Shown here: one piece after another, positions 1 to 64,000 of the stretch
Layout: every line of letters begins with the position of its first letter
Numbering within the stretch: the stretch's first letter is position 1
Assembly: GCA_022828085.1 (NCBI GenBank)
Contig: JAJEIY010000031.1
Span: 13,648 to 77,647, forward strand
Direction of reading: 5' to 3'
DNA length: 64,000 nt
Origin: Acidobacteriota bacterium
Lineage (GTDB): Bacteria > Acidobacteriota > Vicinamibacteria > Marinacidobacterales > Marinacidobacteraceae
Program-made: the position numbers and the translations under genes
The notes under the pieces: model-generated
What the model was told of the DNA's origin: nothing
The model's input: the letters and a program-made list of their open reading frames with translations, nothing else
Database searches by the model: none

Positions 1-104
1 TCGCTGCCTGGGAGGCCGTGCGGGGCCGGATCGACTCCCTGAACGAAGCGCTCCAGGGCGAGGGCCCGCCACGCCTCACGCCACGGCCGGATGCTGCGAA
101 TTGA
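1..104 (+). CDS. 3' end of an upstream gene (truncated by window), product unknown
   Basis: Open frame from nt 3 (AAWEAVRGRIDSLNEALQGEG...) ending at TGA 102-104, with GC-rich third positions. Confidence 0.45.
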   Translation, partial: AAWEAVRGRIDSLNEALQGEGPPRLTPRPDAAN

Positions 105-162
105 CCGGGTGGTTGTGAGTTAATTCCCGGCCCAGACTGTTCCTTCCAGGAGATACCAGCCC

Positions 163-1887
163 ATGTCCCGTCTGCTCGACAAGAACCTGAGCCGCGCCGA
201 GTTCCTGAAGCTCTCGGGGGCCGCCGCCGCTTCCGGTCTCGCGACCGCCTGCGGCGCGGGCGGTGGCTCGGCCACACCGCAGCTGATCGTCCACAACGCC
301 CGGGTTTACACCTCCGAGTACGGCGAGGGTCAGGAGACCATGGACCAGGCGCAGGCGCTCGCCGTCAACCACGGCAAGTTCGTCGCGGTGGGTTCGAACG
401 AGGACGTGATGAATCTCGCCGGACCGGGCACCGAGGTGGTGGACGCGGGCGGCATGACCGTGGTCCCCGGCTTCATCGATGCCCACTGCCATCCGGGCGG
501 GATGCGGGACCTCTTCGAGGTGAACCTCGACGTCCGCACCATCGAGGACATCAAGATGGCGGTCCGGGCCGCCGCCGCCGACACCCAGGCCGGCTACTGG
601 GTGGACGGGTTCAAGTACGACGACACCAAGGTCACCGACGAGAACGGCCAGTACCGCCGGATCACCAGGCACGATCTGGACGAGGCGACGACGGACGTTC
701 CGGTGCGCGTCTCGCACCGGGGCGGACACATCTACTGGTACAACTCGAAGGCCTTCGAGATGGCCGGCATCACGAAGGACGTGGCCGACCCGCCGGGCGG
801 CCGGTTCGAGAAGGACGCGAACGGGGAACTGACCGGGCTCGTCGAGGAGAAGGCCGACGAGGTCTTCGACGGCGTCGGGCAGCGTCGGGTTTATGGTCGC
901 GCCGAGTTCCAGCAGGGCGTGGCCCACATGTCGATGCTGATGACGGCCGCTGGAATTACCAGCGTGCACCAGACCGGCGGCGACTCGGACGGCCTCCTCG
1001 CCCTCGAAGACGCCTACGCCGCCGGCGAGCTGCGCTACCGGATGTACTACTTCGCGTCGGCGGACTCCGACCTGCACCGCGGCCTGAAGGAGGCCAAGAT
1101 CCACCGCGGGTTCGGGAACGAGTGGCTGCGGATCGGAGCGATCAAGTACGGCGCCGACGGCTCCGCCTCCGGCCGCACCATGTACATGAGCACTCCCTAC
1201 GAGGGCACCGACGACCACGGCATCCTCACCATGACTCCCGAGGAGATCATGGAGGCGGTCGAGGACTCCCATGCGCACGATTTCCACATCGGGATCCACG
1301 CGAACGGGGACCTGACCATCGGTTACGTGCTGGACGCCTACGAAAAGGTCCTTGCGGAAGCGCCGCGGGATGCGCGGCACCGGCTCGAGCACTGCTCGCT
1401 GGTGAACCCCGAGCTGCTCCAGCGGATCCACGACTCCGGTTCGATTCCCACCCCGTTCTGGACCTACGTCCACTACCACGGGAACAAGTGGGTGGAGTAC
1501 GGCGAGGAGAAGATGAAGTGGATGTTCGCCCACAAGTCCTTCCTCGATTACGACATCAAGGTCGCCGGCGCCTCCGACTACGTGCCCGGGCCCTACGAGC
1601 CGATGATGGCGCTCCAGGCCATGGTGACCCGCAAGGACACCCAGGGCCGGGTCTGGGGTGACAACCAGAAGGTCACGGTGGACGAGGCGCTCCGCATCGG
1701 GACGATCAACGGCGCCTGGGCCTCCTTCGAGGAGGACATCAAGGGCAGCATCAGGATCGGCAAGCTCGCCGACTTCGTGATGCTCGAGCAGGATCCCCAC
1801 GACGTTGCGGCCGACGATCCGGACCAGCTCAAGCACATCCCGATCCACCGCACGGTGGTCGGCGGCAAGACGATGTTCCAGGCCTAG
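163..1887 (+). CDS. Amidohydrolase 3 family (YtcJ-like) metallo-hydrolase, probably an exported lipoprotein
   Basis: PGFIDAHCH, IHANGD, RLEHCS, GASDY and KGSIRIGKLADF motifs; N-terminal SRAEFLK plus LATAC lipobox; AGGAG RBS. Confidence 0.9.
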   Translation: MSRLLDKNLSRAEFLKLSGAAAASGLATACGAGGGSATPQLIVHNARVYTSEYGEGQETMDQAQALAVNHGKFVAVGSNEDVMNLAGPGTEVVDAGGMTVVPGFIDAHCHPGGMRDLFEVNLDVRTIEDIKMAVRAAAADTQAGYWVDGFKYDDTKVTDENGQYRRITRHDLDEATTDVPVRVSHRGGHIYWYNSKAFEMAGITKDVADPPGGRFEKDANGELTGLVEEKADEVFDGVGQRRVYGRAEFQQGVAHMSMLMTAAGITSVHQTGGDSDGLLALEDAYAAGELRYRMYYFASADSDLHRGLKEAKIHRGFGNEWLRIGAIKYGADGSASGRTMYMSTPYEGTDDHGILTMTPEEIMEAVEDSHAHDFHIGIHANGDLTIGYVLDAYEKVLAEAPRDARHRLEHCSLVNPELLQRIHDSGSIPTPFWTYVHYHGNKWVEYGEEKMKWMFAHKSFLDYDIKVAGASDYVPGPYEPMMALQAMVTRKDTQGRVWGDNQKVTVDEALRIGTINGAWASFEEDIKGSIRIGKLADFVMLEQDPHDVAADDPDQLKHIPIHRTVVGGKTMFQA

Positions 1888-2103
1888 GAGCGCCAGTCTT
1901 CAGACCGGCATCGCTCCCCCGAGGGGAGCGAAACTCCCGACGCTCCGGCGGCGCATGGAGTCACCCCCCACAGGATGGCGCCGCGCACCACGTCTGTTCG
2001 TCCGGGGTTGCGCCATCGCCGTTTGCCGGCGCGCGACCGCATGGACTACGCAAAGGAGTTTCGCCCGCTTTGCGGGCGATGCCGGTGTGAACACCGGAGC
2101 TCC
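1887..2103. repeat. REPIN-like element: two ~50-nt REP-like units in inverted orientation (1887-1937 and 2055-2103)
   Basis: GGAGC-GCCAGTCT-TC-AGACCGGC-A-TCGC..GCGA-AACTCC and its reverse-complement homologue; lies between convergent genes; the same family recurs at 7943, 52545 and 63150. Confidence 0.85.
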
Positions 2104-2150
2104 TGACGCTGGAAACGCTGCTCGCGGGCGTTGGGATCGCGTCGCCGCCG

Positions 2151-2603
2151 TCAGCCCTTCGCCCGGAGCTTCGCCGCGATGAACGCCGGATGCTCCACGT
2201 GCAGCAGCGTCGCCAACTTGCGGATGACCTGTTCTTCCTCTCCCGCAAGCCAGCCGTCGGCGAACGCCACCCGGAACAGCAGTTCGATGATCGTCGCCTT
2301 GTGCTCCCGGGAGAGACTCCGGTCCACGAGCCGGGTGAACTCGTAGAGCGAGACCGCCTCGGACGACCGCTGGCCGGCAATTGCGACGACTTCCGCGGTT
2401 TCGTCTGCGCTCAGCGCAAACGCCGACTCGATGCTCCGGACGATCTCGCGGCTCTCCCGCTCGTCCACGTCGTGATCGGCCGCCGATACTTCCAGCAGCA
2501 GCACGGCGGTCGCGATCTGGACGTCCCGCGGTGAAGGAGGCGGGGGAGGGGAGTGTTCGGGGCGGCGTCGGCCGCCGCCCACGAGATCGGTGATCCAGCC
2601 CAT
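2151..2603 (-). CDS. TerB-family (tellurite resistance/DjlA N-terminal-like) protein
   Basis: LLLEVSAADHDVDERE and LFRVAFADGWL..EE..IRKLA.LL motifs typical of the TerB-like fold. Confidence 0.8.
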   Translation of the reverse strand: MGWITDLVGGGRRRPEHSPPPPPSPRDVQIATAVLLLEVSAADHDVDERESREIVRSIESAFALSADETAEVVAIAGQRSSEAVSLYEFTRLVDRSLSREHKATIIELLFRVAFADGWLAGEEEQVIRKLATLLHVEHPAFIAAKLRAKG

Positions 2604-2674
2604 GGAATCCTCCTGCTCCGCCGCGGCGGTGGCGCGCGAACTCTACCGATTCGCCGGATCGGCCCTCCCCAAGG

Positions 2675-4255
2675 TCAGGAAGCCACCGCCGGACGGCGCG
2701 AACGCCAGATCCAGAGCCCGAAGGCGCCCAGGCCGAAGAACATCACGAGCAGGCCGACCACTCCGCCGATGAACGGGACCTCCACGGCCAGCACCAGGAT
2801 CCCGAGTCCGAGCGCGACCCGCCCGATCCGCTGGACGTTCGAGGAAGCGAGACCGAGGATCGCCTGGCCGATCACCATGGCCGCGATCACCCGGGAGGCG
2901 TAGAGCAGGAACACGTAGAGCATGCCGACGGCGAACGCGAGCGGCAGGCCGATGAAGGTGATCGCGAGCAGGATTGCCGCGAAGGGGAGTCCCACGAACA
3001 AAAGGAGTCCGAGCAGCAGTGGGGCGATGGGTCTGCCACCGATGGCGGCCATCGCTCCGAGGGGGCCGGACGCGAGCAGTACGAGCACCATCCCGAGGGC
3101 CAGTCCCATGCCCCAGCGGGTGGCAATGCTCATGACTTCGTCCCAAACGCTGGTCTCCTCGGGCTCCGGCTCGGACCACTCCACCTCCGGCGCCCCGGAC
3201 TCGCGCTCGGGCTCCGAGGGGCCGGTGTAGTGGGCGTCTCCGCCGATCGACGCTCCCGAACCGAGGTGCAGTTCGTCCCCGGTGAACTTGAGATCGCCCT
3301 CGATCGGCGCGGTCACCTCCAGCCTGCTTCCCCCGGCAAGCACCGAGCCTCCGACCGGTCCCGCCACCGTAAGGCGATCGCCCGCCATCATGACGCCGCC
3401 TCCTACGGTCGCTCCGGTGAGGATCGAGACCCGTTCTCCTCCAGCGGCCAGCCCTCGGCCGACGTCCCCCGCGATCCGGACAGTCTGGGCGGCGCCCCGA
3501 ACACTGAGGCCCACGCTGCCGTCCACGATCAACTCGTTTCCGAATCCGAAGACATCGCCATCCACCCGGCCGCTGATGATCAGGGCGCGACCGGCGAAGT
3601 ACAGATCCCCGCGCACCGTGCCGGCGACCGTGGCTTCGTCGCAGAGAAGCAGCAGGTCGTCGTCCACCACCTGTTCCGGGGCGATGCGGCACCGCGCGGA
3701 CTCCCCGGCGATCACCTCAAGCGCTTCCGCCGGCGAACTGAGAGCGCCCATTCCAGGCAGGAGCGCCGCCAGCAGCAGCGGCATGACGCCGGCGCGGGGC
3801 CGGCGGATGGCGTTCGATGCCAGGGCAATACCGATGAGGGTCATGATGACGATGCCTCCGTAGGCAATCTGAAGTCCGATCTGCTGTACGTCCAGCAGGG
3901 AGAGAAGGCGGAACCCGAGATCCGAGAGCACGGGAAGGGCGTCCGGCATCGGGGTCTCCGCCGCCGCTTCGCCGACTCCGGTAAAGAAACGCCGCACCGC
4001 GACGAGGCCCAGCGAGAGCACGAGTCCCGCGGCCACCACCCACCCGAGTTCACGCGAGACCTCGCGCTCTCGCACCGCGTCGGGGGCCGCCGCCGCCCGG
4101 AGGACGTCGCTCTCGCGGCGGAGCCCTTCATAGAGCCGGTGGCAGGCGAAGCAGCGGGTCAGGTGCGACCGCGCCGCCGCCGCCTCGGCGCGGGGCAGCT
4201 CCTCGTCGAGCAGGGCGAGGAGTCTCAGTTCCGGGAGATGCTGCGGGTCGGCCAT
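2675..4255 (-). CDS. Anti-sigma factor: zf-HC2 N-terminus, TM helices, bactofilin-like beta-helical repeats and a multi-TM C-terminus
   Basis: True start MADPQH at 4255 overlaps the sigma stop (TGATG); HLTRCFAC (HxxxCxxC); repeated V.G.V.GD units; hydrophobic C-terminus. Confidence 0.8.
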   Translation of the reverse strand: MADPQHLPELRLLALLDEELPRAEAAAARSHLTRCFACHRLYEGLRRESDVLRAAAAPDAVREREVSRELGWVVAAGLVLSLGLVAVRRFFTGVGEAAAETPMPDALPVLSDLGFRLLSLLDVQQIGLQIAYGGIVIMTLIGIALASNAIRRPRAGVMPLLLAALLPGMGALSSPAEALEVIAGESARCRIAPEQVVDDDLLLLCDEATVAGTVRGDLYFAGRALIISGRVDGDVFGFGNELIVDGSVGLSVRGAAQTVRIAGDVGRGLAAGGERVSILTGATVGGGVMMAGDRLTVAGPVGGSVLAGGSRLEVTAPIEGDLKFTGDELHLGSGASIGGDAHYTGPSEPERESGAPEVEWSEPEPEETSVWDEVMSIATRWGMGLALGMVLVLLASGPLGAMAAIGGRPIAPLLLGLLLFVGLPFAAILLAITFIGLPLAFAVGMLYVFLLYASRVIAAMVIGQAILGLASSNVQRIGRVALGLGILVLAVEVPFIGGVVGLLVMFFGLGAFGLWIWRSRRPAVAS

Positions 4256-4845
4256 CAGTCGATGCCCTCCCCGGCGAGCCGGTCCCGCATCCGGCGCCGT
4301 CCGCGCAGCAGCAGCACCCCCACGTTCGTGCGCGTGACGCCCAGCATGTCCGCGATCTCCTGGTAGCTGAGCCCGGCGCCGTAGCGCAGCGTGAGGGCGA
4401 AGCGCTGCCGGAGCGGCAGCCCGGAGAGCGCCTCGCGGACCCGCTCCCGCCGCTCCTCGGTGATCAGCCGCTCGAGCGGGCTCGGGGCGTCGGCGGGCAG
4501 TTGCGCCGCGCCCTCGTCGTCGAGCGGTTCCGAACGGCGGTTCTTCCGCGCCTCGTCCCAGCAGCGGTTGGCGGCGATCCGGAAGAGCCACGGCCCGAAG
4601 GGGCGCGACGAATCGAACGAATCCAGCCGGAAGCGGGTCTTCATCATGATCTCCGCGGCCAGGTCCTCGCCGGAGTCTCCGGGAAGCGTCCGGCGGCAGA
4701 ACGCGAGCACCTGCGGATGGAAGTGCCGATAGAGCGCCGCCCAGGCGTCCTGGGCCGCCTGGCCGGCGGGACCAACGTCCGCACCCTGTTTGTCGGCCTC
4801 CTGGCAGGTTCGGACGAGATCCGTGATTTCCTGATCGTGGAGCAT
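4255..4845 (-). CDS. ECF (sigma-70 group 4) RNA polymerase sigma factor
   Basis: EDLAAE..K, FGPWLFRIAANRCWD (region 2); LPLRQR.ALTLRYGAGLSYQEIADMLG (region 4); GGAGG before ATG 4845. Confidence 0.92.
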   Translation of the reverse strand: MLHDQEITDLVRTCQEADKQGADVGPAGQAAQDAWAALYRHFHPQVLAFCRRTLPGDSGEDLAAEIMMKTRFRLDSFDSSRPFGPWLFRIAANRCWDEARKNRRSEPLDDEGAAQLPADAPSPLERLITEERRERVREALSGLPLRQRFALTLRYGAGLSYQEIADMLGVTRTNVGVLLLRGRRRMRDRLAGEGID

Positions 4846-4945
4846 CCCTCCGGTACCTATACGTCCCGGACGGGCAGACGTTACAGCGCGCGGGGCGGCC
4901 CGCCGTCCTCTGTGTGATGCTTCCCGCCCGCGGGAGGCTCCGAGA

Positions 4946-5779
4946 GTGCGCAGGTTGCTGAGGCGTTTCGCCGGCCGGTTCGTGTTGACGCTGTCCCTGG
5001 TGCTGCTGGAAGCGGCGGGCTGGACTCTTTTTCCGCTGGTCATCGGACGCGCCATCGACAGCGTCCTGGCGGACTCGCCACGCGGCCTCTACGAGTTCGC
5101 CGCGCTCGGGATCGGCGTCATGGGCCTCGGGATCGCCCGGCGCTTCGTGGACAGCCGGGCCTATGCGCGCGTCTTCCGGCGGCTCGGCGAGGAACTCGTC
5201 GTCCGGGAACCGGGGGGCGGCGCCTCGACGAAGACGGCGCGTCTCGGGATGCTCCAGGAGTTCGTCGAGTTCTTCGAGAACCAGGTGCCGGGCCTCATCA
5301 CCGGGATCATCGGTCTCGGGGGCACGCTCCTCATCCTGTCCGCGCTGAACCGGCCGGTCTTCTTCGGGTGCCTTGCGGTCACCGCGGTCAGCGCGGTTCT
5401 TTATGCCCTGACGGGAAGGCTGACCACCCGCTACAACCAGGGACTCAACGACGAGCGCGAACGGCAGGTGGACGCCGTCGAGAGCGGCGATGCGGCGCGC
5501 GTCGGCGTTCACCTCCGGGCGCTCATGCGCTGGAACATCAAGTTGTCCGACCTGGAGGCGGTCAACTTCGGGGTGGTGTGGTTGTTCCTGATGGGGTTGC
5601 TGGTGTTCTCGATCGGATCGGCGGCAGAGCGGACCGTCGAGTACGGCACCGTCTTCGCCGTCGTGATGTACGTCTTCCAGTTTACCGAGTCCGTGATCGT
5701 GCTGCCGCTCTACTACCAGCAGTGGCTGCGGCTGAGGGAGATCTCGGGCCGGCTCGGCGCGATCGGAGCGCCGGCGTAG
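4946..5779 (+). CDS. ABC transporter six-transmembrane-domain protein (no ATPase domain)
   Basis: Six hydrophobic segments; PLVIGRAID, RRFVDSRAY, EFVEFFE and LSDLEA motifs of the ABC_membrane_3-type family. Confidence 0.7.
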   Translation: MRRLLRRFAGRFVLTLSLVLLEAAGWTLFPLVIGRAIDSVLADSPRGLYEFAALGIGVMGLGIARRFVDSRAYARVFRRLGEELVVREPGGGASTKTARLGMLQEFVEFFENQVPGLITGIIGLGGTLLILSALNRPVFFGCLAVTAVSAVLYALTGRLTTRYNQGLNDERERQVDAVESGDAARVGVHLRALMRWNIKLSDLEAVNFGVVWLFLMGLLVFSIGSAAERTVEYGTVFAVVMYVFQFTESVIVLPLYYQQWLRLREISGRLGAIGAPA

Positions 5780-5839
5780 GGTTGTCCGGCCGACCCGGAG
5801 AGCTACGCAGCGCCGCGACCGGCAGTCCGGCCGGTCACT

Positions 5840-6583
5840 TCAGGTGGTTGCCGCGAGACTGAAGTCGGCCCAGACGCCGAAGTGATCGGACATGGCTTCA
5901 TCGTCCGCATTTCGCTTCGGCCAGATTCCGAACGGGATCGCCCGCCTCAGGTCCGGTGTGTGGGCGATGTGATCAATGGTCAGTCCCGGCGCCCCGGGAA
6001 TCTCGCCGGCCGTAGGAATCTCCAGACCCTCGAAGGCCCTGAGCAGTGCCTCGTGTGCCTTCTTCGGCGCCCGCATCCGCGGAGTCCGCTGATTGAAATC
6101 CCCCAGGACGACCATGCGGTCCGTGGTACGCCGCCAGGGAAGCTGTTCGAACGCCTCCAGCCAGGCGTGGTGATCCTCCCAGAGCTCGCGGTCCTTGCGG
6201 CCGTTGCGAACGTGGGCGCCGTCCCAGGGAACACAAACCCCAACAACCGTCAGCGGTCCGATCGGCGACTCGGTGACTCCCTTGACGAACCGGCCCCCGG
6301 GAAAACCGGGCGAGCCAACGCAATCCGCGCCGGTCCACGGGTGTCGGCCCCAGAGCACTACTTTCCTGCGGTCCTCGCGGAGCAGGTCATAGCCCCAGTC
6401 CGTGCCGGCATCGATCACGTGGCCTTCCCCTGGCAGGAGACCGGCCGATCCTTCCGTGACGCACAGGATGTCGCACTCGGCAACCGCGATGGAGGTGCGT
6501 ACGCGAACGCCCCTCGCGCTGCCGGGCACAGCCCATCCCGTGTTCCAGGTGCCGATGCGCACGGCCCCCGACCGGTCATGCAC
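5840..6583 (-). CDS. Endonuclease/exonuclease/phosphatase (EEP) family protein
   Basis: RIGTWN, DILCVTE, VVLGDFN, IDHI and SDHFGV catalytic motifs; start GTG at 6583 or 6562. Confidence 0.85.
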   Translation of the reverse strand: MHDRSGAVRIGTWNTGWAVPGSARGVRVRTSIAVAECDILCVTEGSAGLLPGEGHVIDAGTDWGYDLLREDRRKVVLWGRHPWTGADCVGSPGFPGGRFVKGVTESPIGPLTVVGVCVPWDGAHVRNGRKDRELWEDHHAWLEAFEQLPWRRTTDRMVVLGDFNQRTPRMRAPKKAHEALLRAFEGLEIPTAGEIPGAPGLTIDHIAHTPDLRRAIPFGIWPKRNADDEAMSDHFGVWADFSLAATT

Positions 6584-7376
6584 GCGAAGCGGAGACCGTG
6601 GGCCAGGCGCCGCGGACCGAGCCACGGTGGCGGGCGAGTACGCGGAACCCATCGGACGACGGATCCGGAATGACCGGATTCCCCCCCGAGTCGAGGTAGA
6701 GGCACCCGACTTCATCTGGCGGAAGGTCCGCCACCAGGGCTCGGGCGTCTTCCATCGCGCTGAGCCACCGGCGCTTGAGGGTGCCGAGGTCGAGCGGTTC
6801 CCGGAGCGCCAGCCGGCCGAGGTCCGCGTCGGTGTAGGCCGCGTGCCGCGCCGTCTGCTCCAGCAGGAAGTCGGGGGTGTAGCCCGGATCCTGGCCGCAG
6901 GCGGCCCACGCCAGCGCTCCCAGCGACAGGTAGGTGTCGTTGCAATGGAGCACGTCCACGAAGTCCCGGATCTCGTGACGCCCCGCCAGCGCCAGGACCT
7001 TGTTGATGGCGGCGTCGGCAACGTGCAGGCGATACCCGAACTGGTCGTCCTCCTGAATCGGATAGAACCGGAACGCGCTGTCCTGGGCCCACTCGATCCT
7101 CAGCGAGGCGGCGCCCGATCGGGTGACCGCGCGGTGAAACGCCGGGGTCCGGAGCAGCCAGGAGACTTCGTGGCCGGCTTTCCGCAGGGTTGCCGCATCC
7201 GCCTCCGCGCAGAGGGCCACGCTTTCTCCGAGATCGTGAAAGAGATCGAGATCGAGCGAGTAGCGCGGCGTCCGCTGCTCCCGGTGGAGCACCGTCGCGC
7301 CGGCGACGTAACTGTCCGGACTGCGGTTTCCCGCAATGAGGCGCAGGACCTCAACCTGGAAGGAACCTAGCGGCAT
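6576..7376 (-). CDS. AbiEii/DUF1814-like nucleotidyltransferase (type IV TA toxin-like)
   Basis: AGATVL...RYSLDLDLF (G.T...R.S.D.D) and NKVLALAGRHEIRDFVD motifs; overlaps the upstream small gene. Confidence 0.75.
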   Translation of the reverse strand: MPLGSFQVEVLRLIAGNRSPDSYVAGATVLHREQRTPRYSLDLDLFHDLGESVALCAEADAATLRKAGHEVSWLLRTPAFHRAVTRSGAASLRIEWAQDSAFRFYPIQEDDQFGYRLHVADAAINKVLALAGRHEIRDFVDVLHCNDTYLSLGALAWAACGQDPGYTPDFLLEQTARHAAYTDADLGRLALREPLDLGTLKRRWLSAMEDARALVADLPPDEVGCLYLDSGGNPVIPDPSSDGFRVLARHRGSVRGAWPTVSASRA

Positions 7377-7639
7377 AACCGGGCGGCGGTACGGAACCCC
7401 TTCCGTCCGCCGTGTTGCCGCAGGCCGCGGACGATCTCCGGGATGTCGTCGAGCGTTGCCACCAGATCGGGGCGGAGGTACCAGAAGCACTGCGTATGGA
7501 ACGTGCGGAACGCTCGGCGCGCTTCGCGGACCCGCACCATGTCGCGCGCCTGCTCAGGGGAGAGCTCGCGGCGGCTTCGCAATCCACCCTTGCGGCCGAT
7601 CCGGGCGAAGTACTCCCTGAGTGTGGAGGGTGAATCCAT
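7367..7639 (-). CDS. Small putative antitoxin (IGRKGG N-terminus; FWY..DL.....D...I...LR.HG C-terminus)
   Basis: 90 aa, overlaps the NTase start, preceded by a palindromic operator. Confidence 0.65.
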   Translation of the reverse strand: MDSPSTLREYFARIGRKGGLRSRRELSPEQARDMVRVREARRAFRTFHTQCFWYLRPDLVATLDDIPEIVRGLRQHGGRKGFRTAARLCR

Positions 7640-7669
7640 GCGGGCATATTAACGTAAGCTGCTTACGTT
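7640..7669 (-). promoter_or_regulatory. Leaderless promoter and palindromic operator of the TA-like operon
   Basis: TAATAT 6 nt before the ATG; perfect inverted repeat AACGTAAGC-T-GCTTACGTT at 7651-7669. Confidence 0.7.
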
Positions 7670-7799
7670 TGGGCACCGCTCGAGGTGGCCGGCTGAAACA
7701 TCGCCGCACGGGTTTCGCGCCGCGGCGCGATGCCTGTTCCCACCGGAAGACGCCCCTCGCGTGTCCTCCCGCCCGCCCGGCCGGAAACGAACACTCCGC

Positions 7800-7991
7800 G
7801 GCGGCCGGCCGCGAATTCCGGGACGCCATGGGCACTGATCGCGGGGACCTGAAACAAGAATGGCGAAGCGCCGCACGCGCGTGCGTCGTTGCCGTTCGGC
7901 CAATCCCTCGGACGGCGGTGCACCGCGGCGAAATGACGCCCGGGAGTTTCGCCCGCTGCGCGGGCGATGCCGGTCCGGAGACCGGCGCTCC
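7800..7991. repeat. REPIN-like element, left unit degenerate; intact REP unit at 7943-7991
   Basis: GGAGTTTCGCCCGC.GCGCGGGCGATGCCGGTCCGGAGACCGGCGCTCC; the spacer aligns by eye with the spacer of the 63150-63367 copy. Confidence 0.75.
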
Positions 7992-8017
7992 GGCGCCCGT
8001 CTCCTAGAATCCCGGCG

Positions 8018-9337
8018 ATGCGTGTCCTGCACCGGAGGCTGCTCATTGTCTCGGCGGTGGTCCTGGCGCTCGTTCCGGTGGGGTTCGGGATCCGGCTGCT
8101 CGACCGGATGGCGCTGGCCTACACGACCGGGCTTCGCCGGAGCGTGGACAGCCCCGGGTTCGGCGGCGTCATGCCGCCCGCCGACGGGCCGCCGCCCGGG
8201 GTGGCATTCATCGGTTTCTCCCGTCCCGCGGAGGACGCCGCGGGGTTCGTGATGCGCCGGGTCACCGCCCAGGGCCGGGAGGCCGGACTCCGGGACGGCG
8301 ACCGGGTCACCGCGGTGGACGGCGTCGCCTACCCGGACGCGCGGGAAGCGATGGGGGGACTCATCGGCACCCGGACCGCGGGCGAGACGGTGGACCTCAC
8401 GGTCGTGCGGAGCGGCGAGGAACTCACGCTGCCGCTCCGCCTCTCGCGCTACGTGCGGCATCCGGGGGACCTCGGACTGCCGTTCGAGGAGGTCGCCGTC
8501 GCGTCGGGAAGCGGCCACACCCTGCGGGGGTGGTGGATCCCGCCCCCCGGGGACAGCGACGGCCGGTCCGTGGTGTGGGTGCACGGCGCCCATTCCTCGC
8601 GCTACCAGGCGCTCGACCACGGCGCCGAGTTCCTGCACGCGCGGGGGTACGGGATCCTCACGATGGATCTCTCGGGCCGCGGCTCGAGCGACGGCGAGTA
8701 CATCACCTACACCTGGAACGAGCGGCACGACGTCCGCTCGATGGTGCGCTACCTGCGCTCGCGGCCGGACACCGACGCGTCGCGGGTGGTCGTCTTCGGG
8801 ACCTCGAACGGCGCCGCCTCCGCGATCTACGCGGCTGCCGCCCTCGGCGACCTTCCCGCGCTCGCGCTCGACGCTCCCTACGCCGACCTCTGGCGGGCGG
8901 CCGGCTCCATGCTCGAAATGAGGGGAGGAATACCGGCGCTCCGGGGTCCGCTCGCGCTCTTCGTCCGGGCCAGAACCGGCCTTCGCATCCGTGAGGTCCG
9001 GCCCATCGAGGTCATCGCGGACATCCCCGGTCCCGTCCTCTTCCTGCACGGCGACCGGGACCTGCAGGTCCCCCCGGAGCACAGCCTCGAACTCCACGAG
9101 GCCCGGATGGAAGCAGGGTTGCCCTCCCGGCGGTGGATCCTCCCGGGCGGCGAACACGGGTTCGACGCCTATCCGCTGCCTGGAATCTTCTGGAACCGGG
9201 TCGCGGACTTTTTCGACGACGCGCTGGGCGGCCGACCTCCGGGACGGGAACTCGGTGGACCGGCTCCCGACACCCTCGACGACCCGCTCTGGACCAGTGA
9301 CGGCCAGAACGGACCGGGTCGCGGAGGAACCCGTTGA
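8018..9337 (+). CDS. Membrane-anchored PDZ domain plus alpha/beta hydrolase
   Basis: N-terminal TM; AGLRDGDRVTAVDG (PDZ); VWVHG, GTSNG nucleophile elbow, LHGDRD, GGEH. Confidence 0.85.
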   Translation: MRVLHRRLLIVSAVVLALVPVGFGIRLLDRMALAYTTGLRRSVDSPGFGGVMPPADGPPPGVAFIGFSRPAEDAAGFVMRRVTAQGREAGLRDGDRVTAVDGVAYPDAREAMGGLIGTRTAGETVDLTVVRSGEELTLPLRLSRYVRHPGDLGLPFEEVAVASGSGHTLRGWWIPPPGDSDGRSVVWVHGAHSSRYQALDHGAEFLHARGYGILTMDLSGRGSSDGEYITYTWNERHDVRSMVRYLRSRPDTDASRVVVFGTSNGAASAIYAAAALGDLPALALDAPYADLWRAAGSMLEMRGGIPALRGPLALFVRARTGLRIREVRPIEVIADIPGPVLFLHGDRDLQVPPEHSLELHEARMEAGLPSRRWILPGGEHGFDAYPLPGIFWNRVADFFDDALGGRPPGRELGGPAPDTLDDPLWTSDGQNGPGRGGTR

Positions 9338-11757
9338 CGGGGGGATTCCGCGGCCTGGGCGGCATCGCCCTGGTGCCGGGGCTGCTCGCCGGCTGCGCGG
9401 CGCCCGATGCGCCGCAACCCGCCACGATCGGGCCGGCGTCCGGCTACGAGGAATTGGCGGGGCGGCTCGCCGGCTTCGTCCAGGCCGAAATGGAACACAA
9501 GCGGATCCCGGCCCTGGCGCTCGCCATCACCGACGGCGACCAGGTCGTCTGGGCGCGGGGTTTCGGGGAGGCGCGTCCCGGCGTGCCGGCCGACGCGGAC
9601 ACGCTCTTCCGGGTCGGGTCGGTGTCGAAGCTCTTCACCGACATCGCCGTGGTGGCGCGGCGCCAGGCCGGCGAGCTGGACCTCGACGGCGAGGTCTCGG
9701 AGGTCCTTCCGGGGTTTCAGCCCGCGAACGTCCCGGAAGAGGGCGGGGTCACGCTGCGCCGGCTGATGGCGCACCGGGCCGGGCTGGTCCGTGAGCCCCC
9801 GGTGGGGCACTACTTCGACGACACCGATCCCTCGCTCGCCGCGACCGTCGAGAGTCTGAACGGCGTCCCGCTCGTCTTCCCTCCGGGAACGAGGCAGAAG
9901 TACTCGAACGCGGGGATCGCGGTGGTCGGACGGGTTCTGGAACGCGCCGCCGGAATGCCCTTCGCCCAGGCGGTGACCGAAGAGGTGCTGGCGCCGCTCG
10001 GGCTGGAATCCAGTTCCTTCTCGCTGGCTGCCGCCCCGGCGGAACGGGTCGCCCACGCCACGATGTGGAGCTACGACGGCCGCGAGTTCCCGGCTCCCGG
10101 GTTCCCGCTCGGAATGGCGCCCGCCGGTTCGATGGTGACCTCGGTCCGCGATCTGGGCCGGTTCCTGACCCTGCTGGCGGGAGGCGAACTCCCGGGAGTG
10201 CTGGATTCGGACGCGCTTGCCGAGATGTGGCGGGTTCAGTTCCCGGCGGACCGGGGCGATCCGGAGCCCTCGGGGTTCGGGCTCGGCTTCTTCGTCGGCG
10301 CGCTCGAAGCCCCGGACGCCGCCGGCGAAACCGCCTCCCACCGGATCGTGCGGCACGGCGGCGCGATCTACGGCTACGCGACGGAACTGGCGTTCCTCCC
10401 CGAGGCGGGTCTCGGCGCCGTGGCGGTCAGCAACGTGGACTTCACGAACGCGGTGGTGTCCCGGATCGCCGAACTCGCGCTGCGGGGAGCGCTCGGGCTC
10501 CGTTCCGGGACCGATGTCTCCTTTCCCCGCTCCGAACCACTTCCCGAAGGCCTCCCGGCCCGGCTCCACGGCGTCTATGAGGCTGAGGACGGCGCGAGCC
10601 TCCGGGTGCTCGCCCGCGGCGGCCGCGCCGAGCTGGAGATCGGGAGCGCCACTGTGGAACTTCGCGCCTCCGGGACACCGCGGGTCCTCATCGCCGACTC
10701 GCGGCTTTCCTTCGGCCCGGAGATTGCCGTCCACGGCGGCGACGCGGGAGAGGTCCGGTCCCTGGGCATCGGGGACCGCGAGTTCCGGCGCGTCCCCGAA
10801 CCCCGTCCGCCCCCTCCGCCGGCGGAGTTCCTGCCCCTGATCGGCGAGTACGGCTGGGACCACAACATCCTTTTCGTGTTCGAGCGGGACGGAGCGCTCA
10901 CCGTGCTGATCGAATGGCTCGAGCGCTATCCGCTGACCCCCGACCCCGAGCATCCGGACCGCTTCCATTTCCCGGACCGGGGCCTCTACCCCGGCGAGTC
11001 GCTCCGTTTCCTCCGGGACGCCGGCGGCCGCGTCACCGGCGCCGACCTCTCCGGGATCGTCTTCGAGCGCCGTCCCGGACCGGGGGAAGGGACCTTCCGC
11101 ATCGAACCGCTGCTCCCGGTCGAGGAACTCCGCCGTCTCGCCGATGCCGGTTCTCCGCCCGTCGAGGAAGGCGACTTCCTCGATTCGGACTTGGTGCGCC
11201 TGACCGGCCTCGACCCCACGATCCACCTCGATGTCCGCTACGCCGGCGAGAACAACTTCATGGGGACCGCCTTCTACCAGGTCGCCGACGCCTTCCTGCA
11301 GCGCCCCGCGGCCGAGGCGCTGGCCCGCGCCCACGCCACGCTCGGAGACCACGGATACGGAGTGATCGTGCAGGACGGCTACCGGCCCTGGCGGGTCACG
11401 AAGATGTTCTTCGACGCGACTCCCGAGCATCAGCGCATCTTCGTGGCCGATCCGGCGTCGGGATCGCGGCACAACCGCGGCGCGGCGGTGGACATCGGCC
11501 TTTACGACCGCGCGACCGGCGAGGTGCAGGCCTTCGTCTCGGGCTACGACGAGTTCTCGGAGCGCGCCTTCCCGCGCTACGCCGGGGGAACCTCGGAGCA
11601 GCGCTGGCTCCGCGAACTGCTGCGGCAGGTCATGGAGCGCGAGGGGTTCGACGTCTACGAACACGAGTGGTGGCATTTCGACTACCGCGCCTGGGAGCGC
11701 TACGGCATCCAGAACGTGCCGCTCCACCGCATCGGGGAAGGGGAACCCGGGCCGTGA
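9334..11757 (+). CDS. Serine hydrolase (beta-lactamase class C/PBP-like) fused to a VanX-type (M15) D-Ala-D-Ala dipeptidase; lipoprotein
   Basis: LAGC lipobox; SVSK, YSN, HGG; C-terminal DGYRP, SRHNRGAAVD, EWWHF. Confidence 0.9.
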   Translation: MTGGFRGLGGIALVPGLLAGCAAPDAPQPATIGPASGYEELAGRLAGFVQAEMEHKRIPALALAITDGDQVVWARGFGEARPGVPADADTLFRVGSVSKLFTDIAVVARRQAGELDLDGEVSEVLPGFQPANVPEEGGVTLRRLMAHRAGLVREPPVGHYFDDTDPSLAATVESLNGVPLVFPPGTRQKYSNAGIAVVGRVLERAAGMPFAQAVTEEVLAPLGLESSSFSLAAAPAERVAHATMWSYDGREFPAPGFPLGMAPAGSMVTSVRDLGRFLTLLAGGELPGVLDSDALAEMWRVQFPADRGDPEPSGFGLGFFVGALEAPDAAGETASHRIVRHGGAIYGYATELAFLPEAGLGAVAVSNVDFTNAVVSRIAELALRGALGLRSGTDVSFPRSEPLPEGLPARLHGVYEAEDGASLRVLARGGRAELEIGSATVELRASGTPRVLIADSRLSFGPEIAVHGGDAGEVRSLGIGDREFRRVPEPRPPPPPAEFLPLIGEYGWDHNILFVFERDGALTVLIEWLERYPLTPDPEHPDRFHFPDRGLYPGESLRFLRDAGGRVTGADLSGIVFERRPGPGEGTFRIEPLLPVEELRRLADAGSPPVEEGDFLDSDLVRLTGLDPTIHLDVRYAGENNFMGTAFYQVADAFLQRPAAEALARAHATLGDHGYGVIVQDGYRPWRVTKMFFDATPEHQRIFVADPASGSRHNRGAAVDIGLYDRATGEVQAFVSGYDEFSERAFPRYAGGTSEQRWLRELLRQVMEREGFDVYEHEWWHFDYRAWERYGIQNVPLHRIGEGEPGP

Positions 11758-12479
11758 TTCTGGATCTGCTTTCGCGGGAGGGCCGGGAGGCGGCGCGGAT
11801 CCGGCGCGCCGCCAAGACGCTCACCGAGCGCTACGCGCAGCCGGAGCCCCGGATGGACGCCGCCGAGCGGCTCGTCCGCATCGGAACGCCCGAGGCGATC
11901 TACCAGCTTGCCCGGCGCTTCACCATCACCTCCGGAAACCTGGAACAGGACGACAAGGAAAAGCGCTGGGTCCGCGACCTCCTGGTCGAGCTGGAAGACC
12001 GCGCCTCCGAACCCGTCAAGCGCTACCTGAAGGGCCACGACGAGATCACCTGGGCGATGGACGCGCTCGCGAAGCTGCTGCCGGCCGGCGAGCTGGCCGC
12101 GTTCCTCTTCGAAGTTCTGCAGGACGGAGATCCGGTGGCGATCCGGGGGTCCAAGGCGGTCCAGATCCTCGACTTCCTTGCCGGGCTGGAGGCGGAAGAA
12201 GTCGCTGCCCCGGTGGCGCGCTGCCTCACGAGCAGCGACGACACGGTGCGGATCGCCGCGGTGGCGGCGCTCCGCGGCTACCGGGATCCGGACACCCGGG
12301 AACCGCTCCTCGAGGCCTTCGTCTCGGACGAAGAGGACTCCGTGCGGGTCCGGATCGCGATCGCGGAACTCTTCGCCGATCTGGAGTGGGAGATCCGCGG
12401 CCATCGTCCGGGGGTGGAGCGCGTCCTTCCCGATGGCTTCCGGGTCAGCTCCCGCGGCCGGATCGTCCGGGCCGGATAG
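11754..12479 (+). CDS. HEAT-repeat protein
   Basis: GTG overlaps the upstream stop; DDTVRIAAVAAL and EDSVRVRIAIAELF repeats. Confidence 0.7.
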   Translation: MILDLLSREGREAARIRRAAKTLTERYAQPEPRMDAAERLVRIGTPEAIYQLARRFTITSGNLEQDDKEKRWVRDLLVELEDRASEPVKRYLKGHDEITWAMDALAKLLPAGELAAFLFEVLQDGDPVAIRGSKAVQILDFLAGLEAEEVAAPVARCLTSSDDTVRIAAVAALRGYRDPDTREPLLEAFVSDEEDSVRVRIAIAELFADLEWEIRGHRPGVERVLPDGFRVSSRGRIVRAG

Positions 12480-12513
12480 TGGCGACGCGGGGCCGGCCTG
12501 ACGCCGCGCGCTG

Positions 12514-13950
12514 ATGGTCTCGGCCTCCACCGTTCTCGTCGTCCTCGGTTATCTCGCGGGGATCACCGCCTTCGGCATCTGGGTGGGCCGGCGGGACCGC
12601 TCGGTCACCGGTTTCTTCCTTGCCGGCCGCTCGGCGCCCTTCTGGGCGGTGGCCGCCTGCGTGGTGGCCACCGAAACCAGCGTCCTCACCTTCACGTCGA
12701 TTCCGGGGTTTGCCTACGAGGGCAACTTCGGGTTCCTCCAGTTGGCCATCGGGTTCCTGCTGGGCCGCGTGGGGATCGCGCTGGTGCTGCTCCCCGCCTA
12801 CTTCCGCGGCGAGGTGTTGACCACCTACGAACTGCTGCTGAAGCGGTTCGGCGCCCGCGTGCGGAGCGCCGCGGCGGCGATCTTCCTCGTGTACCGCAAC
12901 CTCGCCGACGGTGTCCGGCTGCACGCGGCGGCCCTCATGGTCGCGATCGTCGCCGGCGTTCCCGAGTGGTGGTGCATCGTGGCGCTCGCCGCCGCCATGG
13001 TGGCGTTCTCCGAAGAGGGCGGGGTCAAGGCCACCATCTGGACCGACGTCATTCAACTCGGCGTGTACCTCGTCGGGGCGGGGATCGTGGTCGCGGCGCT
13101 CTGGCAGGGGAGCGGCGCCGAGCCGCTCGACTGGATTCCCGCGGCGCGCGAGGCCGGCAAGTTCGACGTGGCGTTCCCCGCGTTCGACCTGACCATCCCC
13201 TACACCGTCTGGGCGGGCGTCATCGGCGGGTTCTTCCTCACCTTCGCGACCCACGGGGCGGACCAGTACCTGGCGCAGCGGCTGCTCGCGGCGCGTTCGC
13301 TTCGCCACGCCCAGGCGGGTCTCGTCCTCTCCGGCATCGGAGCGCTCTTCCAGTTCGTGCTCTTCCTGGGCATCGGCGCCTGGCTGTGGCACTACTACGG
13401 AGGGCGCGAGTTCGCCCGGCCCGACGAGGTGCTCCCGACCTTCGTCGCCGAGCACCTGTCGGGCGCCGCCGCCGGGATCACGCTCGCCGCGGTGGTGGCG
13501 GCCGCGCTCTCGCCGTCGCTGGTGAGTCTCGCCTCCACCACGGTGCGGGACTTCTGGCTGCCCTGGAAGCGGCGCCGGGCGGCGGCCGGCGCGGCCGCGG
13601 ACGACGAATCGGGACAGGTGCGGGTGGGGCGGCAGTTCGTCGTGGTGTGGGGCATCGTGCAGACCGCGGTGGCGCTCGTTGCGCAGCGGGCGCCGTCGGC
13701 GCTGGAGGCCGGGCTGTCGATCCTCTCCTACGCCTCCGGTCCCACCGTGGGCGCCTTTCTGCTCGCGGTCTTCTTCCCGCGGGCGCAGCCCAACGCGGTA
13801 CTGATCGGGATGGGCGGCGGGTTCGCCGCCCCGGCGCTGATCCGGCTGGCGGGATTCCCGCTTGCCTGGACCTGGGACGTTATGGTCGGCTCGCTCGCCA
13901 CTTTCGCGGTGGGCTGGCTCTTGAGCCGCTCCCGCACCACGGAGCCGTGA
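12514..13950 (+). CDS. Sodium:solute symporter (SSS) family protein
   Basis: FFLAGRS, ATETS, GGVKATIWTDVIQ, HGADQ..AQR motifs; multiple TM helices. Confidence 0.9.
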   Translation: MVSASTVLVVLGYLAGITAFGIWVGRRDRSVTGFFLAGRSAPFWAVAACVVATETSVLTFTSIPGFAYEGNFGFLQLAIGFLLGRVGIALVLLPAYFRGEVLTTYELLLKRFGARVRSAAAAIFLVYRNLADGVRLHAAALMVAIVAGVPEWWCIVALAAAMVAFSEEGGVKATIWTDVIQLGVYLVGAGIVVAALWQGSGAEPLDWIPAAREAGKFDVAFPAFDLTIPYTVWAGVIGGFFLTFATHGADQYLAQRLLAARSLRHAQAGLVLSGIGALFQFVLFLGIGAWLWHYYGGREFARPDEVLPTFVAEHLSGAAAGITLAAVVAAALSPSLVSLASTTVRDFWLPWKRRRAAAGAAADDESGQVRVGRQFVVVWGIVQTAVALVAQRAPSALEAGLSILSYASGPTVGAFLLAVFFPRAQPNAVLIGMGGGFAAPALIRLAGFPLAWTWDVMVGSLATFAVGWLLSRSRTTEP

Positions 13951-15482
13951 CCGACTACCGGACGATCCTCGCCGCCTTCCGCTCCTGGCGGACGCTCTCG
14001 GTCACCCTTCTCTCCTTCTCCTCGGGTATTCCCCTCGGCCTCGTCTGGTTCGCCATCCCGGACTGGATGCGGGACATCGGGGTGGACATCCGCATCGTCG
14101 GGCTCTTCAACCTGGCGCAGATCCCCTGGGCGTTCAAGATCCTCTGGTCGCCCTTCATGGACCGTTACGTCCCCGGTTTCTGGGGACGGCGGCGCGGCTG
14201 GATGGCGGTCACCCAGGTGGCGCTCCTGGCGCTCTGCATCCTGCTCGGGGGCGCCGGGGATCACCCCGACGCCATCTGGGTGGTGGCCGCGCTGGCGCTG
14301 GCGGTCGCGATCGCCTCGGCATCGCAGGACATCGTGGTGGACGCCTACGCGGTGGAGGTGCTGCGTCCCGAGGAGCACGGGGTGGCGGTGGGCGCCCGGG
14401 TGGCGCTCTACCGGGCGGCGATGGTGGTCGCCGGGGGCGGCGCGATCAGCGCGGCGGCTCTCTTCGGCTGGGGCGTGGTGAACGCGCTGCTGGGGCTGCT
14501 CTTCCTGCCGATGCTGCTTGTGACCTGGCGCGCCCCGGAGCCGGAGGAGCGCTTCGATCCGCCAAGCACGTTGCGGGACGCGGTGTGGAAGCCCTTCCTC
14601 GAGGCGCTGTCCCGGCCCCGGGCCTTCGAGATCTTCGCTTTCGTCTTCTTCTACAAGTTCGCCGACAACCTGGCCCAGTCGCTCACCCGGCCCTTCCTGA
14701 TCGACATGGGCTACGGGGCCGGACACCGGGGGATCGCGCTCGCCACCGTGGGAGCGGTGGTGACCATCGTCGGCACGTTCGCCGGCGGGCTCTTCACCAC
14801 CCTCGCCGGACTCGGACCGGCGCTCTGGGCGTTCGGCGTGCTCCAGATCTTCTCCAACCTCGGCTACTTCTTCGTCGCCGGCGCCGAGGGGAGCCTGGCG
14901 TGGATGTACGGCGCCTCGGCCTTCGAACTGTTCACGGGCGGCCTGGGCACGGGAGCGTTCTCGGTCCTCCTGCTGCGGATCACCGAGAAGCGCTTCTCCG
15001 CGACGCAGTACGCGCTCTTCTCCGGACTCTTTGCCCTGCCGCGCCTCCTCGCGGGTCCCTTCAGCGGCTTCGCGGTGGACGCGCTGGGCTGGCGGACGTT
15101 CTTCCTGTCCACCATGGCAATGGGGATTCCGGGACTGATCCTCCTCCATCGTTTCTCGCCCCTGGGGGTCCGGGATCCCAGGATCCGGCTCGGCGCGGGG
15201 GATGAGCCGGAGGCGCCCCGGCTCTCCACGGGGCTCGCCGGCCGTTTCGGCGTGTCCGCGCTTCTCGGTGGCGGGACGGTGTTCACCTTCGCCGTCCTGC
15301 TGGGGGCGCTGAAGGCGGCGCGCCTCGAACCCGAGGCCGGCTTCTCCCTCATGGCCGGGCTCCAGCCGATCGTGAACCCGGCGACCTTCGCGGACTGGGT
15401 TCAGGTGGGAGGAATCCTGGTGCTCGGGCTGATCTCGGGCCTCTTCGGCGCCGCTTTCGCGGCCGCGAGGCGGCGTACCTAG
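13947..15482 (+). CDS. ampG: AmpG-family muropeptide MFS transporter
   Basis: FSSGIPL, KILWSPFMDRY, GRRRGW, SASQDIVVDAY, YKFAD and FSATQYAL motifs. Confidence 0.88.
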   Translation: MTDYRTILAAFRSWRTLSVTLLSFSSGIPLGLVWFAIPDWMRDIGVDIRIVGLFNLAQIPWAFKILWSPFMDRYVPGFWGRRRGWMAVTQVALLALCILLGGAGDHPDAIWVVAALALAVAIASASQDIVVDAYAVEVLRPEEHGVAVGARVALYRAAMVVAGGGAISAAALFGWGVVNALLGLLFLPMLLVTWRAPEPEERFDPPSTLRDAVWKPFLEALSRPRAFEIFAFVFFYKFADNLAQSLTRPFLIDMGYGAGHRGIALATVGAVVTIVGTFAGGLFTTLAGLGPALWAFGVLQIFSNLGYFFVAGAEGSLAWMYGASAFELFTGGLGTGAFSVLLLRITEKRFSATQYALFSGLFALPRLLAGPFSGFAVDALGWRTFFLSTMAMGIPGLILLHRFSPLGVRDPRIRLGAGDEPEAPRLSTGLAGRFGVSALLGGGTVFTFAVLLGALKAARLEPEAGFSLMAGLQPIVNPATFADWVQVGGILVLGLISGLFGAAFAAARRRT

Positions 15483-15531
15483 TCCGCGGCGCCGCCGTGC
15501 CGCCAAGGGCGGCGGGCTAGATTCCCGGTAC

Positions 15532-17715
15532 ATGCACCGGGCGCGTTTCGCGGTAGCGGTCCTCCTTGTCCTGAGTTGCGCCGTGTCCGCGTCCGCCTTC
15601 ACCGGCAAGGTGGTTCTCCAGAGCGGCGAACCGGCGGCGGGGGCGATCGTCCAGATCCTGGGGCATCCGGGCTCGGCCGTAACGGACGGCCAGGGCCGGT
15701 TCGAGTGGCTGCCCGACCCGGCGCCCCCCTTCCACGTGCTGGTCGTGCTTCCCGGAGACCGGTACACCACGCCCGTCTTCGTCGAATCCGTCGACGCGGA
15801 AGAACTGCAGATCCGGGTGGAAGCCCTGGCTCTCCACGAGAGCGTCACGATCACGAGCGGCGCGGTGCCGCATACGGAAGCGACCCCGGGGAATGCTCCG
15901 GCCGTCATTGCCGGAGAGGCGATTCGCGTGCGGCAGGCGCCGCGGCTCACCGATGTGCTCGAAGCGGTGCCCGGAGGAAGCCGCGGGAGCGATCTGCACG
16001 CGGGCGCGCCCACGATCCGCGGGCTCTCCCGCGGAAGAACGGTGCTCCTCCTCGACGGGGCCCGGGTGACTTCGGAACGGCGGGCCGGCGCCAGCGCGTC
16101 CTTCCTGGACCCGTTCTTCCTCGAGACCGTGGAGGTGGTGCGCGGTCCCTCCTCGGTGTCGTACGGCTCCGACGCGTTCGGTGGAGTCATCCACGCCCGC
16201 ACGCGACGGCCGATACCGGGCGGTCCCGTTGGAGCGCGGGCTCGCGGAACCCTGGGAGCCGGGCTCCCGGAGGCCAGTTTCGGGGCGGAGGTCCAGGGGT
16301 CCGCTCTGGGCACCGGGTTCCTGGCCCAGGCGCGGCGGCGGGTCTTCTCCGAGTACTCGAGTCCCGAGGGCAAGGTCGAAGGCTCGGGCGCCGAGGACTA
16401 CGGGATGCTGCTCCGGGCCGCCAGAGGCCTGGGCGGAGGACATCTGGGAGTGGCCCTGCAATACGACGCGGGACGCAACGTCGGACGGCCGCGGCGGTCT
16501 TCGGCCACCACGTCCTATCCCGATGAAGACTCCCTCCGGCTGGTCACCGACTACCAGTTCGCGCCCCGCTGGGGGTTCGCGCGGCTGGATACCACGGCCT
16601 TCGTCGGTGCGCATCGGCTGGTCACCCGGCGGGAGGCGAACGGCGAAACGGCCGACTCCGAGGTTGCCGCGCACGACTTCATGTTGCGCGGGCGCGGTAT
16701 CCGGCCGTTCGGCGACGGCCGCCTCGAACTGGGAACCGAGTTTCTCAGCCGGTTCGGAATCTATTCGGAGACCCGGGGCGGACCGGACGATCCGGTTCTG
16801 AACGCCGCGGCGCGCCGTTCGGCGTTGGACGGCGCCCTGCGCCGGGAAGCGTCGGTGTACGGCCACGCCGAGACCCCGTTGGCGCCCCGGCTTGCCGGGA
16901 GCGCCGGAGCCCGCCTCTCCGCGGTGGCGACGCAGTCGGGCCTGGTCGACCGCCAGGAGCGCCAATCCACCAGTCACGGCGCTCTCAGCGGGTTTCTCGC
17001 GCTGCGCGCCGACCTTTGGCGCGGGGTGGCCCTGACCGGCCAGCTCTCCCGGGGCTTCCGTGACCCGACCCTCTCCGACCGCTACTACGCCGGCCTGAGC
17101 GGGCGCGGCATCGTGTTCGGGAATCCCGATCTGACTCCCGAACGGTCGCTCCAGTCGGACCTGTCGCTTCGTTACGACGGTGACGGGGTCCACGGCGGTT
17201 TCTACGCCTATCGCTACCGGATCTCCGACCTCATCGAGCGCCATGAGGAGGGAGAAGACCTGTACTTCTTCAGGAACCGGGGAGAGGCGACCCTTTCCGG
17301 CGTCGAGTTCGAGGTCCAGGTCGGAAACCCGAACGCCCCGTTCCTGCTGGATCTTTCGGCCGCCCTCACGCACGGTGTGGCCGACGGCGGCGCCGCTCTC
17401 GACGGAGTGCCTCCCGCCAACTTCCGGGCGGGCCTGCGCCGCCGCCTGCCGGCGCAGAGCTTCGCCGAGGTCGTTCTGCTGGCCTTCGCCGCGGACCGCG
17501 ACCCCGGACCGACCGAAGCCGCGTTGGACGCCTACGCGCGGCTCGATGCCGCCCTCGGGTTTCCCCTGAGCGGCGGCGCGGAACTGCGCTTCTCCGGCCG
17601 GAACCTCCTGAACGCCGCGTATCCCATCAGCGCCGATTCCCGCGCCGTCCTGGCTCCGGGACGGAGTCTCGTCGGCACGATCGTCTGGAACCTCGGAGCG
17701 TCGTCGGGGCCCTAG
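15532..17715 (+). CDS. TonB-dependent receptor with N-terminal carboxypeptidase-regulatory-like domain
   Basis: Signal peptide; plug IRGL...LLLDG, VEVVRGPSSVSYGSDAFGGVI; GNPDLTPE; RNLLN..Y...PGRS. Confidence 0.9.
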   Translation: MHRARFAVAVLLVLSCAVSASAFTGKVVLQSGEPAAGAIVQILGHPGSAVTDGQGRFEWLPDPAPPFHVLVVLPGDRYTTPVFVESVDAEELQIRVEALALHESVTITSGAVPHTEATPGNAPAVIAGEAIRVRQAPRLTDVLEAVPGGSRGSDLHAGAPTIRGLSRGRTVLLLDGARVTSERRAGASASFLDPFFLETVEVVRGPSSVSYGSDAFGGVIHARTRRPIPGGPVGARARGTLGAGLPEASFGAEVQGSALGTGFLAQARRRVFSEYSSPEGKVEGSGAEDYGMLLRAARGLGGGHLGVALQYDAGRNVGRPRRSSATTSYPDEDSLRLVTDYQFAPRWGFARLDTTAFVGAHRLVTRREANGETADSEVAAHDFMLRGRGIRPFGDGRLELGTEFLSRFGIYSETRGGPDDPVLNAAARRSALDGALRREASVYGHAETPLAPRLAGSAGARLSAVATQSGLVDRQERQSTSHGALSGFLALRADLWRGVALTGQLSRGFRDPTLSDRYYAGLSGRGIVFGNPDLTPERSLQSDLSLRYDGDGVHGGFYAYRYRISDLIERHEEGEDLYFFRNRGEATLSGVEFEVQVGNPNAPFLLDLSAALTHGVADGGAALDGVPPANFRAGLRRRLPAQSFAEVVLLAFAADRDPGPTEAALDAYARLDAALGFPLSGGAELRFSGRNLLNAAYPISADSRAVLAPGRSLVGTIVWNLGASSGP

Positions 17716-18174
17716 CAGCCCGTTGAAGCGACGGGACGGCGTATCCCGTCTGAACCGGGCCGCTGCGCTCCCATCGTCGCGTTTCGGCCGGAAACCAGCC
17801 GGTGTTCCGCCCCCATGCGGCTCGGCAGCCGGGCGCCTCGCCGCTCTTGGTGAGGCGCACCGCTTTCGGGACACCCGCACCAGTCCATGGTGACAGTTTC
17901 TGGAACATGCGGTGATCCACAAACGTAACGGTCAGCGAGCCTTCTACGCCAATCATTGGCCAAAACCGCGACAACCACCCATCGCCTGGTTATCGTCGCG
18001 TCGCTGACGCCGTTGACGATCGTACGTGACCGATTGTCATTACATTCATTACAGCCCGTTTTCGTAGACAGTCAAAGTATTGGGACCGATACGAGCTGGC
18101 GCCGCGCTGTGAAACAATCCAAGTACGTCGTACGCAGTAAGAAATCATCCTTTGGTTCGCATGCGGGTCTCGGT

Positions 18175-18210
18175 TGTCACCCGCGATACGTGACACATGA
18201 CACTGACACA
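18175..18210 (+). promoter_or_regulatory. TGACA repeat array (inverted plus direct), a putative operator upstream of the HTH gene
   Basis: TGTCAC-N9-GTGACA at 18175-18195; TGACAC at 18191, 18198 and 18204. Confidence 0.5.
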
Positions 18211-18236
18211 CATTACGTTGAGATGAGGAAGGGACG

Positions 18237-19934
18237 ATGAATCTCACAGTTTCCGAGTTGGCTCTTGCCGTAGGCAAACAGGAAAACTATGTGCGTCAAC
18301 ACATACACCGGCGCCACCTTTCGGTTCGCCGACAGGGCCGCACTGTCCGGGTTCCTCTGGACGAGGCGGTGAAGTGGGCGGGAACACGAGGACTTTCGTT
18401 TGTGCCGCCGAAGCGGATCAGCTTGACGTTGCTCGACCAGGGGGAAAGGATCGGGCGACTCACCGTCCTTGCCTGGCATCCCGAAGGCGGTTTGGCGCGG
18501 AACCTGTTCACGTTCATGCGTCATCGAAAACGCGACGCTCTGGGACCGTGGTCCACCGAACCGGATGCAACGTGGACCCTCGAGGAACTCGATGACGATC
18601 TGAGTCTGCTGTCCTTCAACGGCTCGTACGAGGAATGCCATGAGCACGTCGACAACATCCTTTCGTCGGGTGTACTCGAGGCGCACGAGCGGGAGATTCA
18701 CTACATCCTCGAAGACAACCCGAGGAACCACTGGGCCTACCGGGACTACCGGCGTCAGTCGGTGGGTTCGATACGGAGCCCGTTCGCCACCCACAGCGCA
18801 GCGATTACCGAGTACTGGAGTTTCGAAGACGGACCTCATCGACAGTGGTTGTCGCTGTCGGATCCGCTTGCGGGGCGATTGCGCTTGGCGCTTCGACGCC
18901 TTGGCTTTCCGCTCGACCGATGTCCGGAGCGCGTCGGCAACCTTCTGGTCGCTGCCGCCGAAGACGCGATCACGTGTCGACTCACCGCGCATCACGACCA
19001 GACGCTTCGACTTCATGTCGACGCCAAGGGACTTCTTCCCCAGACATATCGCGCGACCGTATGGGCGAGTCACAGCGGGGACGAGGTGCTTCGACGGGAG
19101 GTGCCGGTCATGCCGGGGCAGACCACGATCGAACTCGTTTCCGAAGTGGACCGTACAGGCTTCGCCATCTGCCGCGACTTCGACGGGCAGTACGTGGATC
19201 TGGTGGAGAACCTGCCTGGAATGGAGGCCGCCCATGCCGGGCGGTGGGGCGAGCAGCCGCTCCAGCGGGTCCGGGATCCAGTCGTGCGCGTTCCGCAGCG
19301 CGTCCACCCGTCCCGTCCGGCCGCCGCCTTTCCGGAACGCTTTCGGCGGACCGTCCGGCTCGATCGGGGTATCCGGCAGCAGTGGCTGCACCGCGTGGCG
19401 CACCAGAGGGAGGCCGGGGCCCGCCGCGACGCCAACCTGGTGCGTTTCGGCCCCGGCCGGTTCGCCGACGCGGCACGGCACTTCCTCTACCTCGTTTCCC
19501 ACGACTCCGGCCACCCGGGGCCGACCTATCTGGCCGACCCGTGCTTCGTCGGACACACGATGGCGGATGAAGTGGCCCAGCTCTTCATGGACGTGTGTGC
19601 CGCGATTCGGCGCCGGCCGCTGCGGATCCTGTGCGCGGAGCGGCCTCCAAGCGACGCTCCGGCGTGGTGGGCCCGCTACCTGCGAAAGGTCGACGCGAAC
19701 GTCACCGTGCGGACCTTCGTGAATCGCTCCGATGAGCGAGGGTGTTTTCACGACCGATACCTGATTACTCCCGTACGCGAGATCCTGATCACGAACTCGT
19801 TCAACGGATGGAATCGTTTCGGCGTGACCTTCGTGAGTCTTCCCTACGGGCTCTACCGTGCGGAAGCGGAGCAGTTGTGGGCCCTGGACCCCGACAACCC
19901 TGCTTCGGACGTCCTCGTCCGCGAGATTTCGTGA
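18237..19934 (+). CDS. HTH (excisionase/MerR-like) N-terminus plus VPA1262-like protein with a C-terminal PLD-like (HDR) domain
   Basis: LTVSELALAVGKQENYVRQHI...V.LDE (HTH); C-terminal YLADPCF, LRIL, FHDRYLI, ITNSFNG; GAGG RBS; lower GC. Confidence 0.6.
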   Translation: MNLTVSELALAVGKQENYVRQHIHRRHLSVRRQGRTVRVPLDEAVKWAGTRGLSFVPPKRISLTLLDQGERIGRLTVLAWHPEGGLARNLFTFMRHRKRDALGPWSTEPDATWTLEELDDDLSLLSFNGSYEECHEHVDNILSSGVLEAHEREIHYILEDNPRNHWAYRDYRRQSVGSIRSPFATHSAAITEYWSFEDGPHRQWLSLSDPLAGRLRLALRRLGFPLDRCPERVGNLLVAAAEDAITCRLTAHHDQTLRLHVDAKGLLPQTYRATVWASHSGDEVLRREVPVMPGQTTIELVSEVDRTGFAICRDFDGQYVDLVENLPGMEAAHAGRWGEQPLQRVRDPVVRVPQRVHPSRPAAAFPERFRRTVRLDRGIRQQWLHRVAHQREAGARRDANLVRFGPGRFADAARHFLYLVSHDSGHPGPTYLADPCFVGHTMADEVAQLFMDVCAAIRRRPLRILCAERPPSDAPAWWARYLRKVDANVTVRTFVNRSDERGCFHDRYLITPVREILITNSFNGWNRFGVTFVSLPYGLYRAEAEQLWALDPDNPASDVLVREIS

Positions 19935-22066
19935 TGCCGGTCAAACCGGGCGGCGCTTCCTCCCTGTCAGCGGCCGCCCGCGAGACCGTCTGGCGGATCT
20001 TTGGCGCCGGAGCTCAGCCGGGGGCCAAGGGCTCGGTTTTCGACAGGATCGAACCCATGATCCGGAAGCATGTGCCGTCCGCCGACCAGGACCGCGCCAT
20101 CGTAACGATCAGCGATTGGTTCGAATCGGGCGCTCACGTCAGGTGGTTGAATCCGGACCGCGCCGAGCTGGTCGCCGATCTGGTGATCGAGGGAGTCGGT
20201 TCGCGGCGCTCCGAAGAAGCGGTATGGGCGATCGGATCGATCGGAAGCGAACTGTCCGCCGCGATGATCAGGCGGCGTTGGGACGGGGAAGAGGTCCGCA
20301 CCCTCGTGGATGCGGCCGTCAGCGTGCTGAACCGGACCGAGGCTCGCGTGCGGCACGAGGATCGTGCAGCTGGGCTGGAGGAGGAGGCGGGCAACTTCGA
20401 GGGAGTCGTATCCCGGGACGGGATCGTGACCGCCTTCGCGCGGCTCGAAGAAGAGAGCCTCGAGCTGGTGAATCAGGGATTGCATCCGACGGTGGCCAAT
20501 CTGATCGATCTCGCGGTCGAGCTCTTCCCCGAACAGGCTCCCGTGCTGGTCTCCAGGCTGGAGGCGCCGACCATGCAGGCCAGGGCGGCCCGACGCATGG
20601 TGGCCCGAACGCCGCCGGGCGATCCCGGCGCGATCGTGGGATGGATCACGGAGGACGCCGCCGATACGGCCGTCGCGCTGGCCATCGTGCACGTGCTGGG
20701 TGCGGCGAGGAAACTGGACGACAGCCAGTCCCCGCGAAAAGACCCTTCGCCCTCGGGGAAGGCGAGCCCCGGGCAGGCGCCGGAACGTCCCCCGGACGAC
20801 GCCGGAAAGCTGGTTCTTCAACTCCTGGGGCGCCTGGCGAACCTGGATTCACCGGATTGCCTGCGGTGGATCGGCGAGGTCCTGAATCAGGCTCCGCGGG
20901 CGCTGTCGTTGCCGGACGGCGGACAAAAGCCAAAGCTCCTGGCCCACCTCGAGCACGAGTGCACGAGACTGGCGGTGAGCCGCTTCCGCGAGCCGGGGTC
21001 CGCGCCCCTGCTCCCGCACTTCCAGGTGGGGCTCCTGCCCGGCCGGGGAAGGCACTGGGTGCGCCACCAGATGGCGATTGCCCGGGCGATGCGTACTTCG
21101 GCGCCGGGACGAGCGGAGGAACTCGCGCGAGCCACCCTGGACGAACATCGGCGACAGTTGGCGGAACAGCAGGATGGCCGTTACCTGGCCCCCGACTGGG
21201 ACTCCTGGAGCGATCGGGAATGGCTCGAAGGCCTGGGAACGGCGCTGGCCCTGGGCCGCAAGGATCTGGATCTCCGCGCCTGGGTCGCCAACGAGTGCCG
21301 GGACCTGCCGCTGAGCGTCTGGGACGCCGAGGAGGATCCCGATGGATTCGCGATGGCGGAACAGATTGCGCAGCACTGGTTCCTCGTCGCGCTCCTCGCG
21401 ATTCCGCAGCGGGAAGAGTTCGGCCGACCCTTCGAGCCGCCCGTGGTGCGCGCCCTCGCCGAGGCTGTCTGGGCTCACTGCAGATTCTGCCGGCCGCATC
21501 TCCAGACGCATCCGGAAGCGTCGGTCGCCGCCGAGCTGGCGGCCCGTTACGCGATGCGGAGCGGGCGGGACAACGACCAGTGGCTGCTCGACCAGGCCCG
21601 CGGCGAAGGCCTGGGTCCCGGAGCTCTCCGCGTCCTGCTGGAAGAGCGGCGATCCCGGGGCCGTCGGCCGGCCGGGGGCATTTCCGACGTTGACGACGTG
21701 ATCGTGGCGGAACTCGTGCGGATCGCACTGGACCGGTTCGATGATGGTGGCCAGTTCGACCTGGACGGCCTTCGCGACTGGGGAAGGCTCTGGCTCCTGA
21801 TCGGCGCGGTGGACCCGGCGGAGAGGACGGCGATGGCCATTGTCAGTTTCCCTTTGCGCGGCGCGGACAGGCACTCGCGGATCCTGGCGCTCAAGCTCCT
21901 CGGACTGGTTGTTCGCCACCGCAAACCACGTCCCGGCGTGGCCGAGTACGTGGTACCGCTCTACAACCAGCTCTGGCCAGTGTTCGCCGTCACCCCGAAC
22001 CAGGAAAGGGAAGACCGCGAGGAAATCGAGAAGGCCTTCCTGGGCTCGGACCTCATCGCCGGGTAG
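19934..22066 (+). CDS. Large hypothetical protein (710 aa, predicted mostly alpha-helical)
   Basis: ATG overlaps the upstream TGA (TGATG); long ORF; no recognisable catalytic motif. Confidence 0.7.
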   Translation: MPVKPGGASSLSAAARETVWRIFGAGAQPGAKGSVFDRIEPMIRKHVPSADQDRAIVTISDWFESGAHVRWLNPDRAELVADLVIEGVGSRRSEEAVWAIGSIGSELSAAMIRRRWDGEEVRTLVDAAVSVLNRTEARVRHEDRAAGLEEEAGNFEGVVSRDGIVTAFARLEEESLELVNQGLHPTVANLIDLAVELFPEQAPVLVSRLEAPTMQARAARRMVARTPPGDPGAIVGWITEDAADTAVALAIVHVLGAARKLDDSQSPRKDPSPSGKASPGQAPERPPDDAGKLVLQLLGRLANLDSPDCLRWIGEVLNQAPRALSLPDGGQKPKLLAHLEHECTRLAVSRFREPGSAPLLPHFQVGLLPGRGRHWVRHQMAIARAMRTSAPGRAEELARATLDEHRRQLAEQQDGRYLAPDWDSWSDREWLEGLGTALALGRKDLDLRAWVANECRDLPLSVWDAEEDPDGFAMAEQIAQHWFLVALLAIPQREEFGRPFEPPVVRALAEAVWAHCRFCRPHLQTHPEASVAAELAARYAMRSGRDNDQWLLDQARGEGLGPGALRVLLEERRSRGRRPAGGISDVDDVIVAELVRIALDRFDDGGQFDLDGLRDWGRLWLLIGAVDPAERTAMAIVSFPLRGADRHSRILALKLLGLVVRHRKPRPGVAEYVVPLYNQLWPVFAVTPNQEREDREEIEKAFLGSDLIAG

Positions 22067-22205
22067 AGTTGGACCTCGGGTCCTCCCGTGACCCTGGCAG
22101 GGAGATACTCCCGCCCTCGACCCGTGCCCCGGCGCGCCGTGGGATGCGAACATCCTGCGCGGCGCCGTCCGCCGCCTCCCAACGGTGGTTCGCGCGACCC
22201 GCACC

Positions 22206-22820
22206 ATGACGAAACCCACGGACGAACACACCGCCCACCAGGAACGGATGCGGGCGCTCCAGGCGGAGGTCCGGGAGAAGCGCGCCGCGGCCAGCGACCC
22301 GGGACGCGGCCTGGTGCTGGTCCACACCGGGGACGGGAAGGGCAAGTCCAGTTCCGCCTTCGGGGTCATCGCGCGAGGGCTCGGCTGGGGATGGAAGGTC
22401 GCCGTGGTGCAGTTCATCAAGGGTGAGTGGAAAACCGGCGAGCGCCAGTTCTTCGAGCGCTTTCCGGACCGGGTCGTCTGGCGCACCATGGGCGAAGGGT
22501 TCACCTGGGACACCCAGGACCGCGCCCGGGACATCGAAGTGGCGGCTGGCGCGCTCGCCGTCGCCCGGGGGATGCTGGCGTCCGGAGACTTCGACCTGGT
22601 CGTCCTCGATGAAATCAACGTCGTGATGAGCTACGACTATCTGGAAGCCGGGGCGGTGCTGGAAGCGCTTCAGGCGCGCGCAGCCTCGACGAGCGTGATC
22701 CTGACGGGCCGCGGCGCCCGCGGCGAAGTGATCGATTACGCCGATCTCGTCACCGAGATGCGCGAGGTGAAACACCCGTTCACCGCCGGAGTCAAGGCCC
22801 AGCGCGGCCTCGACTATTGA
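22206..22820 (+). CDS. cobO: Cob(I)yrinic acid a,c-diamide adenosyltransferase (CobO/BtuR)
   Basis: HTGDGKGKSS, VVQFIKG, GEGFTW, LVVLDE, ILTGR, ADLVTEMREVKHPF..G.KAQRGLDY. Confidence 0.95.
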   Translation: MTKPTDEHTAHQERMRALQAEVREKRAAASDPGRGLVLVHTGDGKGKSSSAFGVIARGLGWGWKVAVVQFIKGEWKTGERQFFERFPDRVVWRTMGEGFTWDTQDRARDIEVAAGALAVARGMLASGDFDLVVLDEINVVMSYDYLEAGAVLEALQARAASTSVILTGRGARGEVIDYADLVTEMREVKHPFTAGVKAQRGLDY

Positions 22821-22928
22821 GATCCGGCGGGCGGGAACGCCGCGCAGGGCCGGCTGAAGCCGGCCTTCCAGGCGGTCCCCGCCACCCTGGGCCTCAGCGT
22901 CTAGCCTTCGGGCGACAACGGGAAAGAA

Positions 22929-24493
<1,565 letters not shown>

Positions 24494-24494
<1 letters not shown>

Positions 24495-24517
24495 TGCCGG
24501 CCGGAGGCCGGCGCTCG
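24494..24517. repeat. Single REP-like hairpin
   Basis: Reverse complement GAGC-GCCGGCCT-CC-GGCCGGC-AT, between convergent genes. Confidence 0.55.
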
Positions 24518-24532
24518 GCGCCGGCGCGCCCC

Positions 24533-25786
24533 TTACGCGACGATCAGCGGACGCAGCGCCTTCAGGCCCGCCAGCGCCCGCTCCACGTGCTCCGCGGTGT
24601 TGTACAGGTGCGGTGACAGCCGGAAACCGCCGGAAGTCGAGCCGGCGATGCCGTGCTCGTCGTACATCCGGGAGAACACCTCGCGGCGGGACTCGGCCGG
24701 CACCTCCACGATGACGACGCCCGCCGAGAGGGCGTCGTCGATCGGGGTCACCAGCGGGATGCCCGCTTCCGTGAGGCCCTTCTTGAGGCGGCCCGCCAGG
24801 TCGTACATCCGTTTCTCGACCCGCTCCGCGCCGATCTCGGCGTGGAACTCGGCGGTGGTGCCCATCGCCGCGAGACAGGCGTCGTCGCGCTGTCCCATGG
24901 ATTCGAACTTCCGGGCCCCGCTCGGGTCCGGGTCGGCGTCGCCGCCCCAGCCGGGGGCCACCTCGGAGGGCCAGAGCTTCGGAATGGTCTCGGTGCGGAC
25001 CACCAGCACGCCGCACTCCTTGGGTCCGCAGAACCACTTGTGGGAACTGCTCGTGAAGGTGTCGGCGCCGATCGCGGGCACGTCCACCGACAGCCCGCCG
25101 AAGCTCTGGGCTCCGTCCACGTGGACGTGGATGCCGCGTTCGTGCGCGGCGTCCGCGATCCGGCGCACCGGCAGGTGAATGCCGGAGACGTTCGAGACGT
25201 GGGTGATCGCAATCACCTTCGTGTTCGCGCCCAGCGCCTCGATGAAGGGAGCGGCGAGATCGTCCGCCGCCGCCGGCGCTTTCGGCGCCGACACCCGCCG
25301 GACCGTGAAGCCGTAGCGGGCCGCGCGGACGTCCCACGCGACGTTGTTCGTGGGATGGTTCTGGTCCCAGAGGACGACCTCGTCGCCCTCTCCGAGAACC
25401 AGGCCGGCGTTCACGATGTTGTTCGCCTCGCTGGTGTTTCGCACGAGGGCCAGTTCGTCGGCCGTGACTCCGAGCTGCGCCGCCACCTCCTCCCGCGCCG
25501 ACTCCCGCAGGTCCCCGAACTTCCCCCGGTTCTGGAACGAGCAGTCGTGGTCGATGTCGCGGGTCAGCTCGCTCACCCGGTCCGCCACCGACCGGGGCGA
25601 GGGACAGAGGTTGGCCGCGTTCATGGGCACCTTGTCCTCTTCGAAGGGGAACTCCCACCGCACCATCCGGAACAGCGCCTCGTCGTCGGCGGCGACGGCC
25701 CGGAGGGCCGGGAAAGCCGCCGGAACGGCGGCCGTGGTGCGCAGGAACGAGCGCCGGGTAACGGCATTCGAGAGGGACTTCGTCAT
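24533..25786 (-). CDS. Class V PLP-dependent aminotransferase (cysteine desulfurase/isopenicillin N epimerase-like) with Tat signal
   Basis: TRRSFLR Tat motif; RNTSE, HVDGAQS, SSHKWFCGP (PLP lysine), RLSPHLYN. Confidence 0.88.
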   Translation of the reverse strand: MTKSLSNAVTRRSFLRTTAAVPAAFPALRAVAADDEALFRMVRWEFPFEEDKVPMNAANLCPSPRSVADRVSELTRDIDHDCSFQNRGKFGDLRESAREEVAAQLGVTADELALVRNTSEANNIVNAGLVLGEGDEVVLWDQNHPTNNVAWDVRAARYGFTVRRVSAPKAPAAADDLAAPFIEALGANTKVIAITHVSNVSGIHLPVRRIADAAHERGIHVHVDGAQSFGGLSVDVPAIGADTFTSSSHKWFCGPKECGVLVVRTETIPKLWPSEVAPGWGGDADPDPSGARKFESMGQRDDACLAAMGTTAEFHAEIGAERVEKRMYDLAGRLKKGLTEAGIPLVTPIDDALSAGVVIVEVPAESRREVFSRMYDEHGIAGSTSGGFRLSPHLYNTAEHVERALAGLKALRPLIVA

Positions 25787-25812
25787 GGCGGGCGCCTCCG
25801 AGGTCAGCGAGT

Positions 25813-27000
25813 CTAGCGGGTTCCCGGCGGCGAGGCCGAGACGAGGTCCCCGGGCCGCCGGGCGCTGCCGTGGGTGATGACCGAGCGGAACAGAACCGGA
25901 CAGATCAGCGAAGTGACCGCGGCGATCATCACCGCGATCGCCCGGTCGGTCTCGTCGAGAAGCCCGAGTTCGAGCCCCACGGTGGCGACGGCGATCACGA
26001 GGCTCAGCCGGGCGGAGAGCAGGAATCCGGTCGCGGCGGCCGCCCTGAGCGAGAAGCCCCAGAACACGAACAGCAGGGCCGGCAGGAACTTGACGAGGAA
26101 CGCCACGCCGATGATGACTCCGGCGCGCGCGAGCGCTTCGGGGTTCAGGAGGGCCCCCACCTCGAAACGAAGGCCGACGTTGATGAAGAAGATGGGGATC
26201 AGGAAGCCCCAGGAGATCCCCGAGAGCTGGTGGCGAAGCCCCTCGGGCGGATGGAAGAGCAGCGCGAAGACGCCTCCGGCGAGGAACGCGGCCAGGATCG
26301 GCTCCACGTCGAGCACGGTCGAAAGCCCCACGAAGATGAGCAGCAGTGCGAGGGCGCCGCGAATCCCCATCTCGTCGGGGTCGTCCTTGCGGAACAGCCG
26401 GGACACGCGGAGCGGGTGCCACCAGAGCACCAGCTTCATCACCCGCAGCACCACCACGACCGCGACCAGCAGCAGCGGCCCGTTGATGAGCTCGATCCCC
26501 CAGCCGTCCCTCGCCCAGATGGTGATCTCGGCGACCAGCAGCAGGGTCACCAGGTCGGCGATCACCGCCGAGACCAGGATCGCCTGTCCGAGGCTCTCGG
26601 TGGTGATCCCGGCGCTCCTCAGACTCGGCAGCACGAGGGCGGCCGAGGTGGTGGCGAGCAGCGGGGCGTAGAAGACCGGCAGCTCCAGCCACACCGTGGC
26701 CAGGAAGGAGAGCGCGAAGGTGCCGGCGAAGACGACGAGCGCCTGCCCGATGGGCCCCGCGCCGCCCCGCCGCAGGGCCCGGAAGTCGATCTCGAAACCG
26801 GCGAGGAACATCAGCATGAGGAGCCCGAGGGTCCCGATCTGATCCAGCAGCTCGGTGCCCTGCACCAGTCCGAAGACCGGGCCGATCAGGACCCCGAAGA
26901 GAATCTCGACGACCACCGCGGGCGCGCGCAGCCAGGAGGCGACCGGGGGCAGCAGGAAGGCGGCGATCCCGACGATCACCAGCGCGCCGGAGCCGTCCAT
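25813..27000 (-). CDS. Cation:proton antiporter (CPA2 family)
   Basis: LMFLAGFEID, ILAAFLAG, PIFFINVGL; about 12 TM helices. Confidence 0.88.
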   Translation of the reverse strand: MDGSGALVIVGIAAFLLPPVASWLRAPAVVVEILFGVLIGPVFGLVQGTELLDQIGTLGLLMLMFLAGFEIDFRALRRGGAGPIGQALVVFAGTFALSFLATVWLELPVFYAPLLATTSAALVLPSLRSAGITTESLGQAILVSAVIADLVTLLLVAEITIWARDGWGIELINGPLLLVAVVVVLRVMKLVLWWHPLRVSRLFRKDDPDEMGIRGALALLLIFVGLSTVLDVEPILAAFLAGGVFALLFHPPEGLRHQLSGISWGFLIPIFFINVGLRFEVGALLNPEALARAGVIIGVAFLVKFLPALLFVFWGFSLRAAAATGFLLSARLSLVIAVATVGLELGLLDETDRAIAVMIAAVTSLICPVLFRSVITHGSARRPGDLVSASPPGTR

Positions 27001-28298
27001 CAGCGGGTCCCCAACACCGCGGCCGCGGCCAGCGCCAGCGCTCCGGTGGAGTGCACCAGCTCGTCGACCGGGCAGTGCTCGCCGGGCCGGTGCGCCAGTT
27101 CGAGAATCCCCGGCCCGTAGGCGACGCAGTCCGGGACTCCGGCGACCCGGGCGACGTGTTTGTGGTCGTAGGTGCCGGGGCTCGCCACCTCCTCGACCTC
27201 GGCGCCGAGGGCGCCCCGCACCCCGTATCGCACCGCCTCGGTGGCGAGGGACCCGGCCGGCGTCCGCACCGGCTCGACCGTGAGCAGTTCTTCGACCCGG
27301 TAGCGCCGGCCGGGTTCGCGGTCCGCGCACGCCCGGACCCGGTGAGCCACCTCTTCCCGGACGGCCTCGAGTCCCTCTTCGGGCAGGAACCGGCGGTCCA
27401 CCACCAGTTCGGCCCGGTCGGGAACCTGGGGACTCTCGGTTCCGGCGCCCGCCTGTCCGCCCCGGATGCTGTTCACGTTGACCGTCGCCACGCGGGCCCC
27501 CTCGGGGACCACGGGAAGGGCGGTGCGGCGGGCGGCCAGTTCCGGGACCCATTCGTTCCGGATTTCTTCGAGAAGGGGCGCCAGGTCGGCGATGGCGTTC
27601 CGGCCCAGGAACGGCATGCTGCCGTGGGCCACCTCACCTTCGGCGACGACCCGGAACCAGTACACCCCGCGGTGTCCCACGCACACCCGGCGTGAGCCGA
27701 AGGGTTCGGGAATGATCACGGCGTCGGTGTCGCGGGCGATCTGTCCCGACTCGGCCAGCCAGGCGACGCCGGCGTGTCCCCCGGTCTCCTCGTCCGCGGT
27801 CCCCGAAATCTCCAGAGTGCCGCCGAGCCGGGCGCCCGCCCGCTGGAGGACGATCGCGGCGAAGAACGCCGCCGCGACGCCCCCTTTCATGTCGCTCGCC
27901 CCGCGGCCCCAGACGGCGCCGTCGCGCACTGCGCCCGAGAACGGGTCCGTGGTCCAGCCGGAGCCCGCGGGGACCACGTCGAGGTGTCCGTTCAGGTGGA
28001 GCCGCCGGCCGCCCCCTCCAAGCGGACTCTCCAGCCGGCCGATGACGTTTCGCCGGGGATACGCGGCGGAGCCGGGTGGGCAGGCGTCCGCCGGAGGGTC
28101 GTCGAACGTCACCTCGAAACCGGCGGCCGCGAGCCGGTCCCCGAGGAGAGCGGCGCACTCGCGGTAGTTCTCGCCCGGGGGATTCACGGTCGGGATCCGG
28201 ATCAGCTCCCCGCAGAACGCGGCGATCTCCGCTCGGGCCGCTTCCGCCTGGCGAAGGATCCGCGCCTCGAGGCGGGCGGCGACCGGATGGAGCGGCAT
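27000..28298 (-). CDS. ArgE/DapE-family (M20) deacylase
   Basis: NGHLDVVP, GRGASDMKGG, ADEETGG, GHRG, AYGPG...AH; start 28298 preceded by TATCCT-N8. Confidence 0.9.
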   Translation of the reverse strand: MPLHPVAARLEARILRQAEAARAEIAAFCGELIRIPTVNPPGENYRECAALLGDRLAAAGFEVTFDDPPADACPPGSAAYPRRNVIGRLESPLGGGGRRLHLNGHLDVVPAGSGWTTDPFSGAVRDGAVWGRGASDMKGGVAAAFFAAIVLQRAGARLGGTLEISGTADEETGGHAGVAWLAESGQIARDTDAVIIPEPFGSRRVCVGHRGVYWFRVVAEGEVAHGSMPFLGRNAIADLAPLLEEIRNEWVPELAARRTALPVVPEGARVATVNVNSIRGGQAGAGTESPQVPDRAELVVDRRFLPEEGLEAVREEVAHRVRACADREPGRRYRVEELLTVEPVRTPAGSLATEAVRYGVRGALGAEVEEVASPGTYDHKHVARVAGVPDCVAYGPGILELAHRPGEHCPVDELVHSTGALALAAAAVLGTR

Positions 28299-28345
28299 CG
28301 AAACCGAGGATACCGCCCTGGACGACCGCTGCCCGGTGTCCGTAC

Positions 28346-28381
28346 TTGACTGGCCGGCCATAGTTCGATAATATTGGAAAT
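28346..28381 (+). promoter_or_regulatory. Leaderless sigma-70 promoter with ArsR-type operator, copy 1
   Basis: TTGACT-N17-TAATAT-N7-ATG; imperfect palindrome TTCGATAATATTGGAA. Confidence 0.8.
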
Positions 28382-28735
28382 ATGGAAACAACGGCCACCC
28401 ATCCCGCCGCCGAGGCGCTGGAATCGCGGTGCGCAATCTCCCCGGAGCACCGCCTCGACGTCTTCCACCGGTTGGCGCAGGGCGGTGCGGACGGACTCGC
28501 GGCGGGGAACGCCGCCAGACACTGCAAGTGGCCGGCGCCGACCTGCTCGTTCCACCTGAAGGAGCTCGAGAAGGGTGGGCTGCTGAACTGCTGCCGCCAT
28601 GGCAGGTCGCAGGTCTACACGGTGAACTTCCGGGCGATCCGGGCCCTGCTCGGACATCTGACGGAACACTGCTGCTCCGAGGAAGAGTGCGGCGACGAGG
28701 CTCCGCCGGCCGCCGGCAAGGGGCCACTTCGATGA
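28382..28735 (+). CDS. arsR: ArsR/SmtB-family regulator (C-terminal CC..C type), diverged copy
   Basis: RLDVF, GLAAG, SFHLKELEKGGL, GRSQVY, TEHCCSEEEC. Confidence 0.85.
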   Translation: METTATHPAAEALESRCAISPEHRLDVFHRLAQGGADGLAAGNAARHCKWPAPTCSFHLKELEKGGLLNCCRHGRSQVYTVNFRAIRALLGHLTEHCCSEEECGDEAPPAAGKGPLR

Positions 28736-28853
28736 TTCCGGGGGCCGCGGGCGGTTGGTCCGCTCCCGGCAACGGCCGGGTTCGCCCGCGCCGGCGCGGG
28801 GGAGCGTCGCGTGCGTTCGGGGCTCGCCCCGTCCGTTCCCTGGCGACCAGGGG

Positions 28854-28889
28854 TTGACATTCGGTATTTATTTCAATACTATTGGAAAT
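28854..28889 (+). promoter_or_regulatory. Leaderless sigma-70 promoter with ArsR-type operator, copy 2
   Basis: TTGACA-N17-TACTAT-N7-ATG; ATTTCAATACTATTGGAAAT imperfect palindrome. Confidence 0.85.
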
Positions 28890-29249
28890 ATGGAAACGAC
28901 AACGGCGTATTCGACGGCCGAAGCCCTCGAGATGCTGTGCGCCCTCTCCCAGGAGAGCCGCCTCGACATCTTCCGGTTGCTCGTCCAGAGCGGCCCGGAC
29001 GGACTCGCGGCCGGCGCCATCGCCCGGCACTGTCATCTGCCGGCGCCGACCTGCTCGTTCCATCTGAAGGAGCTCAAGAAGGGCGGGCTCCTCCGGTGCT
29101 GCCGCCACGGCAGGTCCCAGATCTACACCGTGAACCTGCAAGGCATCCGGGATCTGCTCGACTATCTGACGGAGCACTGCTGCACCGACCACTGCGACCA
29201 CGAGGCGACGAATGGCGCCGACGGTCGGGAACCGGAGGCGGTGGACTGA
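28890..29249 (+). CDS. arsR: ArsR/SmtB-family regulator (C-terminal CC..C type)
   Basis: ALSQESRLDIFRLLVQSGPDGLAAGAIA, SFHLKEL, TEHCCTDHC. Confidence 0.9.
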   Translation: METTTAYSTAEALEMLCALSQESRLDIFRLLVQSGPDGLAAGAIARHCHLPAPTCSFHLKELKKGGLLRCCRHGRSQIYTVNLQGIRDLLDYLTEHCCTDHCDHEATNGADGREPEAVD

Positions 29250-29481
29250 ACATTTTGCGACGGGCTCCGCTTGGGGTGGACAAATAACGAAGGTCCGGGA
29301 GCGGGTTGGCCGCTCCCGGTGGCGCGGCGGGTGAGGGAAGGAGTGCCCACGGCCGGAAGGGGACCGGAGTCGGGACCGGTGCGCGCCGGTTTCCCCGGTG
29401 CGGACCCGCGGGGGACGGTTCGCCGTTCCCCCTGAAGGGCGTCTGGCGCGCCCCCGGTTGGTGTGTCGGCACCGTGTTCGC

Positions 29482-29517
29482 TTGCGTGCGGTGCAATAGT
29501 TCGATAATATTGGAAAT
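29482..29517 (+). promoter_or_regulatory. Leaderless promoter with ArsR-type operator, copy 3
   Basis: TTGCGT-N17-TAATAT-N7-ATG; ATAGTTCGATAATATTGGAAATATG identical to copy 1. Confidence 0.75.
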
Positions 29518-29823
29518 ATGAAAATAAGGACTCGAGAGTTGAAGACAACGGATCCGGAATCCGCCGATGCGTGCTGGCTGAACGCTCTGACCGAGCCGGT
29601 CCTGGAGGCGCTCACCCGTCTTCCCCGGTCGGTGGTTGCCGAGAGTCTCGGCGGCGTGAAGATCGCCGAGCGCTGCCATCACGGCGGTGTCCGCCGCGGG
29701 TCTCCGCATGCCCGGTTGCTGCGCGCGCTGTCGCGGCGCCCCACCCCGCGACGCCGCTGCCGGCAGGAAGGCCACCATCCCGGGGTCATCTGCTACGGAC
29801 CCCACGGATCCGGAGACGCATAG
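29518..29823 (+). CDS. Hypothetical 101-aa protein or decayed gene behind the third ArsR-type promoter
   Basis: ATG sits exactly at the predicted start site; no family motif recognised. Confidence 0.35.
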   Translation: MKIRTRELKTTDPESADACWLNALTEPVLEALTRLPRSVVAESLGGVKIAERCHHGGVRRGSPHARLLRALSRRPTPRRRCRQEGHHPGVICYGPHGSGDA

Positions 29824-29943
29824 GCCGGAAGTGACGCGCCGGAGCCGGACGGCGTCCGGCGACGCCGCGCCGGCGTCCCGCGCGGAGCGAACTGCCGCGG
29901 CGGGCCGCCTCCTCCGGGAACGGCGCCGAATAGAATCAAGGCC

Positions 29944-31071
29944 GTTCTGTTCCCTCGGCGAGCCCCAGCCCTGCTGCTCCTCGCTCTCGGGACCGTCATC
30001 CCGCTTTGCGGAAACGCCGGGGAACCCGAACGCCGGCAGGTCGTCCTTCCTTCCCCCGATCCCGGACTCGTTGCGGTTGCCGGCATCGAGGTGGGCCACC
30101 ACGAACTGGACGGCCTCCCCACCGGCTGCACCGTAGTCCTGGCCCGGGAGGGCGCGGTTGCCGGGGTTGACGTCCGGGGTTCCGCTCCCGGAACCCGCGA
30201 GACGGATCTGCTCGATCCCGAGAACACGGTGGAGCGCGTGCACGCCGTGGTCCTGTCCGGGGGCAGCGCGTTCGGCCTCGCGTCCGCCGACGGAACGGTG
30301 CGGTTCCTGGAAGAGGCCGGGATCGGCTATCCGGTGGGGCCCTTCCGGGTGCCGATCGTCCCGGCCGCGATCCTGTTCGATCTCGGAGTGCAGGGTCCGG
30401 GGGCCGTCCGTCCGGGCGCCGACTGCGGCTACCGGGCCGCCGCCGCCGCGAGCCGGGACCCGGTGCGGCGCGGCAACGCGGGCGCCGGCGCCGGAGCCAC
30501 CGTGGGGAAAAGCCGCGGTCTCGCCCGAGCGATGAAGGGCGGGGTCGGCTCGGCCTCGCTGCGCTTTCCGGACGGCCTCGTGGTGGCGGCGCTCATCGCG
30601 GTGAACGCGGTGGGCGACGTGGTGGACCCCGCGGACGGGACGGTGGTCGCCGGGGTTCGTAACGACGCGGGGAACCTCGCGGACGCCCGCCGGCTGCTGC
30701 TCGAGCCGCTGTCCGGTCCGCCCGCCGGCCCGGACGCGGAACGCGCCGGCCCCCTCGCCGGCGCCAACACCACGATCGGCGTGGTGGCGGTGAACGCTCC
30801 GCTCAGCAAGGCGGAAGCGAACAAGGTGGCCGAGATGGCGCACGACGGGCTGGCGCGAACCATCTACCCCGTGCACACGCCCGCTGACGGAGACACCCTG
30901 TTCGCGCTCTCCACCGGGCGGGGGCCGGAGACGCGCCTCAGCCGGGTCGGGGCACTCGCCGCCGAGGTGGTGGCGCGGGCGGTTCTGGACGCCGTCCGCT
31001 CGGCGGAGTCGCTTCCCGGACTGCCGGGCGCGGGGGATCTCCCGGCGCCTCCGGACCTCCAGGGCCGCTGA
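29944..31071 (+). CDS. Peptidase S58/P1 family (DmpA-like L-aminopeptidase/D-esterase); start uncertain (29944 non-canonical, or 30091)
   Basis: TGCTV, VDVRGSAPGTRET, LSGGSAFGL, NTTIG, AHDGLAR, HTPADGD. Confidence 0.88.
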   Translation, partial: VLFPRRAPALLLLALGTVIPLCGNAGEPERRQVVLPSPDPGLVAVAGIEVGHHELDGLPTGCTVVLAREGAVAGVDVRGSAPGTRETDLLDPENTVERVHAVVLSGGSAFGLASADGTVRFLEEAGIGYPVGPFRVPIVPAAILFDLGVQGPGAVRPGADCGYRAAAAASRDPVRRGNAGAGAGATVGKSRGLARAMKGGVGSASLRFPDGLVVAALIAVNAVGDVVDPADGTVVAGVRNDAGNLADARRLLLEPLSGPPAGPDAERAGPLAGANTTIGVVAVNAPLSKAEANKVAEMAHDGLARTIYPVHTPADGDTLFALSTGRGPETRLSRVGALAAEVVARAVLDAVRSAESLPGLPGAGDLPAPPDLQGR

Positions 31072-31077
31072 CCGCGC

Positions 31078-32439
31078 GTGTCCCCGCATCTCGCCGTCCT
31101 CGCCGCGTACTCGGCCCTGCTGATCGCCGTCGGCTGGGTTGTCTCCCGAAAGGCGCGCTCCGCCGAGGGGTTCTTCGTGGCGGGCCGCCGTCTCCCCGCC
31201 CGGCTGGTCTTCGCGACGGTGCTGGCCGCGAACATCGGGGCCGGCTCCACCATCGGTGCGGCGGCGCTCGGCTACGAGCACGGGCTGGCCGCCTTCTGGT
31301 GGGTGGGGGCGGCGGGCCTCGGCACCCTGCTGCTCGCCTGCTGGCTGGGTCCGCGGATGTGGCGGGCGGCGTCCGCAGCCCGCCTGCGGACGGTGGGCGA
31401 TTTCCTCGAGCTGCGCTACGGCGCGGGGGTGCGGGTCGCCCTCACCGGCCTCCTGCTGGTGGCCACCCTCTTCGTGCTCGCCGCCCAGTTGCTCGCCGCC
31501 GGGGTGCTCATCGAGGGAGCGGCGGGGATTCCGCTGCCGCTCGCGATCCTCGCTGCCGCGGTGGTGATGACCGCGTACTTCGCGGTCGGCGGTCTCCAGA
31601 GCGCGGCCTCGGTCAACTTCGTGCAGCTCGGCGTGCTGCTCGCCGGCCTCGGACTCGCGGTCCCCTACGCGTTTGCCGCCGCCGGGGGAGGTGCGGGAAT
31701 CCAGGGAAGTCTCGGGGAGGACGCACTGGACGTCTTCGGCAGCGCCTCGCTCGCGTTCGGCTACACCGCGCTGCTGATCCCGGCCTTTCTCGTTTCGCCG
31801 GGGATCCTGCAGAAGCTGTTCGGAGCCCGGGACGAGAGCGCCGTCCGGCGCGGTCTGACCGCCGCCGGAATCGCGCTGCTCGCCTTCGCGGCGGTTCCGC
31901 CGCTTCTCGGAGCGGCGGCCGCGGTCCTCCATCCCGGACTCCCCAACCCCGACGCCGCCCTCCCGGCGCTGCTGATCGACTCGCTTCCCCTGTGGCTCGG
32001 GTGCCTCGGGGTCGCGGCCCTGTTCTCGGCCGAGGTGTCGAGCGCCGACGCGGTGCTGTTCATGCTCTCGACCTCGCTGTCACGCGATGTCTTCCATCGT
32101 TTCCTGCGGCCCGACGCCGATGACCGCACGGTCCTGCGGGTGGCGCGCGGCGCCGCGGTGGTCTCCGGACTCGCGGGCGTCGTCATCGCGATCCTCGCCC
32201 AGAGCGTGATCGCTTCGCTGACCGTCTTCTACTCGGTCCTGGGGGTTTCGCTCTTCGTGCCGGTGGTCGTCGGCCTCCATCGCTGGCGGCCTCCGGCGCG
32301 GGCCATCCTGAGCGGCGCCGGCGTCGGGGTGCTCGTGTTTCTGCTGGCGCCGGAGGACGGAGTCCTGCCGGCGCCCCTGCTGGGGATCGCGGCGTCGGCC
32401 GTGGTGGTGTTCCTCCACCTGCGGACTGCCAGACGCTGA
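31078..32439 (+). CDS. Sodium:solute symporter family protein
   Basis: FFVAGRRL, NIGAGSTIG, YF.VGGL, SAEVSSAD; multiple TM helices. Confidence 0.88.
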   Translation: MSPHLAVLAAYSALLIAVGWVVSRKARSAEGFFVAGRRLPARLVFATVLAANIGAGSTIGAAALGYEHGLAAFWWVGAAGLGTLLLACWLGPRMWRAASAARLRTVGDFLELRYGAGVRVALTGLLLVATLFVLAAQLLAAGVLIEGAAGIPLPLAILAAAVVMTAYFAVGGLQSAASVNFVQLGVLLAGLGLAVPYAFAAAGGGAGIQGSLGEDALDVFGSASLAFGYTALLIPAFLVSPGILQKLFGARDESAVRRGLTAAGIALLAFAAVPPLLGAAAAVLHPGLPNPDAALPALLIDSLPLWLGCLGVAALFSAEVSSADAVLFMLSTSLSRDVFHRFLRPDADDRTVLRVARGAAVVSGLAGVVIAILAQSVIASLTVFYSVLGVSLFVPVVVGLHRWRPPARAILSGAGVGVLVFLLAPEDGVLPAPLLGIAASAVVVFLHLRTARR

Positions 32440-32453
32440 CCGGAGCCGCAGCG

Positions 32454-33599
32454 TTGGTTTCCGAGGGCCCCGGCCGGGCACCGAGATCCGCCGACGTGAC
32501 GGTCGTCGGGGCCGGACTCGCCGGACTGCAGTGCGCCCGGTTGGTCGCCGAGGCCGGGCTCGACGTGGTGCTGGCGGATCGGAAGGAGGACGTCGGGGAG
32601 CGGGTGCACACGACCGGGATCTTCGTCCGCAAGTCCCTCGAGGACTTCGCGCTGCCCCCGTCCTGCCTGGGTCCGCCGGTCCGCCGGGCGGTGCTCTATT
32701 CGCCGGCGCGGCGCGCACTGCCGCTGGCGAGCCGCCACGACGAGTTCCGGGTGGGCCGGATGGCGGCGCTCTACCGTGAAATGCTCGGCCGCTGCCTCGA
32801 GTCGGGGGTCCGCTTCGTCTCCGGCGCCCGCTATCGCGGCTCCCGCCGGACGGGAGGGGTGATCGTGGCCGAGTTGGAACGCGAAGGACGGACCCTGAGC
32901 TGGGAGACCGGTCTCCTGGTGGGCGCCGACGGCGCGAATTCCCAGGTCGCCCGCGACCTGGGCCTCGATTCCAACACCGAATGGCTCGTGGGTCTGGAGT
33001 CGGTGCACAGCGGGGTGCCGCTCGCGGAGGGGGCGGCGCTCCACTGCTTCCTGGACCCCCGCATCGCGCCCGGATACCTCGCCTGGGTGGTTCAGGACGG
33101 CGAGGAGACGCACGTGGGGGTGGGCGGCTATCCCGACCGCTTCCATCCCCAGACCGCGCTCGCGGCATTCACCGCCAGTCTCGACGGGCATTTCGCGCTC
33201 GATGAGGGCCGGTTCCTCGAACAGCGCGGCGGCCGGATCCCCGTGAACGGCGTGCTGCGGCGGATCGGTACGGACATGGGGTTGCTCGTCGGCGATGCCG
33301 CGGGTGCGGTCTCGCCGCTCACCGCGGGTGGTTTCGATGCTTGCCTGCGGCTCTCCCGGCAAGCCGCCGACGTCATCGTGCGGCGCTTCGAGACCGGCGA
33401 CCCCGGGGTGCTCGCGACGTATTCCGGTGCGAACCTCCGGGCCCGGTTCTGGTCCCGCCGCTGGATGCGGGCGCTCCTGGCCGGGGTCCGGAGCCGGGCG
33501 GCGATGGAAGCGATCTTCTGGCTGCTCCGGTGTCCGCCGTTCCGCAACCTGGCGTGGCAGGTCTTCTTCCGGCGGCGTTCCTTCCCGGACCTGGAGTGA
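32454..33599 (+). CDS. FAD-dependent oxidoreductase (geranylgeranyl reductase-like)
   Basis: VVGAGLAG, VGADGANS, PGYLAW, VGDAAGAVSPLTAGG. Confidence 0.85.
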   Translation: MVSEGPGRAPRSADVTVVGAGLAGLQCARLVAEAGLDVVLADRKEDVGERVHTTGIFVRKSLEDFALPPSCLGPPVRRAVLYSPARRALPLASRHDEFRVGRMAALYREMLGRCLESGVRFVSGARYRGSRRTGGVIVAELEREGRTLSWETGLLVGADGANSQVARDLGLDSNTEWLVGLESVHSGVPLAEGAALHCFLDPRIAPGYLAWVVQDGEETHVGVGGYPDRFHPQTALAAFTASLDGHFALDEGRFLEQRGGRIPVNGVLRRIGTDMGLLVGDAAGAVSPLTAGGFDACLRLSRQAADVIVRRFETGDPGVLATYSGANLRARFWSRRWMRALLAGVRSRAAMEAIFWLLRCPPFRNLAWQVFFRRRSFPDLE

Positions 33600-33610
33600 C
33601 GTTACCGGCA

Positions 33611-33676
33611 GGGGCCGCCGGTCTCCAGGCCGGCACGCGCGGCGCTGGGTGCCGCGCACGTCGCGACGCCACCCAC
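33611..33676 (+). repeat. REP-like unit, second subfamily
   Basis: GCCGGTCTCCAGGCCGGC-A-CGCGCGGC..GCCGCGC-ACG...CCACCCA; inverted homologue at 35368-35429. Confidence 0.65.
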
Positions 33677-33743
33677 CCTCAAGATGCATCCGGCCTGGAA
33701 TCCATGCTCCGCTCCCCCCGTTCGGCACGGGCGCCCGCGGTGT

Positions 33744-34148
33744 CTACTGCCAGTCTTCGACCGTGAGGCCCGGGACACGGCGGAATTCCCGGACGTTGCC
33801 CGTTATCAGCGTCGCGGCAAGCGCCCGCGCGTGGGCTGCGATCAACAGGTCGTTGCGCCCGATCGGCTGGCCGGCCCTCTCCATTGCGCTCCGGATTTCG
33901 CCGTAGAGCCGGTCGGCCGGTTCCGCGAGTGGGCGCACATCCACGGCCTCCAGGACCGCCTCGACCTGCTCGCTCAGGCGCGCGGAACCGCGTCGCGCGG
34001 CGCCGTAGCGCAACTCGGCGGCGACGATGACGCTGATCGCGTAGCTGGCTCCGGCAAGCGCTGCGACGCGCGCCGCCAGCGGGCCGTCGGGACGCCGGAT
34101 CAAGGTCGAGACGACATTGGTGTCCAGCATGTACCGCAGCGGGGCCAC
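33744..34148 (-). CDS. vapC: VapC PIN-domain toxin
   Basis: YMLDTNV, AELRYG, NDLLIAAHA, TGNVREF.RVPGL.VEDW. Confidence 0.93.
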   Translation of the reverse strand: MAPLRYMLDTNVVSTLIRRPDGPLAARVAALAGASYAISVIVAAELRYGAARRGSARLSEQVEAVLEAVDVRPLAEPADRLYGEIRSAMERAGQPIGRNDLLIAAHARALAATLITGNVREFRRVPGLTVEDWQ

Positions 34149-34149
34149 G

Positions 34150-34413
34150 TCAGAAGATCTCTTCCGGCTCCACCGGAGGATCGTCGATCACCGGAAACTC
34201 TTCCTCCAGCGGCGAGAGCCGTGCCAGCACCTCTGCCAGTGACGGAGTTCGATCGATGGGCTCAAGGATCAAACGGTTCTCATCCCGATAGACGACGACC
34301 TCTTCCGCCGCCAGTTCGAATTCGCGAGGTATGCGGACCGCCTGATTCCGACCGTTCCGAAACAGACGGGCCTGGCGGGCGTGCTGCGTGAGAGCGGAGA
34401 CGTTCTCCGACAT
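34150..34413 (-). CDS. vapB: VapB (AbrB/VagC-type) antitoxin
   Basis: ARLFRNGRNQAVRIPREFEL; immediately upstream of vapC. Confidence 0.92.
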   Translation of the reverse strand: MSENVSALTQHARQARLFRNGRNQAVRIPREFELAAEEVVVYRDENRLILEPIDRTPSLAEVLARLSPLEEEFPVIDDPPVEPEEIF

Positions 34414-34448
34414 ATGCTGAGCATATGCCGCGGTGCGCTAGCCGTCAA
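34411..34448 (-). promoter_or_regulatory. vapBC leaderless promoter and operator
   Basis: TTGACG-N17-TATGCT-N6-ATG; perfect palindrome CATATGCT-G-AGCATATG at 34411-34427 covering the -10 and ATG. Confidence 0.8.
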
Positions 34449-34486
34449 TTCCGCGAAGCGCCGCCCCGGGCCATAATCCGCGCGCC

Positions 34487-35275
34487 GTGACCATCGCCTC
34501 CCCCTTCTCGCTCGCCGGGATGGACGTCGTGGTGATCGGCGGCGCCTCCGGGATCGGCGAAGCGAGCGCGCGGCTGGCCGCCCGCTCCGGCGCCCGGGTG
34601 GTGGTGGCCGACCGGGACGAAGCCGCCGCCGGCCGGGTCGTCGCCGCCATCGCTCGGGAGGGTGGAACCGCCGTCGCCCGTGAGGTGGACATCCGCTCCG
34701 GGCAATCGGTCGGGAATCTGTTTCCCGGACTTGAGTCGGAGGGGTTCCAGCCGCGCGGACTGGTCTCCACCCCGGGCGTGAACGTGAGGAAGCGCCTCGC
34801 CGATACGAACGAGGAAGAGTTCGAGCGGGTCGTCTCATTGAACCTGAAGGGGACCTTCCACGCGCTGCGCCACGGGGCGGCCAGCCTCGCGCGTTCCGGC
34901 GGCGGCAGCATCGTGCTGCTCTCCTCGATCCGCTCCCAGGTGGTCGAGGCGGGGCAGGGGGTCTACGCGGCGACCAAGGCGGGCATCGTCCAGCTCGCCC
35001 GCACCGCGGCGGCGGAGTGGGCCGCCTCCGGGGTCCGGGTGAACGCCCTCGCCCCGGGAGTGGTCGAGACGCCGCTCACGGCCCAGATCGAGAAGCGGCC
35101 CGACTGGAAGCAGGCGTACACCGACAAGACCCTGCTCGGACGCTGGGCGTCGGCGGAAGAGATGGCCGCGCCGACGGTGTTCCTGTTGTCCCCGGCGGCG
35201 AGCTACGTCACCGGCTCGGTGCTCTTCGCGGACGGCGGCTGGACGGCGGTGGACGGCCGGTTCGATCCGCTCTGA
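34487..35275 (+). CDS. Short-chain dehydrogenase/reductase
   Basis: IGGASGIG, YAATK, RVNALAPG, YVTGSVLFADGG. Confidence 0.92.
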   Translation: MTIASPFSLAGMDVVVIGGASGIGEASARLAARSGARVVVADRDEAAAGRVVAAIAREGGTAVAREVDIRSGQSVGNLFPGLESEGFQPRGLVSTPGVNVRKRLADTNEEEFERVVSLNLKGTFHALRHGAASLARSGGGSIVLLSSIRSQVVEAGQGVYAATKAGIVQLARTAAAEWAASGVRVNALAPGVVETPLTAQIEKRPDWKQAYTDKTLLGRWASAEEMAAPTVFLLSPAASYVTGSVLFADGGWTAVDGRFDPL

Positions 35276-35367
35276 GCGGGCGGGCAGGTGGCTGTTCCGG
35301 AGCCGGCGGGTCCGAGGCTGGGGCGATAGCGGGGCCGGCGGGTTCCGGCCGGGGCGCCCTCCGGGAA

Positions 35368-35429
35368 TGGGTGGGTTGCGCCGTGCGCGGCATGGAGTGC
35401 CGCGCGTGCCGGCCGGAGGTCGGCGTTCC
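35368..35429 (-). repeat. REP-like unit, second subfamily
   Basis: Reverse complement GGAAC-GCCGACCTCCGGCCGGC-A-CGCGCGGCA..TGCCGCGC-ACG...CCACCCA. Confidence 0.65.
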
Positions 35430-35440
35430 AGGCCGTCGCG

Positions 35441-38400
35441 CTACACGTAGAGCAGGACGCCCCTGGCGGGTTGACCGGTGGCGCGCTCCACCGCCCGGGC
35501 GTAGAGAGCGACCTGCCGGCGGTAGCGGGCCTCGGTGGCCTGGAACCCGGGGTCCTCGGGCGGCCGGGAATCCGTCTTGAAGTCGAGGACGGTCCAGGCG
35601 CCCCCGGCGTGCGGCTGGAAGACCAGGTCGGCGACTCCCTCCACCAGGGTCGGGCCCGAACCGGCGGGAAGGGAGGTGTCCCCGGGGTCTGCGAACGACT
35701 CTCCTGCCAGCGCCGATCCGGGTTCGAATCCGTCACCCGGGGACGCACTTCCGCCGGCATCCTCCGCGGCCGGTTCCAGGTGGAGGAGCGGCAACTCCCG
35801 ATAACAATTCCCGTGTTCCGCCGCCCGCCGCGCCTCGGCCAGCAGCGGGTGGCCGAGCGCGGAAGTCACCGCTTTCGCCGCGGCCCGGCCGAGTTCTTCC
35901 TCGAGCTCCAGTTCCCGGGCGGCGCGGGCGGCCTCCGCTTCGATCCCGGCCTCGTCGGCGTCGAAAGGAATCCGCTCGAGGACCCGGTGGACCAGCTCTC
36001 CGAACGCGACCCCGGCAGGACGCCCGGAATCCCGCGGCGGCCCTTCCACCCCCAGTCTCTCGACGTCCACCTCCCGGAGATCGCCGGCGGCTTCCAGCGC
36101 GGCGAACGCGGTGGCCGGGATTGCCCGGCGGGTCGGGACCTGCCCGGCGTCGATGGCCTGCTGCCGCCGGGCGAGGAAGGCGGCTTCGGCTGCCTTGCCG
36201 CCGCCGGAGGCGTCGCCCTCGGCATCCGTCCGGAGCAGGTCCCATAGCGGGCCGGTTCCCCGCCGGCCGTCCGCTCCGTTCGCGGGGCCCGATCCCCCCG
36301 TCCGGGGTGCGATGGCGCCATGTCCGAGCAACGGCTTGAGCCCCGCCGCTACCGGGGCGAGCAGGCTTTCCTCCGGGAAATCTCCCTCGGATACCGGCGC
36401 CGCCAGCAGATCCCGGGCGCGGGTCATCGCGACGTAGAGCAGCCGGTCCAGTTCGGCGAGGTCCTCCGCCTCCTCGGCCGGCGTTCCCTCGAGCAGGTCC
36501 CAGGGAACGATGCCGGCGCCCAGATCGCACGCGTAGAGCCGCTCCGCCGCGTTCACGATGCGGCTCGCCCGTCCGTGGCGCTGCACGGCCCCGTCGCAGA
36601 GCGCCACCACCGGGAACTCGAGGCCCTTGGCGGTATGGGTGGTCATGATCCGCACCCCGCGTACGTCCTCGTCGATGGCGTGGGCCGATCCCGCATCCGG
36701 ATTCTCCGCTTCCGACGCGAGTTGCTCCACGAACCCGCGGAAGGAGAGTCCTCCGCGCGCCTCGAAGGCGCGGGCCGCCTCGGCAAGCCGGCGGAGGTTC
36801 GAGAGCACCTGATCCGGTGAGTTCCAGAAGGCGAAACCGGTCTCCGCGCGGTGCCTTCCCAGGAGCTGCTGGAGCGTCACCGCGATCGGCTGGTGGGTAC
36901 GGCGCCGGTGCAGGTCGTAGAGGAACGCCAGCCCGTCCCGGATCGTCCGGTCCACCTGTCCCGCGTCGTTGCCGTCATCCAGCTCCAGGAGCCGGGCCCG
37001 GGCGGGCCGCAGACGAATCTCGGGATGGCGTTCCCGAAAGAGGAAGAGGTCCTGGTCCGGGATCGCGAACAGGGGGCCTCTGAGGGTGGCGTAAACGCTC
37101 AGCTCGTCCTCGGGGAACTCGACGGCGGTGAGGGCCGCCCGCAGGAACGACAGCTCGGCGCTGCCGATGTAGGTCTGCACCGCCGCCAGCGAGTGCGGGA
37201 TGCCGAGGTCCTGAAGGGCGTCGGCATAGGGCTGGGGTACGAGCCGCCGGTAGGAGCGGAAGCGGCGGAACAACAGGCAGATGTCGCTTGGCTCCACCGG
37301 ACGCGGCGCCCCGCCGTCGGGCGAGGAGACCTCGAAGCCGCTGTCGAGGAGCCCACCGACGAAGGCCGCGACCGCCTTTGGCTCCTGCTCCTCGAGGTGT
37401 TTGACGTAGGGCGCGTGCGCCAGCCGGATGGCCGCGAGCGCGGGTCCCGGCATCGGCTCCCGGGCGGCGTGGAGCGGCACGTAGTCCACCTGCCGGGCGA
37501 GACCTCCAAGTCCCGGGCCCGTCTCGAACTTCGGCCCGAGATTCCTGTTCACGAAGTCGCAGACGCCGGGCACCGAACGGAAGTTCGTGGTCAGCCGAAC
37601 CTCGGCGGCGCCGCTCGCGAGCAGCCGCTGCTTGACGCGCAGGTAGTGGCCCACGTCGGCCCGCCGGAACCGGTAGATGGACTGCTTCGGATCCCCGACC
37701 AGGCAGAGCCGGCCGGGACGCGGGACCGCCTCGCCCCAGTCGCCGTCCGGCGGTTCCCCGGCGGTGAGCAGCAGGACGATCTCCGTCTGCATCGGGTCGG
37801 TGTCCTGGTATTCGTCCACCACGAGGTGGCGGAATCGCCCGGCGAGTTCCCGGCGGACCTCCGCGTGGTCCCGCAGCAGGCTGCGCGTCCGCAGGAGCAG
37901 GTCGTCGAAGTCGAGCAGGCCCGCTTTCGCCTTCGCGTTCTCGTAGTCGTCCACCAGCCCGCGCAGGTCCTCCCGCAGGAGTGCCGCCAGGTCAGCGTTG
38001 CTCTTCTGCTGGAACGCGGCCAGCCGGGTCCGGAACCCGTCCCGCCATCTGCGCGTGTGGGGGAAGCCGGAAGGCGTGCGGCCGCCATACGCCGGGACCC
38101 TCAGCTCCGCGAGCGCCTGCTCGAGCCAGTCCAGGTCCCTTCCGGAGGCGGCTTCCCGCACCCGGATCTCGCGGGCGAGATCCGCGGCGGCGGCGAGGGA
38201 GCGGATCAGCCAGTTGGGTCTCGCCCCCGGCGGGTCCTTCGGGAGCGACCGGTAGAGCTCCTCGAGCATGAAGAGCGAAGGGACCGGTTCGCGCTCCTCG
38301 CCGCCGGGTCGTTCCACCAGCTCCAGGATCGCGGTCTCCGCATCCCAGGCGCGCCGCTTCCACGGTGCGTCGAGCGATCGGTAGTCCAGGAGCCGGAGGC

Positions 38401-38947
38401 CGGCCTGGTGGAGGACGTCGAGCGGACTCACCATCGGGTTCCGGCTGCGGCGCAGCAGGCGGGCGATTCCCGGTCCCGGCCCCTCGAGCTGCCGGTCCAC
38501 AAAACGGCGGAACACCCGGTCGAAGAAGGCCCGCTGCTCGGCGTCCGTCAGGATCTGGAAGTCGGGATCCACCCCCGCCTCGATCGGGCGCTCCCGCAGG
38601 ATGGTGGCGCAGAAGGCATGGATGGTCCCGATGGACGCCTCCTCGATCTGGGACAGCGCGGCTTCGAGCCGCGGTCCCGCGGCCGCTTCCTCCGGGCCTT
38701 CCGCCGCCTCCCCGATCCGGGACTCGAGGCCTTGCCGGATCCTGAGCCGCAGTTCGCCGGCGGCTTTCTCCGTGAAGGTGATCGCGGCGATCTGCCCGAT
38801 CCGGGCGGTGCCGGCGGCCACCATTTCGACCACCCTGCCGACGACCGACGTGGTCTTTCCGGTGCCGGCCGCCGCCTCCACGATCAGCGTGGTGTCATGG
38901 TCCCGGCGGATGCGCTCCCGGGCCGCGGCGTCCGGAAGCGCGTTCAC
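35441..38947 (-). CDS. addA: AddA-like UvrD helicase with C-terminal RecB-type nuclease
   Basis: EAAAGTGKT, TFTEKAA, VDEYQD, VGDPKQSIYRFR, KGLEFP, LYVAMTRARD, VLDFKT; GTG 38947 overlaps the addB stop. Confidence 0.9.
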   Translation of the reverse strand: MNALPDAAARERIRRDHDTTLIVEAAAGTGKTTSVVGRVVEMVAAGTARIGQIAAITFTEKAAGELRLRIRQGLESRIGEAAEGPEEAAAGPRLEAALSQIEEASIGTIHAFCATILRERPIEAGVDPDFQILTDAEQRAFFDRVFRRFVDRQLEGPGPGIARLLRRSRNPMVSPLDVLHQAGLRLLDYRSLDAPWKRRAWDAETAILELVERPGGEEREPVPSLFMLEELYRSLPKDPPGARPNWLIRSLAAAADLAREIRVREAASGRDLDWLEQALAELRVPAYGGRTPSGFPHTRRWRDGFRTRLAAFQQKSNADLAALLREDLRGLVDDYENAKAKAGLLDFDDLLLRTRSLLRDHAEVRRELAGRFRHLVVDEYQDTDPMQTEIVLLLTAGEPPDGDWGEAVPRPGRLCLVGDPKQSIYRFRRADVGHYLRVKQRLLASGAAEVRLTTNFRSVPGVCDFVNRNLGPKFETGPGLGGLARQVDYVPLHAAREPMPGPALAAIRLAHAPYVKHLEEQEPKAVAAFVGGLLDSGFEVSSPDGGAPRPVEPSDICLLFRRFRSYRRLVPQPYADALQDLGIPHSLAAVQTYIGSAELSFLRAALTAVEFPEDELSVYATLRGPLFAIPDQDLFLFRERHPEIRLRPARARLLELDDGNDAGQVDRTIRDGLAFLYDLHRRRTHQPIAVTLQQLLGRHRAETGFAFWNSPDQVLSNLRRLAEAARAFEARGGLSFRGFVEQLASEAENPDAGSAHAIDEDVRGVRIMTTHTAKGLEFPVVALCDGAVQRHGRASRIVNAAERLYACDLGAGIVPWDLLEGTPAEEAEDLAELDRLLYVAMTRARDLLAAPVSEGDFPEESLLAPVAAGLKPLLGHGAIAPRTGGSGPANGADGRRGTGPLWDLLRTDAEGDASGGGKAAEAAFLARRQQAIDAGQVPTRRAIPATAFAALEAAGDLREVDVERLGVEGPPRDSGRPAGVAFGELVHRVLERIPFDADEAGIEAEAARAARELELEEELGRAAAKAVTSALGHPLLAEARRAAEHGNCYRELPLLHLEPAAEDAGGSASPGDGFEPGSALAGESFADPGDTSLPAGSGPTLVEGVADLVFQPHAGGAWTVLDFKTDSRPPEDPGFQATEARYRRQVALYARAVERATGQPARGVLLYV

Positions 38948-41900
38948 GGCAGACTCCGGATCCCGGCGACATCGTCGAGGGCGGCGGCGAACCCGGGCCG
39001 GGCCTTCGTCCGCGCGTAACCCGCGGGCCGCGGTCCGCAAACCGGCAGGTAGTCGCAGTAGTCGCACACCCGGTAGCCGACCCCCGGGTTCGGCAGGGCG
39101 GGGAAGCGTCCGCCCTGGACCGCCCGGTCGAGTCCCGCGACGAACGACTCGAAGACCGCCCGCGAGTCCTCGCTCGCCGCGTCCACCTCGGTTTCGAGGT
39201 AGGCGCCGCGGACCGTCGCGTAGTAGAGCCGGCCCGAGGCCGCGGGCGATCCGGACAGCGCCTCGTAGGCCAGGGCGTAGAGGAGTGGCTGCAGCGCCCG
39301 GCCGCCGAACAGGATGCTCTGGGTGTCGGTGGTCTCGATCGAGGCGCGTCCGGTCTTGTAATCCGTAATCTGCACGGTTCCGTCGGAGCGCCGCTCCACG
39401 ACGTCGATGGACCCGTGGAGCCGGAGCCCGCCGGGAAGCACCGCCGCCTCCGTCCGGCTGGCCGGGTCGGCGGGTTGTCGCGCCCCCATGCCGAAGGTGA
39501 GCTCGTTCGCCAGGGGGACGCGGCCGGTCTCGGCGTACCGCTGCAGGAAGCCGCGCAGGTCGCCGAGCAGCCCGTCCATCTGGTCGCGCCAGACGCGCTC
39601 GATCGCGGGCGCGACCCGCTCGCGCACGTCGGCCTCCACCCGCCGGAAGATCTCCGTCAGCAGCTCGAACGCCTCGTCGAGCCGTTCGCTCCGGAGCGGG
39701 GCCAACCCGCGTTGCCGGAATTCCCGTCCCAGGTGGAAGAACACGTCGTGCAGGAGGGAACCGCGGGTGAGGGGGTCCAGGTGGATCAGCGCCTCGGGAC
39801 GTTCGACCGGCCGCAGCCGGACGAGGTTCTTGAGAAAGAACTGATAGGGGCAGGCGGCGTACGCCTCGAGGCCGGTCGCCGAAAAGGAACGGTTCCCGGG
39901 ACGGTGCCGTTCCAGCGCCTCCAGCGCGGCCTGGTTCGGGTTCAGGAAGCCGTCGGGAGACTGCCACTTCCACTGCTGGCGCATGTACTCCTGGCGAAGG
40001 GCGCGCGCCAGACCCGGATCGGAGAGCAGATACGCCGCCGTTCCCGCGTCCCCGGCGCGGGCCTCCGGCCTGCCGAGCGCCGACGCGACCTGCGCGAGAT
40101 CGAACTCGCGCCGGTCGATCGCGAGCGACGCGTCGCGGGGAGCGCGAATCCCGCGCACCACCTTGCTCTCCCGGCCCGCCCGGGAACGGATTTCGGCGAG
40201 CGTCGGAATCTCCCCGAGACCCGCCCGGAACGTTTCCGCCAGGTAGTACGACGGCACCTGGGGACGGCCCTCGACGAGGTTCAGCGAGGAATAGCTGAGC
40301 GTGAGTCTCCGGGTGGCCGCGCCGATCCCGATCCGTAGCCGCAGGCGCTCGCGCCCGGCGAGGTCGGAACGGACCGGCAAGTCCGGAGAAAGCGCCTCGC
40401 GGTTCCGGTCGAGGAGCATCGGATCCTCGCGAAGCACCCGGGGGAACGCGCGTTCGGACAGTCCCGGAACGGCCACCACGTCGAAGGCGAGCCCGCGCGC
40501 GGCCTCGATGGGCCCTACCCAGACCCGGCCGTAGCGGCTGCCCCGGGAGCGGGTGACGACCTCGGCGAGCCGCCTGACGAGGCTGTCCCGCACTTCTTCG
40601 AGGGTGACCTCGGTGACGTCCCGCATCGGGTCCATTTCCGCCAGGCAGTCGACGACTCCCTGGGGATGGAGCAGGGCGGCCCGGGCCAGTCCTTCGAGGT
40701 GACGCGTCCACTCGGAATAGCTCGCGTGCGGGGAGGGGAGGGCCGCCAGCCGGCGGAGGATGGGAAGGGCGGTCTCCGTCAATCGCCGGAGGTCCTCCTG
40801 GCGCAGCCGGAGGTGCTCCCGCCTGGCGTCATCCGCTTCCGCCTCTTCGTCCTGCCGCAGCCGGTCCGCGAAGCGGGCGAGGCGCCTTTCCCAGCGGTCG
40901 AGACCCCCGATGACCTCGGAATCCAGGATGAGACGCTCCCAGCGGCGGGGCGCCACGAAACCCGGAACATCCGTCGCGCTGCCTTGTGCAGCATCGGTCC
41001 CGGGGTCCGCCGCCGGTGCGGCCGGGGTCTCCCCGAGCGAGAGGTATTCGGCGAACCGCGTCGCGGAGAGCCCTTCCCGGGCGCAGTCGAGGAGGACGAC
41101 AAAGGCCCGCCCGGCCGGATGCGGCCGCCGGGCGCCGGCATCGAAGAATGCGGGAATCCCGGCGCGCCCGAAGGCTTCCTGAAACGCCGAGGCCTGGCCC
41201 GCGGGCTCGGGGAGGAGGACGGCCATCCGGTCGAAGGGAACACCTTCGCCTGCCTCGGCGAGAAACGCGCGGGCGTGCTCGATGGCCTCCGCGGCGGTTC
41301 CGGGCGCCGCGATCACGCTGAGCCCGCGGCGCTCCCGGTCGGGGCCGGGCCGCCGGGTGGCGAACAGATGGCGTTGCGCGGAAGCCACCGCATCCTCGGG
41401 CTCCGCGTCCCCGGAGCCCGGTTCGGCTGCCGGAGACGGCACGGCGCCCAGCGCGAGAGCGGCTTTCTCGGTCGCGGTGTCCCCCTCGGGCAGCGTCAGG
41501 AACACCTCCGGGGCCGCTGCCGTGAGGGCGCCGGTGAAGCGGCGCGCCGCGCGGTCCCAGAGCGGAACGTCCAGCAGGAGGAGCGGCAGCCCTGCCGGGG
41601 GACCGGCGCCGCCCTCGATCCGGCGGGTGGCGGCGGCGAACGTTTCCGCCCGGTCGGCGAGGCGCGTTTCGGCCAGCGTTTCCGCGTAGGCGCCGTAAAG
41701 CGCCGCGAGGCCGTCGTCCCGGCCGGCCAGCCGGTCGGCGCCGACGCCTGCCAGCCGCAGTTCGTCGAACGTGGAGGCGAGCCGGACGGCGAGCCCCGGA
41801 CCCTCGGCCGCTTCGCCGAAGCGTCCGAGCGCTCCCTGCCGGCGCGCCCGGTGGATGACCCGGACCACCGCCGCGAGTCTCGCGGCGGGGGTCAGTGGCC

Positions 41901-42150
41901 TGAGCCCGCGCGCCGCCAGCTCGGAGCGGGCGAGATCCTGGGCGAGGACGAACAGACCGAAGCGGAAGGCGCCGAAGAGCGCGCCGGAGGCGCCCCTCGT
42001 CTCTGCCGCCCCGTGGACCATCCGGTCCGCGGCGTGGCGGTTGGGCGCGACGACGAGGAACGGCTGCTGCGCGCCGAGTTCCTCGAGGAACCGGCGGGCC
42101 GCCGTGATCCGTACCGCCGCCCGCGGGCTCTTGGCGAATCGCTTCCGCAC
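38944..42150 (-). CDS. addB: AddB-like inactive helicase with PD-(D/E)XK nuclease and Fe-S cysteines
   Basis: SATGLE..ACPY, GSIDVVE, DYKTG, LQP.LY, CDYCDYLPVC; TAGGGT-N7-GTG start. Confidence 0.85.
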   Translation of the reverse strand: MRKRFAKSPRAAVRITAARRFLEELGAQQPFLVVAPNRHAADRMVHGAAETRGASGALFGAFRFGLFVLAQDLARSELAARGLRPLTPAARLAAVVRVIHRARRQGALGRFGEAAEGPGLAVRLASTFDELRLAGVGADRLAGRDDGLAALYGAYAETLAETRLADRAETFAAATRRIEGGAGPPAGLPLLLLDVPLWDRAARRFTGALTAAAPEVFLTLPEGDTATEKAALALGAVPSPAAEPGSGDAEPEDAVASAQRHLFATRRPGPDRERRGLSVIAAPGTAAEAIEHARAFLAEAGEGVPFDRMAVLLPEPAGQASAFQEAFGRAGIPAFFDAGARRPHPAGRAFVVLLDCAREGLSATRFAEYLSLGETPAAPAADPGTDAAQGSATDVPGFVAPRRWERLILDSEVIGGLDRWERRLARFADRLRQDEEAEADDARREHLRLRQEDLRRLTETALPILRRLAALPSPHASYSEWTRHLEGLARAALLHPQGVVDCLAEMDPMRDVTEVTLEEVRDSLVRRLAEVVTRSRGSRYGRVWVGPIEAARGLAFDVVAVPGLSERAFPRVLREDPMLLDRNREALSPDLPVRSDLAGRERLRLRIGIGAATRRLTLSYSSLNLVEGRPQVPSYYLAETFRAGLGEIPTLAEIRSRAGRESKVVRGIRAPRDASLAIDRREFDLAQVASALGRPEARAGDAGTAAYLLSDPGLARALRQEYMRQQWKWQSPDGFLNPNQAALEALERHRPGNRSFSATGLEAYAACPYQFFLKNLVRLRPVERPEALIHLDPLTRGSLLHDVFFHLGREFRQRGLAPLRSERLDEAFELLTEIFRRVEADVRERVAPAIERVWRDQMDGLLGDLRGFLQRYAETGRVPLANELTFGMGARQPADPASRTEAAVLPGGLRLHGSIDVVERRSDGTVQITDYKTGRASIETTDTQSILFGGRALQPLLYALAYEALSGSPAASGRLYYATVRGAYLETEVDAASEDSRAVFESFVAGLDRAVQGGRFPALPNPGVGYRVCDYCDYLPVCGPRPAGYARTKARPGFAAALDDVAGIRSLP

Positions 42151-42216
42151 GGTCCTCACCCTAGGATCGAAACGCGACAAATCCTGTCGGGGAAGCGGGC
42201 GCCGCCTCCGGATCGG

Positions 42217-43431
42217 CTACCAGGTCTGGGTTTCGTCGGAATGCAGTTTCGGTGGCAGGCGGTAGGAGATCAGCGGATCGCGCAGTTGCGAGTTGTCCAC
42301 GAGCGCGGTGAACCGGTCGACTTTCGCCTTCGCTTCCCAGCGCGGCACCAGGCTGCGCAAGCGCCTTGCCAGGCGGCGCTTGTTCCGGAGGTAGAAGAGC
42401 AGCCCCCGGGTGGATTGGGGCGGGTAGTTGAGCTTGTCCGCCAGCTCGTCGCCGATCAGGGCGCGGGACACGCGATACACATAGTCGGCGAGATGCTGGC
42501 GCTCCCGGGGCTTCCGGATGCCGATCACCACCGGCGCGGAATTGACCAGGGCGTTCGCCATCACGATGCCCTCGATCGTCGGCCGCGGCTCGCAGGCGAT
42601 GGCAACCCGGCAGAGCTCGAGCGCCTCCGCCTCGCTCGTGAACAGGATCGTTTCCGGAACGCCCATCAGGTGCGCCGAGTAGCGCCAGATCTGGACGAAC
42701 GCCTCCCGTTCTTCCCGGGTCGGCTCGGCTCCGAGTCTCATCGCCGCCTCGAGCACCCGCGCCGAGAAGTTGGCGGCGGCCAGCGAAACGTGCCCGATAT
42801 GGATCGGCGTCCCGACCTCCGCCTCGTCCCACTCGTCGGATCTCCTGAGGTGATACCGCACCTGGGCGTGGATAAGCCGGATCCTCACGCTCAGCTTCCA
42901 GCCCTCGCCCTGGCGTTCGAGACCCCCCGGGATCGTGATCTCGATGAGTTGGCGGATGTTCTGGCGGAGACGCCGGACCCCGTGGTCCGTCAGCCTTCCG
43001 GTGGTGAAGAACGACTTGCTGATGAGGGTCGTGAAGCCCCAGACGATGCTCGAGCCGACCAGCGCCTGGACGTAGAGGTCCGAATCGGCGTGAAAGGCCC
43101 GGCAACCCGGATAGACCGCCTTCGAATCGAACCAGTCGGGCTGGATGGAACTGGATTCGATGAGTTCCCGGAGTTCCGCCGGCGCGTCCCGGAAGCCGGC
43201 CTCGTCCTCCTCCATCCCCGCCGTGATGATCTCGTGGATCCGTTTCTGGGGCAGGTCCACCATGGACTCGATCGCCGCATCGGCGAGCGGGTCCCCCTTC
43301 GTGGTGTGCTCGATGTACCGGTGCGCCAACTCCGGATCGTTCCAGCGCGCCCTCTCGTAGCCGGTGCGGTACGCGGACGGAACAAGGACCTCCGGAGGTT
43401 GCGGCGCGAATCGCTCCTGGCGCGTGGACAT
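42217..43431 (-). CDS. MpaB/rubber-oxygenase (Lcp/DUF2236)-like haem protein
   Basis: GDPLAD, P.WFD, TGRL, RRL..N, RIRLIHAQVR, WRY.AHLMGV. Confidence 0.8.
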   Translation of the reverse strand: MSTRQERFAPQPPEVLVPSAYRTGYERARWNDPELAHRYIEHTTKGDPLADAAIESMVDLPQKRIHEIITAGMEEDEAGFRDAPAELRELIESSSIQPDWFDSKAVYPGCRAFHADSDLYVQALVGSSIVWGFTTLISKSFFTTGRLTDHGVRRLRQNIRQLIEITIPGGLERQGEGWKLSVRIRLIHAQVRYHLRRSDEWDEAEVGTPIHIGHVSLAAANFSARVLEAAMRLGAEPTREEREAFVQIWRYSAHLMGVPETILFTSEAEALELCRVAIACEPRPTIEGIVMANALVNSAPVVIGIRKPRERQHLADYVYRVSRALIGDELADKLNYPPQSTRGLLFYLRNKRRLARRLRSLVPRWEAKAKVDRFTALVDNSQLRDPLISYRLPPKLHSDETQTW

Positions 43432-43436
43432 GCAAT

Positions 43437-43490
43437 GACCGACCGAACCGACCGTACCCACCGAACCGATCGAACCGACCGAACGAACCG
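43437..43490. repeat. Imperfect 9-bp tandem repeat (GACCGAACC x5)
   Basis: gaccgaacc gaccgtacc caccgaacc gatcgaacc gaccgaacg at 43441-43485. Confidence 0.8.
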
Positions 43491-43498
43491 GGCGAACT

Positions 43499-46400
43499 CT
43501 ATACCTGACGCGTTCCCACGATAACCCTGGCGGTGGTCGGACCGGGTTCGCGCGGGCTTTCCCCGGTCGGCAACGATCTCCTGCCCCGCAGCAACAGGGC
43601 GGCGTCGTCGCCCAGGCTGTAGAGCGCGGGAACGATGAGGAGCGTCACCAGAGTGGCGAAGGCGACCCCGAAGGCGAGCGAAGCGGCCATCGGGATGAGG
43701 AACTGCGCCTGGATGCTGCGCTCGGCCATCAGCGGAGCGAGGCCGGCGCAGGTGGTCACCGAGGTCAGGATGATGGGCCGGAACCGGAGGGGGCCGGCCG
43801 CGAGGACCGCCTCCCGGGTGGGCATCCCGGCGCGGCGCTCCCGGTTGATGAAATCCAGCAGCACCAGGGCGTCGTTCACCACGATCCCGACGAGCGGCAC
43901 CATGCCGAAGAAACTGGGAATCGAGAACGGCACCCCCATGATCAGGTGGCCGAAAATGGCCCCTGCGAGCCCGAAGGGCACTGCCGCCATGATGACGAAG
44001 GGTTGTGTCCACGAGGAGAGCGGCACCGCGAGCAGCGCGTAGATGAGGATGAGCGCCAGCAGCACGTTCTGCTGGAGAGCCTCCAGGGTCTCCGCCTGAT
44101 CGCCGGCCAGTCCGACGACGTCGAATCGCAGGTCGGGATACCCGTTCCCGAGATCGGGAAGCACCCGCGCCTGGACATCGGCCAGCACCGCCCCGGCGGA
44201 GGCGACCCGGGGGTCCACGTTCGTGTGGACGGTGATCGCCCGCGCCCCGTCCACGCGCCGGATTGCCGCCAGCTTCTCGGCGCGCGCGAGTTCGGCAACC
44301 TCCCCGATGGGAGCCACCCCGCCGTCCGCACGCCGGACCCGCATCCCGGTCACGTCTTCGGGCCGGGTGCGGCCCGATTCCGGGTAGCGCAGGAGCACAC
44401 GGATTTCATCGCGTCCCCGCTGGATCCGCTGCACTTCCTCGCCGTAGAACGCCTGGCGCAACTGGCGTCCGAATTCGCCGGCGCCGATCCCGATCCCGGC
44501 CCCGCCGGAACGGACGCGCGCCACCAGTTCGGGAGCGCTGCCGTCCCAGTCGTCCCGCACCGCGCTGACTCCCCCGTACTCGCGGAGGAGCGTCTGCAGG
44601 CCCGCCGACGCCTCGTGCAACGCCTCCATGTCGTCTCCGCTGATCCGGATCGAGATGTCCGCCTCCTCGCCCAGGATCGACGTCAGGACCGTCACCTCGC
44701 CGCCGTGCGGAAGCGTGCCGGTGAGGCCGCGCAGCCGGTCGCCGATCCCCCGGGCGGTGAATCCGGCCCGCTGCTCGGCGGGAATGAGTTCGAGCACCAC
44801 CTGGCCGATGGTGGTTCCGGACCCGGCCAGCGCTCCCCCGATGGCTCCTCCCGGGCCGAAGGGAAGCTGCTGGCCGGAGAGCGCCGTCAGGTTCCGCTGC
44901 GGGTCCACGCCGTACTCGGCGCGGACCTCTTCGCGGATCCGGACGATCGCGGCCTCGACCTCTCCGACGACTTCCGCCGTGGCGTTCGCCGAGGAACCGG
45001 GCGGGAGCGAGACCTGCACGGTGATCACGTCGCTGTCGAACGGCGGCGTGGTCTCCACCGGCACCCAGCCGCCGCCCAGGAGGCCCAGGGACAGCGCCAG
45101 CGACAGGATCCCGAGGGCCACCGTCGCGAGCCGGTTCCTGAGCGACCAGCCCAGCGCCGGGCGGTAGAGGACGTCGATGCTCCAGTCGAGAGCGCCCTGG
45201 AAACCTGCCCGGATCCGGGCGAGCCGGCGGCTCGGCCGCACCCCGAGCCCCCCGTGCGCCATGTGGTGGGGAAGGATCCAGGCGGCGTCCACCAGCGAGA
45301 AGGCGAGTACCGGGATGACGATGCGGGGAAGGGTGCCCATGAGGTCGCCCCAGATGCCGGGGAGGCCCAGCAGCGGCCCGAACGCCGCCATGGTCGTCAG
45401 AACCCCGAAGGAGGCGGGGAAGAGGACCTGGCGCACGCCCCTGACGGCCGCGGCTTCCACCCCCGTCTTCGCGAGGGAGACGTGGCGCTGCACGTTCTCG
45501 CCCACCACGATCGCGTCGTCCACCACGATCCCGAGGGTCAGGATGAACCCGAACAGGCTGAACATGTTCACGGTCACCCCGAGTCCGGGCATCATCAGGA
45601 AGGCGCCGAAGAAGGCCACCGGGAGTCCGGCGGCGGTCCAGACCGCGAGACGGCTCGACAGGGTGAAGAAGAGAACGAGGAAGATGAGGGCCAGGCCCTG
45701 CAGCCCGTTCCGGACGAGGACGTCCATGCGGCTCTCGAAGAGCTGCCAGGCGTCGAACCAGGGAGTCACCGAGAGCCCCTCCGGCATGCCTCGTTCGATC
45801 TCGCGGACTTCGGCGTGGACGGCCTCCGCAGTCTCGAGGAGCCGGGCGCCGCTCGCGAGCATGACCTCGAGGAGCGCCGCGGGCTCCCCGTTCATGCGCG
45901 CCGTCCGCTGCACGTCCGCGAAACCATCGGTGACGACGGCGACGTCTCCGACCGTGACGACGCCGCCGCCGGGCGCGGCGATCAGGGGAATCCGGGCGAA
46001 GTCCTCCCCGGTGACCGCTTCCGCCTCGGTGCTGACCCGCAACTCGCCGCTGTCGGAACGGATCGAGCCGCCCGGGACGTCCGCCGAACCCCGGCGGATC
46101 GCCATCGCAACCTGGTCGAACGTCAGCCCGAATCGGGTGAGGACGTCCTCCGAAACCTCGATCGAGATCTCGTAGTCCCTCCCCGAGGCGATCTCCACCG
46201 TCGCCACCCCGGGGATGGGGGTGAGCGCGTCCCGGACGCGGTGCGCCGCCTCGGTGAGGCTCCGTTCGTCGGCGTCCCCGTGGACCGCGATCCGCAGCAG
46301 CAGCGGATCCACCCGCACCTCCGCGATCACCGGTTCCTCGGCGTCCGCCGGCAGGGTCGTGAGGGACTCCACCCGTTCCCGGATCTCGTCGCTCACGCTC

Positions 46401-46756
46401 CGGAAATCGGCCCAGCGTTCCACCTCGACGGTGAGCACGCCGACCCCCTCGGTCGCGAGGCCGGCGATCTCCTTCACCCCCGAGACGTCGTCGAGCGTCT
46501 CCTCGAGTCCCGTAAGGACGCTGTCCTCGATCACCTCGGCGCCGGCGCCCGGGAACACGGTGGTGACGGTCAGCGCCGAGGACCGCGTCTCGGGGATCAT
46601 CTCCTGCGGGATGCCGCCCAGGGTGAGCAGCCCGCCCAGCGAGATCCCGAGCAGCAGGAGGTTGGCGGCCACCCGGTTCCTGACGAACCAGGAGATCACC
46701 CCCGACTCCGGGCGACTGCCCGGTCCGGTGGAGGGCCCCTCCACCTTCGCGTCCAT
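43499..46756 (-). CDS. RND efflux permease (AcrB family)
   Basis: NRVAANLL, GIVVDDAIVVGEN, GIVVND, RFRPIILTS.TT; 1085 aa. Confidence 0.95.
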   Translation of the reverse strand: MDAKVEGPSTGPGSRPESGVISWFVRNRVAANLLLLGISLGGLLTLGGIPQEMIPETRSSALTVTTVFPGAGAEVIEDSVLTGLEETLDDVSGVKEIAGLATEGVGVLTVEVERWADFRSVSDEIRERVESLTTLPADAEEPVIAEVRVDPLLLRIAVHGDADERSLTEAAHRVRDALTPIPGVATVEIASGRDYEISIEVSEDVLTRFGLTFDQVAMAIRRGSADVPGGSIRSDSGELRVSTEAEAVTGEDFARIPLIAAPGGGVVTVGDVAVVTDGFADVQRTARMNGEPAALLEVMLASGARLLETAEAVHAEVREIERGMPEGLSVTPWFDAWQLFESRMDVLVRNGLQGLALIFLVLFFTLSSRLAVWTAAGLPVAFFGAFLMMPGLGVTVNMFSLFGFILTLGIVVDDAIVVGENVQRHVSLAKTGVEAAAVRGVRQVLFPASFGVLTTMAAFGPLLGLPGIWGDLMGTLPRIVIPVLAFSLVDAAWILPHHMAHGGLGVRPSRRLARIRAGFQGALDWSIDVLYRPALGWSLRNRLATVALGILSLALSLGLLGGGWVPVETTPPFDSDVITVQVSLPPGSSANATAEVVGEVEAAIVRIREEVRAEYGVDPQRNLTALSGQQLPFGPGGAIGGALAGSGTTIGQVVLELIPAEQRAGFTARGIGDRLRGLTGTLPHGGEVTVLTSILGEEADISIRISGDDMEALHEASAGLQTLLREYGGVSAVRDDWDGSAPELVARVRSGGAGIGIGAGEFGRQLRQAFYGEEVQRIQRGRDEIRVLLRYPESGRTRPEDVTGMRVRRADGGVAPIGEVAELARAEKLAAIRRVDGARAITVHTNVDPRVASAGAVLADVQARVLPDLGNGYPDLRFDVVGLAGDQAETLEALQQNVLLALILIYALLAVPLSSWTQPFVIMAAVPFGLAGAIFGHLIMGVPFSIPSFFGMVPLVGIVVNDALVLLDFINRERRAGMPTREAVLAAGPLRFRPIILTSVTTCAGLAPLMAERSIQAQFLIPMAASLAFGVAFATLVTLLIVPALYSLGDDAALLLRGRRSLPTGESPREPGPTTARVIVGTRQV

Positions 46757-46763
46757 GTCCGAA

Positions 46764-47927
46764 CTACTCGCCGTCCGGGATCGCCGCCAGCCGCACCGTC
46801 ATCCCCTCGGTGACGATCGCCGGCGGGTTCGTCACCACCCGATCCCCGTGCGCGAGTCCCGAGCGGACCAGCAGGTCTCCGTCTTCCGTGGACCAGAACG
46901 CGTCCACCTCGCGGATCGCGATCCGGTCCCCGTCGGTCACGACCAGCACCCGCCCGTCCTCCCGGAACGCGCTGCGGGGCACCACGGCCACCCCGGGATA
47001 CTCGCGTCCCTCGATCTGCGCCCGCACGAACATCCCCGCCACCAGCGGCGGACGGCCTCCCGGCCCCTCTCCGTAGGGATCCCGGACCTCGATCACCGCC
47101 GGAAAGAACCGCGTTGCCGGATCCACTTCGCCCGCCATCCGCACCAGCCGGCCCTCCCAGCTCCAGGTGGTCGAGGCGAGCGCCGGACCCAGCACCGCCG
47201 TCAGCCGGGCGCGCGGCCCCTGGCCGCCGGAAGCGCCTCCGAACGGCAACTCCATGAGCTCCAGTGCGGCATCCGGCAGCGACACCCGGATTTCCGCCAC
47301 GTCCACCGAGAGGAGTTCCACCAGCGGCACTCCGGGCGCGGCCCATTCGCCGACCTCGGCGTTCCGTGAGCCCACGAGGCCCGTGTGGGGCGCCCGCACC
47401 TCCGTCTTCCGGAGCTCGTTCTCCGCCCGTTTCAGCGATGCCTCCGCCGCCGCGACCCCGGCGCGCGCCGCGGCGAGCTGCGGGACCCGAAGCGCGAGGG
47501 CATCCGGTTCCGCGCCTTCTCCCGACCACTCTTCCTCCGCGAGCCGCGACAGGCCTTCCTCCGACTGCAACTGCAGCCGGGCCTGCGCCACCTGGCTCCG
47601 CGCCATCTCCACCGCCTGTTCATAGGCGAGCGACTCGATCCGGAAGAGCGCCGCGCCCTCTTCCACCCGCGCTCCGTCGCGCAGGCCGGGCGCCGACCAG
47701 ACGACCTGGCCCGCCACCTCGGCCGCAACGGTAGTCCGCCGCGACGGGCGTACGGTCCCGTCCGCCTGGACCGTCACCCGCTCGGGACCCACGCGGACCG
47801 TTGCCGCCCGCACCTCGGGCAGCACCGTTTCGATCTCCTGCGCCTGCGGCCTGGGGCCGAGCGCGACCAGGAGCGCCAGCACGGCGCCCGCGCCGATCAG
47901 TATCGGTATGAACAAGAACCTTCGCAT
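46764..47927 (-). CDS. RND periplasmic adaptor (membrane fusion protein)
   Basis: N-terminal TM; AEVAGQV, VRAPHTGLV, VDPATR, GMFVRA. Confidence 0.9.
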   Translation of the reverse strand: MRRFLFIPILIGAGAVLALLVALGPRPQAQEIETVLPEVRAATVRVGPERVTVQADGTVRPSRRTTVAAEVAGQVVWSAPGLRDGARVEEGAALFRIESLAYEQAVEMARSQVAQARLQLQSEEGLSRLAEEEWSGEGAEPDALALRVPQLAAARAGVAAAEASLKRAENELRKTEVRAPHTGLVGSRNAEVGEWAAPGVPLVELLSVDVAEIRVSLPDAALELMELPFGGASGGQGPRARLTAVLGPALASTTWSWEGRLVRMAGEVDPATRFFPAVIEVRDPYGEGPGGRPPLVAGMFVRAQIEGREYPGVAVVPRSAFREDGRVLVVTDGDRIAIREVDAFWSTEDGDLLVRSGLAHGDRVVTNPPAIVTEGMTVRLAAIPDGE

Positions 47928-49420
47928 CACCGCTCCCCGGCGTCCGCCGTCTCGTCCCCATTCGTGCGCTCGAACCCGCCCCCGAGCGCCAGCGAGAGGT
48001 TCACGCGGTTGTCGAGCCGCGCCCGCAACTGCGACAGGTGGCCCGACTCCGCCACCAGGACCGCCCGCTCGGCTTCCAACTCCATGAGTCGCGTGACGAA
48101 GCCCCCGCGACGCTGGCTCCGAGTCCGTGAAAGCGCCCGGCGGCTCGCCGTGAGCGCCTCCGCCGAACGTGACTCCATCTCCCTGAGCGACTCCTCCGCG
48201 GAAAGCGCCGCCTCCACCTCCTGGTAGGCCGTCAACACCGTCCGCGCGTACACCGCCAGCGCCTCGCGATCGCGCGCCTCCTCCTGACGGATCTGCGCCC
48301 GGATCCGGCCTCTCTGGAACACGGGCGCCGCAATCCGCGCGATCAGGCTCCACACCGAGAAGTCCCCGTTCACGAGTTGCCGCAGCCGCGTGGACGCCGT
48401 GCCCACGGAGCTGGTCAGCGGAAACTGGGGATAGCGCGCCCGCCGCGCCATTTCGGTGAACTCCTGCGACATGGCGAGGCGCCGCTCGGCGCTTGCCACG
48501 TCCGGACGCCGGGAGATGAGGTCCGCCGGCGCTCCCGCCGGAACCGCACTCCGGGCCGCGGGCAGGTCGCCGCCGAGTTCCCAGTCCGGCCCGGGCTCTC
48601 CGTCGGGATAGTCCGTGAAGAGAACCTCCAGACTCCGCACCGCGGCCGCCCGCGCCTGCCGCCGGCTGGCGGCGGCCGCCCGCGCCTCGGCGAGACGGGC
48701 TTCCGCGGCGTCGACCTCGGCAAGGGCCGCGTCGCCGATGCGCGCCCGTTCCCGCGTCCAGCGCACCGTCTCCCCCCGGCTCGCCGCGATCGCTTCGGCG
48801 ATGCGCGCCTGCTCCCGGGCCTCGACCGCCAGGAAGTAGAGGCGCGAAGCCTGGCCGGCCAGCGAGACCCGCGCTCCCGCGACCTCGGCGACCGCCGCCT
48901 CCATCACGGCGTTCGCGGCGCGCGCCCGCGGCGTCGCGGCGCGCCAGAGGTTCGCTTCCCAGCTCAGGTCCAGGGAGAGCCCGTAGCGGACGAAGTCCGC
49001 CGTGAGGACCTCCTCCTCTCCGAAACCAGGGATCGGCAGCCCGGCGGATGCCGCGATGTCCGAGATCGGCAGGCCGATGAAGGCCTGCCGCGCCTGCAGA
49101 CGGTCCACTCCCGCTCCGACCTGGGGATAGAGCGCGCTCCTCGCAATCCCCGCGTCGGCGGCCGCCTGCGCGAGGCGCGCCGCCGCCTCCCGAAGCGTGA
49201 GGTTGCCCGATATCGCCCGCTCGACGACCCGATCGAGGGCCGGATCGCCGAACGAGGTCCACCAGTCCGCGGTCGGAGCGGCCTCCGCCGCGGCGGCCGC
49301 GGGAGCCGCCGGCTCGGGCGTGAACTCGACCTCCGGGTCCGCGATCGGAGCCCGCAGACCACCGCAACCGCTCGCCAGCGCGCAGGCGACGGCCAGCGCC
49401 GTTCGTCGGCCCACCTTCAT
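47927..49420 (-). CDS. Outer-membrane efflux lipoprotein (NodT/OprM family)
   Basis: LASGC lipobox; WWTSFGDPALD, LSWE..LW, RRPDV..AE, LALGGG. Confidence 0.92.
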   Translation of the reverse strand: MKVGRRTALAVACALASGCGGLRAPIADPEVEFTPEPAAPAAAAAEAAPTADWWTSFGDPALDRVVERAISGNLTLREAAARLAQAAADAGIARSALYPQVGAGVDRLQARQAFIGLPISDIAASAGLPIPGFGEEEVLTADFVRYGLSLDLSWEANLWRAATPRARAANAVMEAAVAEVAGARVSLAGQASRLYFLAVEAREQARIAEAIAASRGETVRWTRERARIGDAALAEVDAAEARLAEARAAAASRRQARAAAVRSLEVLFTDYPDGEPGPDWELGGDLPAARSAVPAGAPADLISRRPDVASAERRLAMSQEFTEMARRARYPQFPLTSSVGTASTRLRQLVNGDFSVWSLIARIAAPVFQRGRIRAQIRQEEARDREALAVYARTVLTAYQEVEAALSAEESLREMESRSAEALTASRRALSRTRSQRRGGFVTRLMELEAERAVLVAESGHLSQLRARLDNRVNLSLALGGGFERTNGDETADAGER

Positions 49421-49558
49421 GGCGCGTGAGTGTATTCGTTGGCCACTCCCCGCGGGGCGGGAGTCCGCCCCTGTTGAAGGGCGGCGTCCGCTCGCGTACG
49501 ATCATCGGTTCGCATTTCGGTTCCCGTCAGGCTGCGGCCTGTCTTGACGGAGGCTTTC

Positions 49559-51337
49559 ATGATCCAAACGCCCCTCCATCCGGCACCCCGCCGGTCAGCT
49601 GGTTTCCGACGCCGGCGCCTCCCCATCGCAGTATTGGGCCTGGCAGCCGTCGTGGGCGTCCCGAGCGCCCTCGCGCAGGACGAGGCGCCGCTCAACCGCC
49701 GGGAGGTTTCCCGCGCCATCGACATCGCCGAGGATCACCTTGAGGACGCCGAGCGCGCGCTCCGGGACGAGGATGCGGAAGCTGCGCAGGCGGCCTACAG
49801 TCAGGCAGGGGGCCTCTTTCTCCGGGTGCTGCAGGATCATCCCTACCGCCGGGACATCCGCCTGCAGCTCGGCCGCATCTACCTCCACTTCGAAGAGTGG
49901 GAGAACGTCGCCAGCACCTTCGAGCAGGCCCTGATGACGGATCCGCCAACGGAGGAGGAGGACATCGACGGCTGGGCGTTCGAGAACGTCGAGGACGCCG
50001 ACGAGATTCTCGAAGCCTGGACCGCGGTGACGAGCGCCTACGGGATGCTCGAGGACGACCTCAACGTCATCGAGGCCGGGCAGAAGGTCATCGAACTGAA
50101 CCCGAACCCGCCGGCGAGCACCTTCGTGGCGATCGGATCCAGCATGGCCCGGCAGGGACAATTCGAAGAAGCGTCCGACATGGCCCGGCGCGCCCTGGAG
50201 ATCGAGCCCAACAGCGCCATGGCCCACTCGACTCTCGGTCAGGCCGCCGCCGCCGGGGGCGACCTGGACGAGGCCGAGGCTTCCTTCCGGCGTGCGGTCG
50301 AGCTCGACCCGAACACCGCCCGGGCTCACGCCGGCCTCGCCGACATCTACTACGAGCGCGACGACTTTCAGGCGGCCGTGGACGCGGCGACCGCCGCGCT
50401 CGGCCTGAACGACCAGTTGACGGCGGCCTACGGGATCCGGGGGCTCGCGAACAACGCCCTCGGCAACTCGGCCGAGGCCCAGGGCGACCTGTCCATGGCG
50501 GTCACGGTGAACCCTGACGACCCGGCGGCGAACCTCGCCTTCGCCCAGGTGTACGAGGCGCTCGAGAACCGGGGCCAGGCGTCGAGCTACTACCGCAAGG
50601 TCACGACGCTCGCGAACTCTCCGCCGGCCTCCAGGGTGACGGCCCATGTGGCGCTCGGGCGTTTCGCCATCGAGGCCCTGAACTACGACGAAGCCGTGAA
50701 CGAGATGAACGCGGCGGTCGCCGCCGATCCGAACTCGGAGGAAGCCAAGGCGGGACTCGGCATGGCGAGCCACGCGAGCGCCAAGGCCAAGCGACAGGCC
50801 CAGGACGTCGCGGGCGCCCTGGCTGCGGCGCAGGCGGCGAGCGCGGCCGATCCCGACAACCCGGTCTACCAGGTGGAGCACGGCATCGCGCTCATCCTGA
50901 ACCAGCAGGTGGCCGAGGCGGTGCCGGTCCTTGAATCGGGGGTTCCCAACTTCCCTGCCGACGGGAACATGGATGACCTCGCGGTCGGTCATTGGGCGCT
51001 CGGACAGGCCTACATGGCTTCGCAGAACTTCGCCGGCGCCGAGACCCAGTTCAGCGAGGCGACCCAGAAGATGGACAGTTGGGGAGCGCCGTTCCAGATG
51101 CTGGCCTGGGCCCATACCGCCCAGATCGCGTACGGCCCCTGCCGGCTCAAGGACGCCGCGTTCGGCGAACGGATGCAGGCGGCTGGAGTGGGCTGTCCCG
51201 CCAGCGACGCCGACTACGAGCGGGTGGCCGCCGCCGCCGCGGAGTACGAGAAGGCCGTTGCCCTTGGTGTCCAGGACCCCGTCCTCGCCGAGCGGATCGC
51301 GGTGCTCCAGGAGGTCAGGAATCAAGTCGCCGAATGA
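49559..51337 (+). CDS. Exported tetratricopeptide-repeat protein
   Basis: Signal peptide; many ALE..P..A.AH..LG repeats; GGAGG RBS. Confidence 0.85.
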   Translation: MIQTPLHPAPRRSAGFRRRRLPIAVLGLAAVVGVPSALAQDEAPLNRREVSRAIDIAEDHLEDAERALRDEDAEAAQAAYSQAGGLFLRVLQDHPYRRDIRLQLGRIYLHFEEWENVASTFEQALMTDPPTEEEDIDGWAFENVEDADEILEAWTAVTSAYGMLEDDLNVIEAGQKVIELNPNPPASTFVAIGSSMARQGQFEEASDMARRALEIEPNSAMAHSTLGQAAAAGGDLDEAEASFRRAVELDPNTARAHAGLADIYYERDDFQAAVDAATAALGLNDQLTAAYGIRGLANNALGNSAEAQGDLSMAVTVNPDDPAANLAFAQVYEALENRGQASSYYRKVTTLANSPPASRVTAHVALGRFAIEALNYDEAVNEMNAAVAADPNSEEAKAGLGMASHASAKAKRQAQDVAGALAAAQAASAADPDNPVYQVEHGIALILNQQVAEAVPVLESGVPNFPADGNMDDLAVGHWALGQAYMASQNFAGAETQFSEATQKMDSWGAPFQMLAWAHTAQIAYGPCRLKDAAFGERMQAAGVGCPASDADYERVAAAAAEYEKAVALGVQDPVLAERIAVLQEVRNQVAE

Positions 51338-52545
51338 CGGCCCGGGGTAGCGGCGAAGTCTCAGACGGCACCCCGGACATCAAGGGGCTGTTCTCCGCGT
51401 TGAGCGGGGAGCAGCCCCGCATGGAGGAGATGCTGGGGCGGTTCGTCCGGATCGAATCGCCCACCGACGACCCGGAGGCCACCGCCCGGATGGGCGACGA
51501 GGCCGTTTCCGCGCTCACGGACGTCGCCGGGGGCCTGCTGAACGGCGCCTCCGTCTCGCGGGTTTCCGGGACCGCTGCCGGAACGCCGCGCGGACCTCAT
51601 GTGCTGGTGCGGGTTCCGGGAGCGGTGGCCCGGGAGAAACCGCTGTTGCTGCTCGGCCACCTGGACACCGTCTGGGCGCACGGCACCCTGGACGAGATCC
51701 CCTTCCGGATCGAGGACGGCGTTGCCCGGGGGCCGGGCGTCTATGACATGAAGGCGGGCCTGGTGCAGACGATCTGGGCCCTCCGGGTCCTCGACCGTCA
51801 CGGACTCCGGCCGCGCCGGCCGCTCACGATCCTCTGGAACACCGACGAAGAGGCGGGAAGCGCGGCGAGCCGGGAGTTCATCGAGGCGGAGGCTTCGGAA
51901 GCGGCCGCCTGTCTGGTGATGGAGCCGTCGTTGCCCGGAGGCGGCGCCAAGACCGGCCGCCGCGGCGTCGGGATCCTGACCGTGCGGGTCAGGGGACGCG
52001 CCGCCCATGCCGGCCTCGATCCCGAACGCGGGATCAACGCGATCACCGAACTCGCGGGCGTCGTCACGGCCGCCGCCGCGCTCTCGGCGCCCGAGCGGGG
52101 CGTCACGGTGAACGTGGGGCTGATCCGGGGCGGGTCGCGCACGAATGTCGTTCCAGCGGAGGCGTCGGCCGACGTGGACATCCGGATGGACGACCCGGAA
52201 TCGGGAGAGCGGCTGATCCGGGCGCTCCGGGACCTGGGCGCGGCGCATCCCGAGGCCGAAGTGCACTGGACCGGTGGAGTGAACCGGCCGGCGCTCGTGC
52301 GGAACGCGGGGGTCGTGAGGCTCTACGAGCGGGCCCGGCGGCTGGCCGGAAGACTCGACTGGGAGATCGGCGAGGGCTCGGCCGGCGGAGGCTCGGACGG
52401 CAACATCGTGGCCGGCCTCGGCGTTCCGGTGCTCGACGGACTCGGCCCGCTCGGGGACGGCGCCCACGCGCGCCACGAGCAGGTGGTCACGGCCGATCTG
52501 CCGCGGCGCGCCGCCCTCCTCGCGGCGCTGCTCCTGGAGCTGTAG
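51334..52545 (+). CDS. M20 metallopeptidase (glutamate carboxypeptidase-like)
   Basis: GHLDTV, GPGVYDMKAG, DEEAGS, GGGSDGN, DGLGP.GDGAH. Confidence 0.9.
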   Translation: MTARGSGEVSDGTPDIKGLFSALSGEQPRMEEMLGRFVRIESPTDDPEATARMGDEAVSALTDVAGGLLNGASVSRVSGTAAGTPRGPHVLVRVPGAVAREKPLLLLGHLDTVWAHGTLDEIPFRIEDGVARGPGVYDMKAGLVQTIWALRVLDRHGLRPRRPLTILWNTDEEAGSAASREFIEAEASEAAACLVMEPSLPGGGAKTGRRGVGILTVRVRGRAAHAGLDPERGINAITELAGVVTAAAALSAPERGVTVNVGLIRGGSRTNVVPAEASADVDIRMDDPESGERLIRALRDLGAAHPEAEVHWTGGVNRPALVRNAGVVRLYERARRLAGRLDWEIGEGSAGGGSDGNIVAGLGVPVLDGLGPLGDGAHARHEQVVTADLPRRAALLAALLLEL

Positions 52546-52735
52546 GAGCGCCGACCTTCAGGTCGGCATCGCTGCGCGACAGCGCAGCGAAACTCACGAC
52601 ACCATGCACCCTCATCACCCGGGCTCAATCGCGGACGGCGTTGCGCCATCCCCTTTCGCGCCCCGCCACATGGCGGATCAGGTGAGGGAGTTTCGCCCGC
52701 TGGGCGGGCGATGCCGGTGTGAACACCGGCGCTCC
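52545..52735. repeat. REPIN-like element (units 52545-52596 and 52687-52735)
   Basis: Same unit architecture as 1887-2103 with compensatory stem changes; between convergent genes. Confidence 0.85.
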
Positions 52736-52758
52736 TTGCCCTTGGCCGGCGCTCCGAG

Positions 52759-53508
52759 TTACAGGATCTGGCTCAGGAAGCGTTTCGTCCGTTCGTCGGC
52801 GGGGTTCGTGAAGAACCGGTCCGGAGGCAGACACTCGACGATGCTGCCCTCGTCCATGAAGGCCACCCGGTCGGCGACGGTGCGCGCGAAACCCATTTCG
52901 TGCGTGACCACGATCATCGTCATGCCGCTCTGCGCGAGATCGTTCATCACGTCGAGGACCTCCTTGATCATCACGGGATCGAGCGCCGACGTGGGTTCGT
53001 CGAACAGCATGACCCGGGGCCGCATGCAGAGCGACCGCGCGATCGCCGCCCGCTGCTGCTGACCGCCCGAGAGCTGGGCGGGGTGTTTTCCGGCCTGCTC
53101 CGGAATCCGGACCCGGACGAGGAACTCCATGGCCCGCTCCCGGGCGTCCGCGGGAGTCATGCCGAGCACCCGGACCGGCCCCAGCATGCAGTTCTCGAGC
53201 ACCGTGAGGTGGGGGAAGAGATTGAACTCCTGGAACACCATGCCGATCTCGCGGCGGACCTCCGTGAGACCGGCCGCGTCCGCCCCGAGTTCCCTCCCGG
53301 CGAAGACGACGCGGCCTTCCTGGTGCTCCTCGAGGCGGTTGATGCAGCGGATCAGCGTGGACTTTCCGGAGCCGGACGGGCCGCAGATCACGATGCGCTC
53401 GCCCTCGGCGACCCGGAGACGCACGTCACGGAGCACCTGGAACGCGCCGAACCACTTGCTGACGCCGTCGAGTTCGATCAACGGCGCTCCGGGAGTCAGG
53501 CGCTCCAC
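52759..53508 (-). CDS. Polar amino-acid ABC transporter ATP-binding protein
   Basis: [34 protein letters not shown]. Confidence 0.95.
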
Positions 53509-53512
53509 CGGT

Positions 53513-54403
53513 TCAGGCCCGGGCCGCCGCCGCGCTCTTTTCGAGCCGGCCGAACAGCAGCGAAAGGAAATAACAGAGGCAGAAGTACAACGCGGCGACC
53601 GTGATCCAGACCTCGAAGACGCGGGTCGTGGAAACCGCCGTCTCCATCGCCAGGAAGGTGAGTTCCTGGATCGAGATGAGGGAGAGGATCGAGGAGTCCT
53701 TGACGAGGGTGATGAACTGGCCGGCGAGGGGCGGAATCACCCGCCGGAGCGCCTGCGGCAGGATCACCCGCCGCCAGAGCTCCCAGCGGGAGAGCCCGAT
53801 GCTGAGGCCCGCCTCCGTCTGGGTCTTCGGGATGGATTGGATCCCGGCGCGCACGATCTCGGTCATGTAGGCGCCCTGGAACATGGCGAGACAGATGACG
53901 CCGGAGATGACGTTCGGGATGAGGGCGGCCGGCCCGAACACCAGTTCGAGGGACCGAAGGGTGGCGGGCGAAGCGCGCCGCACGAAGTCCTCCACCCCCA
54001 GGACCGGCATGATCTGGCTGCTGATGAAGAAGTAGAAGATGAAGATGAAGACGAGCGGCGGGATGTTCCGGATCAACTCGACGTAGGTCCGGCTCAGGAG
54101 CCGCGGGAACAGGCGCCCCGCGGTGCGCAGGACGCCGAAGACGGCGCCGAACAGCGCCGCCGGGATCATGCTCAGGATCGCCAGGCGGATCGTCGTGAAG
54201 AAACCCTGCATCAGCAGGTTCGGGACCCACCGCCCGGTCTCTTCGTCCCACCGGTAGAGGGAATTCGGGATGGCGCTCCAGTCCCAGCGGTACTCCAGAA
54301 CGGCCTCGACCCGGTGGAAGACGTACCCGAGGGCCACGACGACCGCGGTCAGGACCGCGGCATCGACCCATCCGAGGCGGGCCCTGGTGCGGCCGGGAAT
54401 CAC
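53513..54403 (-). CDS. Polar amino-acid ABC transporter permease
   Basis: [30 protein letters not shown]. Confidence 0.92.
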
Positions 54404-55260
54404 TGCTGCGGCGTACTCCCGGGACGCACCTCGTCCATCCAGTTGGTGGTCTTGAACCAGTAGTCGTAGCGCTCCGCGAGCCAGCCGTTCGTCGTGTTCA
54501 CGCGGATCCAGTTGGAAAAGAAGTTCAGCGCGTCCGGATCGCCCTTGCGGAGCCCGAACGCCTCGTCCCCCTGCGAGAGGTTGCCGGTCGTCGGCAGAAA
54601 GAGGAGTTCCGGGTTCCGTCCCGCCCACTCGACCGGCTTCGGGTAGGAAGACAGGATGGCGTGCGCGTTGCCGTTCAGCACTTCCTGAATGGCCTGGATG
54701 TCGTCGTCGAAACGGCGGATCGTCGCTCTCGGGAAGAGGCGGGCCGCGTCGTTGCAGGCGCTGGCGCCGCGCCGGCAGGTGAGGGTGACCTCCTCGCTGT
54801 CGTAGCCGTCCGGCCACGCCAGGTCCGCGGCCAGGTCCCGGTTGGCGGCGATCCCCATGCCGGAGTGCGCATAGGGAATGGTGAAGTTGATGGTGAGGTT
54901 CCGCTGCGGACGAATGCTCATGCCGCCGATGATCACGTCGAACTTCCCGGCGAGGAGGGCAGGGATGATCCCGTCCCAGGAAGTCGGCACGAACTCGATG
55001 TTCACCCCCATGTCCTCGGCGAGCCTGGTGGCGACGTCCACCTCGAATCCGACGAGCTCGCCGTTCCGGTCGCGCATCGCCCACGGTTCGAACGTCGAGA
55101 CGCCGACCTTGAGGGCGCCGCGCCGCTGGATCGTCTCGACGACGCTTTCGGCGGAGCCCTGCTGACCGGCGCAGCGCAACTGGAATCCGGCGGCCACGCC
55201 GAGCGCCAGGAGCGCGGCCAGCGCCCGGCCCGATCGCGGGCCGGTCCTTGTTCGCCTCAT
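54400..55260 (-). CDS. Polar amino-acid ABC transporter substrate-binding protein
   Basis: GFEVDVA, WDGIIPALLAGKFD, INFTIPY, RKGDPD. Confidence 0.92.
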   Translation of the reverse strand: MRRTRTGPRSGRALAALLALGVAAGFQLRCAGQQGSAESVVETIQRRGALKVGVSTFEPWAMRDRNGELVGFEVDVATRLAEDMGVNIEFVPTSWDGIIPALLAGKFDVIIGGMSIRPQRNLTINFTIPYAHSGMGIAANRDLAADLAWPDGYDSEEVTLTCRRGASACNDAARLFPRATIRRFDDDIQAIQEVLNGNAHAILSSYPKPVEWAGRNPELLFLPTTGNLSQGDEAFGLRKGDPDALNFFSNWIRVNTTNGWLAERYDYWFKTTNWMDEVRPGSTPQQ

Positions 55261-55300
55261 GCTCTTCTCCTTGCTCCGGTGCGGAATCGGGCCGGGGGAA

Positions 55301-56209
55301 TCACGCGCGGACGTGGTGCTCGAGCCGGTTCGCGGCCACCGAGAGGGCCACCGTGAACGCCAGGTAGATGGCGGCGACCGTGATCCAGATCTCGAAGCTC
55401 AGGAATGTCTCCGCGATGATGTTCCGCGCCTCGGTGGTGAGGTCGAAGACCGCGATCACGCTCACGATCGCCGAGTTCCTGACGAGCGAGATCACGATCC
55501 CTGTGAGCGGCGGCAGCATCAGGGGAACCGCCTGCGGCAGGACGACCGAGCGGTAGAGCTGCCGACGGCTCAGGCCGAGACTCGCACCCGCCTCCCACTG
55601 CCCGCGGCGGACGGAGAGGATGCCCGCCCGGATCACTTCGCCGGCGAACGCGCCCTCGAAGATCGACAGCGCCAGGACGCCGACCCAGAACCGGTCGAGG
55701 CCCAGGATGGGGCCCAGGACGAAGTAGAACAGGTAGACCTGAATCAGCAACGGAGTGCTGCGCACGGCCTCCACATAGACCTTCGCGACGATGCGTCCCG
55801 AGAAGGAGTCCGAAAGCCGCAGCAGCGCGGCCGCGAGTCCGATCGCGAGGGTGACGAGGACGCTCCAACCGGTCAGTTCCAGGGTGACGAGCAGGCCATG
55901 CGCCAGCGGGCCCCAGAGCAGTTCCCCTTCGACGATCCGAACGAGATATTCGGGAACCCGGTACCACTGCCAGTTGTAGCCCATGCCGATGGCGCCCGAG
56001 ACCGCGAGCCCGAGCAGGCCGGCGACGAACACGGTGAACTGGAGGACGTCGAGCCACGCCGCGTTCCACCAGCGGCTGCGTCCGGCATCCCGCGACGGCC
56101 GGCGGGAGTCCGGGGGCCGTCTGTCCCTCGGCGACTCCACTCGTCTTCCGGCAGGGGGCGCGCGAGATGTCACGGAGCGCCCCGCGCGGGTCCGTTTTTT
56201 CTGCTCCAT
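55301..56209 (-). CDS. Polar amino-acid ABC transporter permease
   Basis: YVE.VRSTPLLIQ, EVIRAGI, GQWEA, VLPQA; start uncertain. Confidence 0.9.
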   Translation of the reverse strand: MEQKKRTRAGRSVTSRAPPAGRRVESPRDRRPPDSRRPSRDAGRSRWWNAAWLDVLQFTVFVAGLLGLAVSGAIGMGYNWQWYRVPEYLVRIVEGELLWGPLAHGLLVTLELTGWSVLVTLAIGLAAALLRLSDSFSGRIVAKVYVEAVRSTPLLIQVYLFYFVLGPILGLDRFWVGVLALSIFEGAFAGEVIRAGILSVRRGQWEAGASLGLSRRQLYRSVVLPQAVPLMLPPLTGIVISLVRNSAIVSVIAVFDLTTEARNIIAETFLSFEIWITVAAIYLAFTVALSVAANRLEHHVRA

Positions 56210-56257
56210 CCACCGTTACTTCGCGCCTTCCGGACGCCCTCGGTACCGCGGCGAAGG

Positions 56258-56365
56258 GTTGACTTCGATGCCGCCAACGTGGTACGAACGCAGAGTCGCG
56301 TGCAGTTCACACGAAGGAAGGACGGCACGTAAACCGAAGCGAGACGGATTCTTGGAGGGACGACA
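56258..56365 (+). promoter_or_regulatory. Conserved promoter/leader, copy 1 (paralogue at 57293-57394)
   Basis: Shared blocks GTTGACTTC, GTGGTAC, GAAGGAAGGACGGC, GAAGC, AGACGGAT, GGAGG. Confidence 0.6.
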
Positions 56366-56734
56366 ATGGTTAACAGAATACTCGTCGGCGTAGGCACGCT
56401 GATCGGGCTCGCAATGGGCTTTGCCCCCGGCGTGGTTCCACAGGCTGAACTCCTGATGGTTCTCATCGGCATCGTGTATGCCGTCATGAACGTCGATGCC
56501 GAGGACGCCACGAGCTTCCTGGTGGTGGCCATCGCGGTCGGCCTCGCGACGGGCGATCACACGATGCTCGGTCACGAGATGGACGATCACATGATGCACC
56601 ATCATGGCGTGCTCACCCATATCCCGGCTGTCGGAGCTCAGCTCAACGGTGCGTTCGGTGCGCTCCAGATAGCTCTCTACGCGGGAGTGGCGACCATCGC
56701 GGCGACGCGTATCTTCAACCGCCTCAAGGGCTGA
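56366..56734 (+). CDS. Small 4-TM membrane protein with a His/Met-rich loop
   Basis: GGAGG RBS; paralogue of 57395-57715; insert DHTMLGHEMDDHMMHHHG. Confidence 0.8.
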   Translation: MVNRILVGVGTLIGLAMGFAPGVVPQAELLMVLIGIVYAVMNVDAEDATSFLVVAIAVGLATGDHTMLGHEMDDHMMHHHGVLTHIPAVGAQLNGAFGALQIALYAGVATIAATRIFNRLKG

Positions 56735-56743
56735 CGATCGACT

Positions 56744-56772
56744 CGGGGGCGATCTCCTGATCGTCCCCCGAT
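56744..56772 (+). terminator. Stem-loop after the small membrane protein gene
   Basis: GGGGGCGATC-TCCT-GATCGTCCCC hairpin; no clear U-tract. Confidence 0.4.
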
Positions 56773-56919
56773 ACCGCCGGCCTGGCCGGCGGCGCTGGCG
56801 GGGCGCGTGCCGGTCACGCTCCCGCCGGCCGATGGACCCGGTTGCCGGTTTGCCCGGCAGCGGCGTGCCGCTTCCGGCGGTGGCGCCGAACGGGCTCGGG
56901 TGCGGCCATAATGCGCGCC

Positions 56920-57246
56920 ATGAGCGAACTGGCCAGCAAGACCTGTGTTCCGTGCCGGGGCGGGGTGCCCCCGATGGATGCCCGTGACGCCGAGCGCTAT
57001 CTCGCTCAGGTCGAAGGCTGGGGGCACAGCGACCACCGCCGCATCTCGCGCACCTTCGTGTTTTCCGACTTCGCCGGGGCGCTCGATTTCGCCAACCGGG
57101 TCGGCGAGATCGCCGAAGCGGAAGGGCACCACCCGGACCTGCTGGTGGCGTGGGGACGGGTCGAGGTCACCATCTGGACCCACAAGGTGAACGGGCTGAC
57201 CGAAAGCGACTTCATCCTGGCGGCCAAGATCGATCAGCTCGCCTGA
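56920..57246 (+). CDS. phhB: Pterin-4-alpha-carbinolamine dehydratase
   Basis: AEAEGHHPDL, IWTHKVNGLTESDFILAAKID; CATAAT-N7-ATG. Confidence 0.92.
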   Translation: MSELASKTCVPCRGGVPPMDARDAERYLAQVEGWGHSDHRRISRTFVFSDFAGALDFANRVGEIAEAEGHHPDLLVAWGRVEVTIWTHKVNGLTESDFILAAKIDQLA

Positions 57247-57292
57247 CGGCGGCGCGGGATCCGCTCCCCGGCGCCCTCCGTGTTGGGGCAGA

Positions 57293-57394
57293 GTTGACTT
57301 CCGACCCCTGAAGTGGTACTCACCGGGGGCTGCGTTCCGTTCGACTGGAAGGAAGGACGGCGCGCTTGGAAGCAACAGACGGATGGAGGACAAA
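57293..57394 (+). promoter_or_regulatory. Conserved promoter/leader, copy 2
   Basis: Same ordered blocks as 56258-56365. Confidence 0.6.
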
Positions 57395-57715
57395 ATGGCA
57401 AACAGAGTTCTTGTCGGAGTCGCTTTGCTACTTGCGCTTGCGGAAGGTTTCGCCGCCGGGATGATCCCGATGGCGGGGCTCCTGATCGTCCTGGCCGGCA
57501 TCGTGTACGGCGCGATGGCGGTGGATGCCGAGGACGCCACGGCCTATCTGGTGGTGGCCCTGGCAGCCAGCGGCGTGGCCGGCTCGGGGGCGCTCAACGC
57601 CATCCCGGCAGTCGGCGAGGGGCTCACCGGCGTGGTGGGCGGTCTCAGCATGGCCCTTTGGGGCGGTGCGGCGACCGTGGTCATCATGCGGACGGTGAAC
57701 CGGATCAAGGGCTGA
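57395..57715 (+). CDS. Small 4-TM membrane protein (paralogue of 56366-56734)
   Basis: NRVLVGV, GIVY..M.VDAEDAT, IPAVG and NR.KG shared with the paralogue; GGAGG RBS. Confidence 0.8.
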   Translation: MANRVLVGVALLLALAEGFAAGMIPMAGLLIVLAGIVYGAMAVDAEDATAYLVVALAASGVAGSGALNAIPAVGEGLTGVVGGLSMALWGGAATVVIMRTVNRIKG

Positions 57716-57943
57716 TCGGCGGGATTGGCGGCGGGAACGCCGCCAGCCACGGGTGCGGGCCGCCGCCGGCAGCACCCGGCCCGGGATTGATCCCCGGCGT
57801 GCGGCGGTACGGCCGGTAGGCGTATAGCCGCCGGACGCCCGGCCGGGAACCGGTTCCGACCGGTGTCCTCCGGCAGACAGCCGGATCTCGCCCGGCCGGC
57901 AAGGGCGCTCTGGAAATCCGCGCGCCGGGGCATAATCGCCGGC

Positions 57944-58012
57944 GTGAGCCGCAGCCGGATCGACCCGCTTCCGCGAGCGGCGGCGGATCCTTCTCCCGCC
58001 GCCGGCGCATGA
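57944..58012 (+). CDS. Putative leaderless 22-aa uORF coupled to the decarboxylase
   Basis: CATAAT-N7-GTG; its TGA overlaps ATG 58009 (ATGA). Confidence 0.35.
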   Translation: MSRSRIDPLPRAAADPSPAAGA

Positions 58013-59490
58013 GCGGTTCACGCCCGCGGGTCCCGGATCCTGGCGTGATTCCGGCCGCCCACCTGACCCCGGCCGAGTTCGTCGAGAACGGCCGGGCGGT
58101 GCTCGACTGGCTCGCCCGCTACTGGAGCCAGATCGAGGACTACCCGGTCCTGTCGCGCGTCCGGCCGGGCGAGATCCGCGCCCGCCTTCCGGAGGCGGCT
58201 CCGGAGACCGGCGAGTCCTTCGAGGAGGTGATGCGGGACCTCGACCGCATCGTCGTTCCGGGTCTGACCCACTGGCAGTCGCCGAGTTTCTTCGCCTTCT
58301 TCCCCTCCAACAACTCGGGGCCCTCGGTGCTCGGGGAGCTCCTGGCCGCCGGTCTCGGGGTGCAGGGGATGCTCTGGGCGACCAGCCCGGCCTGCACCGA
58401 ACTCGAGACGCACGTCCTCGACTGGCTGGTGGACCTGATGGAACTCCCCTCGGCTTTCCGGTCGGACGGTCCCGGCGGCGGGGTCATTCAGGACACGGCG
58501 TCCTCGGCCACCCTGACCGCGCTGCTGGCCGCCCGCGAGCGCGCCACCGGTTTCGAGTCCAACCGGATCGGGGTGCGTGCTCCCCTCGTCGCCTACGGGT
58601 CGGAGGAGTCGCACTCCTCGCTGCTCAAGGCCGTACGCGTCGCGGGACTCGGCGGCGACAACCTGCGTTCCATCCCGGCGGACCCGGTCAGCCGCGCCGC
58701 CCGTCCGGAGGCGTTTGCCGCCCTCGTGCGCGAAGACCTCGCCGCGGGCCGGATTCCCTGCTTCGTGACCGTCACCCTCGGGACCACCTCCACCGGAGCG
58801 TTCGATCCGCTCGTGGAGATGGGACGGATCGCGAGCGAGCACGGGATCTGGGTCCACGTGGACGCCGCCATGTCCGGGACCGCGTTCCTCTGTCCGGAAT
58901 TCCGGCATCTGCAGGCCGGCCTGGAGTTCGCCGACTCCTACTGCTTCAACCCGCACAAGTGGATGTTCACGAACTTCGATTGCGACGCCTTCTGGGTACG
59001 GGACCGGCGCGCGCTCATCGAGACGCTGTCCGTGACTCCCGAATACCTGAGGAACCGCGCTTCCGACGCCGGGGAGGTCCTGGACTACCGCGACTGGCAC
59101 ATCCCGCTCGGACGCCGCTTCCGGGCCCTCAAGCTGTGGCTGGTGCTGCGCCACTACGGCGCGGCGGGACTCCGGGACCTCATCCGCGAGCACGTCGCCC
59201 TCGGCCAGGAGTTTCGCGGGTGGGTCGAGCAGGCGGACGACTTCGAGGTCCTCACGCCGGCTCCCCTGAACCACGTCACGTTCCGCTACCGCCGGCCCGG
59301 CGCCTCGCCGGACGATCTCAACCGCAGGCTGCTCGATGCCCTGAACGAGTCCGGCCGTCTCTACCTGACGCACACCCGCGTCCCCGTGGGGGTCGCCCTG
59401 CGCATGGTGGTGGCCCAGACCCACACGACGCGGTCGCACGTCCGGCGGGCCTGGGACCTCATCACCCGCACCGCGCGCGAACTGCCCTGA
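58009..59490 (+). CDS. Aromatic-L-amino-acid decarboxylase (group II PLP decarboxylase)
   Basis: PGLTHWQSP.FFAFFP, WATSPACTELE, HVDAA, FNPHKW, LGRRFRALKLW. Confidence 0.9.
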   Translation: MSGSRPRVPDPGVIPAAHLTPAEFVENGRAVLDWLARYWSQIEDYPVLSRVRPGEIRARLPEAAPETGESFEEVMRDLDRIVVPGLTHWQSPSFFAFFPSNNSGPSVLGELLAAGLGVQGMLWATSPACTELETHVLDWLVDLMELPSAFRSDGPGGGVIQDTASSATLTALLAARERATGFESNRIGVRAPLVAYGSEESHSSLLKAVRVAGLGGDNLRSIPADPVSRAARPEAFAALVREDLAAGRIPCFVTVTLGTTSTGAFDPLVEMGRIASEHGIWVHVDAAMSGTAFLCPEFRHLQAGLEFADSYCFNPHKWMFTNFDCDAFWVRDRRALIETLSVTPEYLRNRASDAGEVLDYRDWHIPLGRRFRALKLWLVLRHYGAAGLRDLIREHVALGQEFRGWVEQADDFEVLTPAPLNHVTFRYRRPGASPDDLNRRLLDALNESGRLYLTHTRVPVGVALRMVVAQTHTTRSHVRRAWDLITRTARELP

Positions 59491-59539
59491 CCGGCCGGTC
59501 GAGGGATTCCCGCCGGAGGGAGAGCGGGCGCCGCCGCGG

Positions 59540-60760
59540 TCAGAGGTCGAGGCCGTGGGCGATCGTGGTGAGCTGCATGTTCTCGGTGCCCTCGTAGATC
59601 GTCCCGGCCTTGGCGTCCCGCCAGAGCTTCTCCGCGAGGCAGTCGGTCGTGTATCCGGCGCCGCCGTGGATCTCGATGCCGAGCGAGGTCACCGATTCGG
59701 CCATGCGCTGGGCCGTCAGCTTGGCCATCGCCGCCGCGTAGCGCGTCTCGTTCCCCTGGTCCGCCAGCCGCGCGGCGTTCCAGGTCAAAAGACGCGCCGT
59801 TTCCACCTGCATGGCGGCGTCCGCCAGGGCGAAGGCGACCGACTGGTTCTTGCCGATCCGGCGGCCGAACGCTTCCCGCTGCTTCGCGTAGGCGATGGCC
59901 AGGTCCAGGGCCGCCTGTCCGATCCCGACGAGCTGGGCGGCGATCCCGATCCTTCCCTCGTTGAGGAGCGCCATGGCGAGCCGGCGCCCCTTGCCGGCTT
60001 CGCCGAGGACATCGCCTTCGGCCACGAAGCAGTCCTTCAGGAAGAGCGGCGTCGTGCTCGAGGCCTTCAGGCCGACCTTCCCCTCGGGCGGACCCACGGT
60101 CAGTCCGGAGCTCGCGCGATCCACGAGGAAGGCGGTGATCCCGTCGCGCGAGTCGCTCCCATCCCGCGGGGCGAGCCGGGCGAACAGGAGATAGAGCCCC
60201 GCCTCCCGGCCGCCCGACACCCAGGCCTTCGAACCGTTGAGGAGGAACCCGCCGGCCACCGGCGTGGCGGTCGTTCGGAGCGCAAAGGCGTCGCTGCCGG
60301 CGTGCGCCTCCGAAAGCGAGAAGGCGCCGATCCGCTCCGCCGCCAACTGCGGCAGCAGCCGGAAGCGTTGGCTCCGGGAGCCGAAGCGGTTGACCGCCCC
60401 CGCGATGAGCGTGTTGTGCACGTCCACCAGGAGCGCCACCGCGGCGTCGGCCCGCGCGATGGCCTCCACCGTGAGCACCACGTCGAAAAAGCCCTGCCCG
60501 CTCCCGCCGAACTGCTCGGGAACCACGACCCCGAAGAACCCGTAGTGCGCGAGCGTCTTCACCAGCTCGGGCGGGATCCGGCCCTCCTCTTCCATCTGCC
60601 GGGTCAACGGCGCCACTTCCGCCATCGCCACCTGGTGCACTGCCCCGAAGTGCAGGCGTTCGTCCTCCGAAAGGACGCTCAGGGGATTGGTGTCGCGACT
60701 CGCCGGGACCGGCTCCACCTGGGCGAGCGGACTCTGCAACACCTGGACGGACATGCTCAC
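59540..60760 (-). CDS. Acyl-CoA dehydrogenase (short/branched-chain-like)
   Basis: FSLSEAHAGSDAF, LNGSKAW, LNEGRIGIAAQ, IYEGTEN. Confidence 0.92.
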   Translation of the reverse strand: MSMSVQVLQSPLAQVEPVPASRDTNPLSVLSEDERLHFGAVHQVAMAEVAPLTRQMEEEGRIPPELVKTLAHYGFFGVVVPEQFGGSGQGFFDVVLTVEAIARADAAVALLVDVHNTLIAGAVNRFGSRSQRFRLLPQLAAERIGAFSLSEAHAGSDAFALRTTATPVAGGFLLNGSKAWVSGGREAGLYLLFARLAPRDGSDSRDGITAFLVDRASSGLTVGPPEGKVGLKASSTTPLFLKDCFVAEGDVLGEAGKGRRLAMALLNEGRIGIAAQLVGIGQAALDLAIAYAKQREAFGRRIGKNQSVAFALADAAMQVETARLLTWNAARLADQGNETRYAAAMAKLTAQRMAESVTSLGIEIHGGAGYTTDCLAEKLWRDAKAGTIYEGTENMQLTTIAHGLDL

Positions 60761-60798
60761 GCCAGCCTATCGCGGCGCGGCGGGTCGCCCGGATCGGC

Positions 60799-63039
60799 TC
60801 AGTATTCGGCGAGGTCCCGGATGGCGGCCAGCAGGTCTTCCGGCTGCGGCAGGGTCCCGGCCTCGACGTCGGGGTTGTAGGAGACCCAGGTGTCCCTGGC
60901 GGCGACGCGGCGGACCGGAGCGTCGAGGTCCTCGAAGAGCTCGTCCGCGATGCGGGCCGCGATTTCCGCGCCGTAACCGAAGCTGCGGGTGTCCTCGTAA
61001 GCCACCAGGACGCGGCTCGTGCGGCCCACGCTCTCGCGAATCGCCTCCCAGTCGTAGGGGGCGAGAGAGCGGAGGTCCAGGATCTCCACCGAGATCCCGT
61101 CGGCGGCCGCCTTCCTGGCGGCGAGTTCGGCCCGGTGGACGAGCGCCCCGAAGGTGACCAGCGTGATGTCCTCTCCGGCCCGCACCGTCTTCGCCTTCCC
61201 GAAGGGGATCATGAACTCGGGTCCGGGATCCGGGCTCTTGTTGTAGGTCTGGCGGTAGAGGTGCTTGTGCTCGAGGAAGATGACCGGGTCTTCGCAGCGG
61301 ATCGCGGTGCGGAGCAGACCCGCCGCGTCGAGCGCGGTGGAGGGCTGCACCACCCGCAGTCCCGGAAGATGGGTGAAGAGCACTTCGGCGGACTGGCTGT
61401 GGTACACGGCGCCGCCGGTCAGGTAGCCCCCGGTCGGGACGCGCAGGACGAGCGGAGCGCTGTAGTTGCTGTTCGCGCGCCAGCGCAGACTGGCAAGTTC
61501 GCTCCGGATCTGCATGTAGGCGGGCCAGATGTAGTCCAGGAACTGGATCTCGGCGACCGGACGCAGGCCGCGCACCGCCATGCCGAGGCCGAGCCCCACG
61601 ATGGTGGCCTCGGCGAGGGGGCTGTTGAAGACCCGTTCCGACCCGAACTCGCGCTGGAGTCCATAGCTCACCTTGAAGACGCCGCCCTTGCCCTTGACCT
61701 CCCGCAGGTTCGCCTCGCGGCTCGCGTCCGCCACGTCCTGTCCGAACACGACGATCCGGGGGTCGCGGGCCATCTCCGAGCGGAGGGTGGCGTTGATCAG
61801 GTCCACCATCGTGCCCGGTTTCGCGTCCGCTTCGAAGACCGGTTCGGTCTCGAAATCGGGAGAACAGGGATCCACCTCCGGGCTGTACAGGTGGTCGCAG
61901 GCGGTGTCCGGATGGGCCCAGGGCAGGGCGAGGGCATCGGTGGCCGCCACCGCCACCTCGGCCTGGGTCCGTTTCCGGAGGCCGTCGAGTTCTTCCCGGG
62001 TGGCCGCCCCGGAAGCGGTGAGCCGGTCGCGCAGGCGCGCGAGCGGATCGCGGTCCTGATCCGACGCGCGCTCCGCCGCCGTCTTGTAGTCCCGGTCCTC
62101 GTCCGAAAGCGAGTGGGGCTGCAGCCGGATCACGCGGGCGTGCACGAGCGCCGGACCCTCGCCCGAGCGGACGTAGTCGAACGCCTCCTCGAGGGTGCGG
62201 TAGGACTCCTCGTAGTCGCAGCCGTCGCACTCGAGGACCTTCAGGTCGGGGAAGCCGCGGGCGAGCGGGGCGATCGAGCCGCCCGCCGTCTGGTGTTCCA
62301 CCGGTACCGAAATGGCGTATCCGTTGTCCTGGATCAGGAACAGGACCGGCAGCCGGCGGAGCGAGGCGCTGTTCAGCGACTCCCAGAACTCTCCCTCGCT
62401 GGTGGCGCCGTCGCCGCCGCTCACCAGCACGATCCCGTCGCCGTTCGGGGCTCCGGGAAGCCCGGGGATGCGGTGGCGGCTGAGGTAGCGCTCCGCGTAC
62501 GCGGTGCCGACCGCGTGCAGGAACTGCGTCCCCACACAGCTCGAGTGGACGGTCAGGCCGAGCGACCGCTTGGAGAAGTGCGAAGGCATCTGCCTGCCGC
62601 CCGAGGAGGGATCGGCTTCGGCGCCCCAGGAAGCCGCGAGCTGCTCGAGAGCGGTCAGGCCCAGCCCGGTGGCCAGCGCGCGGTCCCGGTAGTAGGCATA
62701 GACCCAGTCGGTCTTCGGCCGGAGCAGGGCGGCGGCAGCCGCGGTGACGGCTTCGTGGCCGGCCGAGCTGACCTGGAAGAACGCCTTGTTCTGCCGCTTC
62801 AGGGCGATTTCCCGCTGATCCACCTCCCGGGCGGTGAGCATCACCCGGTAGGCGGCTTTCAGTTCTTCCGGACTAAGCGCCGGAATGTCTTCGGGTTCGC
62901 CCTCGACGACGGCGTCGCGCCCGTTTCCGTTGGCGGCCTCGCCGGTCCGCTCCGCGGTTGTGGAGGCATCGGCGGCGGGGACTTTTTCGTCCGCAGCAGC
63001 TTCCCGCCCGTTGGACCGCAGGACGTCAGCTTCAGACAA
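60799..63039 (-). CDS. 2-oxoacid (probably branched-chain) dehydrogenase E1, fused alpha/beta subunits
   Basis: GDGATSEGE...NGYAIS (TPP motif), [32 protein letters not shown]. Confidence 0.92.
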
Positions 63040-63149
63040 ATCGGCTTGAGTGAATTAGCGGGTCGCAGGTGATCGCAGAACCTCAGTCTGGAGTTGAAAA
63101 GACGCGATCCGAACCATCAGGAGGGAAGAAAATGTTAGCAGACGGCCTT

Positions 63150-63367
63150 GGAGCGCCGGTCTCCAGACCGGCATCGCGGCCAACGGCCGCGAAACTCCCG
63201 GCGCTACGGCGCCCCGTGGCGGGGACCCGAAACGAGGACGGCGCAGCGGAGCACGCGCGTACGGTTGCCGCCGCGCCAACGCCCTTGGCGGCGGCGCCAT
63301 GCGGCCGGATGACGCTGGGGAGTTTCGCCCGCTGTGCGGGCGATGCCGGTCTGGAGACCGGCGCTCC
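63150..63367. repeat. REPIN-like element (units 63150-63198 and 63319-63367)
   Basis: GGAGCGCCGGTCTCCAGACCGGCATCGC is repeated perfectly as an inverted terminal pair. Confidence 0.88.
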
Positions 63368-63370
63368 GAG

Positions 63371-63721
63371 CTACCTGGCGAGGGCTTCGCCGGGCTTCTT
63401 GGCGTACTGCCGGTACTCGTAGGTCCGGTCGCGTTCTTCCGCGAGACGCATCCCCTCGTCGTGGGGGAACATGTGGACCGCGTCGTAGTCGGGCGGGCAG
63501 AACTTGGCGCAGAGCTGACACCCGATGCAGGTGTCCACGTTCACTTCGCAGACCTGGCCGACCGACCGGGGCTCGGGGTCGGGAACCAGGATGATGCAGT
63601 CCTTGACCGGACAGACGGCGATGCACATCTCGCAGCCGCGCCCGAAGCATTTGCCGGCGTCCACGTAGGCGAGGATCTTCGGCTGGCGCTTCCGGGGCCC
63701 GGTGATCAAAACGTCCTGCAT
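63371..63721 (-). CDS. 4Fe-4S dicluster ferredoxin
   Basis: CFGRGCEMCIAVCP and CIGCQLCAKFCP; TACGCT-N8-ATG at 63721. Confidence 0.85.
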   Translation of the reverse strand: MQDVLITGPRKRQPKILAYVDAGKCFGRGCEMCIAVCPVKDCIILVPDPEPRSVGQVCEVNVDTCIGCQLCAKFCPPDYDAVHMFPHDEGMRLAEERDRTYEYRQYAKKPGEALAR

Positions 63722-63746
63722 GAACGGAAAGCGTATCATTCGGACC
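63722..63746. promoter_or_regulatory. Overlapping bidirectional -10 elements driving two leaderless mRNAs
   Basis: Top strand TATCAT 63734-63739, N7, GTG; bottom strand TACGCT 63735-63730, N8, ATG. Confidence 0.65.
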
Positions 63747-64000
63747 GTGCCGACCGCCGAGGATTCCGTAGCCCAAGCCAAGGGCTCCGAACTGTCCCCG
63801 CCGAGCGCGAAACTGCCGCCGCCCGGCATCCACTATCGCCGTGGTCTCGGGCTGCGTAAGGAAATCATCGAGCCGCTCACGGAGGACTACCGGGGACACC
63901 TGGTCCGGTTCGCCCGCGATCACGACTATCGGCTGCGGGCCGGCGAACTCCGGTTCCTGATCGCCCACGAGTTCGGCTTCTGCTACGGCGTGGACCGGGC
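63747..64000 (+). CDS. ispH: 4-hydroxy-3-methylbut-2-enyl diphosphate reductase, 5' part (truncated by window; absent from the ORF track)
   Basis: Manual translation gives ...YRRGLGLRKEI...LIAHEFGFCYGVDR, the IspH N-terminal FGFCxGV motif. Confidence 0.88.
   Translation, partial: MPTAEDSVAQAKGSELSPPSAKLPPPGIHYRRGLGLRKEIIEPLTEDYRGHLVRFARDHDYRLRAGELRFLIAHEFGFCYGVDR

Follow-up and report, generated by a model that had tools for sequence, protein, structure and literature searches.

A pair of overlapping genes in the 64,000-nucleotide stretch of acidobacterial DNA analyzed here (the window) is probably a two-gene cousin of the Juno anti-phage protein, with a predicted role in defence. The gene 1 protein resembles the VPA1262 N-terminal domain and has an N-terminal HTH and a C-terminal PLD fold, and gene 2 encodes a helical partner. 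The initial annotation had read an overlapping HTH- and PLD-type gene with a helical companion at this locus, and the analysis confirmed that architecture, including the Xis-type and PLD folds; its interpretation as a whole is supported, all elements open to testing having held. The relevant features, all on the forward strand, are as follows.

18013..18054 (+): upstream box 1, a candidate promoter/operator, read directly from the sequence
18191..18217 (+): upstream box 2, with columns conserved across the genus
18226..18234 (+): Shine-Dalgarno-like sequence AGGAAGGGA before the gene 1 ATG
18237..19934 (+): gene 1 (ORF and translation), 565 aa; HTH-bearing, VPA1262-N-domain-like protein with a PLD fold at its C-terminal end
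18237..18392 (+): HTH_17-like winged helix of the excisionase/MerR type, gene 1 residues 1-52
18441..18926 (+): gene 1 residues ~69-230, beta-rich core
18957..19229 (+): Ig-like beta-sandwich of gene 1 (residues 241-331)
19416..19931 (+): PLD-fold domain of gene 1 (residues 394-565), whose motif is the variant H505-D-R507 ... S521-x-N523
19749-19751 (+): codon of gene 1 H505
19932..19936 (+): TGATG stop/start overlap of genes 1 and 2, translational coupling
19934..22066 (+): gene 2, 710 aa; all-alpha solenoid partner

Both genes occur as a strict unit. Gene 2 lies directly 3' of gene 1 in all 42 testable loci, bearing out the proposed co-occurrence; a 43rd locus, cut by a contig end, was left out of this count. 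The start of gene 2 on the gene 1 stop, already noticed in the window, recurs elsewhere: the junction overlaps in 41/42 loci, by 1 nt in 38, 4 nt in two and 8 nt in one, and the last locus has an 81-nt gap. This overlap would deliver the two proteins in fixed proportion. A natural gene 1-gene 2 fusion of 1236 aa exists, and a search with P0350 found no fused or longer forms. Strict adjacency and this fusion suggest that the two proteins work as a single complex; a complex prediction that combined residues 370-565 of gene 1 with the whole of gene 2 speaks neither for nor against this, with a score of 0.00 in two runs, both without controls. No conserved third gene was found around the pair. Within the window's genus both genes are under purifying selection (dN/dS of 0.12-0.22 for gene 1), and a broken gene occurs in 5/42 loci. 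In line with the initial annotation, which saw no recognizable motif in it, gene 2 shows neither a recognizable family nor a catalytic motif; its product is an all-alpha solenoid in which residues 458-468 form a conserved acidic loop, LPLSVWDAEED. The ESM Atlas returned no usable match for gene 2 and leads only (0.81) for gene 1, and scanning 47 relatives of gene 2 against NCBIfam yielded nothing relevant.

Of 8000 candidates scored, 450 are homologues of gene 1 at E <= 0.001, and the AF2 model of gene 1 reaches a pLDDT of 81.9. The link to VPA1262 proposed in the initial annotation proved real but remote. Two NCBIfam models describe VPA1262, NF040699 (full length, cut-off 325 bits) and NF040700 (N-terminal domain, cut-off 80 bits), and the window protein matches neither even at E <= 1. 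At the family level, NF040700 matches 46 of 58 gene 1 members (best E 5.8e-14) in alignments that stay colinear along most of the profile, with scores of 15.8-51.7 bits, all below 80, in the 12 members scanned individually. NF040699 matches 6/58 members (best E 0.0013), none reaching its cut-off; the positive controls P0360 and the L057 protein scored 397 and 636 bits. An hhalign comparison of the gene 1 family with three bona fide VPA1262 proteins gave E 6.9e-05 over 254 columns, starting at residue 172. Run against just one canonical VPA1262 sequence, hhalign failed even for gene 1, which indicates that single-sequence hhalign is insensitive here. The beta-rich core of gene 1 is part of this homologous region and is covered by the NF040700 alignments. 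It carries the motif S181-P-F183 ... E192-Y-W-S-F, in which S181, F183 and E192 are invariant across 58 family sequences; no structural match is reported for the core, which the structure comparison barely covered. The expected order DPxF ... HDR ... SxN is present in the window protein, as in canonical VPA1262, with ADPCF at 433-437, FHDRY at 504-508 and SFN at 521-523. The set DP[YF]F, HDR[YW] and SxN is common to the window protein, canonical VPA1262 members and HTH-less relatives; as a family criterion it comes from our reading of the alignments and not from any definition in print.

The VPA1262 family, whose function is stated to have been previously unknown, is now named Juno and was validated in August 2026 as a single-gene anti-phage system; in the part of the preprint available, protection is shown for two canonical members only and no mechanism is proposed (bioRxiv 10.64898/2026.08.01.741415). 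Therefore, the claim of an undescribed system no longer holds for the kind, which already has a name, and survives for the two-gene, HTH-bearing form; searches of the literature for VPA1262 and for phospholipase D defence in sponge symbionts turned up no description of this form. No catalogued system matched either, as PADLOC-DB v2.0.0, a library that dates from 2023 and thus predates Juno, returned no family at E <= 1 for the gene 1 and gene 2 proteins. A single chain of ~1000 aa with a ~480-aa C-terminal extension was not found here; gene 1, at 565 aa, stops directly after its PLD domain and gene 2 is separate. The idea that gene 2 is the C-terminal half of a split Juno is unsupported at the sequence level, with hhalign E values of 0.77 against one and 0.76 against three canonical proteins, the latter a shallow profile of only 3 sequences. 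Because gene 2 lacks detectable similarity to that half, the Juno analogy covers gene 1 only. The position of window gene 1 below all VPA1262 models, the Lys-to-Arg change in its PLD motif and the blank PADLOC result were counted against a defence reading.

The C-terminal domain of gene 1 has a PLD fold with an unusual active-site sequence. The canonical motif of the PLD superfamily is HxK(x)4D(x)6GSxN. Gene 1 reads H505-D-R507-Y-L-I-T-P-V-R-E-I-L-I-T-N-S521-F-N523-G and thus departs from the HKD pattern, with Arg in place of Lys, no Asp at +7 and S-x-N at +16/+18. In 58 family sequences the His and Arg of HDR are invariant, and His, Arg, Ser and Asn are (near-)invariant at the positions that hold the catalytic residues of PLD enzymes. 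Pfam PLDc_2 (PF13091) does not match the window protein at all and matches just 3/58 family members (best E 0.0037), and the NucT model matches one member at E 0.043. PDB profile searches with full-length and C-terminal gene 1 profiles gave chance-level matches only and no solved PLD enzyme. Foldseek placed TrmBL2 at the top, with low TM-scores of 0.17-0.19 on the query, and TrmB, FAM83 and MITD1 were also among the structure matches. These four are PLD-fold proteins that are not enzymes, and their presence among the matches, like the weak profile results, was also counted against the defence reading.

The N-terminus of gene 1 adopts an Xis-type winged-helix fold. Its scores lie below the curated sequence thresholds (16.4 bits versus 27 for HTH_17 and 17.9 versus 28.8 for TIGR01764); across the family, HTH_17 matches 34/58 and TIGR01764 28/58 members at E <= 1 (best 1.5e-07). 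Two candidate regulatory elements, so judged from their sequence, precede the gene. Box 1 contains a TTGAC -35-like element, TGAC-N5-GTCA (18027-18039) and TTACA half-sites at 18040-18044 and 18049-18053. Its columns are (near-)invariant among 10 same-genus sequences, and its position corresponds to that of the TTGACA and TGTAAWTTACA repeats that precede gene 1 in other phyla. Of 25 loci from outside the genus, 20 have TGTAAWTTACA, with up to two mismatches, in the 250 nt ahead of gene 1, versus 12/963 control windows. Box 2 consists of three tandem TGACAC repeats (18191, 18198 and 18204) followed by TTACG (18213-18217), with GTGACA..TGA....TGACA columns kept across the genus, where the GAGATGAGGA region before gene 1 is also conserved. 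A sigma-70 promoter scan of the window returned no sites, and terminator-like sites in the window were not above shuffles. The HTH had been viewed as the nuclease's own DNA-binding module. The winged-helix fold is there, but autoregulation through the cassette-borne upstream repeats is more likely than nuclease targeting.

Loci carrying the pair are spread over about ten phyla, which are known chiefly through metagenomes. Outside the window's genus they sit among defence islands and mobile elements, as the initial annotation would have them; within the genus they do not. The flanks outside include restriction-modification genes (type I, MmeI-type, type ISP and an EcoRI methylase), AbiEi/AbiEii, CAP12 TIR, AAA_21 ATPases, ParE/Phd, HigB, PIN, Fic, DUF4411 with an M78 peptidase, integrases, transposases and a serine recombinase. 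In two loci (L013 and L017) hsdS is immediately upstream of the pair, and in L017 hsdR follows farther downstream. Flanking genes vary from phylum to phylum, and neither P0350 nor gene 2 matched in the plasmid collection.

Within the genus, 13 of the 15 other genomes keep the pair at one chromosomal site, in a neighbourhood for cobalamin uptake and salvage, and dS among copies reaches about 1.2; in one same-genus locus MmeI and ApeA adjoin it. No Rfam family was detected in 10000-28000 and thus no cobalamin riboswitch was called. In the two genomes that lack the pair, the orthologues of the flanking MFS and cobO genes are missing as well, so that the region is probably unassembled in both and not readable as an empty site. 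The locus is fixed in the genus, a possibility entertained at the outset, and mobile across phyla. This retention is more stable than typical for defence genes; together with the cobalamin neighbourhood and the 5/42 loci with a broken gene, it was counted against a defence reading.

All things considered, the pair is moderately likely to be a self-contained, horizontally mobile two-gene cassette against phages (or mobile DNA) related to Juno/VPA1262. This reading builds on the homology of gene 1 to a proven defence family and also on the coupling of the genes, their mobility and defence context, and the regulatory DNA carried by the cassette. The Xis-type winged helix would bind the repeats overlapping the cassette promoter and keep expression low, and the alpha-solenoid partner may sense an infection cue or restrain the enzyme. 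The PLD-type domain probably pairs with another copy of itself, in the manner of the single-HKD nucleases Nuc, NucT and Zucchini, and His505, with Arg507 and Ser521/Asn523, could then attack a nucleic-acid phosphodiester to stop the phage or the infected cell. More tentatively, we envisage a three-part immune module that unites an operator of its own, an effector of HTH-PLD(HxR) type and an alpha-solenoid sensor, the last taking the place of the Juno C-terminal half without being derived from it. Such a module might circulate as a unit among unrelated bacteria sharing an animal-associated (sponge/coral) habitat, its solenoid recognizing a phage protein and releasing a metal-independent HxR-type phosphodiesterase. 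If this were true, its sensing logic would be one not described for Juno or other PLD-based defences.

Tight translational coupling with 1:1 pairing, an autoregulation-like palindrome that travels with the cassette, frequent toxin-antitoxin neighbours and long retention at one site throughout the genus would also fit an addiction or selfish module, in which the solenoid neutralizes a PLD-type toxin, the HTH autorepresses the operon and loss kills the cell, with or without anti-phage benefit. We regard this as unlikely, since both proteins are far bigger than usual toxin-antitoxin components and the nearest characterized relative, Juno, acts as an anti-phage protein. The two roles are not exclusive, as many abortive-infection systems resemble toxin-antitoxin pairs. 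Lower still do we rate a non-catalytic DNA-binding regulator or chromatin-type protein similar to TrmB/TrmBL2, with a ligand-binding PLD-like domain and gene 2 as its helical-repeat partner, perhaps with a link to living inside an animal host. Since flanks differ by phylum, only the pair itself is consistently available as a target, and both the conservation at the catalytic positions and the phage protection conferred by the homologous Juno family speak against it.

The least probable of these explanations, in our view quite improbable, is that the pair forms the core of an unrecognized mobile element, in which an excisionase-like DNA binder with an attached PLD-type nuclease or strand-transferase would move the cassette between genomes with the help of an accessory protein. 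The Xis-like N-terminus, the spread over about ten phyla, the integrases or transposases adjoining several loci and the inclusion of the DNA cutters BfiI and SauUSI in the PLD fold are compatible with it. Against it, the pair occupies one chromosomal site across the genus, no recombinase is consistently associated, and no convincing flanking repeats, terminal direct or inverted, were found in the window.

On the preferred defence reading, the pair represents a natural dissection of a Juno-like system, with the PLD-type core on one protein and the partner on another, so that the roles of enzyme and sensor/regulator become separately testable. It also extends the Juno-like core to at least ten phyla, where it moves as a unit with its own regulatory DNA, far past the Gram-negative genera that make up the survey in the available part of the Juno preprint (bioRxiv 10.64898/2026.08.01.741415). 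If active, it would add a two-gene family to defence catalogues, which now miss it, given that neither PADLOC nor NCBIfam calls it.

Set beside Nuc, NucT, Zucchini/PLD6 and the nuclease domains of BfiI, SauUSI and NgoAVII, which carry H-x-K, gene 1 has H-D-R; relative to single-HKD nucleases it lacks the conserved Asp at +7 and its S-x-N spacing is one residue longer. It has no significant sequence match to the solved members of that group and is a nuclease by prediction only. Like gene 1, TrmB and TrmBL2 are single chains with a winged helix at the N-terminus and a PLD-like domain at the C-terminus. At about 260-340 aa, they have no counterpart of the beta-rich and Ig-like middle of the 565-aa gene 1 protein and no longer carry the catalytic His motif. 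Juno remains the closest parallel. The gene 1 core (about residues 70-520) is a colinear homologue of the VPA1262 N-terminal domain, and both systems are rare, patchy, horizontally spread and next to defence and mobility genes. A canonical Juno gene examined here adjoins AbiEi and mobilization genes. Canonical VPA1262 was not found in 401 sampled genomes of the class of G002, occurred in 1/401 Bacteroidota-centred genomes and 2/401 in that genome's order, and was found at only 4 metagenome loci. Juno is a single protein (about 990-1115 aa) and, according to the preprint, protects alone; here, a 565-aa protein with an added Xis-type HTH is paired with a separate 710-aa solenoid and carries its own upstream palindromes.

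The pair lies between a TonB-dependent receptor gene and cobO, as the initial annotation had it, and comprises an HTH-bearing gene with a C-terminal PLD fold (gene 1) and an alpha-solenoid partner (gene 2):

15532-17715, TonB-dependent receptor gene, upstream of the pair
18237-19934, + strand, gene 1, 565 aa
19934-22066, + strand, gene 2, 710 aa; its ATG overlaps the TGA of gene 1 (TGATG)
22185-22820, cobO, downstream of the pair

The four motifs previously read in gene 1 (DPCF, RIL, FHDRYLI, and SFNG) were all found in the translation, and the start of gene 2 on the stop of gene 1 was borne out by the sequence. GC content is 0.56-0.61 at positions 18000-18999, which take in the spacer before gene 1 and the beginning of that gene, and 0.65-0.70 over the remainder of the pair, versus about 0.70-0.73 in both flanks. 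No Pfam, NCBIfam, or PADLOC model was reached by either protein; the sole family matches were sub-threshold ones at gene 1 residues 3-46, to the excisionase model TIGR01764 (17.9 bits versus 28.8) and to HTH_17 (16.4 bits, threshold 27). Overlapping long ORFs abound on the two strands of this window, which has 70% GC (e.g., 12966-15482 and 13728-16373). In an 838-aa frame at 12966, the MFS transporter is confined to the last ~540 residues; thus, gene lengths are overestimated here by mechanical ORF calling.

With 8000 candidates scored, 450 relatives of gene 1 were obtained at E <= 0.001, nearly all of 560-585 aa, and gene 2 has 107, nearly all of about 700-730 aa; among the matches listed, all source names read "hypothetical protein." When 1.84 billion representatives were searched exhaustively with HMMER, gene 1 had just 130 clusters, of which many were fragments, and none of them bridged it to a named family. 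Coupling was assessed in 43 loci, one per species-level genome, from a genome-collection scan. Gene 2 is directly downstream of gene 1 in 42 of them and the 43rd (L040) stops inside gene 1, i.e., the co-occurrence raised by the initial annotation holds in 42/42 loci extending past gene 1. Stop and start overlap by 1 nt at 38 of the 42 junctions (TGATG, TAATG, or TAGTG), by 4 nt at two, and by 8 nt at one; the remaining locus, L026, combines an 81-nt gap with stop codons in its gene 1. Of the 42 loci, 37 have two intact frames, the breaks falling in gene 1 (L026, L028, L034, and L043) or gene 2 (L006). Comparison of flanks across loci found no third gene common to them. The two genes are joined head to tail in a 1236-aa protein (P0226), whose residues 7-570 resemble gene 1 (46% identity) and residues 573-1187 gene 2 (36%). 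This protein may be a genuine fusion; since it is one sequence from one contig, a lost stop codon or an assembly or frameshift artifact is an alternative account. Its C-terminal end diverges beyond residue ~1187.

An alignment of 58 diverse gene 1 members revealed S181, F183, E192, Y431, D434, H505, R507, and W548 as invariant, with F504, D506, T519, S521, G524, and W525 kept in at least 90% of them; the HTH recognition region (R20, Q21, H22, R25, H27, and L28) is invariant across 32 sequences. In the AF2 model built from the 58 sequences (pLDDT 81.9), strand 507-510 comes after H505-D-R507 and is connected by a turn to strand 515-518, and helix 522-528 begins with S521-x-N523; HxK ... GSxN has this register in HKD enzymes. 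A long helix comes after a low-confidence linker at residues 327-368. The beta-rich region (~69-230) had no reported structural match, the match lists being filled by other domains; these lists also include the nonenzymatic PLD-fold proteins TrmB, TrmBL2, FAM83, and MITD1. Since two-domain PLD enzymes align over no more residues than one domain holds (at most about 165), gene 1 is predicted to carry one PLD domain per chain, and chains would need to pair to make a canonical active site. Sixteen repeated stretches of the 4040-aa protein P0309 resemble gene 1 residues 89-138 (E 1.8e-17, 30% identity), suggesting a role for this beta-hairpin segment as a repeat unit elsewhere too.

The available text of preprint 10.64898/2026.08.01.741415 renames the VPA1262 family, whose function had been unknown, as Juno and gives no mechanism; that of preprint 10.1101/2023.03.28.534373 mentions vpa1262 just as the boundary of the replaced vpa1254-vpa1262 region (GMT island VPaI-6). 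In an NCBIfam scan, NF040700 (VPA1262 N-terminal domain) matched 46 of the 58 gene 1 members and NF040699 (full length) 6 of 58, with the window's own protein matching no VPA1262 model. The NF040700 matches are colinear and at their longest span positions 5-451 of the 478 in the profile, and the best score among the members scanned was 51.7 bits versus a cutoff of 80. Three bona fide VPA1262 proteins used as controls (1108 aa, 397 bits versus a cutoff of 325; 988 aa, 636 bits; and 1115 aa) carry QDP[FY] ... LHDRY ... LSNS. With hhalign, the gene 1 family matched these three at E 6.9e-05 over 254 columns, gene 1 residues 172-439 pairing with canonical residues about 130-411. Short relatives devoid of the HTH (P0349 and P0350, about 490-500 aa) share the motifs of gene 1. 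The sub-cutoff colinear matches, the hhalign match, and the common motifs together make the VPA1262 link proposed by the initial annotation correct as remote homology; family membership, for which the curated cutoffs were missed, does not stand. Canonical Juno extends about 480 residues beyond the PLD-type motif, and this part was looked for in gene 2. None of 47 gene 2 relatives matched NF040699 in the NCBIfam scan, and the gene 2 profile scored E 0.76 against the three canonical proteins, whose profile is shallow; on such profile comparisons, gene 2 as the missing half of Juno is unsupported.

In loci outside the window's genus, a TTGACA box and, after it, two to three copies resembling the palindrome TGTAAWTTACA are typical of the 150-250 nt preceding gene 1. 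With up to two mismatches, the palindrome occurs within 250 nt upstream in 20/25 loci versus 12/963 random 250-nt windows of the same loci, and with up to one mismatch in 13/25 versus 2/959; the count omits five loci in which the gene 1 alignment does not start at residue 1, three of them (L028, L034, and L043) N-terminally truncated or frameshifted in gene 1. The pattern is found in 0/13 loci of the genus, in which two boxes are conserved:

18013-18054, TGAC-N5-GTCA and two TTACA half-sites
18191-18217, three tandem TGACAC repeats and TTACG

The gene 1 HTH may bind these upstream repeats and autoregulate the operon.

The flanks of the pair outside the genus vary by locus and are rich in defense and mobility genes (144 flanking ORFs scanned), in line with the defense-island setting envisaged earlier. 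The pair is just downstream of the type I restriction-modification gene hsdS in L013 (7285-8907) and L017 (8142-9821), with hsdR (16470-19661) further downstream in L017, along with an unassigned 589-aa ORF (L017:14172-15941). Both are Nitrospirota loci, and their hsdS product is fused to a nucleotidyltransferase domain. Other restriction-modification genes beside the pair are of MmeI type (L023, L034, and L035) or type ISP (L037) or encode an EcoRI methylase (L022). Flanks also hold AbiEi/AbiEii (L014, L016, L019, and L042), CAP12-type TIR (L014 and L016), and AAA_21/AAA_15 ATPase genes (L019, L037, and L040); toxin-antitoxin and related genes (ParE/Phd, HigB, BrnA, PIN, Fic, and DUF4411 with an M78 peptidase in L025); and mobility genes, i.e., tyrosine integrases (L022, L026, and L032), a serine recombinase (L033), and transposases (L015, L020, L034, and L043). 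One Gemmatimonadota and three Latescibacterota loci (L014, L016, L019, and L028) have in common an upstream block of radical SAM/SPASM, metallophosphatase, and AbiEi/AbiEii genes adjoining the pair, which suggests cross-phylum transfer of larger islands. An ORF of ~950 aa matching no Pfam model lies near the pair in three loci of two phyla (L025:16566-19406, L033:5556-8411, and L041:15150-18005).

Within the genus, all 13 loci have the pair at one site, between the TonB receptor and cobO, and the neighbors are mainly cobalamin related (cobO, CobU, and FecCD/ABC). Such genes (CobU and FecCD/ABC transport) lie at L009:16866-20108, L010:15548-17485, and L024:15528-17480 in relatives. The pair interrupts an apparent cobalamin uptake/salvage neighborhood; Rfam called no cobalamin riboswitch in window positions 10000-28000. 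Just past cobO, the same-genus locus L004 has a complete MmeI-family type IIL restriction-modification gene (L004:15776-18652, -) and an ApeA-N-domain gene (L004:19075-20637, +), so this chromosomal site accepts defense genes.

By record titles, the 43 loci, all from metagenome-assembled genomes (MAGs), include Acidobacteriota, Latescibacterota, Nitrospirota, Gemmatimonadota, Bacteroidota, Gammaproteobacteria, Nitrospinota, Spirochaetia, Chloroflexota, and Binatia; the protein matches add a Dadabacteria record. Among 301 genomes sampled from the window's class, gene 1 occurs in 13/15 other genomes of the genus, in 0/12 from other genera of its family, and in 2/43 of one other family (about 50% identity). 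In the two same-genus genomes devoid of gene 1, orthologs of the MFS and cobO genes that flank it are absent too, which probably means that these assemblies simply do not include the region. One same-genus genome, G540, has two copies (C199:3173-4867 and C71:3868-5565; 80% and 43% identity to the window's), the second pointing to an independently acquired cassette or to contamination of this 66%-complete bin. Three complete sister-genus genomes have the MFS and receptor genes; in G405 and G444, a homolog of window ORF 24533-26692 follows the receptor (directly in G405), and neither the pair nor cobO is present, an arrangement that is the empty site of the pair. Same-genus copies compared with the window's have dN/dS of 0.12-0.22 (gene 1) and 0.22-0.30 (gene 2), and dS reaches about 1.2. 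Most simply, the pair would have been acquired once at the base of the genus and kept there by selection, and other carriers would have gained it independently. Public runs with DNA near-identical to the window, which bear on its own lineage only, are mostly labeled sponge metagenome; with a possible source study omitted, the runs with shares of 0.37-0.63 belong to 10 other studies, labeled sponge, coral, marine, or coded organisms. Several other MAG series among the pair loci are presumably also sponge derived. Gemmatimonadota habitats include sponges and corals, according to the available text of PMC10469786.

On balance, we favor a reading of the pair as an autoregulated two-gene defense cassette of the Juno kind, in which a PLD-type HxR effector with an operator-binding HTH is accompanied by a solenoid partner that would work with the effector or control it. 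This reading builds on what is seen of gene structure, predicted folds, remote homology to a validated defense family, strict coupling, cross-phylum spread, defense-island context outside the genus, purifying selection, and cassette-borne repeats. Counting against it are the sub-threshold family scores, the lack of a profile link between gene 2 and Juno, the Lys-to-Arg change along with the existence of noncatalytic PLD folds, and, in the window's genus, a site beside cobalamin genes that is unusually stable. Of the other accounts of the pair, an addiction module is unlikely, gene 1 as a noncatalytic TrmB-like regulator with a host-association role is less probable still, and the core machinery of an unrecognized mobile element seems the most improbable. 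A Juno-kind defense cassette would entail complex formation, autoregulation, catalysis on a substrate, and a defense phenotype.

Juno/VPA1262 as a PLD-type defense kind has been known since August 2026, as the available text of 10.64898/2026.08.01.741415 indicates, and "undescribed," the term of the initial annotation, does not apply to the kind. It does apply to the two-gene form with HTH and solenoid, of which no description was found in the literature on VPA1262 or sponge-symbiont phospholipase D defense, and which is absent from PADLOC-DB v2 (both proteins compared). The canonical Juno gene examined has AbiEi-like and MobB/BfmA mobilization genes as neighbors. Relative to Juno, whose cutoffs the gene 1 family scores under, the novelty of the window pair lies in an added HTH, an obligate separate solenoid partner, and operator-like DNA of its own.
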